The translations under genes were made by a program, and so were the position numbers. From Antedon mediterranea (lineage: Eukaryota > Animalia > Echinodermata): 64,000 nucleotides of DNA. Under the pieces are notes generated by a model, which was given only the letters and a program-made list of their open reading frames with translations, was not told the DNA's origin and did no database searches. Where the stretch lies: assembly GCF_964355755.1 (NCBI RefSeq), contig NC_092671.1, forward strand, positions 25,122,070 through 25,186,069, read 5' to 3'. The stretch's first letter is position 1. The number at the start of each line of letters is the position of its first letter. Shown one piece after another: positions 1 to 64,000 of this stretch.

Positions 1-299
1 ATCGACAATAAAACTATAAAATGTTTACGTCGGCCGGGAATCGAACCCGGGACAACTGCTTGGAAGGCAACTATGTTAACCACTACACCACCGACGCACG
101 CATTATAATCGGGTTATGCTGTATTTCCATGGATCAAATTGACAATAAAACTATAATTTGTCTGCGTCGGACGGGAATCGAACCCGGGACAATTGCTTGG
201 AAGGAGACTATGTTAACCACTACACCACCGACGCGCGAACTACAGTCGAGTTATGCTGTGTTTCTATGGATCAAATCGACAATAAAACTATAAAATGTT

Positions 300-371
300 T
301 GCGTCGGCCGGGAATCGAACCCGGGACAATTGCTTGGAAGGCAACTATGTTAACCACTACACCACCGACGC
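300..371 (-). tRNA. tRNA-Gly(TCC), consensus-intact copy
   Basis: Exact array consensus; all stems pair. Confidence 0.93.
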
Positions 372-436
372 GCGTACTACAGTCGAGTTATGCTGTGTTT
401 CTATGGATCAAATCGACAATAAAACTGTAAAATGTT

Positions 437-508
437 TGCGTCGGCCGGGAATCGAACCCGGGACAATTGCTTGGAAGGCAACTATGTTAACCACTACACC
501 ACCGACGC
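437..508 (-). tRNA. tRNA-Gly(TCC), consensus-intact copy
   Basis: Exact array consensus. Confidence 0.93.
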
Positions 509-573
509 GCATACTACAGCCGAGTTATGCTGTGTTTCTATGGATCAAATCGACAATAAAACTATAAAATGTT

Positions 574-645
574 TGCGTCGGCCGGGAATCGAACCCGGGA
601 CAATTGCTTGGAAGGCAACTATGTTAACCACTACACCACCGACGC
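574..645 (-). tRNA. tRNA-Gly(TCC), consensus-intact copy
   Basis: Exact array consensus. Confidence 0.93.
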
Positions 646-1644
646 GCGTACTACAGTCGAGTTATGCTGTGTTTCTATGGATCAAATCGACAATAAAACT
701 ATAAAATGTTTGCCTCGGCAGAGAATCGAACCAGAGACAATTGCTTGGCAGGCAACTATGTTAACCACTACACCACATTACAATGGAGTTATTCTGTTTT
801 TCTATAGATCACATTGACTAATAAACTTTGAAAACATTGGGTCGGCCGGGAATTGAACCCGGGACAATTGATTGAAACGCAACTAACCACTACACAACCG
901 ACGTCGTACTACAGTCGAGTAATGCTGTGTTTCTATGGATCAAATCGACAATAAAACTATAAAATGTTTGCGTCGGCCGGAAATCGAACCCGGGACAATT
1001 GCTTGGAAGGCAACTATGTTAACCACTACACCACCGACGCGCCTACTACAGTCGAGTTATGCTGTGTTTCTATGGATCAAATCGACAATAAAACTATAAA
1101 ATGTTTGCGTCGGCCGGGAATCGCACCCGGGACAATTGCTTGGAAGGCAACTATGTTAACCACTACACCACCGACGCGCGTACTACAGTCGAGTTATGCT
1201 GTGTTTCTATGGATCAAATCGACAATAAAACTATAAAATGTTTGCGTCGGCCGGGAATCGAAGCCGGGAAAATTGCTTGGAAGGCAACTATGTTAACCAC
1301 TACACCACCGACGCGCGTACTACAGTCGCGTTATGCTGTGTTTCTATGGATTAAGTCGACAATAAAACTATAAAATGTTTGCGTCGGCCGGGAATCGAAC
1401 CCATGACAACTGCTTGGGAGGCAACTATGTTAACCACAACACCACATTACAATGGAGTTATTCTGTGTTTTTACAGATCACATTGACTAATAAACTTTGA
1501 AAACATTGCGTCGGCCAGGAATTGAACCCTGGACAATTGCTTGGAACGCAACTATGTTAAAACCACTACACAACCGACGTCGTACTACAGTCGAGTTATA
1601 CTGTGTTTCTATGGAAAAAATCGACAATAAAACTATAAAATGTT

Positions 1645-1716
1645 TGCGTCGGCCGGGAATCGAACCCGGGACAATTGCTTGGAAGGCAACTATGTTAACC
1701 ACTACACCACCGACGC
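1645..1716 (-). tRNA. tRNA-Gly(TCC), consensus-intact copy
   Basis: Exact array consensus. Confidence 0.93.
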
Positions 1717-1918
1717 GCCTACTACAGTCGAGTTATGCTGTGTTTCTATGGATCAAATCGACAATAAAACTATAAAATGTTTACGTCGGCCGGGAATCGA
1801 ACCCGGGACAATTGCTTGGAAGGCAACTATGTTAACCACTACACCACCGACGCGCGAACTACAGTCGAGTTATGCTGTGTTTCTATGGATCAAATCGACA
1901 ATAAAACTATAAAATGTT

Positions 1919-1990
1919 TGCGTCGGCCGGGAATCGAACCCGGGACAATTGCTTGGAAGGCAACTATGTTAACCACTACACCACCGACGC
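1919..1990 (-). tRNA. tRNA-Gly(TCC), consensus-intact copy
   Basis: Exact array consensus. Confidence 0.93.
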
Positions 1991-2805
1991 GCGTACTACA
2001 GTCGAGTTATGCTGTGTTTCTATGGATCAAATCGACAATAAAACTATAAAATGTTTGCCTCGGCAGGGAATCGAACCAGAGACAATTGCTTGGAAGGCAA
2101 CTATGTTAACCACTACACCACCGACGCGCGTACTACAGTCGAGTTATGCTGTGTTTCTATGGATCAAATTGACAATAAAACTATAAAATGTTTGCGTCGG
2201 CAGGGAATCGAACCCGGGACAATTGCTTGGAAGGCAACTATGTTAACCACTACACAACCGATGCCCGAACTACAGTCGAGTTATACTGTGTTTCTATGGA
2301 CCAAATCGACAATAAAACTATAAAATGTTTGCCTCGGCAGGGAATCGAACCCGGGACAATTGCTTGGAAGGCAACTATGTTAAACACTACACCACCGACG
2401 CGCGTACTACAGTCGAGTTATGCTGTGTTTCTATGGATCAAATCGACAATAAAACTATAAAATGTTTGCGTCGCCAGTGAATCGAACCCGGGATAATTGC
2501 TTGGAAGGCAACTATGTTAACCACTACACCACATTACAATGGAGTTATTCTGTGTTTCTACAGATGTAGAAGGCAACTATGTTAACCACTACACCAACGA
2601 CGCGTGTATTACAGTCGAGTTATGCTGTTTTTCTATAGATGAAATCGACAATAAAACTATAAAATGTTGGCGTCGGCCGGGAATCGAACACGGGACAATT
2701 GCTTGGAAGGCAACTATGTTAACCACTACACCACCGACGCGCGTACTACAGTCAAGTTATGCTGTGTTTCTATGGATGAAATCGACAATAAAACTAAAAA
2801 ATCTT

Positions 2806-2877
2806 TGCGTCGGCCGGGAATCGAACCCGGGACAATTGCTTGGAAGGCAACTATGTTAACCACTACACCACCGACGC
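2806..2877 (-). tRNA. tRNA-Gly(TCC), consensus-intact copy
   Basis: Exact array consensus. Confidence 0.93.
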
Positions 2878-4324
2878 GCGTACTACAGTCGAGTTATGCT
2901 GTGTTTCTATGGATCAAATCGACAATAAAACTATAAAATGTTTGCGTCGGCCGGGAATCGAACCGGGACAATTGCTTGGAAGGCAACTATGTTAACCACT
3001 ACACCACCGACGCAGGTACTACAGTCGAGTTATGCTGTGTTTCTATGGATCAAATCGACAATAAAATTATAAAATGTGTGCGTTGGCCGGGAATCGAACC
3101 CGGGACAATTGCTTGGAAGGCAACTATATTAACCACTACACCACCGACGCGCGTACTACAGTCGAGTTATGCTGTGTTTCTATGGATCAAATCCACAATA
3201 AAACTATAAAATGTTTGCGTCGGCCGGGAATCGAACCCGGGAGAATTGCTTGGAAGGCAACTATGTTAACCACTACACCACCGACGCGCGTACTACAGTC
3301 GAGTTATGCTGTGTTTCTATGGATCAAATCGACACTAAAACTATGCAATGTTTGCGTCGGCCGGGAATCGAACCCGGGACAATTGCTTGGAAGGCAACTA
3401 TGTTAACCACTACTCCACCGACGCGCGTACTACAGTCGAGTTATGCTGTGTTTCTATGGATCAAATCGACAATAAAACTATAAAATGTTTGCGTCGGCCT
3501 GGAATCGAACCCGGGACAATTGCTTGGAAGGCAACTATGTTAACCACTACACCACTGACGCGCGAACTACAGTCGAGTTATGCTGTGTTTCTATGGATCA
3601 AATCCGAATCGAAAATAAAACTATAAAATGTTTGCGTCGGCCGGTAATCGAACCCGGGACAATTGCTTGGAAGGCAACTATGTTAACCACTACACAACCG
3701 ACGCACGTACTACAGTCGCGTTATGCTGTTTTTCTATGGAACAAATCGACAATAAAACTATAAAATGTTTGCCTCGGCCGGGAATCGAACCCAGGACAAC
3801 TGCTTGGGATTCAACTATATTAACCACTACACCACATTACAATGGAGTTATTCTGTGTTTCTACAGATCACATTGACTAATAAACTTTGAAAACATTGCG
3901 TCGGCCAGGAATTGAACCCGGGACAATTGCTTGAAACGCAACTATGTTAATTAAACCACTACACAACCGACGTCGTACTACAGTCGAGTTATGCTGTGTT
4001 TCTATGGATCAAATCGACAATAAAACTATAAAATGTTTGCGTCGGCCGGTAATCGAGCCCGGGGGACAATTGCTTGGAAGGCAACTATGTTAACCACTAC
4101 ACCACCGACGAGCGTACTACAGTCGAGTTATGCTGTGTTTCTATGGATCAAATCGACAATAAAACTATAAAATGTTTGCGTCGGCAGGGAATCGAACCCG
4201 GGACAATTGCTGGGAAGGCAACTATGTTAACCACTACACCACCAACGCAGGTACTATAGTGGAGTTATGCTGTGTTTCTATAGATTTGATCCATAGAAAC
4301 ACAGTATAACTCGACTGTAGTACG

Positions 4325-4971
4325 ACGTCGGTTGTGTAGTGGTTAATTAACATAGTTGCGTTCCAAGCAATTGTCCCGGGTTCGATTCCGGCCGACGCAA
4401 ACATTTTATAGTTTTATTGTCGATTATTTGATCCGTAGAAACACAGCATAACTCCACTATAGTACCTGCGTTGATGGTGTAGTGGTTAACATAGTTGCCG
4501 TCCAAGCAATTGTCCCGTGTTCGATTCCCGGCCGACGCAAATATTTTACAGTTTATTGTCGATTTGGACCATGATAACACAACATAACTCCATCGTAATA
4601 CGTGTGTCGGTGGTGCGGTGGTTAACTATGTTGATTCACTAAGGTGATTTTATTTAATAAACTTTTACTATATTTTGTTTTGTATTCATTCGTGTAAAGT
4701 AATGATCTACTGTATGTTTTTTTTTTGGGGGGGGGGGGGGGGTGGGGGTGTATGATAGGGGTTGATAGTTGCCTTTGCCTTTTTACTTTTCTGTTAATTG
4801 TTATATTTTATATTGTTATTGTAAAGGATGCACCTTTGTGCTAAGTGTGCCACCGATCTAAAGGTGTAATTCCAAATAAATAAATAAATAAATGTTGCCT
4901 TCCAAGCAATTGTCCCGGGTTCGATTCCCGGCCGACGCAGACGGTGTAGTGGTTAACATAGTTTCCTTCCA
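4325..4971 (+). pseudogene. Inverted (plus-strand) degenerate tRNA-Gly copies: 4325-4399, 4468-4539, a split copy at 4604-4633/4894-4939, and a fragment at 4943-4971
   Basis: Same tRNA and spacer sequence in the opposite orientation, with stem-breaking substitutions and indels. Confidence 0.85.
4634..4891 (+). mobile_element. Short 3' fragment of a non-LTR retroposon inserted into a tRNA-Gly copy
   Basis: Ends in an (AAAT)n tail; flanked by ATGTTG at 4628-4633 and 4892-4897 (putative TSD); the tRNA halves on either side rejoin when it is removed. Confidence 0.55.
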
Positions 4972-5053
4972 TAGTTCGTCATAAACATCTTATGCCTAGT
5001 TATTGGTTAAAAGTTCCATACTTCTTTGACAATAGCAACGTTTTTTTTAATAG

Positions 5054-8000
5054 GATGTTCCCACAAACACACTTGTATCATTTCTGCGACCATTTGAAAC
5101 AGAATTATGGATACTGGTGTTCCTAGCTATACATGTAGTTGCCTTCTTTCTATTCATTTTGGATCGGCTTAGCCCCTTTAGCCGTATGCACACTGGTAGA
5201 TCTGGACAAGAGCAAGACGCATTGAATCTCTCACGAGCCCTTTGGTTTTCTTGGGGTGTGCTCTTTAATAGCGGGATTGGTGAAGGTAAGTTTTTTATTT
5301 TGCTCCTTCTACAAGAATTTTATTTTTTTCATTCAGCAAAAATATACGCTAAAATATTTAAATGTAATTGGTGATATCATTTCTTCCGTGTGCAATCAGG
5401 CAATACAACAAGCAATTTTAAAGATAACTTGAGACGTTTTATATTTTATTCTTTATATAGTATTTTAATATTTATACTGTTCATAATGTTTTATACATAG
5501 CATATTTTCTTATATATTATCTTATCCATTGTATAGTATTGTATGTTTTTAACTGTTGTTATTTTTATTGTAATTTGAACCTTGGAAGGCAAATTTCATT
5601 TACTTTGTATTTGACAATAAATTTTAACTTGAACTTGAACTTGAACTATATACCTATTTCTGGTATATCGACTTTCGCCTTTCCTTCTTTGACCATTGTG
5701 ATCGTTAAACAAAATCGCACACACTGTAAAATAGCCCTGTAAACAGTATAATAAATACAATAATTTTGTTTCTGTTACATTACAGTCAATATTTACATAT
5801 CATTACTATTTTTTTAGGAACACCACGTAGTCTGAGCGCACGCGTAGTGGGCATGGTGTGGGCCTTCTTTTCCATGATCATGCTGGCATCGTATACGGCT
5901 AATCTGGCAGCCTTTCTCGTACTAGAAAAGCCGGAGGGAAAGATATCAGGAATAAATGACGCACGGGTAAGTAGATCTATAGAAAGTACGATGTTGTTTT
6001 GCCTGTTTCTACTAGGAAACAATTAACGTTCTCGGTAATCTATCCGATATTGTTCCTCTAATGCTTGGCTCCCACTTAAGCGCAACGTAAGTAATTTGAC
6101 AAATTACAAGCGATAGAATATATATATATTATCCAAACCTGTCATTTTGTCAACTCGCTTACGTTGTGCTTACGTCTTCGCGTTGCGCCCGAGTGGGAAT
6201 CAACCCGTATTTGAACTACGGTACTAATCAGTTGATATAAGGTTTTAAGAATACTGTTTCATGACGTAGTCTAAATAATGTAATGGTCCATTGCTTACAT
6301 TAATTCTTAGATGCGTAATCCGTCCAACACGTTCAAGTTTGCCACAGTCAAAGGGAGCTCAGTGGACGCGTATTTTCGACGTCAGGTCGAACTCTCCACG
6401 ATGTATACTTTTATGACGAATTTCAATTATGTAAATGCTGATGAAGCAGTCGAGGCTGTAAGAAGTGGGTAAGATGGATAGTTAGAAACTAATTTCTTCT
6501 CTTCCTCCACTCTTTTTAAAAATAGCTATTTAATACAGATAATATTATAATCTTTGTTTTTTGACATGTGAGATCTGCTTCAATAAAATACGTAATGATC
6601 TATTTCTTTATATAGTGAACTAGATGCATTTATATGGGATTCAGCCATGCTAGACTACCAGACGTCTAGAGATTGTAACCTTGTTACAGTAGGAGAGTTA
6701 TTCGGTAAATCAGGGTTTGGTATAGGCTTACCAAAAGGTAGTCTGTGGACGCAAGAAGTATCTTTGGCAATTTTACATTTGCAAGAAGGAGGTGTGATGG
6801 AACAACTTGATTCACAATGGATTAGTTATCGAAATTGCCCAGTGGTGGACAATCAGCCAGCAACGCTGAATCTTGAAAATATGGGAGGTTGGTACGCCAA
6901 AGACATTTAACCAATACTAGGCCTAATTTTGTAAACCGTCATCTTACAGGCCTAAACAATTTTTACCAAATCAGAAAATACATTCAGCCTACTTGGGAAA
7001 TCAATTGACAAAAAAAACAGAACATCAGAACATTTAGGTTTGTTTTCTAATGAACGCCGCATTCTGTAAATTAATAATAATACTATTAATCTCATTTTCT
7101 ACATGAACACAGGAACGTTTTTACTGATTGGTTTTGCGGTATTTGGCGGCTTATTTATGATTGTTATAGAACGGAAATACAAAGAATACCACGACCGAAA
7201 GAAACAGCAAAAAGATCTTGCCGGCCAGGTTACCCTTAAATGGAAGGCACAATTGAAGGTGAGTTACTTTACTATTTAAAAGTAATATTTTTTTATTCAA
7301 CAACCATTTTGGTCAAAGACTGCTGCTGGTATGTTAATTACATTTTTAGAGTTGAATCCATAGAACATAATTCTAACGTTGAGTTAAAAATGCATGTTGC
7401 ACATTGCGTAGGCGTTACACTTTACTTACGTTTATCTTTCTTCACCAATGCGTACAAATTGGTCCTTAATTATTAAGGTCAAACCCCGGGTCAAATACGA
7501 TTATAAACACTGTTATAATTATTTTTGTAGAAACGACAAACAGACGACAAAAAACAGAAAGAGACACAGAACGAGTCGTGTTCAGAAGAGGAAGAACTTG
7601 CATTACTTGAAAAGGGTAAATTAAATAATGTTTAGTTTATATTTCCGGCAAAATAAAACACCTGTAGACTGTGCCGGCTCTAGCTCGCTTTTAAGTCGCG
7701 TGCGTGCAACGCGACTCTACAGCTCATTATGTCGGTCGGTCGGTAAACACTGAGCACTAGGGTCATAGAGAAGCAACGCAAGCGAGCTGACCAATCAGCG
7801 ACATTTCGAATGATCCATCGCTTGTGATTGTTCAAATCTTACTTACGTTGCGTTACGTCCTTGTGTTGCGTCTTTAGTTGTAACCAAGCATAATAGGCTA
7901 CTATCAAAGTTCTTTGCTACTATTAAGATGATATTTTACCGGGGACTAGCCCACGCCGGTTATTGACAGTTTACATCCTCATTTTCAAAAGAGGAGGTAA

Positions 8001-8417
8001 TGTTTTCTGAAAGCCAAACTTATGATTCTCAATATATAGATAAAATGCACAATATTCCATCGGAGACAGTAGTCTTGAAGTATAGCTGAGAAAAAGTTTT
8101 GATCTGTGACCAGTATTATATTTTTGAGAATGAAAATTATACATTATTTTATGCTATTCATGTTTTTAGAATGTCTTTGAGTTTATCCCATCATATCAAC
8201 AATTATTAGGAGGCCTACTGCCATTCCTGCAACGGCAGATGTTTTAAACTATTCTCTGATTACAATAATTCTTTTTACAGTAAAAGTTGGATGTCTTTTT
8301 CTTTGTCTAGAAATGGACTCTGTAAATGGTCGAATAGCGGGACGGATGGATAAGTTTGATTACAACTCGAAACCAAACAGCACTAGCAACCACACGTCTA
8401 CCGATACACCCGTATGA
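5054..8417 (+). CDS. GRIN1: NMDA-type glutamate receptor subunit GluN1, 3' part (M1-M4, S2, C-tail); 5' exons lie left of the window
   Basis: Exons 5054-5285, 5818-5966, 6311-6468, 6616-6887, 7113-7258, 7531-7615, 8311-8417, all AG/GT and phase-compatible. Translation includes [16 protein letters not shown] (pore N site), [35 protein letters not shown] and [11 protein letters not shown], and ends ..STDTPV*. The last two exons rest on splice signals and phase only. Confidence 0.96.
6065..6205. mobile_element. Short MITE-like repeat (GGTTCCCACT/CGCAACG family); related copies near 7755-7890, 27050-27200 and clustered at 49136-49840
   Basis: Imperfect terminal inverted repeats TTGGCTCCCACT...AGTGGGAATCAA with internal CGCAACGTAAG/CTTACGTTG motifs shared between copies. 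Confidence 0.55.
7689..7745 (+). mobile_element. Helentron/DINE-1-like non-autonomous fragment
   Basis: T-run, then short inverted repeat AGTCGCGT..ACGCGACT, then (GTCG)n microsatellite, the usual HINE layout. Confidence 0.4.
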
Positions 8418-9330
8418 AATCTTGACCGCTAAAATGTTCGCTGATTCTGCACAATGTACTGTTCTGCACTCTTTACATTTGTGTTCTTTTTTAAAGTAAA
8501 CCTATTCATAGAAAATCTCAACCAGGAATATTTGGCTTTCGTTAAATACGTTAAAGGAAGCTGCTCTGAATTGAATACAAGGCTGTGAATGTTTTTACGA
8601 AGCAAGATGTTCCATGGCATAACTGGAAGATCATTTTGAAATTCATCTGTTTTTTGATTGATAATCAGTTTAAAAAAAAAATTATGGATCTATTATGCTA
8701 TTATTTCTATTATTGCTAAAATGTAGATAAGATATTATGTGTCATTCATAAAGATGTATCACCCCCGCACCCCCTCAGTTAAATTCAACCAAAAACTCAT
8801 TGGCTTGGCAGCCAATTTGACACTTTATTGCTTTAAATTACAATTTTTCAGGTAAATAATTTAGTTTTTTCGATCCAATTTTTGGGCAAAGTGAATAACT
8901 ATTGGAACAAAAATAGCATATTCAATTTTTCGGGGGACAATATATATTTAAGTATAAAGTTTAAACTTAAGACACCAATTTACACACGTAGTTAGGCCTA
9001 CCTCATTATCAATATTTCTACGATTTAATTATACGTACCAAAAAGAAATAAATCATATTATTATTATCTCTTATTTTTATGAACATTTGTGTCCAGCTGA
9101 CACTGAGGAGGTACGATTAAATACTTCTATATGATTTAAATAATAAACAACACTTTGTATTACTTTTAGATCAAATTAATTGCATTTTATCAGAACATTT
9201 GTTTGATCTAAATAGATGCACTAGTGTTAACGATAAACTGATCACACATTGAAAGTGTTATATAGATATAAAACGATCAAAATAATTGTATAATTACATA
9301 ATAATAAATGTGCTGTTAATTAAGATGAAA

Positions 9331-10490
9331 ACGATTAGTTGGATACCTGGGAAGGAAGCGCCTCTCAATGGATCTATGTATGATGTATACGATTAGTTGG
9401 AAACCTGGGAAGGAAGCGCCTCTCAATGGATCTATGTATGATGTATACGATTAGTTGGATACCTGGGAAGGAAGCGCCTCTCAATGGATCTATGTATGAT
9501 GTATACGATTAGTTGGATACCTGGGAAGGAAGCGCCTCTCAATGGATCTATGTATGATGTATACGATTAGTTGGATACCTGGGAAGGAAGCGCCTCTCAA
9601 TGGATCTATGTATGATGTATACGATTAGTTGGATACCTGGGAAGGAAGCGCCTCTCAATGGATCTATGTATGATGTATACGATTACTTGAATACCTGGGA
9701 AGGAAGCGCCTCTCAATGGATCTATGTATGATGTATACGATTAGTTAGATACCTGGGAAGGAAACGCCTCTCAATGGATCTATGTATGATGTATACGATT
9801 AGTTGGATACCTGGGAAGGAAGCGCCTCTCAATGGATCTATGTATGATGTATACGATTAGTTGGATACCTGGGAAGGAAGCGCCTCTCAATGGATCTATG
9901 TATGATGTATACGATTAGTTAGATACCTGGGAAGGAAACGCCTCTCAATGGATCTATGTATGATGTATACGATTAGTTGGATACCTGGGAAGGAAGCGCC
10001 TCTCAATGGATCTATGTATGATGTATACGATTAGTTGGATACCTGGGAAGGAAGCGCCTCTCAATGGATCTATGTATGATGTATACGATTAGTTGGATAC
10101 CTGGGAAGGAAGCGCCTCTCAATGGATCTATGTATGATGTATACGATTAGTTGGATACATGGGAAGGAAGCGCCTCTCAATGGATCTATGTATGATGTAT
10201 ACGATTAGTTGGATACCTAGGAAGGAAGCGCCTCTCAATGGATCTATGTATGATGTATACGATTAGTTGGATACCTGGGAAGGAAGCGCCTCTCAATGGA
10301 TCTATGTATGATGTATACGATTAGTTGGATACATGGGAAGGAAGCGCCTCTCAATGGATCTATGTATGATGTATACGATTAGTTGGATACCTGGGAAGGA
10401 AGCGCCTCTCAATGGATCTATGTATGATGTATACGATTAGTTGGATACCTGGGAAGGAAGCGCCTCTCAATGGATCTATGTATGATGTAT
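9331..10490. repeat. 58-bp minisatellite, about 20 copies
   Basis: Unit ACGATTAGTTGGATACCTGGGAAGGAAGCGCCTCTCAATGGATCTATGTATGATGTAT, head-to-tail with no spacers. Confidence 0.97.
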
Positions 10491-13400
10491 ATAAAAAGTC
10501 TATACTTGGTCGTAGATAATAATGGTGATCATTTTGTATCATTATTCAATTCGAGTTCGAGTATTGATTCAAACATGCACCATAATGTGTGTATCAATTT
10601 GGTATTCCTCATAAATTTCTCCCCCGAGTGTTTTAACCCGGATCTAACTTCTAACAACTTTCGTAATAATCTCGAAAAAAACCCCTAAAACTGAGCTAAT
10701 TTTATTATTTTAAACAAAGATCAGTAAACCAAAGATGAAAACTAATTGTCCAAATGAAATGAAAGTATATGTCATCATATAAATACCAAATAAGGCAATT
10801 TCTAAATTGCATGAATCGACTTACACAAATTTAAAGTAGCCATGTCAGTGACGAAACAATCGGAATCAACTAATTATCAAGGCCTGGCGATGATAATGAA
10901 ATGGAAAATGTTTATTGATGCAACAAATTACAGTAGAAATACATAAAACCTCATCTATAGGCCTATTAAAAAATATATAATAACAATATTATAAATCCAA
11001 AGGCAAATTACTGAAAAAATGACAATGCTGTGGATCTCAATAGAGATACAAAAAAAAAAGCGAAAAGCTAAATCAAAACGATAAGTAAAACAGCCAAAGA
11101 AGTTAGCAGAGCTTTCGGGCAACACTAGCCTTTCATCAGTGCATTTTACTCAAACATTTTACTCAACTATAAATGATTCCTGTAAAAAATAATTAAACCA
11201 ATAGAAATAGAAAAAAAATGATTTATTGTCACAAAATCCGAAAGATAATTTTACAAGAACATAACATTTGGAAGAGTGGGTATAATGAAGACACGCACAA
11301 TTGAATGTGATTATACGTGACAAAATATTTAAAAAAATCATATTTTAAAAATGTAGGTGACCGTAGGCCATGATGACGTCATAGCATCGAATAGGCAAAA
11401 GTTTTCAAGAAGTCATGTCACAACTCATTAGCTATAATAGATTCAAAATAGGATATTAAATTTACCATGTACGCCATTTTTATTCCACATAGAATTGATA
11501 CTTGATATGGAATAATTGTTTAAAACTTTATATGTTTGATTTGAATGTAACATCAATCTTAAATTTTCTGAAAAAAAAGTTACATTACGTGGCTTTGACG
11601 TCATTAAAATGTTATTAGCAGTTAATTCTGTTGGCCAAATTATGAAATGTTCAAATTTAAGGTCAACTCATGACGGTAAATAAATCAAAAACTGAACATT
11701 AACAGAATCACAAAAAGACATTTACACAGACTTTCAATCATCAAACTGAAATTGTTTAATTTCACAAAAAAACAAAGGAAAATTCTTATTTAAAAACTTA
11801 TATTAAACATATTATTTATACAGGATCATATAACAATGTTATTGATAGTCCTGTTTACAATATTAAAAAGAGACCTTAAATACAAATCTTAAAATAATGG
11901 AATTTTTATACTCGCCATTTGCACGAGTCAAGCTGAAAGACATTCTGTAAAAAGCAATGTGGTATCTTTTAAAATAAATGAGATATTGTGTTGCTACTAT
12001 AATTACCTCTGGTAACAATCAATCAAACAATCAATATACGGAATAATATGGAATACAAGCCACAAAAAGAAGACACTCAATATAGATAACCAAGGCTTTG
12101 AAATATTTAAATGGAAAAAGGCAGGATCTAGATTGATACATGATCTTGATTCGTGTCTGTCTGAGACAAAAGATAAAGATATATACTATATAAAAATCTG
12201 GAAAGTTTTTTTAATGAGTACATATATATATATATTTTTAAATATTTCATATGAATACTGTATTCGATAAATCATGGAAGAAAAATATATATAATATTTT
12301 CCCTCCATAGATAAACTACCAAGCATATCTAGGCTATTGTTGACAACATACTGTACATTCGCCTTGGCGAAAAATGTGTTCAGTTACATTGTAAAAAAAA
12401 AAGCATATTTACATTGCTAATAAGTCAATTCAAAAATATGAATTTCAATACTGTCCCTGTTAAATATTAAATACTATTGTACAATTTTCCTGATTAAATT
12501 ATTTGCATATTATAAACTTCTCCAGCTCTGTACAAAGTCTATGTGATAAGTGATTATGAACAATAAATTACTGACAAATGAATTAATTGGAAACTCAATA
12601 AAAAACTTACTATCCTTCGTTAATGAAAGGTATTTGTTTATAGGACCTACTTTAATCAAATATATTGTTCTAATTTATATACGATGAAATACAATGAATT
12701 ATTCTAATTATCATGGTTGTGTGATCATTAAAACTGTTTTAAACATCTGTATGAATAATTCACTGTTCTTGTACAATATCTGTACCCAATTATTATGAAT
12801 CACTCAGAATGCATGGAATGCAGTGTATATCATTTTAATTATTAATTATAATTTAATTTTAATGACTCTTATTTTGAAAGAGATTATGTAGTTTGGAATA
12901 ATTTTAGTAGTCAAGAAAAACATGTTGAAAATTGGAATGTTATTTTACAACTACAGAAGAATGTTAATATTTATTATTGTTATTATTAATATTATTCATC
13001 ATTGCTTGGGTTGTGGATCAAGACAGAAAACAATGTGTATAAATAATAATACATAACAACATTATTTTGAAGAGAATCGAAATCGTATTATATTATCTGA
13101 GTATAAAGAGTGGGGGAGGGTAGGCAATAATGCAACGCAATAAAGCTCCCTCTCTCACTTGATTCACGATTGATACTTATACTATAATGTATTGAACATA
13201 TCTGCTATGTATTATTTATTTTCTCTTGTTGGAAGTACTAGACACAAGATATTATTGATTGTTTAAAGTGCACACGATTAGGAATTACAATACTGTACAC
13301 TAGGACCATATTTATAGCCTATCCGAGAAGAATACTATTGGAACAATATACCATGATTATTTAGCATTTTCGTACCTCAAAAACTAAATTTTATTTTTTT

Positions 13401-13667
13401 CCATTGGTATAGTAGTTTAAGATCTAAGTTCTAATGGAATTGGGAAATGAAGTTTGTGGCCAAATCATTTTTACATTTTAGCCAAATTAATTTTGTTACA
13501 TATTGTATATTATCTCTCACACTATTCTACTGAAACTTCTATAGGTACAATAATTAGTATTGAAAGGTGAATTAAAATCCCTTCTAATCAGAAATTAAAT
13601 ACTAACAACTGTTCTGTAGTAACTTCAAATGACTTGATGAGAAAATAATAAATTATTGCACATTGTA

Positions 13668-16112
13668 TTATAAAGAATAACCATCTATTAACTCATTGGC
13701 ATCTGTAATAATAGCTCTAAGATATGTTGAATCTGCGATTTTGTCTGTAATATCAACTACACATTTAAGCACAAATGCTATTTTTTTTTCATTTTCTGAA
13801 ATAAGTTGATTTTCTTGAAAGAAAGAGTTGATTGAAGACTTCAGCGAACCCTTCTTTGGAGAATTTGCCATGTCTGCCACTATACGTTTGCTTGGTTGCT
13901 CCCATTCTGAATTTAACGTATCTGCTATTCTTCTCATTTTTCTAGCCATCTTAAAAACAAAAATTTCATTACAATGCATGCAAAGTATAACAATCAAATA
14001 ACAAGTTGTGAAAAATGTGGTTGAAATAATGGAACAGCGCGAACACATATTATGGGAAAAAGCTCTCATAAAAACATATAATAATATTGATAATATTGAC
14101 TCTGATCTTAATACAATCCGGAGCGGACCCTGGATTTTTAAAAATGAAACATTGAGTATTTAAGCCATGGTGGGACATGTGGCAAAGAGAATTCAGTTAA
14201 ATAACACCCCTAGATGCCCTGAAATGGTACTCTCGTCATGTTGCACGCCAGTTATCATCAAAATATTTTTGTTTAGGTTGCGTCTTTCAATGCGAACATC
14301 TAGGAAAACAGTCTGCAGCGTGGTTCTTAAAGTATATACTGTTATATAATTATGGTTAAGGACAAAATTGAATTTATTTTTAATAACAAAAGAAGCAACA
14401 ATGAATGGATTGATCAGAGAATGAAGGAAATACCTTGAAACACAAACACATTAATCTGCAGTTTGTATGACAAGTAGGCCTACAATTTACATCTATTTTA
14501 TTTTTTAACAATACTTTATACCGGTAGTGATTTCTTCATTAGGACCTACACAAAATAAAATATATTGTCTCTCACTCATGCATGACAAATTGTCAAATTA
14601 AAATGCCACAGCATTTTGGTATTTAGGCTGATCTGAATTGGGCTGATCTTGTAATGAATGTTACAGGGTAAGTGTGGGGAATATTTTCACATGTTGAATA
14701 GGACAGTAAGGTAAGACAACACACCATTCATTTTGTGTAATACCACTTGACCTAGGAACCATAATTTTTGTGGCCATCCAATGCTTTCCTCTGGGCGCTG
14801 CTGAAACTGCTCAAACTTTATGTGACAAACAAATGTGATGTGCCAATATATGGAAATGATGATGTCTTATCACTACGATATTTGGGAATAACACTACCAT
14901 ATTTGGGCAGATCACACTTTTTTTGTCAAACGAATGTGATAGTGTAAAGCTTTAGGCACCCCGGTAAGCTCTGGGGCCCCTGGGTTGTTACACTGCACTG
15001 CTTGTCATACAGTAGAATAAACGTCTACACTTACTTCTTTGGTATCTGATAAAGTTGGTCTTTCTTCATCGTCAGGACCATCTACTTCAATATCAAGGTC
15101 AAATTTTTGTTTAGGCACAACTTAAAAAAAATTATTGTGGTGGTCATTAAAAATATTTCAATTCACATCCAACCATTTGGAGAGCCACTAAATAAATAAA
15201 TTAAATAAAATACATAAATATTGTATATATCGTAAATCTTCTAATAGTCACCCACAATCTAATAGTAGCCCCCCCCCCCCCTAAGTCAATCTATAATAAT
15301 AACCCACTACTCTAATAGTAACCCATTAGAGTCACAAAAACTACTGACAAAATGACACTATGAAGACTGGTCGTTTAATGACAGCTGTATTTTGAAAATC
15401 AGGAGATCATGCATGTTGATCTCGGGAGTGGGCGGAGGATTGAGTGTTTTTGAGTTTATAAAATAAAGTTACAGTTCATACAAATTCGAAATGTTTTAGT
15501 ATTTTCTATGAGTTGCTGACCGGAAAAGTTTGGGTGGGTTAATATTTTCATGTGAGATTAGTAATAGTAATTACTCCACTACTCTAATTAATAGTAACCC
15601 CATTCTAATAGTAACCCATCCTTAAAAAAAACAATCAAAGAATATTAACCCAGGGTTACAATTAGAACATTTACGGTATATAAAGAAACAGATATTCATT
15701 GGTAGTCAAATAAAACAGAAAAGCAGTGTACCGTCTATTGAACGACTAGCTACCTAGGCCTACTAAGGCTTAGGCCTAGGTAGCTAGTCGTTCAATAGGC
15801 TAAGCCTAGTGTTAGTAGTAGGCTAGATAGTAGTACAATATTAGTCGTAGTAGCAGTCTAGGGCAGGGCAGGGAAGGCCTATAGCCATACTATTACTAGG
15901 CCTAGGTAGGTAGGTAGGTAGCCTGGATTTGTGGAAAAGAAAGTATAGGCCTATACTAAATTAATACTAGTAATCAACTACGGTCGTTTAGTTTAGGCCT
16001 AGCTAGTATAAAATATAAACATTCTTTTTTACTTACTCTCACTAATTATATCGCGTGAAAGTGTACTATTTTCTTCTAAGTACAATGTTAAAAGAGCCGT
16101 TGTTTTCGACAT
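13668..16112 (-). CDS. BH3-motif Bcl-2 family protein, BID-like, 147 aa in 3 coding exons
   Basis: Exons 16112-16037, 15120-15035, 13949-13668 with GTAAG donors, T-rich/AAG acceptors, phases 1 and 0, and start context ACAAA-ATG. Protein: MSKTTALLTLYLEENSTLSRDIISEIVPKQKFDLDIEVD|GPDDEERPTLSDTKEMARKMRRIADTLNSEWEQPSKRIVADMANSPKKGSLKSSINSFFQENQLISENEKKIAFVLKCVVDITDKIADSTYLRAIITDANELIDGYSL. BH3-like MARKMRRIADTLN. The BID assignment is inferred. Confidence 0.8.
15230..15676. mobile_element. Tc1/mariner-pogo-like MITE in intron 1 of the BID-like gene
   Basis: Inverted termini (T)CGTAAATCTTCTAAT...ATTAGAACATTTACGG flanked by TA; subterminal CTAATAGTAACCC repeats. Confidence 0.6.
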
Positions 16113-17733
16113 TTTGTGTTGTTGTTTATGGTATGGAAGAGCGAATTATTATGCAATATTCATTAGTCACATGCGGAAGTAAATATCCATATCGTGTCAA
16201 AGTTTACACTGTGGGAGAGGACTACATTTTGTGTCACCAACTGCAGCTTGTAGTTGTAGCAGCAGTCTATCCTCGAGGTTGTGCCAGCCAGCCACGTACT
16301 TCTGCATTTTATGTAAAATACGTTTCCCATTGTCGTTCGCGTCAACTGCCGTTACTATTACAACCCAAGCGTCAGTTGGCGAAATTCTGTTGAGGTTTTT
16401 TTTTGGAAAGATCTAATCGAATTGTATTTTTTCATTACAATTAATCTTGGATATTAAATTTTCTTAGGGCACTTTTAAGCATTTATGAATATTTTTAATG
16501 CAGATAAGCAATTTTTATATTTCAATTTTATGATCTATTTGACAGAAGGGAGGAATTTGTTTGTAGTATAAAAACTTTTTGGTGTAAATATAAGGTAACA
16601 TGCGTGACCAAATAATTCACAACACATTGTGGCAGGGCGTTTATTTAAATAAACGCACCAGGGCGTTTATTCCAAATGATGTTCGATGGGGCGACATTTA
16701 TATACACGGGAGGCATTACTTTTCAGGAAGTGAAAAGAAGTCTTATTTATTTACAGGGGTGGATCAGGGAATTAATCGGTGAGTTAAATTTACCTCTTCC
16801 CTGGGTGGATCTAGGAAAAGTGAGCAAACCGTGCCTTTGGAAGCTCTTGCTCTCTAGAGTAATGTAGGTTCTCACCTCAGCCCCAATCCAAGGTGGAAAG
16901 TAGGTCAAAATGTAATTATAATTACCACACTTCCAAAAAATGATTAAAATAAGGTGCTATTTTTGTTTCTACAAATAGGCATTTTCTTAATAAAACTGTG
17001 TGAAATCGGTTCTTGGAACGTCCGTCAATGTGCAAGGTACTACACATTTAATTAAACAAACAGAATTGGATAACAAATAATACAAGAGCTCAGTCATAAT
17101 TTCATTATTGCAGTGCTGAAGTGATAATTTTAGGTTTGAAATAAAATCTCAAAAGTTGTTGTCACCTGTTGCTTGTACAGTAATTGATTTCATCCAGAGA
17201 AAGAGACAACAATTTTGTCTAGACCCTTGTTTTTTGACAATTCCTTTTTGCGATGAGATCTGACAATAGGGACTTTAAGAATCACGACGGGTGCTCATAA
17301 TTAACCTAATCGTCGAGATTCGTAAAGTCCCAATTGACCATGGAAGTCGAAAGCTGAAAAAAAGATTATGAGCAACAAGGAATGACAAATGAAGCCATGC
17401 ATTTGAGCAAAACGTCAGTTTAATTCTCATTTTTGTTATATATGTTGGTATTTTACAAGACAAATTTATAAAAGAAAAACCAGTCAACTGAATATTCGCC
17501 GATGTCTTGGGCAACAAGTAGAAATGTTATTTTATGCAGATGTATTTGTCAACCACTGTCATAACTTCAGGTGATTTCCATTGGTCAGATCTTTACTTTT
17601 TTTCAAATAGTTCTCATTTGCAAGTTCAAAACATTTGCCTCTTGTCATGCGTCACTCTGTTGATGAGCTGCGGCCGTCACTGTGATGTTGCACATCGAGG
17701 GATGTGATAGACAGCCTTTCCAGTGTCTTGCAT

Positions 17734-20700
17734 TTACTTGGATCTAGCCCTCATCTTTCGGCGTTTGCGCTTCAATCTTAAAATGAGTAGGAACAAAAAT
17801 AAATATTTTATCTTTCATCAATCAAACAAATTATAGAAGTAAAAATATAAGAAGTTCCTAGTTTCAAATTGTATAACTGGTTGACTTTAATTTGGCACAA
17901 ATTATAAATTAGTAAAAAATAAATTGTCCATGCATTTAACAATTTAAGAATCAATTTTTCCTAAGCATGATTATTGATTTCTTGCTACATTTGTAAAGAA
18001 TGATTTAAAACATACAAAACAATTTAAAAGAAAAAATGATAAAACTTAGATAATTTTTTTTATTAACAGTCTGCAATGGGGGCATAGAATTCCAACAGAT
18101 TATACCCACACGTTTCAATGGCATTAAAACGTGGGCATTTTTAAAAAATGACAATTGGTTAAAGACACCTTCCCTACGTTTTTTAGATCTATTTTAAGAT
18201 CACAAACTTTATTTAATGTAAAAATAATACTATATGGCCCTATTGCGATTACTTTTTTCGTCTTTAAATGGTAAAAAATTTGAAAAATAAGTCGATTCTA
18301 ATAATTACAGCGGCCCGCTATAAATCCCAAAATGCATTGCGCGCGGATTAATATTTCTGTTTTTCTTCTATAATTCACCCACTCTTTGATCGATCGTGAG
18401 GCCAAAACAAATGGAAGACTCCTAACTTTTAGGCGAAAATACCGGATTTTCCCCAATTTGTATCAATGGAGTCTGGCAAAAATAGAAAGACAATTAATGC
18501 AGCAACTATACAACGTCAGGCTAGGTATATAGCTACAGGGCTCGATTTAGTGCTAGCCCGGCGTACAATGGCTAGTAAAAACAGCTCCGGGCTACCTAAA
18601 GTATCTTCCTTTAAGCCCGGATGGCTAGTAGGTTGTGGGAACTCGAAATTGGGACGAAATGACCTCATGAAAATAACTCCAGCATAAAAGACATGTCTTG
18701 GCAACATCAGCAAAAAAAAACCACTCGCGCGCTGCTGTGGCCATAACAAGTGATGATGTAGGCGGAGCCTCTCATAATCAAGCAAATTTCCCGAATTATG
18801 ATTGGCCATTTATGTTTTTGTCATCCAGGTTATTGTGAAGTAGGCGGAGCTTCATTATCAGGTCAAATATGTCACAAAAATATGACCATAAAATTAATAA
18901 CGAACTGTGATTGGCCAAATGTAGTAGAATTTTGTCAATGTTAAAAATAACTTGTCTAGTCTTGTCAGGCCTGGTTGTCACAGATCAAAGCTAGGGATAT
19001 TTTGTAGGGCCGGGTGGCTGGCTCTATCCCTGTAGGTAGGCCATGGAGGCCATATTTTATAATATGCGTAGGCCTAGATAAAATCAAAAGCCATCGTTTG
19101 GCATCGCCATCTAGGCCTAGCTAGATACTACCATTTTGGTAAAACAGTAGGCCAGGTGCTCCAATGCGATCTAGGGTAGGTAGGTCTATCCTCTAGCTAC
19201 CCTACTATAATAGGCTAGCTCTAGGCTAGGCCTAGGCTAGCTCTAGCCTAGCTGGTAGACAGAATCTAATTAGTTTTCTTGGCTAGCCCAGGTGAAAATT
19301 CCAGTTGAGACCAGTTGGAAATTCCGATTGGTACAACTGGTATTCAACTGGTCCAACTGATACCAATTGGTTCAACTGGTTTTCTGAACTGGTCATTTCA
19401 GCTATTTTTTCCAACTGGTTTTCAATTGGTCCAACTGGTTGGTTTTTCCAACTGGTTTTCTCAACTGGTCAGCTGGTTTTCCAACTGGTTTTCAATTGGT
19501 CCAACTGGTTTGTTATTCCAACTGGTTTTTCCAACTGTTTTTTTTCCATAACGTCAACTGGTTTTCCCAACTGGTCTCCCCAACTGGTTTTTTCCCCATC
19601 AGGTCAACTGGTTTTTCAAGCACAACTCAGTATAGGCTGGTTGTTTTCTTAACTGGTCCAAAACAGATTTTGCAACCAGGTAAATTGGTATTTCCCAACT
19701 GGCTTTTATAATCAATTCTGTGCAGGGAAAGGGAGGGTAGGGGGGAGAGGGAAAGGAAGGGTAGGGGGAGAGGGAAAGGAAGGGTAGAGGTTGAAGCCCA
19801 ACAACAAAAAGACCTAAAAAAATCGATTCTGTGAATATGGTGAGCATGAAATAGACTATGCGTCGCGACGCAAAGTTAATTTTTATGTGAACAATAAAGA
19901 AATACAATTTTGTGTAATTTTTCATGCAATAATAGTTCAATACAGTATGTATGTACGTAAATGTGTAGCAATTCTCGAGCGTTTAGATTAGTGCGCCCTC
20001 TATTGTACAAAATGCCTGAATTCATTTATATGGCGGCCCTGCTATCACGGTGCGATAATAAGAGTGGGCTAGTAAAATAATGTATGGGCTAGTGAAATTT
20101 ACAGTGAACTAGCCCAGTGGGCTAGCAACATGAAAAAGATAAATCGAGCCCTGAGCTAACGTACGATGTTCGTACATTACCGATGTTTACCAGCTAGGCC
20201 TACAAAACTAAGCCTAAAGACCGTCCACGAGAGGTCAGTCGCCGCGAGCTACTTAGGTAGTGCATTGTTTCTCACTTTTTATCATAATTTACCATAAAAC
20301 GTACATTTAAGACAAGGAATGACCTGGTTTAATGTTTTTAAAGTAATATATATGTATTATTTTTACAAAACGTCACAATTTGTAGGGAAGGTGTCTAACC
20401 AATTAAAAATGTAATCAAATATTGGTTGGTTTACACCTAATCTTTTATGTACAATTTGGTTCCGAAATATTTATATTTTATAATTAATAAAATGGATTAT
20501 TGCATGCAGACTTACCTCCTCATACGTTTTTTCTTCCACTGAGAAAAAAAGTGTAAAAATAAATTAAATGAAAATCATAATATGGATGGTTTGCAGCTAA
20601 AGGAAAATGTTACTATTTTTATAATCAATATAAATGACGTAGGCCTAGGCCTACAGGACAGTAGGAATGGGAGGATGTGTTTGTATATTATTCCACATTT

Positions 20701-20955
20701 AAAACTAATATATTAGACTCCAAACTAGCTAGGGATTTAAATAACACACATTCAATCTCTCTAAAATCAATAAAAGGCACACCCTCTAGGCCTAGGCTAA
20801 TTATTATACACTATATAAATATTCCACAAATCCCTTCCTTGCTACACCCCGGCTTTTTACCAGCCACGCACCTCCAGAGGTGCACATCACAAGGTGCATT
20901 ATAAAATCGAATAATCTTCATTTCATAAATAAAAAGCACTTACCTTATCCCTCAT
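17734..20955 (-). CDS. RPL41: Ribosomal protein eL41/eS32 (RPL41), 25 aa
   Basis: Exons 20955-20944 (12 nt), 20538-20516 (23 nt), 17776-17734 (43 nt), canonical GT/AG, translate to MRDKWKKKRMRRLKRKRRKMRARSK*. Confidence 0.96.
18163..20396. mobile_element. Kolobok-like non-autonomous DNA transposon, copy 1, interrupted by a nested hAT element
   Basis: TTAA-AGACACCTTCCCTAC...GTAGGGAAGGTGTCT; body matches the copies at 24667-25280 and 27719-28344. Confidence 0.8.
18536..20153. mobile_element. hAT-like (5-bp TSD, hAT5-type) non-autonomous element
   Basis: 14-bp TIR CAGGGCTCGATTTA/TAAATCGAGCCCTG; TSD AGCTA, single in the uninterrupted Kolobok copies; internal CCAACTGG repeat field at 19300-19700. 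Confidence 0.8.
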
Positions 20956-21041
20956 ATTAAGGTCTTTAAAGGTTAATTAGTAGCTTTTGCTACTGTATTT
21001 CTATAGATGTTAAGGTAAGGTAGAGATTTAATTCGATTTTT

Positions 21042-21050
21042 AGAGAGGAA
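21042..21050 (-). promoter_or_regulatory. Putative TCT/5'-TOP initiator of RPL41
   Basis: Minus-strand pyrimidine tract TTCCTCTCT about 90 nt upstream of the ATG, as expected for ribosomal protein genes. Confidence 0.5.
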
Positions 21051-21283
21051 CTTCACAGCCCCTCACGACATCTCACAAACACATCGATCAAAAGGGCAAA
21101 TAAAATAACACGCCCTCTATAATTAGACTACTTTACAGTCGTCTTTACCATCCAATCAAACCACTAAAATAGTAAACACACGACGCGTGTAACACGACGC
21201 AACCGGACTCGACCATTACCACCAAACGTCATCATAGGGTTTTTGACGTATGTACACACATAGACTAGGCTGGCTGTAGAGAG

Positions 21284-21383
21284 CAAAGATACTATAGCGC
21301 CACGAAGTGGCGCAAGATAGGGAACTCCTATCTCTTATACACTGCGCATGAGTGAAATTCCATGGGCAGCCATTCCGGCAAGC
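21284..21383 (-). promoter_or_regulatory. Promoter-like module (CTCF-like plus YY1/ETS-like) upstream of RPL41; inverted twin of 23306-23393
   Basis: A 43-bp block (39/43 identical) and a 28-bp block (28/28 identical) are shared in inverted orientation; a separate ETS CCGGAAGT sits at 21404-21411. Confidence 0.55.
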
Positions 21384-23305
21384 AAGTTACGCGATCACAT
21401 ACCCCGGAAGTGTATAATAAACCATTGAACCACATCCACGTGTGACGTGTTATTGTTTGTTCGGGAAGTTTTCTCGTGTTGTATTGGGTAAATTGTAGTG
21501 GTAAGTTTTTAGAATATATATTTTTTTGTTAGTAAACATTAACAAAATTATTAAATTGTTGTTTAAATTTAGTTCAGGCAGGCGTTTCTGCGCAATCCGA
21601 TCTAGGCCTAGGGCCTAGATAGTAGTATGCCTAGTAGGCATATTTAATGCCGAATACTAGGCCTAGGCCTAGTTTAGTTAGTATGATGATTAATAATAAA
21701 AAAAAGTATGGGAGGATGAATGATATTGATTGGCGTCTTGATAGATGGATCAAACAAGGCTTGGATGGATGGAAGATTAAGAAAAAAACTGAAGCTGTTC
21801 GGGAATTAGGAGTTTTTAATAAAAATGTACAAGACAATATAGCGTTTTATTAATAATAACATTAACAGAAATAATTAAATGTAATGAAATAAAAAATCGT
21901 GAGGATGTTATTGTTTGTTTTTTTTTTATTTAATAAATTTAAATTATAAATTTGATCCTCATATTTATTTTGTTCTTCATCTTTATTTGAAAAATATTTA
22001 GTTAATTAATGTAAACATTTTTGAATACTTACAATATTAATAAATAGTAGGCTATTGACTTTTGTTTTGAATTTAAAAATGTATAGTATTTTAAAATACT
22101 ATAATATTGTAATCAAATGATTATGTAACAGTTCGAAAAGTGACCAAATAATTTAATGATATATTTTTCCCTATTTCAGAAAGATGTCTGTCATCATACT
22201 GTAAAATTGAGAAGATAGATGATTGAGTGCAAAGTGGTATTTTACACAAGAATTAAATACAAAGGCCAATAGTAATAATAGTTTATATTTTTGATTCTTG
22301 AAAAGGAGCAGTATCCTATGGGATTACAAATAAAATCACTATTTTCACACACCTCATACTTTAAAGTGAAAGGAAATAACCAGAATTCAGTTATTATCAG
22401 TACTGTTGTTTAGGCCTATTGGCTTCTTTTTAATACAAGAAATCAAAATAATAGAATTTTCCTTGTATTTAAGAAGGCTAAAACCATACATTCGTAATTT
22501 ATTTATTGAGTGTATTTAATTATTCCACCATTATTTATTAATATTGTATAAAGCGAGATTTTTCAGTATTTTTATTGCATTTTAATCCTGTCTGTAATAT
22601 TGAAAGTTGAGCTAATAAAAGTGGGTTGAAAAGAACAAATTATGATTATGAATTTTTAAAATTAATATTTAATACTTTTACTTTTTTGAAATTAAAAAAA
22701 TGTAACAATTGTTTTTGTATCTAGTAATGTATGTACAGTATACTACAGTTGTGGCAGATCGTAGTAAAATTCCCCTTGCAATGAAATAACTTTGTAGGCC
22801 TGAAGCACACAAAATAGAAAGAGAGGGTCCGAACAGGGGAAAGAACATCCCTCTGCCCATAAATTTTTTTTTTTTTAATTAAAAAGACAGTTTTGGACAA
22901 TATATTTGGCAATTATTACAATTCATCTCCAAAAAATGCTTCTCTCGCACATAAACTAAGCCATCATCCCAGCCTAGGCCAAAGGCGGCCGACCTTGGGC
23001 GTGAAGTGCGTAGCATCGGGCTGCGCGCCGCGACACTATTTATAACTATGCCTCAACCGACTGCCTACAAAATTCGTCCCCCATACAGTCAGTGTTTATT
23101 CTGTAGCCGTTTGAGGTTGGACAGTGATATACGCATATGTAAGTGTAATATCAAATGGAGTAAATTTATATAATCGAATTTTATATAGATGTTCTTTCAT
23201 TTTGACGCGAAAGATAAAATAAAGTCGTACTGTTTATCGCGTAGATGTAAATCCTATTTGTTTACATTGATTTGGTGGCGTGCCGCATTGCCTACTGGGT
23301 AATCC

Positions 23306-23393
23306 GCTTGCCGGAATGGCTGCCCATGGAATTATCATTTTTCGAGCGTCAGTTCCATATCTTGCGCCACTACGTGGCGCTATACGATCTTTG
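23306..23393 (+). promoter_or_regulatory. Promoter-like module upstream of TAF5
   Basis: CCGGAATGGCTGCC (ETS/YY1-like) followed by CCACTACGTGGCGCTA (one mismatch to the CTCF core CCACTAGGTGGCGCTA), ending about 48 nt before the ATG. Confidence 0.55.
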
Positions 23394-23440
23394 GTAGAGA
23401 GTAGAGTTTTTTCCAGGTAAAAAATTACATAAAATTTAAA

Positions 23441-26400
23441 ATGGAAGCACCCGAGGATACAAAGGAAAATATTCTGAAAAATGGAGACGAAACGGAACAG
23501 CAAAAGCAAATGGACAAAAACACACTTGCTGCAGTATTGCAGTTTTTACAGAAAAATAACTTGAAGGTAAGTATCCCCTTAATAATAGATAGACTGTGAT
23601 GTGAGTGTGAGCTAGCCAGGAGGCCTAGCTTAGCTATCCTCTAGCTAGGCCTATTACTTAGGCTAGCTAGTAGGCCGGACCCGCTAGGCCTAGAGGCTCT
23701 CGGCGTACTAGCTAGGCTAGTAGGCCTACTACTACTAACCACCACTACTACTAGGCCTAGCTAGGCGGGGAACAGACGATCGGGACCACACAGACGATCG
23801 GGCACAAAGCGTGACTCCGTGAGACGATCGGGCCAAACAAGGTTTTAAGACGAATATCAGACGATCGGGACCACGGGCACGGATGATCGGCCCACTTCAA
23901 GACGGGCCCAGATGATCGGCCCCAACAAACAAGACGATCGGGCCCAAAACATTCTCGGAAAATTTTAAAAAATAAATACGCGAATACAAACAACACATAA
24001 TAACAATCAAAATCAATCACATCACATTTATTCATAAATCGAGAGTACTATTGGTAAGAAATTCTTAAAACCAGTAGTTAAGAAAAAATCTAATTAACCT
24101 TTTTAATTAAAATCTTAATTTACGCAAGAAAAGCATGTTTGACACTAGGCCTAGCACTAGGAATGAAAAATGATGAAATGTGGCACATTATTTTATATAA
24201 CACAAAAGACTATCGGGCCCAACGCTAAGACGATCGGGACCAACTGGTAAGACTATTGTGCCCAACGTGGTTCTGAAAACACTGAACGATCGGGCCCAAC
24301 TGGTCCCGATCGTCCAGGGTCCTGATCATCCGTGGTCCCGATCGTCTGTTCCCCTTTAAGACGGTCGGGACCACAAAGATGATCGGGCCCAGTCCAGACG
24401 ATCGGGCACGTTTTATTTTGGTCGCAATTAAACCAACTTTGACATTTTTTATGGCCACTGCCACTCTATAGCTATGCATTTTGTTTTGTCGGTTGTGTTT
24501 TTTAATGACAAAAAACAAGAAGATCGACGTTTCGGAACCATCATGGAACCATTTTCAAGATCAAGTGATTGAATTATACAAAAATAACAAACACCAAAGG
24601 GTGACAGGAAATACTAATTAACTGGTTAATTAACAACAAAGAAGGCCTCCAATTCTAAGAACTTAAAGCCCCCTTCCCTACGTTTTTTAGATCTAATTTA
24701 AGATCACAAACTATATTTAATGTAAAAATAATACTATGGTCCTATTGCGATAACTTTTTTCGTCTTTAAGTCGATTCTAATAATTATAGCGGCCCGCTAT
24801 AAATCCCAAAATGCATTGCGCGCGGATTGATATTTTTGTTTTTCACCTGTAATTCGCCCACTTTTCGATCGATCGTGAGGCCAAAACAAATGGAAGACTC
24901 CTAACTTTTCAGTGAAAATACCGGGTTTTCCCCAATTTGTATCAACGGAGTCTGGCAAAAATAGAAAGACAATTAATGCAGCAACTATACAACGTCAGGC
25001 TAGGTATATAGCTAGCGTATGATGTTCGTACGTTACCGATGTTTACCAGCTAGGCCTACAAAACTAAGCCTACAAAACTAAGCCTAGCTAGGCTAGGCCT
25101 AAGACCGTCCACGAGAGGTCGATCGCCGCGAGCTACTTAGGTAGTGCATTGTTTCTCACTTTTTATCATAATTTACCATAAAACGTACATTTAAGACAAG
25201 GAATTACATGGTTTAATTTTTTAAAGTGATATATATGTATTATTTTCCAAAAAACGTCCAAAATTGCAGGGAAGGGGTCTTTAAGTTATTAAGAACCAGT
25301 CATGGAACCATTTTCAAGATCAAGTGATTGAATTATACAAAAATAACAAACACCAAAGGGTGACAGGAAATACTAATTAATTGGTTAATTAACAACAAAG
25401 AAGGCCTACAATTCTAAGAACTTAAGTTATAAAGCTCCTCCTTCTTAATTAATAAACAATTTAGCTTTGACTGAATCACTTTGTTTATTAAGTGTAGGTT
25501 TCAGTTCTTTGATCCAGAGCATTTCCTTAATTAAACAATCAAATTTGGATTTGCACAATATCCTGAAATGATTAAAATAAAAGTTTCAATAGGACTTATA
25601 TTACAGTATGTTGCTTCTCCTATGGTGCCTTACTGTGTTCATCAATACGTTGATAAAGGTGCCGACAAGAGTATAGCCGACATAGTTTGCATTGCACAAA
25701 CCACATTGAAATTTATATACAAACGCATTGCTGATTTACAATCATAGGTTTTCTTTCCTTAGATTTAAGAATTTTACCTAACTTTCTACTAGTAAAAACT
25801 GGCATAATAGAGAGGTTTCGCAATCTTACGAATACGATAACGAAAACGGATACGTCACGTACACTTATTCGTTTTCGTAAGCCAGTAAAAATCTGTTTCG
25901 CATGGCAACGAAATATTGAGGGCGCCGTCCAAAATATGACTGCGGTAAATGTGAGCGAAGCGCAGATACGTGTTGCTTGGTGCTTGGCTGCCTAGGCCTA
26001 GTGTAACATCAAAGCGAGTGAGGACTTTAAAAACTGCTATTTTATCAAAATTGACCTGGCATTTTAGTCAATTACTTTAGTAAATTACTTTCAATAAATC
26101 TATAATTATATTATAATCATGAATCATTTCCTGATTCAAATGCAAAATAGATCAAAAACTATACTTGTTTTGTAGTTACGAATATGACTGGTGATATTCG
26201 TCAACACGAATACGCTTTACGAATATGAAATGGGGATCAGCTCAAAAGTTTCACAAATTGACTGTGACGTATCCGTTTTCGTTATCGTATTCGTAAAGTT
26301 GCGAAACCTCTCTAATATTATTGTTTAACTTGCAACTAAGTTGTTTCGTCACAGTTGTAGAGCAGGTTTGATCCTTAAAAGGAAGAACAATTCTAATTAT

Positions 26401-29400
26401 AGGCTGTTCAGCACTATCTTGACTAGTAGTAACATGGTTATCATTGTTATGAAGATTAACAATAGATTCTTTAAAATCTTTAATTATCCTATTAGTTAGT
26501 TCAACAGGATACCTTAATTTGTTAAACATCTTAGAAATTTCTTGAACTTCTTCAAGAAAGATGTCATTAGTAGATGACAACTTGTATGCCCGATTAAGCA
26601 TAGTATGTACAAGATTTTTCGACATGGCTATCAGTATCATAATGCAGAAGAAGTTTACACTTTAGTTTCTAATAAACTATCAGATGTTTTGGAAATTACC
26701 ATTCCTAAGAAATTTATGTACCCTCCGCTGGTCGATAGTATAGGCCTTACTGATAATGTTTCCTTATGTGTTTTGGGGAGACCGTAAGGAGTTGATCATA
26801 TTGTTAAACTGATGCTTCCTTTGTGAAGCATCAGTTAACAACAAATTTAGACCCGTAAGTAAAACACAGCCTAAATCAAGAGGAAGACCAATCAAACATT
26901 ACCATCCGCTGATAGTAAAAGAAAAACAAGTACTGTATCACATAACTTTTTGAATAATAAAAATTGGAAAAATGTTTTTTACTGCTTAAAATCCATCGAA
27001 AAAAACACCACAGTGTATAAGGCGTTTGGTAAGAAATTTGGTCACTTAAGCTTGGTTCCTTGCAACACAAGAAGCCCATTGATTGGCCCAATGTAAGTCA
27101 ATTTGACCAATCACAATGTAGTGGATCATCCGATTCCAAACTGTTGCTTGTGACTGGTCAACTCACTTGCATTGCATCTATGTCATTGACCTACATCCAA
27201 ACTTTATCCTATTTGTTTGAACAATTTAATTACACCACAAGCTGTCACGCTTGTTGGGATCATCATTCACACAATCAGCAATTAGTTGCCATCTATACCT
27301 CATTCACGGCTCTATAAATACTGTAATAAAATACATGGCTCCAAATCTATATTAATTACTGATATTACATTCTATTTTATTAGTGAACTGTACTGTTTAA
27401 AAATCGATTTGACATTATTACTTTATAATTTCAGGAAACTGCAGCCTTACTAAAAAAAGAAGCTGATGTTAAAGAAAAAGATATACAGAATAATGAAGCA
27501 AGTAATAACCAAGATGTATCGTCCGTTCTCTCAGCATACAATAAGTAAATACAGTAGCAACAATTTTTTTTTTTTCATAAATATGCACACTATCCAATTG
27601 AAAACAATACATACTACTTTAAAGGATATAAATGTAAAGAAGCGAAGGTTACAGGGCACCAAGAGAAATCTACAGAAGATGGAATTTTCAGTCTTCTGTT
27701 CTCAAATAGAGATGTTAAAGCCCCATTCCCTACGTTTTTTAGATCTAATTTAAGATCACAAACTATATTTAATGTAAAAATAATACTATATGGTCCTATT
27801 GCGATAACTTTTTTCGTCTTTAAACGGTTAAAAATGTGAAAAATAAATCGATTTTAATAATTATAGCGGCCCGCTATAAATCCCAAAATGCATTGCGCGC
27901 GGATTGATATTGTTGTTTTTCACCTGTAATTCGCCCACTTTTCGATCGATCGTGAAGCCAAAACAAATGGAAGACTCCTAACTTTTCAGCGAAAATACTG
28001 GGTTTTCCCCAATTTGTATCAACGGAGTCTGGCAAAAATAGAAAGACAATTAATGCAGCAACTATACAACGTCAGACTAGGTATATAGCTAGCGTACGAT
28101 GTTCGTACGTTACCGATGTTTACCAGCTAGGCCTACAAAACTAAGCCTAGCTAGGCTAGGCCTGAGACCGTCCACGAGAGGTCGATCGCCGCGAGCTACT
28201 TAGGTAGTGCATTGTTTCTCACTTTTTATCATAATTTACCATAAAACGTACATTTAAGACAAGGAATGACATGGTTTAATGTTTTTAAAGTGATATATAT
28301 GTATTATTTTCCAAAAAACGTCCAAAATTGCAGGGAAGGGGTCTTTAAAAATATCGTCGGTGCAACTCCACTAAAAGACTATATACATGTTCACTACCTG
28401 AAGTACATAGCCCATATCTGCCGAGAACCAAATAACTCATTAACAAAACAAATGCTATTTGCACAAGCCCGAAAACCATACTATCGTGACCCCTGGATTA
28501 AATTAAGCAATCTCCTTCAATGCGATCCTAGTCAAGCTAAGAAGCTAACCCAGTCAAGGAAGCCATTCAACAGTCGGACCCAGCATATATTTGGATGCTA
28601 GAGAAGACTGCCTCTTGGATGCGACTGGCATCAGTGGGAGAAACGAAACTGTACTGTACTGTTACAGTACATTATTTATATTATTACTATTTACAGTATT
28701 TGTTATCTTTCAGTGAGAGTGATCCCACCTTTTATCATGAGCATTATAATAATTTGATGCAGTTTATCGAAGACTCACTAGATGTTCAGAAGGTAACAAT
28801 GGTCACCATATCTAATGATCTATCTTAACTTTTGAATAAGGTTCCTCATTGATATTATGTTGCAGTTGCAATATCATCAGTAAAACACTGTACAGTATAC
28901 AAATATTGCCTGTTTACAGGTGTGACATAAAATTTGTGAGTAATATAGTCCTTTTTAACACTTTGACTGCCAGAGGTTTTTCCAGTTAGAAACTGCCACC
29001 GCCAGCGTTTTTAGCCCAATTCGATGTATTTATCAAAGCTGATTGAAACTATGTATGTGATCTGATTTATATGTAATTTAGACTAAAATAATCATAAAGA
29101 TTTTAGCTTTACAATGGTACCAAGAACGATTTTCAAATCGCAATATGTAAATCCTAATAGTAAAATAAAAGTAACCCACTGTTTTTTGTTTCGCACAAGA
29201 AAGTAGAGATTCGCGATTTTGTGCAAGACACAATATGAAATATCGCCCGATGAGATCAACAAACAAGGAAAAAGTTACTTACACGGCACCAATAGGCCTA
29301 TAAAAACAAGTTATCACTATCGAAAAATGTATTACATTTTATAAATCATAAATCTTACATCAATCGCCAAAATCCACATAGTAAAGACACCAGGCCTAGT

Positions 29401-32400
29401 TAACAGGCCTAAAGTTGGTCCGGAACCGTTTTACGACTAGGCCTAGGCTAGCCTAGTACTACTAGCCTAGCTAGTAAACTGATCCATACCATTTCTAAAC
29501 AAGTTTGTTGCTTGAAACTCTGTCACTTACAGTGAAACACCAAAACAATTAGGGTATACATACAATAATAAAATTAAAGACTTCATATTGAAAATGACTC
29601 CATGATTTTTTATTTAGATAATAAACATCGCTCTATGCGCTACTGTGATGCGCGGTGTATGTTATTCAAATGGTAAAATATTGACTGTCCAGACCGAATA
29701 TAGTGTCCATATTTATAGTATATACCAATAATTACCGGATTTCGTAAAAAAAATGCGAAACACAAAGATCTTTGTGTTTGGCAGTCACATGTAAAGTGTT
29801 AACAGAGAATTAATAATAATCAATTGTTGTATTACACTGATAAAAAAAGGCAATATGGAGGCAATACATAGTGAAAATGTTTCTGTAAACCATAGTAGAG
29901 TTAAGGCCAACTCAGAAAGCGTCGTACGACGAGCCCCACAGGCTTGGGCTTCACTCGCAGGTGCTGTCTAAGTTGAATCCGGAGATATTCTGAATAGCGT
30001 CAGGCATGGTTTTTAGGTCATCGTGAGAACATTTAACCTTTTTTCCCGACAAGATGACTTGTCGTGTCTCGTCATATGACACTGTCTGAGTTAGCCGTTA
30101 CCAATAGTGGTTTGCTCTCCTTGTACAGTAACGCAGCATGGAAAAATGAGCTTAGAAATGCAAGTATTTTTTGGCCTTAAAATATTCAATGATTACTGAT
30201 ACTGTTACTGTAAATAAGCATTACTAAAATAGTTCACCATACTTGTTTTCTTTAGAGCGAGTTGTCTCAGATGCTGTATCCCGTGTTTGTTCACATGTAT
30301 CTAGAATTAGTCTACAATGATCATGAAAACCAAGGTAGGTTAAATATCATGTCTTCCTGTAGTGTATTCTATTTTAATCAATTTAGTAATCATAAGAATA
30401 TGTCAGTTAGTAATATTACGGTACATGCTGGTCATGCATGTTCTGCTTTTACTGTAGATAGAGGCTTGTCTATATTATTATTAGACACCAAACAGAATAT
30501 TTCTACTACAGTACTGTTCATACTGCTTGAACAATGTAACTAAACATCTTCCACTGACAGGTTGGAATGCTGTATCTTTAGTCCACTGACTGATCACTAC
30601 CAGACTAATATTTTTAATCCTTTGATTATTTTTAATCCTTTGATTATTTTCAATCCTTTGATTATTTTCAATCCTTTGATTATTTTCAATCCTTCGATAA
30701 TTTTCAATCCTTCGATAATTTTCAATCCTTCGATAATTTTCAATCCTTTGATAATTTTTAATCCTTTAATTATTTTCAATCCTTTGATTATTTTTAATCC
30801 TTTGATTATTTTTAATCCTTCGATAATTTTCAATTCTTTGATAATTTTTTAACTAAATTTAAAAGCTACCAAAATTCTGTAACTCAAAATGCTACTGTAC
30901 CTTAACAATCAACCCAAACATTACTTTATTTATTAAACTAAAAATAAACTAAAAATTATTTATTAAATTTGTAAATGTAATGTATGTACATGCTGTGTAG
31001 CATCTGTTCATATTCTACACAGCATATTGACCTCCCATAATTCTAATTCTGACCTATTTAAAGTTTACGGTTCTCACTCTCTATAGGTAAAATCATTTAT
31101 TGCAGGGGACGATTGTACACTGTATAGTACGTGGGAGGTTTTATTATCCAATGAGGTGCATTCTAATATAGACATTCGGTTTGTGTCTTTACAGTAGAAG
31201 GGCCCTTTGTCATCAAACTATGTAATGCTACTACTGTATAGATCTGCTCTCAGCACTTGCGCTTTACAATTTCTAGTATTTCTGTTATTTATTTGTATTG
31301 TGTATATAACAGCAACCTAAACATATCATTCATATTAAATTGTTTCTTTACTATTTTTCATAATACGTAATATCTAAGACTGATAATATTAATTATAAAA
31401 ACAGTTTTAAATGCAAATGTTTTTGTTATAACAAGAACGTTTGCATTCAAAATATATTTTTGGAAGGAGATGAATTTCTTCTTAACATTTTCTGAACAGC
31501 TAAACATTTCTTTGATGAGTACAGTAAGGAACAAGAGGATTACCATCAAGAAGATCTAACAAAACTGTCAGTTGTTACCAAGAAAGATCACATGACTAAG
31601 AATGAACTAATGGTATGCTTTAGGTAAGTAAAACTAACAAGGAAAACATTCAAGATTTTCATTATGACCATTATTTCCACTGCTGGTACTTCACTTCATA
31701 CAAAAAGGGGGTTCGTTTGACTGTCTTTAATGAAATATAACCTGTCCAAAACAATATTTAATCCTGCACAACGTTTTAAATTAATTACAAAACGTCATAT
31801 TCCATGTTACTAGGCTGTTACGGCTGATGCCGAATGTACTGTACAATTACGTCGAAATTTTGGTGTAAAATATTACAGTTATTACAACAATTACCACATT
31901 TTGCGAATATTTATTTGAACTAAAATTACCTGTCTAGCAATTTTGAAAGCCAAAGAAATGCACAATTGAAATATCATTGCCTTGAATTATGCTATTCTAA
32001 CTTAGCATTATTTTGGGGAATCTGTTAAGGCTGTACATACTAGGATGATAACGATCGATTAGGTATGGACACATTCTTTTATTAGTTTATTATTAATATA
32101 GGTAAGATGTCTTAACAAATGTTTATCTCTCTAAAATCTTTCTTTTTCTTTGTTTAGAACAAGTAAATATGTGATTCGTTTATCCCGTGACTCTTACCAA
32201 TCATTGAGAAGGTACCTTAAAGACAAACAGAATAGTACAGTGCTAACGATACTAGAAGACCACTTGTATGTTGATGGTAGGGATCTGGCTTGCTAGAAAA
32301 ATTATCATTATCATAATCACAGTATCATGTGCTATGAATGCTCACTGGCTAAACCTAGGGGCCCAGGGCTTATAAAAGCATGAACAGCCCCAAATGCAAA

Positions 32401-35400
32401 CTACCCAGCATTAAACCAGTGATTAGGCCCCCTGTGTTTTGCCACTGCTTTACTATAATACAAAAGTTGGCACACATACAATGTCTCTCAATTCCACATA
32501 ATCTTTTGATCATAATCACTTGATTATCTGTCATTCTCATGCTCTAATGCCTTCCAATTGCAGAGGGTTCTTATGACCCCTTCGCGTTTGTAAGGGTGCC
32601 CATTTGAAGTAGGCATATTCAGTGTATGCCAAACCTGTGCACTTTATACTTTTATACAGTGTTCTATCGAGAGAAACTTTCTTTCAGATCATTAGATTGG
32701 AATGGTCAATGGATCTGTCACTTTACTTGCTTTGGAGTGTGCCCATTTTAACACCACCTTTTACATATTGGTGTTCAATGGATGTTCAAATGTGTTCACA
32801 AGACAGTTCAAATGTGTTCACATGACAGTTCAAATATGTTCACATGACAGTTTAAATGTGTTCACATGACAGTTCAAATGTGTTCACATGACAGTTCAAA
32901 TGTGTTCACAAGAAAGTTCAAATGTGTTCACATGACAGTTCAAATGTGTTCACATGACAGTTTAAATGTGTTCACATGACAGTTCAAATGTGTTCACAAG
33001 AAAGTTCAAATGTGTTCACATGACAGTTCAAATGTGTTCACATGACAGTTTAAATGTGTTCACATGACAGTTCAAATGTGTTCACATGACAGTTCAAATG
33101 TGTGTGTGTGTTCAAATGTTTATATGTTTTATTAAGTGTTTGATGGGATGCCAAGAAACAAAGAACAGATAAGTGCAAAGGCTGGTGGAATGGTAGGAGA
33201 AGCAAGGCGTGATGGTAAGCAATCATTTTTGTTCATGAATTATTGCATATTTTACATAGATTACTCTTTGATTATTTATCAAAATATCATGAGTAAATCT
33301 ACTGTTTTTTGTATATATTTTTCATACTTCCATAGATAATTTGAAGGCATTTACATTTTTTGTCTTTTCTTTTTATTTCTAATATTTTTTTTGTGACTGA
33401 GTATAAATAAAACAAATATACCGAAATTCATTCAATTAAAGTTAGCCTACATATTACACATAAATTGTACAATCAAACATCGAAACATAAAATTGGTAGA
33501 TGAAAGTATGCCTAACCAAAATATCATTGCATTTACCATACCTTGCAATTTGTGTTTATCAATAATTTTATTTTTATTAATAGCAAATAAATCTAAGGTG
33601 TATTTTGGGTTGTTGAAAGAACCAGACATAAACCTACAACTCGACGATGAAGAAGAAAGTGGTGAAGGTGATGACAAACCAAAGGTACACCTAATTAGAT
33701 TCCTGTCATTTGAATCAGATTGAATAAAAAGTAGGCCTAGGCCTACATTTTATTCACAATGAATGACATTTATTGTTTGTTTTTTGTAAATATAGTATAC
33801 AGTATGGTTTTTGTATAAATAGTATATTGATTTGGATTTATAAACACACCATTGTAGTGTTAATTATGTCAACAAATGACCAAACCAGCCTAGGCCTAGC
33901 ATTATACTAATAGGCCTAGCTAGGCTAGTAAGGCACATTTTGTTTAAATTAGCCTGTAGAGATGTTACCATTAATTAATAAAAAATCATACATGGTATAA
34001 AACTAATTGAAATGTTTCTTTTAGTCTAAATTTGTACATACTGTACAGTATATCTCTCCAAAAATGTACCCGTATCACACTTGTATCATTGCGGTGGAAG
34101 TACAAAATGTACCCGTATCACACTTGTATCATTGCGGTGGAAGTACAAAATGTACCCGTATCACGCTTGTATCATTGCGGTGGTGGTAGTACAAAATGTA
34201 CCCGTATCACACTTGTATCATTGCGGTGGAAGTACAAAATGTACCCGTATCACACTTGTATCATTGCGGTGGAAGTACAAAATGTACCCGTATCACACTT
34301 GTATCATTGCGGTGGAAGTACAAAATGTACCCGTATCACACTTGTATCATTGCGGTGGAAGTACAAAATGTACCCGTATCACACTTGTATCATTGCGGTG
34401 GAAGTACAAAATGTACCCGTATCACACTTGTATCATTGCGGTGGAAGTACAAAATGTACCCGTATCACACTTGTATCATTGCGGTGGAAGTACAAAATGT
34501 ACCCGTATCACACTTGTATCATTGCGGTGGAAGTACAAAATGTACCCGTATCACACTTGTATCATTGCGGTGGAAGTACAAAATGTACCCGTATCACACT
34601 TGTATCATTGCGGTGGAAGTACAAAATGTACCCGTATCACACTTGTATCATTGCGGTGGAAGTACAAAATGTACCCGTATCACACTTGTATCATTGCGGT
34701 GGAAGTACAAAATGTACCCGTATCACACTTGTATCATTGCGGTGGAAGTACAAAATGTACCCGTATCACACTTGTATCATTGCGGTGGAAGTACAAAATG
34801 TACCCGTATCACACTTGTATCATTGCGGTGGAAGTACAAAATGTACCCGTATCACACTTGTATCATTGCGGTGGAAGTACAAAATGTACCCGTATCACGC
34901 TTGTATCATTGCGGTGGTGGTAGTACAAAATGTACCCGTATCACACTTGTATCATTGCGGTGGTAGTACAAAATGTACCCGTATCACGCTTGTATCATTG
35001 CGGTGGTGGTAGTACAAAATGTACCCGTATCACACTTGTATCATTGCGGTGGTAGTACAAAATGTACCCGTATCACACTTGTATCATTGCGGTGGAAGTA
35101 CAAAATAAGCAGCTCTATTAGATTTCTAAAGAAATATTTTTCGTATGTCAAAAGATTTTTTTCTTTCGTACACTATATAGTGCGTACTATTGCACGCCAT
35201 GTGACCCACAATCATCCAATGAAATTACAGGAATTTCTTTAGGTGTTATATAAAAGTTATAATAATATAAATTATAACATTCACTTTTTTATTTGGCAAA
35301 ATTAATACTTTTTTTCTTTGTACAATAGCATGTACACAATTTTTACTAGGGCTTCAATTATCAAATTTATTTTCATTGTGTATTAATACTATCTATATCC

Positions 35401-38400
35401 AATATTAAGAAAAGTATTGTCTACTATAGCCCACAACACATAGTTGTGATGTGAATAATAACTATATATATCTCTTTTCTTTTTCAGAAAAAGAAGCCCA
35501 AAAAGGATTCTCTATCTTCTAAAAAAAATAAACCTGATCCAAATGCCCCACCCAACACTAGAGTCCCGCTTCCTGAACTGTAAGTTTTTCTTCTTAATCA
35601 ATTCAATTTAGTCTTCATCTACATACATTTGGAATACTCAATAATTAATTTAGTTGTAATTTTTCTTGATAATTTTCTTATAGTAAAGATTCAGATAAGC
35701 TAGCAAGAGCAATCGCATTACGGGAATCGTTAAAGAGAATACGACTTGCGGCAGACTCCTTGCCTTCAATTTGTTTCTACTCATTCTTGAATGCGTATGA
35801 TGGGTAAGTGTTTTATTTACAGGTGGTAAATATTAACGACACTCCCTTAGATGTCATTGGGTTGTGTTTTTCTGTGCTTTACTCATTTATGTGTTAGATT
35901 TAGTAGAAGGAAAAGACATGCTGATTCTGTTTGCCTTCTAAACTAAATCTAATATGAGGCTTACAATAGGTAGTGGTTCACACATGCCCTGGTCTGCCTC
36001 TAGTTCAGGTTCGCATCAGCCAAGTAAAAAGAATAATAATGCTGTGGAAAAAATATTAGTTCCTTCCAATTGATTATATATTTTTGGCAATGACAATCAA
36101 TGAAATTTAGTATAAGTATAATATTTAATATGATTGAATTCAACTGGCTATCTGATCTAAGAATTGACAATCTATAATTAAATTTAGATTATTTTAAATT
36201 GAATGTCTGATAAATATGATTAAAAGTTACTGTATGTTGATTGACTGATACAATATAATTAAAATTTAGACTGATATCAACTGACATTTCTGATGATTCG
36301 AGTATGATGGCATGTGGTTTTTCTGACTCGTGTGTTAGAGTTTGGTCTGTGACGCCAAAGAAACTAAGAAACATGAAAGCAGCAAAACAACTAGATGCAA
36401 TTGATAAAGAAGCTGAAGATGTTCTAGAGCGCATTATGGATGAAAGGTAATGATAATATATTAGTGACTCAACTGTGTAGATATTCGAATAATGAATGTT
36501 TGTGAGTTGAATGGTCAGTTAAAAGAATGCCTGCTATATTTAAAGAGGTGTAGCCATGTATTCCTCCAGTCTTCTCCCTATTTAGAAATCAATTCTGGAA
36601 AAATAAGTGAGGTACCAAATTCTTAGGTGATATACAGTATCTTGATCTAAATACATTTATAAATATAATTGTTAATCTACATACAAACCCAATTGACAGA
36701 ATAATAGACTCTGATTGCTTATGTAATGATTAAGCTAAGCCTACCACCACTACACCAGTGTTTGTTTTAGGTATATTTCTTACCATTTTAAATACAATTT
36801 ATTCCGGTAAGTCCTGCTTGTAAAACCGCTTTTGAATTAACACCTAATATTACCCATCTATATATTTGTCTATGCGATTTCAAATAATGTTTTTTCCACT
36901 TTTTTAAACAGAACTGCTTCTGAATATAAAACGATGTTGGGTCACAGTGGCCCAGTGTACTCAACTTCCTTTAGCCCAGATAAAAGTTTTGTGTTATCAT
37001 CCTCAGAAGATGGTACAGGTAAGTTCTCATTAGATTTACCATCATTACAATACAGAAGAACCCTCCTTTGGGATATCCCATTAAGGAAACACCCCTATTA
37101 CCCTTAAGGGACAATTGTTTAGCAGGTGTTCTGCTGTATAAACATAGCTAGTGAACTTTAGAACACAAATAAACATTTTACTGTTTCTTCAAACACAAAA
37201 AGTCAAAACAAAAAGTCTAAATAAATGTATCTGAATATTGTACGTTGTTGTTGTGGTGCTCTGTAACTTGCAATTAAAATATCTATAATCAGGGCTGCAA
37301 ATTAACTTTTTTACTTGGTAGCACTATCAAATTTGTATGATGGCTCATAATAATTTTCGGTAGCACCACCAATTTTTTTAGTAGCACCTTTTCATCGACA
37401 ACTAACCCCCTTCCCTCAAACCCCATCCGCGCAGATCCGTTTTTAGTTTAGTGGGGGAGGGGGGGGGGGTTAGGGGTGTATAAAAATGAAATACAACTTT
37501 AGGCTGGTCAGGGGGCCGCCAATGGCCCCGCTTGGGGGGGGGGGGGGGCATTCTTTTTACGGTACAGAAAGAAATTACTGCTTTGTATATACGCGTAACC
37601 TTTCGTAGCCTACGCGTAAATAGATCGTAGGTCATTGTTCGCTAAACATATCCTGTAATTTCCAAAGTATTGTTCGTTGCCATGCCTACGATTTATTGTT
37701 TAAGATAATATCTACGCGTCGATCGTAGGGTGGTTCGTAGGGTTAGTAATTTGTAAAAACACCAATGTCATCGCCTTTAGGAGCATGAACAATGGAAACA
37801 AACATGTATTGTTGGCTAATTAAAATCCTAGACGTTAATTTTTGTAGCCACCCTACACATTGGTTGTCCTAATTTGGCAGGACATCCGCCGACGAGACGA
37901 CATCGGGCCCGAGGCCCTCAGCTCGCGCAGAGAGAGTTTCGGCGGCCTACATGATTCAATCCTACCTTGGTTTAGCGAATTATAAAAACAACAACACCTT
38001 GACTAGGACACCAACAAAATATATGCAAAATAAATATATATTCCATGTTAAGATTTAACATAGGCCTTTGTAAATTATTATTACGACAAAAGACCCGACC
38101 AGAATTTGGAGGGGAAAACGTGCGAATCGTGGGAACAGTTTTAGAGCTGTATTACGTTTCATGTGACGCAAAATTCAGGTACTGTACACTGTTTTGTACC
38201 GACTAAAAAAAAACATGCGAGGTTTGCGGTGGTAAAACAGAGTATCGCGTTTCATGACATGTGACCAAAAAACTAGGTCTGTATTAATTATGGTCTTCTG
38301 TCGGCAGTCTTTTTGAGCGACCGATTGAACGTTCGGATACTATATTTAGAATGAATTGTTTACGATCTTTTTGTTTGCATGTTTCTGGATCGACTGGACG

Positions 38401-41400
38401 TTCGCAATATTATTTTTATTAGTTGGCATAGTTCATTGTGTTGGATTGTGTCTCTACGTTTACATTGTGGGAAATTTATATTCGCCGTTGAGAGTAAAAA
38501 AACACACACGAATGAAACATTTACGAATAAAAACTATTATATTATATATTTCTTAGTAATGTACAAATTGGTCCTCCTCCGCCAGTCAAAAATAACACAT
38601 TAAATAATAATTTTCACACCAATTGTTACTTACTAAGAACATCGTGGGGTTGTTTATTGAGGTTACTAACGAAGCCAAACAATGTAACCTACAAAGCCAA
38701 CAACGTAGTCTGTTTTATCTACGAAGCTACTTCGTAGGAAAAGTTGCGGTATTTTGGATATATAATTTTCGATAATCAGAATCTGGAATAAAGTATTAAA
38801 TCTACTGATAAACAATAGGCTACTGCTGTTTAATCTATATAATGAATAGATATTATTATATATATCATTAATTACATTATTTAGTAATCATGATATAACC
38901 ATTATACTGCCTAAAAAATACTGATGACTGCGCGGCTACAATCCTTTGTATCTACCGCGCCCGCCCTGGCTAACTTCTGTGTACGGCGGTACAATTGTTT
39001 TTATATTATTCCTTCTTTAAAACGGAGGTGATTTTCCACGAGGTTTGTGTCGTCCGCGCGTCACACTGTGCTGTGTGTTTGGTGTCCTTTTGTGTGATTG
39101 GGTAAGGCAGCATGCAATTAATGGACGAACTTCCAATCACAACGAGTGTAAAATGTTTAGGGGCTTTGTACGCTTGAATGAACCTGACTCCTTTGCGGCG
39201 GCGGCGGTGACTAGTGGAAACTCCTGAGCCTTCCGTAGTAGAGAGATTAAATTACAACACAGTGTTTGAAATAGGGAAAACACACCTGACTTCAATTTTA
39301 AACAACTCGCACAAGCAGACAATCTTGTAGCGACCTATTCTGTTTCTTTAGTCGCAAACAGAAAAATTAGGTCGCAAATGCGACCAAGTACCCCTTAATT
39401 TGCAGCCCTGATAATATAATATATTCTTATTGTGTTTTCAGTTCGTTTATGGAGTATGTATACCTATACAAACCTAGTGTGTTATAAAGGCCACAACTAT
39501 CCTGTGTGGGATTCCTGCTTTGGGTAAGTTCTATTGTTATATGTCAAACTAATGCCATCATTCCACCATCTTATTTATTGATCATGATTGTTGATCATTA
39601 GATTTATTTTTAAAAATTCGACACAATAATCGTTACAGCCCAGGATGTGTCAAGAGTTTAATAAGGACAAAGCCCAACAAAACCCGGATTTAATACAGAT
39701 ACAATTGAATAAGATTATAAAGTATATTTCAATTTAAAAAGCTAAATGCATGAGACACATTTTTACAGATCTATCAACCAATTAACAAAATGACATTCTC
39801 ATCTCTATCAATTTTTAAAATAATGATAGTCTCTTTTTTTTCTGTTTTCCCCTTTAGGTTAAAGTTTTCTAGTAGATTCCTTTCCCATCACACACCATGC
39901 GTTAACATCTGCGTTATTGCTGTGCTCCCCAGTTTGTGAAACGGGTATCATCCATTAACTTATCTTTTCTATATTAAATTTCAGTCCATATGGTCATTAT
40001 TTTGCATCGGCTGGAGCTGACCGAATGGCAAGGCTTTGGGCTACTGAGTACCACCAACCTTTAAGGCTGTTTGCTGGTCATTTTTCAGATGTAGATGTAA
40101 GTTCTTTAAACTTCCCTACATGCATTTTTAATAGTAAATTTTGATGGAAAGTGGAGTGAATGTTTAGTATTTTAGTATTTTTTTTATAAACTATATATTC
40201 AAATTTTTTTTCAGAGTGTATGTTTTCATCCAAATTCAAATTATGTAGTCACAGGGTCAAGTGACAGAACAATACGATTATGGGATGTCACAGATGGCAA
40301 GTGTGTGCGAATTCTTACTGGGCATAAGGTAGTTATTATTCTAAGTTATGTTTTCACCCTAGGCAAAATGATAATTTTTTACCATCAGATCTGGATGCTT
40401 ATAAACCTATATTAGTTTTATTGAAGAAAACCAGAGAAAAAAATGAATAGATGTCTTTTGTTTGTGAATATTACACTGAATGTTTTTCATTAGTAGGGCA
40501 GTCCTCTCACTAATGACACTATTTAACTAAAGTTGCCCTTCAATACAAAAGTCTTGGAAATAAAATTGTTGACATAATATAAATCATAAACTCGCCACTT
40601 TTTTTTATAAAGTTGCGATTGAGTTCTCATATTTAATATTTCTTTATGTAATGAGACATTTGCTGTGGTACAACTGTGGCAGCTTGATTATTTATTTTAT
40701 TTTTGTAGTTTATAAATCAAATAGGAATTTAATGAAACAATTGACAATGCTGGTTGGTATCAGTGACTGGATCTTAGTGATGCAAATTAAGAAAAAGTTA
40801 AATCAAACTTATAAAGTAAAGCAGCCAGAAAGAAATTGCAGAGCTGGCGAGTAGTAGTAACGCTTCCTCAGTGCGAGTTTGTAAATAATTTATTTTCTTG
40901 TCATTATTTTACAGGGATCAATTTTAAGTTTAGCTTTCTCACCAGATGGTCATTACCTAGCTTCTGCTGGGACTGACAATAAGGTATTACTATGGGAGAT
41001 GAGACATGGTTATTTATTAGGGGAACTTAAGGGGCACACTGATTCAGTTTATACAGTTTCATTCAGCAGAGATGGCAACATACTGGCATCAGGTAAGCCC
41101 CATATGTTGTTATTATTTAGTTCTTTATTTGTTTATGATGTTCAATGTACCTTAACATACCACCACAATTTCCATGTTGCATTTTTGTTGTGAATATTGT
41201 ACAACAGTATATAATAAGTAGTAAAGTAAGTTTTGTGGTACACCATGAAAAAGAAGTTGATAATATCTCAGCATTTCAGTTGCTGCAATATGTTTCTATG
41301 ACACAGAGTGGTTTTATTATTCCAAATATTTGAATTTTATGTCTACAAAAGTTCCATAGACTTAATTAAACTTAAATCCACAGATGATTTTATCATATAC

Positions 41401-43782
41401 CTTGAATTTACCTTGAATTTACCTTGAACTTCGGACAATGAGAACTAGCTCATTTGTCCCTCCATCGTCATAACTGCAAACTCTTCATTAACGTACGGGC
41501 GAAAATTGATGTGGTGGTCAGACCAATATTTAGAAATGCCCGATTTGAACTCATTGACCGATTGTTCCTCTACTACATGACTGGGTAATGAGTTCCAATC
41601 ATCTACCACTCTTACTGAATATGCACTCTTTCTAACGTTTAATTTTATCTTGGGTTTAGAGACTTTGAAACTGTATCCTCTAGTTTGTTTATAATTAGAT
41701 TTTGCAAAGAGCTTCTCATCATTTATTTTCTCATACTTATTAAATATTTTAAATGTTTGTAATACATCAGCCCTTTTCTTTCTAAATACTAATGTAGGTA
41801 GGTCCAAAGCCTTCAACCTCTCTTCGTATGGTCTGTGTCTTAATTCGGACACCAGCCTTGTTGATCTCTGTTGAACTTTCTCCAGTCTGTCTTTATCTTT
41901 TTGATATAGTGGGATCCATGAGCTACCTCCATATTCCATCTTGGGTCTAACCATAGCTTTATACAGATACATGTAACAGGGCTATCAAGATATTTGAAGG
42001 ACCTACATATCATCCCCAGCATCATATTTGCAGATCTAGCAACTTTTGTAGTATGAGCCGAAAAATTCAATTTATGATCTATTAAAATCCCCAGATCGGT
42101 TTCTTGTGTTACACTCTCAATGATCACTTTGGAAAGACCTTCTCCAATAAAATACTGAGACATACCATTTCTATATCCAAAATGGATTACTTTGTATTTT
42201 GTTAAATTAAATGGCAACTGCCAGTCTGTAGACCATCTATACATTGCATCCACATCACATTGAAGCAAGGCACTATCAGAATCAGATTGGATAACTCTAA
42301 ACAATTTTGTATCGTCGGCAAAAAGCTTGACTTCAGAATGAGAAATAACATCTGGAAGGTCATTTATAAATATAACAAATAATAATGGTCCCAGGACACT
42401 GCCTTGGGGCACTCCACTAATTACATCACGCCATTCAGACTTTTTCCCATTGACAACCACCCTCTGTTTACGATCACTCAAAAAAGCTTTGATCCATCCT
42501 AATAAATTTCCAGAAACTCCATAAGACTTTAATTTTAACAGCAATCTTCCATGCGGAACTTTATCGTTTTGCTCTGTTTTGGCACACGTTATATATTGTC
42601 TTGCCTTTGTTTTTAGTATTCTTATGTTTATACTGTATATTATTTTCTTAAATATTTTATTTGAATTGACAGAGAACCCCTTAATATAATTTATATAATA
42701 ATGACCTCTTTAAAGATGGTCAATACAATAAATATGGTCATCACTAGACAATATACTGGAAGAATAGGAACTATAGCCAAATCAGGCTTGTTTGTTCACA
42801 CATTCACTAGATTGTTTATGTTTACAAAATGTATTGTTTTTACAGGTGGTGCTGATTACAGTGTGAAATTGTGGGATGCACAGAAAGTATTCAAAGATTC
42901 TTCATTCGATGATCTAGCTGGAGCACAACCATCAGTTATGTAAGTTTTGTCTGAATAAATACAGATACTACACACTAACCAGGGTGGATCTCCCAAATCT
43001 TGATTTACTGTCTCCCCCTCCGGAGAATGTCTCCTAGAAATAACTATATTAAGGAATTTTTAAAACAAATAATTTAGATTGGGTCTTTACAGTTCACTAC
43101 AATTTGTATTGCCTACTGTACAGTAGGGTACACACATTAAGCCGGTTTTCTCATTGATAAGAAAACATGCTTACTAAACCTAACTTTTCTTACATTTTTG
43201 TTGCGGTTTAAAATAAAAAGGATTACTGTTCACCAGTACCATAGTAACCTCTTGTTGTCATGCCTCATTTAACTACATACAGTAATAGTAAGCCACTAGT
43301 CTATTAGTAACCCATTGTACAGTCAATTTTTAATATTAGGGAGCTTTCGCACGACCAATATGCAACATGCAAGCTCCACTCACTTTGTAAACAAATAGTA
43401 TTATATGTATTACAAAAAACTTTAGTTATGTGCATCGAGTACCTTGTTTTGTCAAGGACGTTAATGCAACTGATTGGTGAAATTAGGCTGTTATGCAAAT
43501 GAGTAGCTAATGATGATGTCATCCGTAAAAGTTTATGTGCTCCTGCGTAAGCTCCTTATTAACCCACTGTGTGTTTTTTGTTGCCAATTATATGTATACT
43601 TTCTATATTGTATGTTGATTGTATATTATGTGATGCCATATTATAATATTTTATTCTATAGATCTGGCACAGATGAGTTACTACTTGGTTCTTACCCCAC
43701 CAAGACAACAAGTGTTCATCATGTCCACTTCACTAGACGAAATCTACTATTGGCTGCTGGCCCATATACAGCAACAAGCTGA
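23441..43782 (+). CDS. TAF5: TFIID subunit 5 (LisH, NTD2, WD40), 18 coding exons
   Basis: Exons 23441-23566, 27435-27544, 28714-28792, 30256-30334, 31500-31623, 32158-32276, 33137-33214, 33584-33684, 35488-35579, 35684-35803, 36270-36446, 36912-37018, 39442-39523, 39985-40096, 40215-40328, 40915-41092, 42846-42939, 43662-43782. Motifs include LAAVLQFL, LYPVFVHMYLELV, PDPNAPPNTRVPLPELKDSDK, LPSICFY, GHSGPVY, YKGHNYPVWD, FHPNSNYVVTGSSDRTIRLWD and HFTRRNLLLAAG. Confidence 0.97.
23767..24354. mobile_element. MITE with 23-bp TIRs and many internal GACGATCGGG repeats
   Basis: GGGGAACAGACGATCGGGACCAC...GTGGTCCCGATCGTCTGTTCCCC; no clear TSD. Confidence 0.7.
24667..25280. mobile_element. Kolobok-like MITE, copy 2
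   Basis: TTAA-AG...CT-TTAA; the empty site AGAACTTAAGTTAT is preserved in the neighbouring duplicate at about 25417-25430. Confidence 0.88.
25809..26313. mobile_element. Harbinger/ISL2EU-like MITE inserted in the Penelope ORF
   Basis: About 50-bp TIR AGAGAGGTTTCGCAA..GATACGTCAC with 3-bp TSD AAT; removing it restores the Penelope reading frame. Confidence 0.82.
27620..28660 (+). mobile_element. 3' fragment of an RTE-like LINE, split by a Kolobok-like MITE
   Basis: FSNRDV|KNIVGATPLKDYIHVHYLKYIAHICREPNNSLTKQMLF is continuous across the TTAA insertion site; (ACTGT)n tail. Confidence 0.55.
27719..28344. mobile_element. Kolobok-like MITE, copy 3
   Basis: TTAA-AGCCCCATTCCCTAC...GCAGGGAAGGGGTCT-TTAA. 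Confidence 0.88.
28959..29798. mobile_element. piggyBac-like MITE
   Basis: TTAA-CACTTTGACTGCCA...TGGCAGTC(acatgt)AAAGTG-TTAA. Confidence 0.72.
29904..30097. mobile_element. Small Harbinger-like MITE
   Basis: GGCCAACTCAGA...TCTGAGTTAGCC inverted termini flanked by TTA. Confidence 0.55.
30610..30850. repeat. 18-bp tandem repeat, about 13 copies
   Basis: (TTTTCAATCCTTTGATTA)n in a TAF5 intron. Confidence 0.93.
32783..33118. repeat. 22-bp tandem repeat, about 15 copies
   Basis: (CATGACAGTTCAAATGTGTTCA)n ending just before a TAF5 acceptor. Confidence 0.93.
34059..35106. repeat. 43-bp minisatellite, about 24 copies
   Basis: (CAAAATGTACCCGTATCACACTTGTATCATTGCGGTGGAAGTA)n. Confidence 0.96.
37290..39410. 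mobile_element. hAT-like (5-bp TSD) non-autonomous element
   Basis: 16-bp TIR CAGGGCTGCAAATTAA/TTAATTTGCAGCCCTG, TSD ATAAT, subterminal GTAGCAC/GTCGCA repeats. Confidence 0.85.
41399..42566 (-). mobile_element. 5'-truncated CR1-like LINE (reverse transcriptase), frameshifted near 41970
   Basis: SGVPQGSVLGPLLFVIFINDL..KLFADDTKLF and LYKAMVRPKMEY..YEERLKALDL..WNSLP; 3' tail of (TAAATTCAAGG) repeats. Confidence 0.92.
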
Positions 43783-44141
43783 AGTGACAGCCTGTTGTGA
43801 TGATGCATTATTCCTAAGACGAAATCTACTATTGGCTGCTGGCCCATATACAGCAACAAGCTGAAGTGACAGCCTGTTGTGATGATGCATTATTCCTAAG
43901 ACGAAATCTACTATTGGCTGCTGGCCCATATACAGCAACAAGCTGAAGTGACAGCCTGTTGTGATGATGCATTATTCCTAAGACGAAATCTACTATTGGC
44001 TGCTGGCCCATATACAGCAACAAGCTGAAGTGACAGCCTGTTGTGATGATGCATTATTCCTAAGACGAAATCTACTATTGGCTGCTGGCCCATATACAGC
44101 AACAAGCTGAAGTGATAGCCTGTTGTGATGCATTATTCCTA
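43735..44141 (+). repeat. 82-bp tandem repeat (5 units) containing the last 15 codons, the stop codon and the start of the 3' UTR of TAF5
   Basis: Units start at 43735, 43817, 43899, 43981 and 44063. Confidence 0.95.
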
Positions 44142-46467
44142 AGTACAGTATGTACGCTAGATTCAAAATATTACAGGCACTTTTTTATGACCTGTCTGTC
44201 TGTAGGTAGGCAAATATGTTGGCTCGACTGTAACATTTTATTTTTATTGACAAAATATATTTATATTGAACGTGAAATACAGTAGATGGATTCCACAGAG
44301 TTTTTAACCATCTATTTTAGCTCTTTTGGCGCTCCATAGAAACAAAAACACATTCTGGCACTTTAACCTTGAGTATGTGAAACAGTGTGATAAAAAGGTT
44401 CAAGCAATGTTAAGGATTTATATTACTTTTTATATGATTGTCTGTTTTAGGCCTAATTCTATGGTGTGCTATCCATGATAAAGTTAGTTAACACAAAATT
44501 ACGCTATCTATTGATTGCCAATTTGAATTGCAAGATGGTTGTAGTGTTTCCCAAAGGGCATAATAACGTATTGCGTTTAACTCTTATGTTATATATTATA
44601 TTTTTAACATTTATATCATCTCCATAATTTTGAAGTTAAATGCATTAGTTAGTTATTATGGATAAAGAATTATTATTTCTATAATGTTGAACAATCTATT
44701 ATGTAAACGATGGTTTATGAAAAAGAAACAAACCATGAACGCAGCAGTTATATTTACAAGATACTAATATTCATGTCGGAACATGAGAGATTTTTTTTAA
44801 TGAAATTTCCTGCAGAAGATAATGCATTATTGTATTCCTTAAATTTAAATTTAAATACATTAGTAATTAAAGAATGAGAATTATTTCAATGGTTCTTAAA
44901 AGTTCATATGGGTCTAAAAACGTATTGTAATCGGTATACAATGTAAATCATTGTATAATATTAATTATAATAATGTTGTTGTTTTTAACAATAATTGTAT
45001 TGTTATTGGAATGGTAACCATCTGGTAACAGTACACTCAAGGAAGTAAAGAACTTCTTGAGCTACATCTTTAATATCAATATTAAAAGTTCATTACGTCA
45101 GTTTATTTCCTTATAAATTGTTCAGTTTCATTATTGAATATTATTGATTAAAGCATAGGTAGATACAAGGAGGACCCACCTCGGGCCCCTTATTTCTCAT
45201 CCTAGTTTGTGGTACACCATCATCCTTAAAAGAGAAGTAAGCTGAGAATATCTCGAATACCATCCAAAACATTGATACATTCTTCCTTTTAAGAAATTAG
45301 GCTACATGGTGTATTGGAAACTATTTTTTTTACTAATATTTAAAATGAAACAGAAGAATATAATACTACATTGCAGAACAGTCCAAATACAGATGTGTAT
45401 CGCATCATCTAATTCATAAATAATAGACAATAATAATTCAGTTTATAAGGTGCACTATGCTAAAAGCAAATGAGCTTATCATTGAAAAGGAAAATGGCAG
45501 AGAAAAATATGGAGTTAAAAGGGTGAATTTTTAAACTTGCATTAAAATTATCAATTGAAGTTTTCTGTCAAATAGAGATAGGTAAACAATTCCAAGGGAA
45601 GAAATGGGCCCAAGGAAAAAATGAAAACCATAATGCATAGCGATGCTTTGTTGAAAGTATAAATTCTTAACCTTAAGTATGTTAAGAATTTTGCAACTTA
45701 AAGTATGTAGCGATATGTTCAGGCATTTTACATGTAACAAACTTCTACATTATTTGAATACAAAATGTAAATAAACATTGTAAAAATATTTATTATGTCC
45801 AACCAAGTTTACTGTGTAAATCATGCTGTTTACATATTATTCTATCGTAAGCCTATCGTAGACCAGCACAGACAATGATAAATAAAAATAACAAAATAAT
45901 CACCGAAAACTTAATTTAGCAAAAAAATGCCTACATAGGAGTAACATTTACTTATTGTTTCTTTGATAAGAATACAGTCTGTAAAATCAAAACACTGCAA
46001 TTCATTTCAATGTGAAAACAAAATACTAATATTTAATATCTGATAAATGTTGTTGTTGGGATTAACAGTACAGTATATACATTTCGGTACCAACGTTAAA
46101 CCATAAGTAATAATTAATTATTACTCTATGGTTAAAGTAAAACAATATAAATATAAACAGTTCTATTATACAGTTAAATATTACTACTCTTACTATACCA
46201 TTTATTGCGCCATCAAATTTGCTCGATTTACAAAAAAACCGCATGTCAAGGTTTGAAAATCTGTAAAGAAATATGATAAAATGTGTCCCAAATAACCTGG
46301 AGCCTACTTCAACGAAGGACTTGCAACTGGATGATAACACTGGTGGCTTGAACCCAACATCTTAATTATTGTCTAAGTATCATGGAAAATTTCAAAATGC
46401 AATGTGACGATGTTTTTTACCCGAAGTTGTATATGTAACGGAAAATATTAATTCTGAAAAACGACAC

Positions 46468-48709
46468 TTAAAAGATACAGTACAGGTGATTGGATTCAGG
46501 TGACAATTCTTCATCATAAAATAATTCTTCATCTTCACCGTCACTCGAATAATACCCATTTCTTGATGATATTGGCATGTCCATAGAGGAACTTTGCGTT
46601 GTCATAGAAGTTCTGGAAAAAGACCTTTTTGAAACTGGGCTTGGTATTTTTGCAAAGTCAATCCGTGGCTTGTGTTCGTTCGACAGTTTAGTTGTGCTCC
46701 CTCCATTAAGTAACCCGTAAACGCGTTCAAGTTCATTTGTGAGTTTCATAATGACACAAAGGTCTTTACAGTGTTGCGCTTGTAACTGTTGTTCAAAGTA
46801 TGTAATTTCCTCCTGCAGTTTATCCTCGTAGTATTGAACAACTTTCTTTTTCATACGCACCATTTTGGACTTGAGCACCTTAGTGTCAACTGTGTCCTTT
46901 TCCTAAAAATAAACAAATGACATGACACTATCGGAAGGTTAGTTCAGAAGAATTTTTTGGCAGTTCACCAGATTCTCAGTGCTGTATCTAAACTTCTCCA
47001 GTATTATAAGATTATTTGGTTATATAACATCACATGTGTTTCACATGTATCTCATATACTACCATAAACCTATCCTTACATGATGCAGGAGAACCACCTG
47101 ATAGGCCGTATTACCACATATATGTCAAGAAATACAACACAGAGAATCGTGTGGTAGTACACGATGAACAGATTCGACAGGTTTGTTGTTATTTTTACGT
47201 TGTCTGTTTAAAATTGAATTGAAAGTATTGATATCTAATGCTGTACCTTCTTTGAGCGATTTTTTAACACTTCCATACAACCAGTATGACGCTGCTCGAT
47301 AGCGTATTCTATCGGTGTTTTACCAACCTATAATTAAAAAACATATATAGATCATACTTACTTAATACAAGAAAGAATTTGCCGCTGTTTTAGGGAATAA
47401 TACATTTTAAAGGTGAAAATGCATTCAACTCAACAACAACTAATTAGACTATACAAAATGGTGGAAAATGTTGTCGCTCTCAAATACTACTCTTTGAGTA
47501 GAGGGTTCATATTTAGACGTTTGCTCTGGTAATAAAAGACGATGGAATTCTGCTTGTTCGGTTAGTACTGTAAGTGGCTTCAGGTGAATGATGGAAATAT
47601 ACTTCATTAGAGGTGACCCTTGCTAGAAGATGGTGAAGATGACGAAGGCAAAGGCGACGACGATGAGGATACACGTTATGATAGGGCTAAAAAAAAAACA
47701 ATTGACAATTACCTGACTCTTAGCGTCCGGATCACAACCAAGTTTTATTAAAAGTTTGACAGCCTCTTCTTGTCTAGTCCACGATGCTATATGTAGAGCA
47801 TTGACACCAATTGGCTTAAAAGTAGATAAAGGTGTTCAGAGTATGGTAAAATTCGGTAGAATTCTCTCAAGAAATCTCTCAAGAATATTACTATTAGACC
47901 TACTTACATATTGAAAGTTGCTTTTGAATATACCTTTGGAACCCCTTATGAATAATCTTTATTCCGTTTTTCAATTCTATTATTGTTAACATGCCTAGAC
48001 ACTGCAGTGCTAGTGACATGTTTGTCATTAATGGCGTCCCGTCTTTTGGGGAGTATCTAAGAAAATCTTTCTTTTCACTGTTACAGAGAATGTCTGTTAG
48101 CAAAAATGAAATGATAGAATGTATTATGGTATCATCATTTGAATCATCCAGGCTCCAGTACAAAATGATGGAGATCCTGAGATGATCTGATACCGTCTTT
48201 TGTGTCTGCCTTTTTATTTTAACTTATTTATGCAATAGATTTTTTAACTATGGACGTCCGTTTCCGAAATAAAGGTGAAATGAATGATTGAATGAATGCG
48301 CTTATGTAAAATAAATAATCATTAAAATCAGCTGAATCGACCAATAGTTTAATTTCTCTCACAAAAATGCTTACCCAATGATTACAATTCAATAAAAATA
48401 TGAATTATTAGGAATTGATTTCTCTGTTTTTATTCTGCATGTATAGGCTAAGGTGTACATAATAACTAATGCTGAAAAATGTATTGTCAGAAATTATAAA
48501 TACAAGTGGTTGATTACTGCACAAGAGTCTCCTCATATTACTCAGTTCTTTCAGAAACATTTCAAATGAAAAAAAGAAAATGACTATGATGACTGCAGAT
48601 TGTAAAATACCTTTATAACTTCATTTCCATCACACCCTGCGCCCACAAGGATTCTTGTTGCATCCGCGTTTCCATTTCCAGCAGCGCACATTAAAGTAGT
48701 ATATCCTTG
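46468..48709 (-). CDS. Ankyrin-repeat plus coiled-coil protein, 3' exons (copy A); last exon shortened by a ~770-bp deletion; 5' end not resolved
   Basis: Exons 48709-48611 (99 nt, QGYTTLMCAAGNGNADATRILVGAGCDGNEVIK, one ankyrin repeat), 47327-47247 (VGKTPIEYAIEQRHTGCMEVLK..) and 46902-46468 (coiled coil YYEDKLQEEITYFEQQL, then Ser/acidic); all phase 0 with AG/GT. Confidence 0.72.
47990..48300 (+). mobile_element. Probable LINE 3' fragment
   Basis: GVPSFGEYLRKSFFSLLQRMSVSKNEMI resembles a non-LTR ORF2 C-terminus; AATAAA then a (TGAA)n tail. Confidence 0.4.
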
Positions 48710-50015
48710 CTATTATTATGAACAAAAATAAGCACATTAAATGATTAGACATTTGATGTTACATGCGTCTTATCTTTTCGTGTGCATTGTGACGGAAAGT
48801 GAAGTAGATGAACATTACTGAAAAAAGTACAAAAGTGTAATGCAGTATTGTAATGGTAAAGTAGCTTTGCGTCAGAGTATTGAGTAATTGGTCAGATATT
48901 TTGCTGTAAATTGAGAATAGTTGCAAAAAAAATACGCAAGTAATTCTCGGGTGGGCTCGAACCCAAGACCTTCATAGTCCAGGAGTATTAGACTTTGAGG
49001 TAGAAATAAATATGCTAAAGCTGAATTTTTCAGGATAGGTCCCTAATGTTGTCTGAAACAACATCAGAAAGCTACTCCACAGTAGTTATTAACATTTACA
49101 ATCCTGTTGGTGCAGTAGGCCTACCCGCTGCTTAAGTGTGGTTCCCACTAGAACGCAACGCAGCGACGTATCGACGCAAAGTGCTGTATTGCGTAATCAC
49201 AAGTGGGAACCGACGACGCAATAGTGCTGCAAACATCGCAGGATTGATTTCACCCAGGCGGAGGGAAACACAATCATTAGAAGTGCATTTGCTTACGTTG
49301 CGTAGATTGCGTTACGTTGCGTCGCTAGTGGGAACCTCGAATCTAACCCCTAGCCATCACCTAATAATTGTGTTTGTTCCCACTACCAACGCAACGTAAG
49401 ACAACCTACGCAATGGAAGAAAATGCCCTTCAAATAATTTTGATTTCCCCCGCCAGCCTGAAATTTGTAGCACTGTTACGTCGTTGCGTTGCGTTCAAGT
49501 GGGAACCACGCTTTAGGCTATTCACAAGCGATTGATTTATTGAACTGTCACATCTCATTGTCAATTCACTTTTTGCGTCTACGTCTTTGCGTTGCTTCTC
49601 TAGCAGGAACCAAGTTAATTGTGTTTTCCCCTGCATCTACATACGTGAAATCAAAACTGCTTGGTTTGCTCGTCAACGTTAGTTGCCATAGACTCTGACC
49701 TAGTTCATCCTCCTCATACATTCCTTGTTCTTTCCTTGCGTTTTTGCGTGAAAAAAAAACTGCCCGAATGTTTGCAGCACTCTTCTTGCGTTGTTGGTTC
49801 CCACTTGTGTTACGCAATATTGCACTTTGCATCAATACGTTGTCTTTTTCTATTTTTAAGTTGATAAAATTGCGTTTTGACGATTCATTTTTTCCCAACA
49901 AAATCAGGGGGCTCAGGACACCCGTGACCTCTTCACTGGCAGTTCCATCCATCTTGCACTATTGTGAATCATCATCATGTGACCAACAAATCTAGGTAAC
50001 TGTGTGGTAATACAA

Positions 50016-51043
50016 ACTTCTTTCTGTCTGTAATCTGTGTGCAAACCATGACGGCGAAACAACGTTCACTTCTGCACTATCACTTCTTTCTGTCTGTAAT
50101 CTGTGTGCAAACCATGACGGCGAAACAACGTTCACTTCTGCACTATCACTTCTTTCTGTCTGTAATCTGTGTGCAAACCATGATGGCGAAACAACGTTCA
50201 CTTCTGCACTATCACTTCTTTCTGTCTGTAATCTGTGGGCAAACCATGATGGCGGAACGTTCACTTCTGTACTATCACTTCTTTCTGTCTGTAATCTGTG
50301 TACAAACCATGATGGCGAAACAATGTTCACTTCTGCACTATCACTTCTTTCTGTCTGTAATCTGTGTGCAAACCATGATGGCGGAACGTTCACTTCTGCA
50401 CTATCACTTCTTTCTGTCTGTAATCTGTGTGCAAACCATGATGGCGGAACGTTCACTTCTGCACTATCACTTCTTTCTGTCTGTAATCTGTGGGCAAACC
50501 ATGATAACGAAACAATGTTCACTTCTGCACTATCACTTCTTTCTGTCTGTAATCTGTGTGCAAACCATGATGGCGGAACGTTCACTTCTGCACTATCACT
50601 TCTTTCTGTCTGTAATCTGTGTGCAAACCATGATGGCGAAACAGCGTTCACTTCTGCACTATCACTTCTTTCTGTCTGTAAACTGTGTGCAAACCATGAT
50701 GGCGGAATACATTCACTTCTGCACTATCACTTCTTTCTGTCTGTAATCTGTGTGCAAACCATGACGGCGAAACAACGTTCACTTCTGTACTATCACTTCT
50801 TTCTGTCTGTAATCTGTGTGCAAACCATGATGGCGGAATACATTCACTTCTGCACTATCACTTCTTTCTGTCTGTAATCTGTGTGCAAACCATGACGGCG
50901 AAACAACGTTCACTTCTGTACTATCACTTCTTTCTGTCTGTAATCTGTGTGCAAACCATGATGGCGGAACCTTCACTTCTGCACTATCACTTCTTTCTGT
51001 CTGTAATCTGTGTGCAAACCATGATGACGGAACGTTCACTTCT
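50016..51043. repeat. 60/63-bp minisatellite, about 17 copies
   Basis: (ACTTCTTTCTGTCTGTAATCTGTGTGCAAACCATGATGGCG[AAAC/G]AACGTTCACTTCTGCACTATC)n. Confidence 0.95.
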
Positions 51044-52770
51044 ACAGTATATTTAGAGGATCTTGTTATTTTACACTCTCCCATCGGAACTCATTCTAAA
51101 ACCAACCACTTGACGGCTACTGAAACCCCACTGAACGGCACTCCTGGTGAGAACCCTATAGTGTACTATCAATTGGTCAAATTTTAAAAATCGATTGGGC
51201 TAGATGAAATATTAAATTCCGGTTGAAACAAGAGCAGTCATGAACGCAGTTTTACAGAAAATCTTGCTCACAACTTATCGACTTGAAAGCTACTACTGCT
51301 TGTGATCTGTCATCAGACATGTGAACAAGATTTGATTTATGAAATTGTAATTTTTAAATGTAATAAATAAAATGGTCTCATTCAAAAATGTTAACATAAT
51401 ATTGTATACTTTATTATACTCGATTTACTTTATAAATTTCTAATAATTTTATTTTAATGAATTGAGATATTTACATTTCTAATTAAACATTATATCACTT
51501 TTGATTATAATATACACAATAAATAATTACAACAGAACCCCTATAAAGGCACACATTCATGACCCAACAAAGTGTGCCAACACCCCCCGCCTCCCATCCC
51601 TTAATAGGAGTTGGCTACAGTAAGTGATAACAATATAAACTGTTCACTTTGAAGAAAAGTCTCCCCTAGGTTTTATCAAATGAGGAAATCTACTGTACTG
51701 TGTATATCTAACAATATCAATCAATCAATAAACATTATGAACACAAATGATCAACATTTCTTTAAAAAGTAATTGTAATAATAAGTATAATACAGTATGC
51801 ATGCATTAAAAATTATTTTTTTTTAAAATTTGATTGACAGTTATATTTGGCCATTTGACCACCTGATCGCATTGCATTTTGAGTAAACGTTTTTTGTTAA
51901 TGAAAAAACATTTAAACTGATATATTTGTAAGCAAACATTTAGTAGAATAATATTTTTAAAAAAAAATGGTTTATTCGTCCCTACATGCAGTCAAAAACA
52001 GGTCCTGAGATTTGAAACAGGCCTGACTACCAATTGGTTTGGTTTACAAACAAAATGAATATATACAGCAGATTTATAGTTTGAAAGCCTAAATTTCTCG
52101 GTTTGTTAAGTTTTAAAACTGTAATATTCTACCAACAAACAAGTATGTTTTTAGTACAAAGTGCAATCCAAGTGATGTTTAAATAGTCCACAAAGATATT
52201 AAAAAATCAAACCAGATAAATAGTTTTCTTACATAATGAGAAGGTAGCCTATAATGTACATACAGTAAAGGCTTTTGTGCAGACTTCTGTTGTCAGACAA
52301 GAGCACCAACCGAAATTACTAGATGAAGATGATAGTTCAAATAATTGACAAAAGAATGAGTTAGAAAGAAGTTATTTGTTCTTTATATTGTTTCTTGCTT
52401 GTTGGTATAACTGGGCATAACAGTGTTTTCCAAATAGCATGGTAAAATAGCAAAATTGCCATGTATTACATCAGTCTCAGATAGAGCATTACCAACAGGT
52501 TGTCGTCGTTAATAAACACAAGAAAATCTCATACAGAAATCCTTGCCATTGGTGCAATCAAACTGTATTCTGTTAATAATAAACACTAGCTAATGTTGCT
52601 GTTTCAATGCAGTATGGCCGCATATGAAGTTATTATAAGAAACTTGTTATTAATTTTAAATACAGTGTTACTGTTAATAAACACAAGAAACTCTCACTGT
52701 TTTTCTTAGTGAAACCATTTCCACTGGTGCAGCCAAATCAGATTCTATCTAAATCAATGTTTGTATAAAT

Positions 52771-53820
52771 CTACAGCACTTGTTTTAATGGAATAGTCTC
52801 ATTTGGCCCAAGAATGTCTTTTCCAAAATCAGGATCTTGTGAAGACTTAGAATTTGACCTTATGGTGGAATGTCTAATTGTTGTTGTTGTTGTTGTTCGA
52901 AAGCTGGATGCTGGCTCATGTGCAAATCTCGAAAAACATGGCATAAACTTGACGCAACACCACATTTTCAACAAATTCTTTTTAAAATTTTGTCCAATGA
53001 ATGTGTACAACACCGGATTTATTACACTATGAGAGAACAAAATGCCAACAACCACTGCATGAACATCTGGCTGAAGATCTGTAAAAGTTACAGCGATATA
53101 AAATGGTGAAAAGAGTATTACGAATGATAAAACTATAGAAATAGCAAGAATAAGCACACGTTTTGATGATTTCCGCGTTGTGTTGTTTTGTTCAATCTGT
53201 TGTGATGAAGCCATGGCATACACAATCAGAGCATAACAGAGGATAATTGCAATCAACGGTACTGCATAGTTCAAAGAAAACATGTAATACTTATAGTATT
53301 CATCGAACAATCTGATTTGACAATAATTAATGCCTTCCCACTCCAGAATGTGTGTATGTACCCATATTGGTATGGAAACAATTCCTGAAGCTATAAAAGT
53401 TAGAAAACAAACACATTTTGCGGATTTTTTCGTACGGTAAACCTTCGAAGAAATGCAATGCACGATGGCGAAATACCTGTCAAGACTCAAAATAACAATA
53501 ACATAAACAATGTTTAAATTCTTCCACAATTCCAAACCATGATAAACTACACAAAAAGTGTATGAAGGGCTAAAACAATAAAATGTTCTCCAAACGTTGT
53601 TACCAAAATAAAATACACCATTTATACAGTCCAGTACAGCCAGGTTGAAAATGAAAATATTTGGTATATTTTGCAAGTTTTTAAATTTTAAAATCATTAC
53701 AATGATTATTAGGTTGAAGGCTATTGCAATAATAGATGCTGCATATTTAAAAATCAAGAGAGCATCAACCTCAATAGGACCGTCCGTTGAATTCTCAGCA
53801 ATAGTATTATTATCAGCCAT
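52771..53820 (-). CDS. Intronless class A peptide GPCR, somatostatin/opioid/allatostatin-C/MCH-receptor-like, about 349 aa
   Basis: Likely start MADNNTIAENST (N-glycosylation sites); seven hydrophobic segments; NIFIFNLAVLD, LSLDRYFAIVH, FSPFY, INPVLYTFIGQNFKK; Cys in TM3 and ECL2. Confidence 0.9.
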   Translation of the reverse strand: MADNNTIAENSTDGPIEVDALLIFKYAASIIAIAFNLIIIVMILKFKNLQNIPNIFIFNLAVLDCINGVFYFGNNVWRTFYCFSPSYTFCVVYHGLELWKNLNIVYVIVILSLDRYFAIVHCISSKVYRTKKSAKCVCFLTFIASGIVSIPIWVHTHILEWEGINYCQIRLFDEYYKYYMFSLNYAVPLIAIILCYALIVYAMASSQQIEQNNTTRKSSKRVLILAISIVLSFVILFSPFYIAVTFTDLQPDVHAVVVGILFSHSVINPVLYTFIGQNFKKNLLKMWCCVKFMPCFSRFAHEPASSFRTTTTTTIRHSTIRSNSKSSQDPDFGKDILGPNETIPLKQVL

Positions 53821-55691
53821 TTGAATACACTGACACACTAAAACAGAGTATAATTCAATAAACTTCTCAGACTGTCCTCTACAATCAAAGTTATAACTTC
53901 TTCTGATTCTGTTCAGTTTTCCTTGCATTTATATAGTCGTCAATTTAATCTCTTAACCAATGAGAAGCTTCCATTTCTGAACAAATCAAAATGACATCCT
54001 AGGGAAGTTCTCATGTTTTTCTACATAAAATTAAGACTGATCTGTATGCATACAAAGTTCAGATCAGAAACCAACAATTAAACTTGGATAACAATTTAAT
54101 TTAAACCACTTTAATAATGAATCTCTTCCCAATCATAAACAAATTCACTGGGTCATAATCCCAGAGGTTTTTTTAGTTAGGTATAGTACACATTTTCACA
54201 ACTGTATAAAATTGAATTTGATGCGGGTTACAACCTAGCATGATTGCACCAAAAAGCTTTTCAGCATGACTGGGACATTCTTCATGGTTACATTTTATGC
54301 AATTTTATTGTTAGTTATGGAAGATTGTGTTAGAATTAGATAACAATCGTAGCTATATGTAGAGCATTGACACCAATTGGCTTAAAAGTAGATAAAGATG
54401 TTCAGAGTATGGTAAAATTCGGTAGAATTCTCTCAGAATATTACTATTAGACCTACATACATATTGAAAGTTGCTTTTGAATATACCTTTGGAACCCCTT
54501 ATAAATAATTTATATTCCGTTTTTCAATTCTATTATTGTTAAGATAAAGCCATGCCTATTGTGTCGGCTCTTTTGGTGCTCCATAGAAACAAAAACACAT
54601 TCTGGCACTTTAACCTTGAGTATGCAAAACAGTGTGATAAAAACGTTCAAGCAATGTTAAGGATTTATATTACTTTTTATATGATTGTCCGTTTGAGGCC
54701 TAATTCTATGGTGTGCTATCCATGATAAAGTTAGTTAACACAAAATGACGCTATCTATTGATTGCCAATTTGAATTGCAAGATGGTTGTAGTATTTCCCA
54801 AAGGGCATAATAACGTATTGCGTTTAAGTCTTATGTTATATATTATATTTTTAACATCTATATCATCTCCATAATTTTGAAGTTAAATGCATTAGTTAAT
54901 TATTATGGATAAAGAATTATTATTTCTATAATGTTGAACAATCTATTATGTAAACGATGGTTTATGAAAAAGAAACAAACCATGAACGCAGCAGTTATAT
55001 TTACAAGATACTAATATTCATGTCGGAACATGAGAGATTTTTTAAAATGAAATTTCCTGCAGAAGATAATGCATTATTGTATTCCTTAAATTTAAATTTA
55101 AATACATTAGTAATTAAAGAATGAGAATTATTTCAATGGTTCTTAAAAGTGCATATGGGTCTAAAAACGTATTGTAATCGGTATACAATGTAAATCATTG
55201 TATAATATTAATTATAATAATTTTGTTGTTTTTAACAATAATTGTATTGTTATTGGAATGGTAACCATCTGGTAACAGTACACTCAAGGAAGTAAAGAAC
55301 TTCTTGAGCTACATCTTTAATATCAATATTAAAAGTTCATTACGTCAGTTTATTTCCTTATAAATTGTTCAGTTTCAATATTGAATATTATTGATTAAAG
55401 CATAGGTAGATACATGGAGGACCCACCTCGGGCCCCTTATTTCTCATCCTAGTTTGTGGTACACCATCATCCTTAAAAGAGAAGTAAGCTGAGAATATCT
55501 CGAATACCATCCAAAACATTGATACATTCTTCCTTTTAAGAAATTAGGCTACATGGTGTATTGGAAACTATTTTTTTACTAATATTTAAAATGAAACAGA
55601 AGAATATAATACTACATTGCAGAACAGTCCAAATACAGATGTGTATCGCATCATCTAATTCATAAATAATAGACAATAATAATTCAGTTTA

Positions 55692-57134
55692 CTAGATGGT
55701 ACGCTCGCTTCGCTCGCGTACCATCTAGGTCGTGCCCACAGATGGTTCTCGAATACATAATAATTTCAGCGTTAAAAAACTGGCGATTTCAAATGTACGT
55801 ACAATAATACATGTCGTTTACAGGAACGAAAATAGACACTGATTTATGTACTCAAACTAAAATTAGCACCCTCAGAATTACTTCCGAAAGAGAAACTTGT
55901 CACAAAATGAGACCAATTGTTTAAGTCAAATTTAAACAAACTTAATTTGTGTTTTGTATGTAACATTAGGGGTGAGGGATGGGGAAGAAGAGGATGGGTG
56001 CAAAGAGGAACAATTTTTAAATATATTAAATATATTCTTTATCCATTTAGTAACGAAATATTAATTGTTTTCATGTTTTACAAATAATATATCACTAAAC
56101 ACAGTAAAACATTGCTATGTAATACTTTGTTGAAACTATCACCGTCCTAGTCGATTGAAATAGTATAGTACATGTAACGATACATCACTACGACGTGTAT
56201 GTTTATATAATGTAAAACAATTTGTGAAAACCACCTCTATTCGGGGAAAATCATAAAATCGATTTAATCGTCAATAAAAATTAAATTATCTAACTCAACT
56301 TTATTAGTAGGCCTAATGGTTTTCAATTGTTTCTTAGAGCCAATTCATACTTAAGTTGGTTCCTACCCTACCCACCAAAGTTGTTCTGCGTTTAGGGGAT
56401 TTGATGCACCGTAGGCCTATCCTCTACTGGCTTTACAACGCTACTCATGCCAGTGAGGGAAGGGTGATGATGTGGGTGGTTTAAATGCAATAATAAAGAT
56501 TTGTACATAATATACGGCGACTGAAAACGCTAGCTCATTATCAGTTAAAAAAATTATATCCAACCTCTGCAGCACAGATTGAAAAAAAAAATGGATCGAA
56601 TTTCTGTTATGAGTATATACAGTGCTTGCCTTTACGACGCCTGAGGGAATAGACACTTGTGGAACAGAGATTGGAATGTTCCATTCATCGCAAATCAATA
56701 CATTTGTATAAACGTATATTAAATCTATCAAAATAGTATTTAAAAAAAAAATCGGCCTGTCTTCAACATTATGATGCTGTACTCGAGCTGTTCAACCGGT
56801 TTTCAGCCATTAAAAACAATTATCGTAGGAGGAGATAGGAAAATGCGAAGCATCCTCGTATTATTGTCTGCGGGTATTTTTCAAGACGGACATCCATTAG
56901 ACAGTGTATACCACGATCGAAAAACACCCCTATTTGGGGCAAATCGTTGAACCTAAATTCGTTTTAATCGTCAATAACTAATTATCGAACTCAATTTAAT
57001 TAGTAAACAGGGTTACATCTGGTGGTTAAAATCAGTACCGAAAGTACGAACCAACTTTATATACCATCGAGTAAACATTCTAGAAATAACGCGCGATTTA
57101 CCGAATTTTGCCCTTACGTAAATTTATATATAGA
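55692..57134 (-). mobile_element. Non-autonomous Helitron, 1,443 bp
   Basis: Minus strand A|TCTATATATAAA...GGTACGCGAGCGAAGCGAGCGTACC-ATCTAG|T: 5' TC, 3' hairpin plus CTAG, A/T target, no TSD; empty site present at about 45445. Confidence 0.9.
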
Positions 57135-58417
57135 TAAGGTGCACTATGCTAAAAGCAAATGAGCTTATCATTGAAAAGGAAAATGGCAGAGAAAAATATG
57201 GAGTTAAAAGGGTGAATTTTTAAACTTGCATTAAAATTATCAATTGAAGTTTCCTGTCAAATAGAGATAGGTAAACAATTCCAAGGGAAGAAATGGGCCC
57301 AAGAAAAAAATGAAAACCATAATGCATAGCGATGCTTTGTTGAAAGTATAATTTCTTAACCTTAAGTATGTTAAGAATTTTGCAACTTAAAGTATGTAGC
57401 GATATGTTCAGGTATTTTACATGTAACAATTTCTACATTATTTTAATACAAAATGTAAATAAACATTGTAAAAATATTTATTATGTCCAACCAAGTTTAC
57501 TGTGTAAATCATGCTGTTTACATATTATTCTATCGTAAGCCTATCGTAGACCAGCACAGACAATGATAAATAAAAATAACAAAATAATCACCGAAAACTT
57601 AATTTAGCAAAAAAATGCCTACATAGGAGTAACATTTACTTATTGTTTCTTTGATAAGAATACAGTCTGTAAAATCAAAACACTGCAATTCATTTCAATG
57701 TGAAAACAAAATACTAATATTTAATATCTGATAAATGTTGTTGTTGGGATTAACAGTACAGTATATACATTTCGGTACCAACGTTAAACCATAAGTAATA
57801 ATTAATTATTACTCTATGGTTAAAAAAAAACAATATAAATATAAACAGTTCTATTATACAGTTAAATATTACTACTCTTACTATACTATTTATTGCGCCA
57901 TCAAATTTGCTCGATTTACAAAAAAAACCGCATGTCAAGGTTTGAAAATCTGTAAAGAAATATGATAAAATGTGTCCCGAATAACCTGGAGCCTACTTCA
58001 ACGAAGGACTTGCAACTGGATGATAACACTGGTGGCTTGAACCCAACATCTTAATTATTGTCTAAGTATCATGGAAAATTTCAAAATGCAATGTGACGAT
58101 GTTTTTTACCCGAAGTTGTATATGTAACGGAAAATATTAATTCTGAAAAACGACACTTAAAAGATACAGTACAGGTGATTATAGCATTCGTATATCAACT
58201 TATGGATCAATCAATCATTGCCTATCAATAGTAGCACAGTGATTTGCGATAAAAAAAAATTACACTATAGCTCTGCTATACAATTAAGTAAATATTACAA
58301 TTTCTAATACGCTAATGAACTAAAATTGTCTTGCGGTAGTGCATGAGTCATCTAGCCTAGTGTGTTGTAATCTCTATGAGTTAACACATTTTGCCACCCA
58401 TGTCACCCTGATTCGTG

Positions 58418-59785
58418 TCAATTACGTAAGTCTGGAATTTGAACATTAAACAGAATGTTTCCTGTAGTATTTGTAGGTTCTTTCTGGCTGGTTTTCGGAT
58501 ATGTTGGCATTCGTACAGCAGCGACGCTTTTTCTTCTAGTTTTCTCATCCTCATCTGCAGATTCGTCCAGAAGTGATTGTCGTCTGATGAATAATCCACT
58601 GCTCTTTCTGCGTGTTCTTGATGATGTTTGTTGGACGGGTAACGACGTTCGTGGTTGGGTTGGTGACGACATTTGTGGAGGACGAGGCGTCAATGGTGGA
58701 CGCGCTAATGACGAGATGTTGGGAGGGTTTGGTGTGGATGTACTGTGTCGCCGCCTGTGGACTTTTGATAAACTAGGAGAAGCAGTCATTGGTCTTGCAT
58801 TAGGTAATCCTTTTTGAGTGACAATGTCCCGAGGTGTCATGGGTCGAGAATTGTAGTCTGATTCTAATGACGTTTGTTTTCGTAAATTGCTCATGCTGTC
58901 TTTTCTCTGTGACGCTTCTTCCACTAGTTCCTGGTCGTGATGAAGGATTGGATTCAGGTGACAATTCTTCATCATAAAATAATTCTTCATCTTCACCGTC
59001 ACTCGAATAATACCCATTTCTTGATGATATTGGCATGTCCATAGAGGAACTTTGCGTTGTCATAGAAGTTCTGGAAAAAGACCTTTTTGAAACTGGGCTT
59101 GGTATTTTTGCAAAGTCAATCCGTGGCTTGTGTTCGTTCGACAGTTTAGTTGTGCTCCCTCCATTAAGTAACCCGTAAACGCGTTCAAGTTCATTTGTGA
59201 GTTTCATAATGACACAAAGGTCTTTACAGTGTTGCGCTTGTAACTGTTGTTCAAAGTATGTAATCTCCTCCTGCAGTTTATCCTCGTAGTATTGAACAAG
59301 TTTCTTTTTCATACGCACCATTTTGGACTTGAGCATCTTAGTGTCAACTGTGTCCTTTTCCTAAAAATAAACAAATGACATGACACTATCGGAAGGTTAG
59401 TTCAGAAGAATTTTTTGGCAGTTCACCAGATTCTCAGTGCTGTATCTAAACTTCTCCAGTATTATAAGATTATTTGGTTATATAACATCACATGTGTTTC
59501 ACATGTATCTCATATACTACCATAAACCTATCCTTACATGATGCAGGAGAACCACCTGATAGGCCGTATTACCACATATATGTCAAGAAATACAACACAG
59601 AGAATCGTGTGATAGTACACGATGAACAGATTCGACAGGTTTGTTGTTATTTTTACGTTGTCTGTTTAAAATTGAATTGAAAGTATTGATATCTAATGCT
59701 GTACCTTCTTTGAGCGATTCTTTAACACTTCCATACAACCAGTATGACGCTGCTCGATAGCGTATTCTATCGGTGTTTTACCAAC
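58418..59785 (-). pseudogene. Partial duplicate of the ankyrin/coiled-coil gene (copy B): last two exons only, long Ser/Pro/Arg tail, frameshift near 58905
   Basis: Exons 59785-59705 and 59360-58418; ORFs 58800-59336 and 58418-59017 overlap in different frames; the upstream ankyrin exon is absent from the duplicated unit. Confidence 0.7.
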
Positions 59786-61582
59786 CTATAATTAAAAAAC
59801 ATATATAGATCATACTTACTTAATACAAGAAAGAATTTGCCGCTGTTTTAGGGAATAATACATTTTAAAGGTGAAAATGCATTCAACTCAACAACAACTA
59901 ATTAGACTATACAAAATTGTGGAAAATGTTGTCGCTCTCAAATACTACTCTTTGAGTAGAGGGTTCATATTTAGATGTTTGCTCTGGTAATAAAGGACGA
60001 TGGAATTCTGCTTGTTTGGTTAGTACTGTAAGTGGCTTCAGGTGAATGATGGAAATATACCTCATTAGAGGTGACCCTTGCTAGAAGATGGTGAAGATGA
60101 CAAAGGCAAAGGCGACGACGATGAGGATACACGTTATGATAGGGCTAAAGTAAAAACAATTGATAATTTCCTGACTCTTAGCGTCCGGATCACAACCAAG
60201 TTTATTAAAAGTTTGACAACCTCTTCTTGTCTAGTCCACGATGCTATATGTAGAGCATTGACACCAATTGGCTTAAAAGTAGATTAAGATGTTCAGAGTA
60301 TGGTAAAATTCGGTAGAATTCTCTCAGAATATTACTATTAGACCTACATACATATTGAAAGTTGCTTTTGAATATACCTTTGGAACCCCTTATAAATAAT
60401 TTATATTCCGTTTTTCAATTCTATTATTGTTAAGATAAAGCCATGCCTATTGTGTCGGCTCTTTTGGTGCTCCATAGAAACAAAAACACATTCTGGCACT
60501 TTAACCTTGAGTATGCAAAACAGTGTGATAAAAACGTTCAAGCAATGTTAAGGATTTATATTACTTTTTATATGATTGTCCGTTTGAGGCCTAATTCTAT
60601 GGTGTGCTATCCATGATAAAGTTAGTTAACACAAAATGACGCTATCTATTGATTGCCAATTTGAATTGCAAGATGGTTGTAGTATTTCCCAAAGGGCATA
60701 ATAACGTATTGCGTTTAAGTCTTATGTTATATATTATATTTTTAACATCTATATCATCTCCATAATTTTGAAGTTAAATGCATTAGTTAATTATTATGGA
60801 TAAAGAATTATTATTTCTATAATGTTGAACAATCTATTATGTAAACGATGGTTTATGAAAAAGAAACAAACCATGAACGCAGCAGTTATATTTACAAGAT
60901 ACTAATATTCATGTCGGAACATGAGAGATTTTTTAAAATGAAATTTCCTGCAGAAGATAATGCATTATTGTATTCCTTAAATTTAAATTTAAATACATTA
61001 GTAATTAAAGAATGAGAATTATTTCAATGGTTCTTAAAAGTGCATATGGGTCTAAAAACGTATTGTAATCGGTATACAATGTAAATCATTGTATAATATT
61101 AATTATAATAATTTTGTTGTTTTTAACAATAATTGTATTGTTATTGGAATGGTAACCATCTGGTAACAGTACACTCAAGGAAGTAAAGAACTTCTTGAGC
61201 TACATCTTTAATATCAATATTAAAAGTTCATTACGTCAGTTTATTTCCTTATAAATTGTTCAGTTTCAATATTGAATATTATTGATTAAAGCATAGGTAG
61301 ATACATGGAGGACCCACCTCGGGCCCCTTATTTCTCATCCTAGTTTGTGGTACACCATCATCCTTAAAAGAGAAGTAAGCTGAGAATATCTCGAATACCA
61401 TCCAAAACATTGATACATTCTTCCTTTTAAGAAATTAGGCTACATGGTGTATTGGAAACTATTTTTTTACTAATATTTAAAATGAAACAGAAGAATATAA
61501 TACTACATTGCAGAACAGTCCAAATACAGATGTGTATCGCATCATCTAATTCATAAATAATAGACAATAATAATTCAGTTTA

Positions 61583-63025
61583 CTAGATGGTACGCTCGCT
61601 TCGCTCGCGTACCATCTAGGTCGTGCCCACAGATGGTTCTCGAATACATAATAATTTCAGCGTTAAAAAACTGGCGATTTCAAATGTACGTACAATAATA
61701 CATGTCGTTTACAGGAACGAAAATAGACACTGATTTATGTACTCAAACTAAAATTAGCACCCTCAGAATTACTTCCGAAAGAGAAACTTGTCACAAAATG
61801 AGACCAATTGTTTAAGTCAAATTTAAACAAACTTAATTTGTGTTTTGTATGTAACATTAGGGGTGAGGGATGGGGAAGAAGAGGATGGGTGCAAAGAGGA
61901 ACAATTTTTAAATATATTAAATATATTCTTTATCCATTTAGTAACGAAATATTAATTGTTTTCATGTTTTACAAATAATATATCACTAAACACAGTAAAA
62001 CATTGCTATGTAATACTTTGTTGAAACTATCACCGTCCTAGTCGATTGAAATAGTATAGTACATGTAACGATACATCACTACGACGTGTATGTTTATATA
62101 ATGTAAAACAATTTGTGAAAACCACCTCTATTCGGGGAAAATCATAAAATCGATTTAATCGTCAATAAAAATTAAATTATCTAACTCAACTTTATTAGTA
62201 GGCCTAATGGTTTTCAATTGTTTCTTAGAGCCAATTCATACTTAAGTTGGTTCCTACCCTACCCACCAAAGTTGTTCTGCGTTTAGGGGATTTGATGCAC
62301 CGTAGGCCTATCCTCTACTGGCTTTACAACGCTACTCATGCCAGTGAGGGAAGGGTGATGATGTGGGTGGTTTAAATGCAATAATAAAGATTTGTACATA
62401 ATATACGGCGACTGAAAACGCTAGCTCATTATCAGTTAAAAAAATTATATCCAACCTCTGCAGCACAGATTGAAAAAAAAAATGGATCGAATTTCTGTTA
62501 TGAGTATATACAGTGCTTGCCTTTACGACGCCTGAGGGAATAGACACTTGTGGAACAGAGATTGGAATGTTCCATTCATCGCAAATCAATACATTTGTAT
62601 AAACGTATATTAAATCTATCAAAATAGTATTTAAAAAAAAAATCGGCCTGTCTTCAACATTATGATGCTGTACTCGAGCTGTTCAACCGGTTTTCAGCCA
62701 TTAAAAACAATTATCGTAGGAGGAGATAGGAAAATGCGAAGCATCCTCGTATTATTGTCTGCGGGTATTTTTCAAGACGGACATCCATTAGACAGTGTAT
62801 ACCACGATCGAAAAACACCCCTATTTGGGGCAAATCGTTGAACCTAAATTCGTTTTAATCGTCAATAACTAATTATCGAACTCAATTTAATTAGTAAACA
62901 GGGTTACATCTGGTGGTTAAAATCAGTACCGAAAGTACGAACCAACTTTATATACCATCGAGTAAACATTCTAGAAATAACGCGCGATTTACCGAATTTT
63001 GCCCTTACGTAAATTTATATATAGA
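61583..63025 (-). mobile_element. Non-autonomous Helitron, duplicated with unit C
   Basis: Same termini and position as 55692-57134 shifted by 5891. Confidence 0.9.
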
Positions 63026-64000
63026 TAAGGTGCACTATGCTAAAAGCAAATGAGCTTATCATTGAAAAGGAAAATGGCAGAGAAAAATATGGAGTTAAAA
63101 GGGTGAATTTTTAAACTTGCATTAAAATTATCAATTGAAGTTTCCTGTCAAATAGAGATAGGTAAACAATTCCAAGGGAAGAAATGGGCCCAAGAAAAAA
63201 ATGAAAACCATAATGCATAGCGATGCTTTGTTGAAAGTATAATTTCTTAACCTTAAGTATGTTAAGAATTTTGCAACTTAAAGTATGTAGCGATATGTTC
63301 AGGTATTTTACATGTAACAATTTCTACATTATTTTAATACAAAATGTAAATAAACATTGTAAAAATATTTATTATGTCCAACCAAGTTTACTGTGTAAAT
63401 CATGCTGTTTACATATTATTCTATCGTAAGCCTATCGTAGACCAGCACAGACAATGATAAATAAAAATAACAAAATAATCACCGAAAACTTAATTTAGCA
63501 AAAAAATGCCTACATAGGAGTAACATTTACTTATTGTTTCTTTGATAAGAATACAGTCTGTAAAATCAAAACACTGCAATTCATTTCAATGTGAAAACAA
63601 AATACTAATATTTAATATCTGATAAATGTTGTTGTTGGGATTAACAGTACAGTATATACATTTCGGTACCAACGTTAAACCATAAGTAATAATTAATTAT
63701 TACTCTATGGTTAAAAAAAAACAATATAAATATAAACAGTTCTATTATACAGTTAAATATTACTACTCTTACTATACTATTTATTGCGCCATCAAATTTG
63801 CTCGATTTACAAAAAAAACCGCATGTCAAGGTTTGAAAATCTGTAAAGAAATATGATAAAATGTGTCCCGAATAACCTGGAGCCTACTTCAACGAAGGAC
63901 TTGCAACTGGATGATAACACTGGTGGCTTGAACCCAACATCTTAATTATTGTCTAAGTATCATGGAAAATTTCAAAATGCAATGTGACGATGTTTTTTAC

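Follow-up and report, generated by a model that had tools for sequence, protein, structure and literature searches.

Can a caspase-released switch of the BID type exist outside the vertebrates? In a published survey the origin of BID was placed in cartilaginous fish (PMC8998228), and a literature search, with most subscription journals outside its reach, turned up no description of BID in an invertebrate, crinoids included. The question is raised by a locus on the minus strand of the window analysed here, a stretch of 64,000 nucleotides from Antedon mediterranea. A first-pass annotation had described at this locus a hidden gene of three exons, encoding a divergent BID ortholog or analog in an apparently invertebrate host. 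The host is indeed an invertebrate, a crinoid echinoderm, and the protein now represents a concrete, testable candidate for linking the echinoderm caspase-8 and mitochondrial apoptosis pathways.

Gene structure and transcript evidence

The gene is real, and its three exons splice as had been described. On inspection of the sequence, the exons (Table 1) are bounded by AG acceptors and GTAAGT donors, and their joining yields an uninterrupted frame of 147 codons, preceded by an in-frame stop 12 codons upstream of the ATG; the codon of D39 occupies 15082-15080, and exon 3 begins with M55. The 147-aa product is identical to RefSeq XP_071943038.1, an 'uncharacterized' protein of Antedon mediterranea. 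The gene was therefore already annotated, and calling it hidden was an overstatement, the family assignment alone being missing. No second copy was found within the window. The neighbouring genes encode an ionotropic glutamate receptor and a TAF5-type protein.

Table 1. Features of the crinoid locus (positions within the window)
Feature	Position	Strand	Description
Coding exon 1	16037..16112	-	76 nt; aa 1-25 plus one base; predicted helix 1 and extra helix 1'; last 27 nt in the spliced contig
BH4-like motif L7-L12	16077..16094	-	Two hydrophobics, x, x, aromatic, hydrophobic; pattern shared with Anneissia
Intron 1	15121..16036	-	916 nt, phase 1, GT-AG; contains high-copy repeats
Exon 2	15035..15120	-	86 nt; aa 26-54; acidic loop (predicted disordered) and beginning of BH3 helix
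D-I-E-V-D39-G40-x-D42 motif	15071..15094	-	Conserved; predicted group-III (caspase-8/6/9-type) cut after D39; overlaps DxxD site at D42
Intron 2	13950..15034	-	1085 nt, phase 0, GT-AG; directly 5' of BH3
Exon 3 CDS	13668..13949	-	282 nt; aa 55-147 and stop; BH3 helix to end of helix-6 equivalent; without BH2 or transmembrane tail
BH3 motif M55-N67	13911..13949	-	Met where Leu is usual; Ala-Asp where Gly-Asp is usual
Central hydrophobic helix, aa 107-124	13740..13793	-	Bcl-2 helix-5 equivalent; acidic/basic residues at its opening, in the place of NWGR
3' UTR	12500..13667	-	Minimum extent; X1 contig runs past 12500

Of the two junctions that had been predicted, the one at 15035/13949 is firmly supported by transcript evidence. 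In run X1, the locus is covered by one contig of 2098 nt, RNA-like by the guess of the tool, no run being recorded as RNA, with a depth of 150.8 compared with 3-5 for single-copy intron pieces. This contig spans the junction 15035/13949, its two flanks measuring 86 and >1400 bases; the junction 16037/15120 is spanned too, with CT..AC ends, but the exon-1 side comprises only 27 bases, which falls under the tool's junction bar of 31 bases per side. Positions 16064-16112 and the 5' UTR are without cover in X1, an absence that carries no evidential weight. Since the contig is unbroken from 13949 to 12500, the stop codon is present in the mature transcript. An alternative last exon adding BH2 and a membrane anchor was considered; the contig continues past the stop codon, and the homolog from Anneissia ends at the same place, within the limits of contigs that would drop rare isoforms. 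The pieces listed for runs X2-X4 are unspliced across both exon 2 splice sites and the exon-3 acceptor, and K31Q and L103F, the two amino-acid changes that other runs show, lie outside the IEVD-G motif and the BH3.

Sequence searches and predicted structure

Profile comparison, through which a BID or Bcl-2 assignment might have been recovered, matched no Pfam family: for either crinoid protein 0 families were returned at E up to 10, in searches where the HMMER filters discard most matches above about 0.1, and exon 3 likewise gave no Pfam match. A sequence search of the PDB with E up to 10 returned no BID or BFK match. The sole Bcl-2-family sequence match of the full protein was to BAX residues 48-100 (E 0.96, not significant), and a BH3-region sequence match to PUMA had an E value of 1.5, also not significant. 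Other PDB sequence matches, namely designed repeat proteins, Exportin-T and a POU domain, were discarded as summed weak helical or chance matches, as were ArfGap and other sub-threshold matches for the stop-to-stop ORF 13668-14159, which involve mostly intron-derived residues.

The protein is, by modelling, predicted to have a Bcl-2 fold. AlphaFold2, with an input of two sequences only, gave five models with seven helices, pLDDT of 78.0-80.5 and pTM of 0.78; pLDDT was >= 70 at 115 of 147 residues and < 50 at residues 31-40. The helices predicted at 3-15 and 20-26 are followed by a loop at 27-48 and by the BH3 helix at 49-65. When compared with the PDB by Foldseek, 39 of the 40 matches listed belonged to the Bcl-2 family, with mouse BID at rank 3 (probability 0.93, 14% identity) and BFK at rank 4 (12% identity), and no match reached E 0.001 or better. 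In an exhaustive VIA search of 48,161 representative chains, ranks 1-32 were all Bcl-2-fold, the best rows having Z 9.8, rmsd 2.7-3.1 and 116-120 residues aligned; the first unrelated chain had Z 5.9 and covered residues 68-147 only. The best Z values overall, 9.8-10.4, fall short of the value of about 13 that the tool asks of helical bundles; the case relies on the uniformity of the ranking. The Bcl-2 fold anticipated by the first-pass annotation is recovered in the prediction, together with a BID-type layout of helix 1, an extra helix, a disordered loop carrying the caspase-type motif, and BH3, with no BH1, BH2 or anchor.

The same searches do not single out BID and do not establish the proposed orthology. 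By VIA, Bcl-xL and CED-9 had Z 9.8, BFK 7.7 and BID 7.5; among cluster representatives ordered by Z, BID took place 21, level with BFK and under Bcl-xL, CED-9, BAK and BAX, and in a further structure search it was not among the top 50 matches listed. BFK shared the highest identity among the Bcl-2-fold rows (14%), and the longest alignment was to BID, with 143 of 147 residues at rmsd 6.2. The model extends as far as the equivalent of Bcl-xL residue 180 and does not reach the C-terminal BH2 region. An ESM Atlas model (pTM 0.60) had no Bcl-2 neighbour among the 10 matches listed, no row with TM >= 0.5 and no usable feature match. A model of exon 3 only, which is without helix 1 and was set aside, resembled generic bundles; of the 50 matches listed for it, a single one, at rank 50, had the Bcl-2 fold.

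Conservation in crinoids

Homology searches found one homolog, in the crinoid Anneissia japonica, with 48% identity, and the comparison covers two species of one order. Both motifs emphasised by the first-pass annotation are kept in it. The IE(V/I)D-G motif retains 5 of its 6 positions, against 4 of 16 across the remaining loop (Fisher p 0.023, with the segment picked post hoc), and 9 of 13 BH3 residues are identical. In each crinoid protein there is a single [ILV]ExD site, with Gly next, which sits 19-20 residues ahead of the BH3 core, and the DxxD at D42 that overlaps IEVD is retained in both species. Among 100,000 shuffles each, with patterns picked after the sequence had been seen, loop shuffles produced an [ILV]ExD[GSA] site in 1.2% of cases for Antedon and 1.8% for Anneissia, and whole-protein shuffles the BH3 pattern in 1.4% and 1.6%, respectively.

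The two proteins end at the same alignment column. The L7-L12 segment follows the BH4 pattern of the Bcl-2 literature. Motif and hydropathy scans found NWGR, GW and a C-terminal hydrophobic tail absent from both proteins, the hydropathy of the C-terminal 19 residues being 0.25 and -0.28 in the two species. K109/K110 are conserved at the helix start, in an uncertain register relative to the NWGR tryptophan; the tryptophan position is basic in BID (K146) and in BFK (R110). No relatives outside crinoids were found by homology searches with one exon or a two-sequence profile as query, and none were confirmed in a metagenome scan (259 pattern matches) or a viral scan (358).

Proposed function

The spliced crinoid gene encodes a 147-residue protein of predicted Bcl-2 fold, which is probably a BID-like, caspase-activated pro-death switch. 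In the model, helices 1 and 1' are predicted to pack on the helical core, with the motif within the sole disordered part. An initiator-type caspase, most likely caspase-8 and possibly caspase-9 or -6, would cut after D39; at a membrane, the N-terminal piece of 4.5 kDa would depart, and the remaining piece, of 108 aa and 12.2 kDa, would expose its BH3. The freed BH3 may block pro-survival Bcl-2 proteins of the crinoid and/or activate BAX/BAK, leading to mitochondrial apoptosis, and its binding may be weaker because Met and Ala replace the usual Leu and Gly. Echinoderms are reported to have caspase-8 (PMC6394757 and PMC12066828, partial texts) and a mammal-like MOMP with caspase-9 and Apaf-1 (PMC10959488, partial text); the role of cytochrome c in these animals is disputed (PMC7022251, partial text).

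Two other readings of the protein have to be weighed against that of a pro-death switch. It is very improbable that the protein is helical but unrelated, with a BH3-like stretch arisen by chance, and that AlphaFold2 pulled it to a memorised Bcl-2 fold: the five models agree, three structure libraries lead to one fold with viral Bcl-2-type entries among the top probabilities, and the BH4-like segment, BH3 and central hydrophobic helix are conserved in the correct order, although no sequence match to any Bcl-2 protein is significant, the Atlas model finds no Bcl-2 clusters and the exon-3 model is a generic bundle. Anti-apoptotic Bcl-2 members also carry caspase sites in this loop, so the motif alone leaves the sign of the activity undecided. 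A soluble pro-survival or non-apoptotic Bcl-2-fold protein, comparable to BCL-G or to poxviral N1/A52-type signalling regulators, in which the motif would be an inactivation site or incidental, is nevertheless unlikely, since the NWGR required by the BH3-binding groove (PMC8814693, partial text) is absent and conservation is highest in the BH3 and at the cleavage motif, which would be expected of a protein working through its BH3. Such a role would be consistent with pro-survival proteins being the closest structures by Z, with a BH3 that is non-canonical at two key positions, and with mouse data that undermine a pro-apoptotic role for BCL-G, a BH1-less relative (PMC10244440, partial text).

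Evolutionary origin and significance

A BID-like switch is likely to exist in an invertebrate deuterostome, whether by descent or by convergence. The first-pass annotation considered neither BFK/BCL2L15, a second vertebrate protein with that cut-and-release layout, nor an origin from a truncated multi-domain Bcl-2 gene. Derivation from a multi-domain Bcl-2/BAX-type gene, within crinoids or echinoderms only, with loss of BH1, BH2 and the anchor and convergence on a BID design, is a serious possibility, though short of probable. It would account for the canonical BH4 spacing in helix 1, for the best structural scores being those of multi-domain members, for the BAX segment as the sole Bcl-2-family sequence match, for a protein that ends where the BH2/anchor part of multi-domain genes would start, and for homologs found in crinoids only. 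However, the BAX match is not significant, the homolog searches were of limited reach, and BID is represented by an NMR model whose long loop lowers Z scores regardless of ancestry.

More tentatively, a common ancestral gene with vertebrate BID, or with the BID/BFK group, may be envisaged, in which case a caspase-cut Bcl-2-fold switch would predate the echinoderm-chordate split and fast evolution would have hidden it in other invertebrates. The presence of the extra helix 1' and cleavable loop specific to BID and BFK (PMC8814693, partial text) points this way, as do the Foldseek ranks of the two proteins and, in VIA, the joint-highest identity of BFK and the longest alignment of BID; as two crinoids are just 48% identical, deeper orthologs could escape BLAST-type searches. 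Against common ancestry stand the lack of any Pfam or BID/BFK PDB sequence match at E up to 10, the preference of Z for CED-9 and Bcl-xL by about 2 units, and the place of BID outside the top 50 listed in one search. Moreover, of the pseudo-BH4 signature ECIxNxLxxxFL common to BID and BFK (PMC8814693, partial text), just the LxxxYL end is present in both crinoids, as read by eye from their alignment. BID has also been reported absent from lamprey and hagfish (PMC8998228) and from two sea urchins (PMC6394757, partial text), so descent would need several losses or misses.

A stronger statement, of true co-orthology between the crinoid gene and BID, or the BID/BFK pair, together with cleavage of its product by crinoid caspase-8, is doubtful. 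If true, the link from death receptor to mitochondrion would date to the deuterostome ancestor, not to jawed vertebrates, and fast-evolving, unrecognised orthologs would be expected in sea stars, urchins, hemichordates, amphioxus and lampreys. Homology would make the caspase-8-BID-BAX/BAK circuit far older than thought; without homology, the Bcl-2 fold would have given rise to a protease-released BH3 switch on two occasions, a point relevant to the proposal that the similarity of echinoderm and mammalian pathways is convergence (PMC10959488, partial text). Since proteins belonging to the Bcl-2 family can be invisible to Pfam and BLAST, claimed invertebrate absences need structure-based rechecking.

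Comparison with known Bcl-2-family systems

The crinoid protein shares with BID (mouse 1ddb) a Bcl-2 fold, here predicted, without BH1, BH2 or anchor, with BH3 as the sole canonical motif, and the succession of an extra helix after helix 1, a long disordered loop, an initiator-caspase-type site followed by Gly, and then BH3; the structural alignment spans BID 14-186 (Z 7.5). It differs from BID in size (147 aa, BID having 195 aa and a longer loop and C-terminus), in the lack of a Pfam or sequence match, in the Met and Ala-Asp of its BH3, and in having an intron immediately 5' of the BH3 and none 3' of it. The N-terminus left by the cut would be G-P in Antedon and G-Y in Anneissia, both poor myristoylation contexts by the PROSITE rule, as the first-pass annotation noted for G-P-D.

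BID and BFK share a design in which helix 1' is added, the loop is cleavable and BH1 is missing (PMC8814693, partial text). BFK/BCL2L15 (7ccl) is similar to the crinoid protein in size (163 aa), in having helix 1' but no BH1 or anchor, and in a caspase site near residue 40 before the BH3, for which a BID-like release has been proposed (PMC8814693, partial text); the two align with Z 7.7-9.3 and 12-14% identity. BFK has a BH2, whereas the crinoid protein stops at the equivalent of BFK residue 150, ahead of BH2, and the BFK site is a DEVD effector-caspase site (D41), in contrast to the group-III site with P4 Ile of the crinoid protein. Bcl-xL, CED-9, BAK, BAX and Mcl-1 give the best structural scores (Z 7.7-10.4) and share the BH4-like spacing of helix 1 and the BH3 in helix 2, but the crinoid protein is without the NWGR, BH2 and transmembrane tail of multi-domain members and has the extra helix 1'. 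The predicted echinoderm BH3-only proteins, of 118-373 aa (PMC8998228), also have BH3 as their sole clear motif, on one exon; they are Bim/Bad/Bmf-like and predicted disordered, whereas the crinoid protein is predicted globular. It likewise departs from classical BH3-only proteins of the Bim, Bad and Puma type in being ordered outside the BH3, with seven predicted helices.

Gene model and transcript evidence

The three-exon splice of the BID-like gene proposed by the first-pass annotation holds in the sequence: on the minus strand, AG acceptors and GTAAGT donors flank the introns listed in the table, intron phases are 1 and 0, and the spliced frame is open over 147 codons, its ATG at 16112 being the first in-frame Met downstream of a stop 12 codons away. 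The product is identical to XP_071943038.1, an "uncharacterized protein" of Antedon mediterranea retrieved by a search with exon 3. This identity confirms an invertebrate host, a crinoid echinoderm, and shows that the gene is not hidden, as had been thought, since RefSeq already has the model, albeit lacking a family name. The record may derive from the same genome and is no independent proof of expression.

Five sequencing runs cover the gene, of which four (X1-X4) were analysed; none is recorded as RNA, and one of them, X1, is RNA by the tool's guess. In X1, exon 2 is spliced to exon 3 (junction 15035/13949) in one 2098-nt contig of depth 150.8, against a depth of 3-5 for single-copy intron pieces, and this RNA-like contig runs unbroken from exon 3 through the stop codon to 12500 and further. 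The contig also omits intron 1, with CT..AC ends, yet includes only 27 bases of exon 1, under the tool's bar of 31, so the 16037/15120 junction is less firm. The pieces listed for the gene in runs X2-X4 are unspliced. Among the neighbouring features, the Lig_chan exons are consistent with the GRIN1 gene named previously.

Features of the window (nucleotide positions) and their annotation
Feature	Position	Strand	Remarks
BID-like gene, exon 1	16112-16037	-	
BID-like gene, exon 2	15120-15035	-	
BID-like gene, exon 3	13949-13668	-	
BID-like gene, introns	15121-16036; 13950-15034	-	
Short interspersed repeats	14811-14931; 15272-15660		very high-copy, in both introns; summed contig depth up to millions
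Second abundant X1 contig	16282 to at least 17000		1242 nt, depth 249; starts ~170 bp upstream of BID-like ATG; only short ORFs nearby (<=63 aa); possibly divergent non-coding transcript or neighbour's UTR
tRNA-Gly(TCC) tandem array	25-4540	26 -, 1 +	27 genes, mostly 137-bp period; adjoins glutamate receptor exons; could be tRNA gene cluster or tRNA-derived satellite
Ionotropic glutamate receptor exons	5054-6910	+	Pfam Lig_chan; tail-to-tail with BID-like gene
TAF5-type gene	28541-43782	+	TFIID_NTD2 and WD40 exons
Reverse-transcriptase element	41445-42709	-	fragmented; inside TAF5-type gene intron
3.76-kb repeated segment	54352-58109; 60243-64000		99.97% identity; either recent tandem duplication or assembly artefact
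Older copy of 3.76-kb segment	44320-47992		97-99% identity
Exons in 3.76-kb copies	46468-46902; 58800-59360		unnamed coiled-coil, Ser-rich protein
Rhodopsin-family GPCR	52771-53928	-	intronless; 7tm_1, E 2.6e-29
Minisatellite arrays	9321-10491; 30544-30852; 34011-35106; 49992-51090		long spurious ORFs

Relatives and conserved motifs

A phmmer search with exon 3 against 1.84 billion representatives (E <=0.001) gave two matches: XP_071943038.1 itself and, at E 2.3e-17, an Anneissia japonica protein, XP_033114947.1. Word-based searches confirmed 1 of 229 candidates with the full protein and 2 of 675 with a two-sequence profile, adding no further relative, and scans of metagenome and viral contigs found no relatives either. 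Only two species, both crinoids of a single order, are known to carry the gene; distant orthologs may escape the phmmer, word-based and contig searches used here.

The two proteins are 48% identical and terminate at the same alignment column; the Anneissia record has 29 additional N-terminal residues, its Met30 aligning with Antedon Met1. Both the IEVD site and the BH3 motif are kept in Anneissia, with identities of 5/6 in the D35-G40 motif against 4/16 in the remaining loop (Fisher p 0.023, for a window picked after the fact) and 9/13 in the BH3, compared with 8/13 in helix 1 and from 6/17 to 9/20 in the later helices. Each protein bears a single [ILV]ExD site, IE(V/I)D-G, located 20 residues (Antedon) or 19 (Anneissia) N-terminal to the BH3 Met, and the conserved D42 creates an overlapping DxxD site. 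Shuffling the loop produces such a caspase-type site in 1.2% (Antedon) and 1.8% (Anneissia) of cases; when the whole protein is shuffled, the BH3 pattern turns up in 1.4% and 1.6%, respectively. Three coding differences listed in other runs (giving K31Q and L103F) leave both motifs unaffected. A sequence scan found no NWGR, GW or hydrophobic tail in either protein, as the first-pass annotation had described for the NWGR BH1 and the C-terminal anchor.

Predicted fold

At the level of sequence profiles, no Bcl-2 or BID match appeared: Pfam assigned no family to either protein. The PDB sequence search gave no significant match for the crinoid proteins; its non-significant rows included BAX, matched in BH3 register over residues 48-100 (E 0.96), and BH3 peptides of PUMA (E 1.5 and 1.7). 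From a two-sequence alignment, AlphaFold2 produced five concordant models (pLDDT 78.0-80.5, pTM 0.78) with helices at 3-15, 20-26, 49-65, 67-83, 90-100, 107-124 and 128-145 and a loop at 27-48, in which residues 31-40 have pLDDT <50.

Foldseek against the PDB returned no match at E 0.001, and 39 of the 40 rows listed were Bcl-2-family, with Mcl-1 at rank 1, mouse BID at 3 and BFK at 4. In an exhaustive VIA search, ranks 1-32 of 48,161 were Bcl-2-fold chains, the poxviral N1L, A52 and M11L entries included. The Z scores, which for the crinoid model fall under the tool's bar for helical bundles, were 9.8 for CED-9 and Bcl-xL, 8.9 for BAK, 8.5 for BAX, 7.7 for BFK (rmsd 3.7, 114 aligned) and 7.5 for BID (rmsd 6.2, 143 aligned). 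An unrelated chain appeared first at Z 5.9, aligned over residues 68-147. After re-alignment of 662 Foldseek chains the best 50 rows were all Bcl-2-family (Z 9.0-10.4), including BFK at 9.3 and lacking BID. In a viral structure library, four of the best eight rows exceeded a probability of 0.5: an apoptosis inhibitor, an F1L homolog, a gammaherpesvirus ORF and one unnamed. Besides the Z scores under the bar, two results speak against this fold: no Bcl-2 protein stood among the neighbours of the ESM Atlas model, and exon 3 modelled alone gave a generic helical bundle. The full model covers Bcl-xL from helix 1 to helix 6 (residues 2-180) and ends ahead of BH2. The predicted structure is Bcl-2-like, as anticipated, and a Bcl-2 fold is highly probable on these models.

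Family membership and origin

The proposal under study is partly supported: the modelled protein appears to be an unrecognised Bcl-2-fold protein that is built like a BH3 switch released by a caspase. By analogy, it likely works like BID. Of the earlier reading as a "divergent BID ortholog or analog", the BID-type anatomy stands; the protein is nevertheless not filed as BID, because profiles are silent, BID is not preferred structurally and the BID/BFK pseudo-BH4 signature is incomplete, only its last part being present. Helix 1 matches general BH4 spacing, and the start of helix 5 carries basic residues in an ambiguous register relative to BID/BFK. Descent from a BID/BFK ancestor is a credible origin but less likely than not, the same partial signature, missing BID profile match and lack of structural favour for BID standing against it; convergence from a truncated multi-domain gene is only slightly more credible and likewise falls short of probable. 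Both concern ancestry and are compatible with a BID-like switch, which concerns function.

In the accessible text of the literature, Bid appears earliest in Chondrichthyes, neither hagfish nor lamprey having it, and the BH3-only candidates of echinoderms are disordered (PMC8998228), a type to which the crinoid protein does not belong. Accessible portions of other papers describe Casp8 without BID in Paracentrotus and Strongylocentrotus (PMC6394757), a caspase-8 DED sequence in Acanthaster (PMC12066828), caspase-9, Bcl-2, Apaf-1 and MOMP in echinoderms, taken as possible convergence (PMC10959488), and a disputed role of cytochrome c in starfish (PMC7022251). BCL2DB, as far as its text is accessible, divides Bcl-2 homologs into three clades, one of which is made up of BID-like proteins (PMC3945527), and PMC10244440 deals in part with BCL-G and BFK. 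The accessible parts of PMC4715348, PMC11463336, PMC13303787, PMC10923776, PMC8282340, PMC10839352 and PMC3196919 name no invertebrate BID. No report of this crinoid gene was found in the accessible main texts; within this literature, the design of a caspase-released BH3 switch has so far been described from vertebrates.

Proposed mechanism and comparison with known systems

Ile at P4 with Glu at P3 defines the group-III class, cut by caspase-8, -9, -6 and granzyme B, which makes caspase-8 the leading candidate and the others possible. Cleavage after D39 would remove a 39-residue N-terminal piece, and the remaining 108-residue, 12.2-kDa fragment may engage pro-survival proteins or BAX/BAK; the DxxD at D42 could permit effector feedback. 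The predicted new N-termini, G-P in Antedon and G-Y in Anneissia, both break the myristoylation pattern, in agreement with the poor context noted earlier for G-P, so membrane targeting would depend on the central helices.

The crinoid protein differs from multi-domain Bcl-2 proteins in having no BH1, BH2 or anchor, and from BFK in having neither BH2 nor DEVD, and is thus a member of neither. According to the accessible part of PMC8814693, BID and BFK combine a Bcl-2 fold lacking NWGR with an additional helix, 1', and, in the loop that precedes the BH3, a caspase site; they are inert uncut, cleavage detaching helices 1/1' and freeing the BH3. The crinoid protein shares every one of those anatomical features, and by analogy it would go through the same cut-and-release cycle as BID and BFK.
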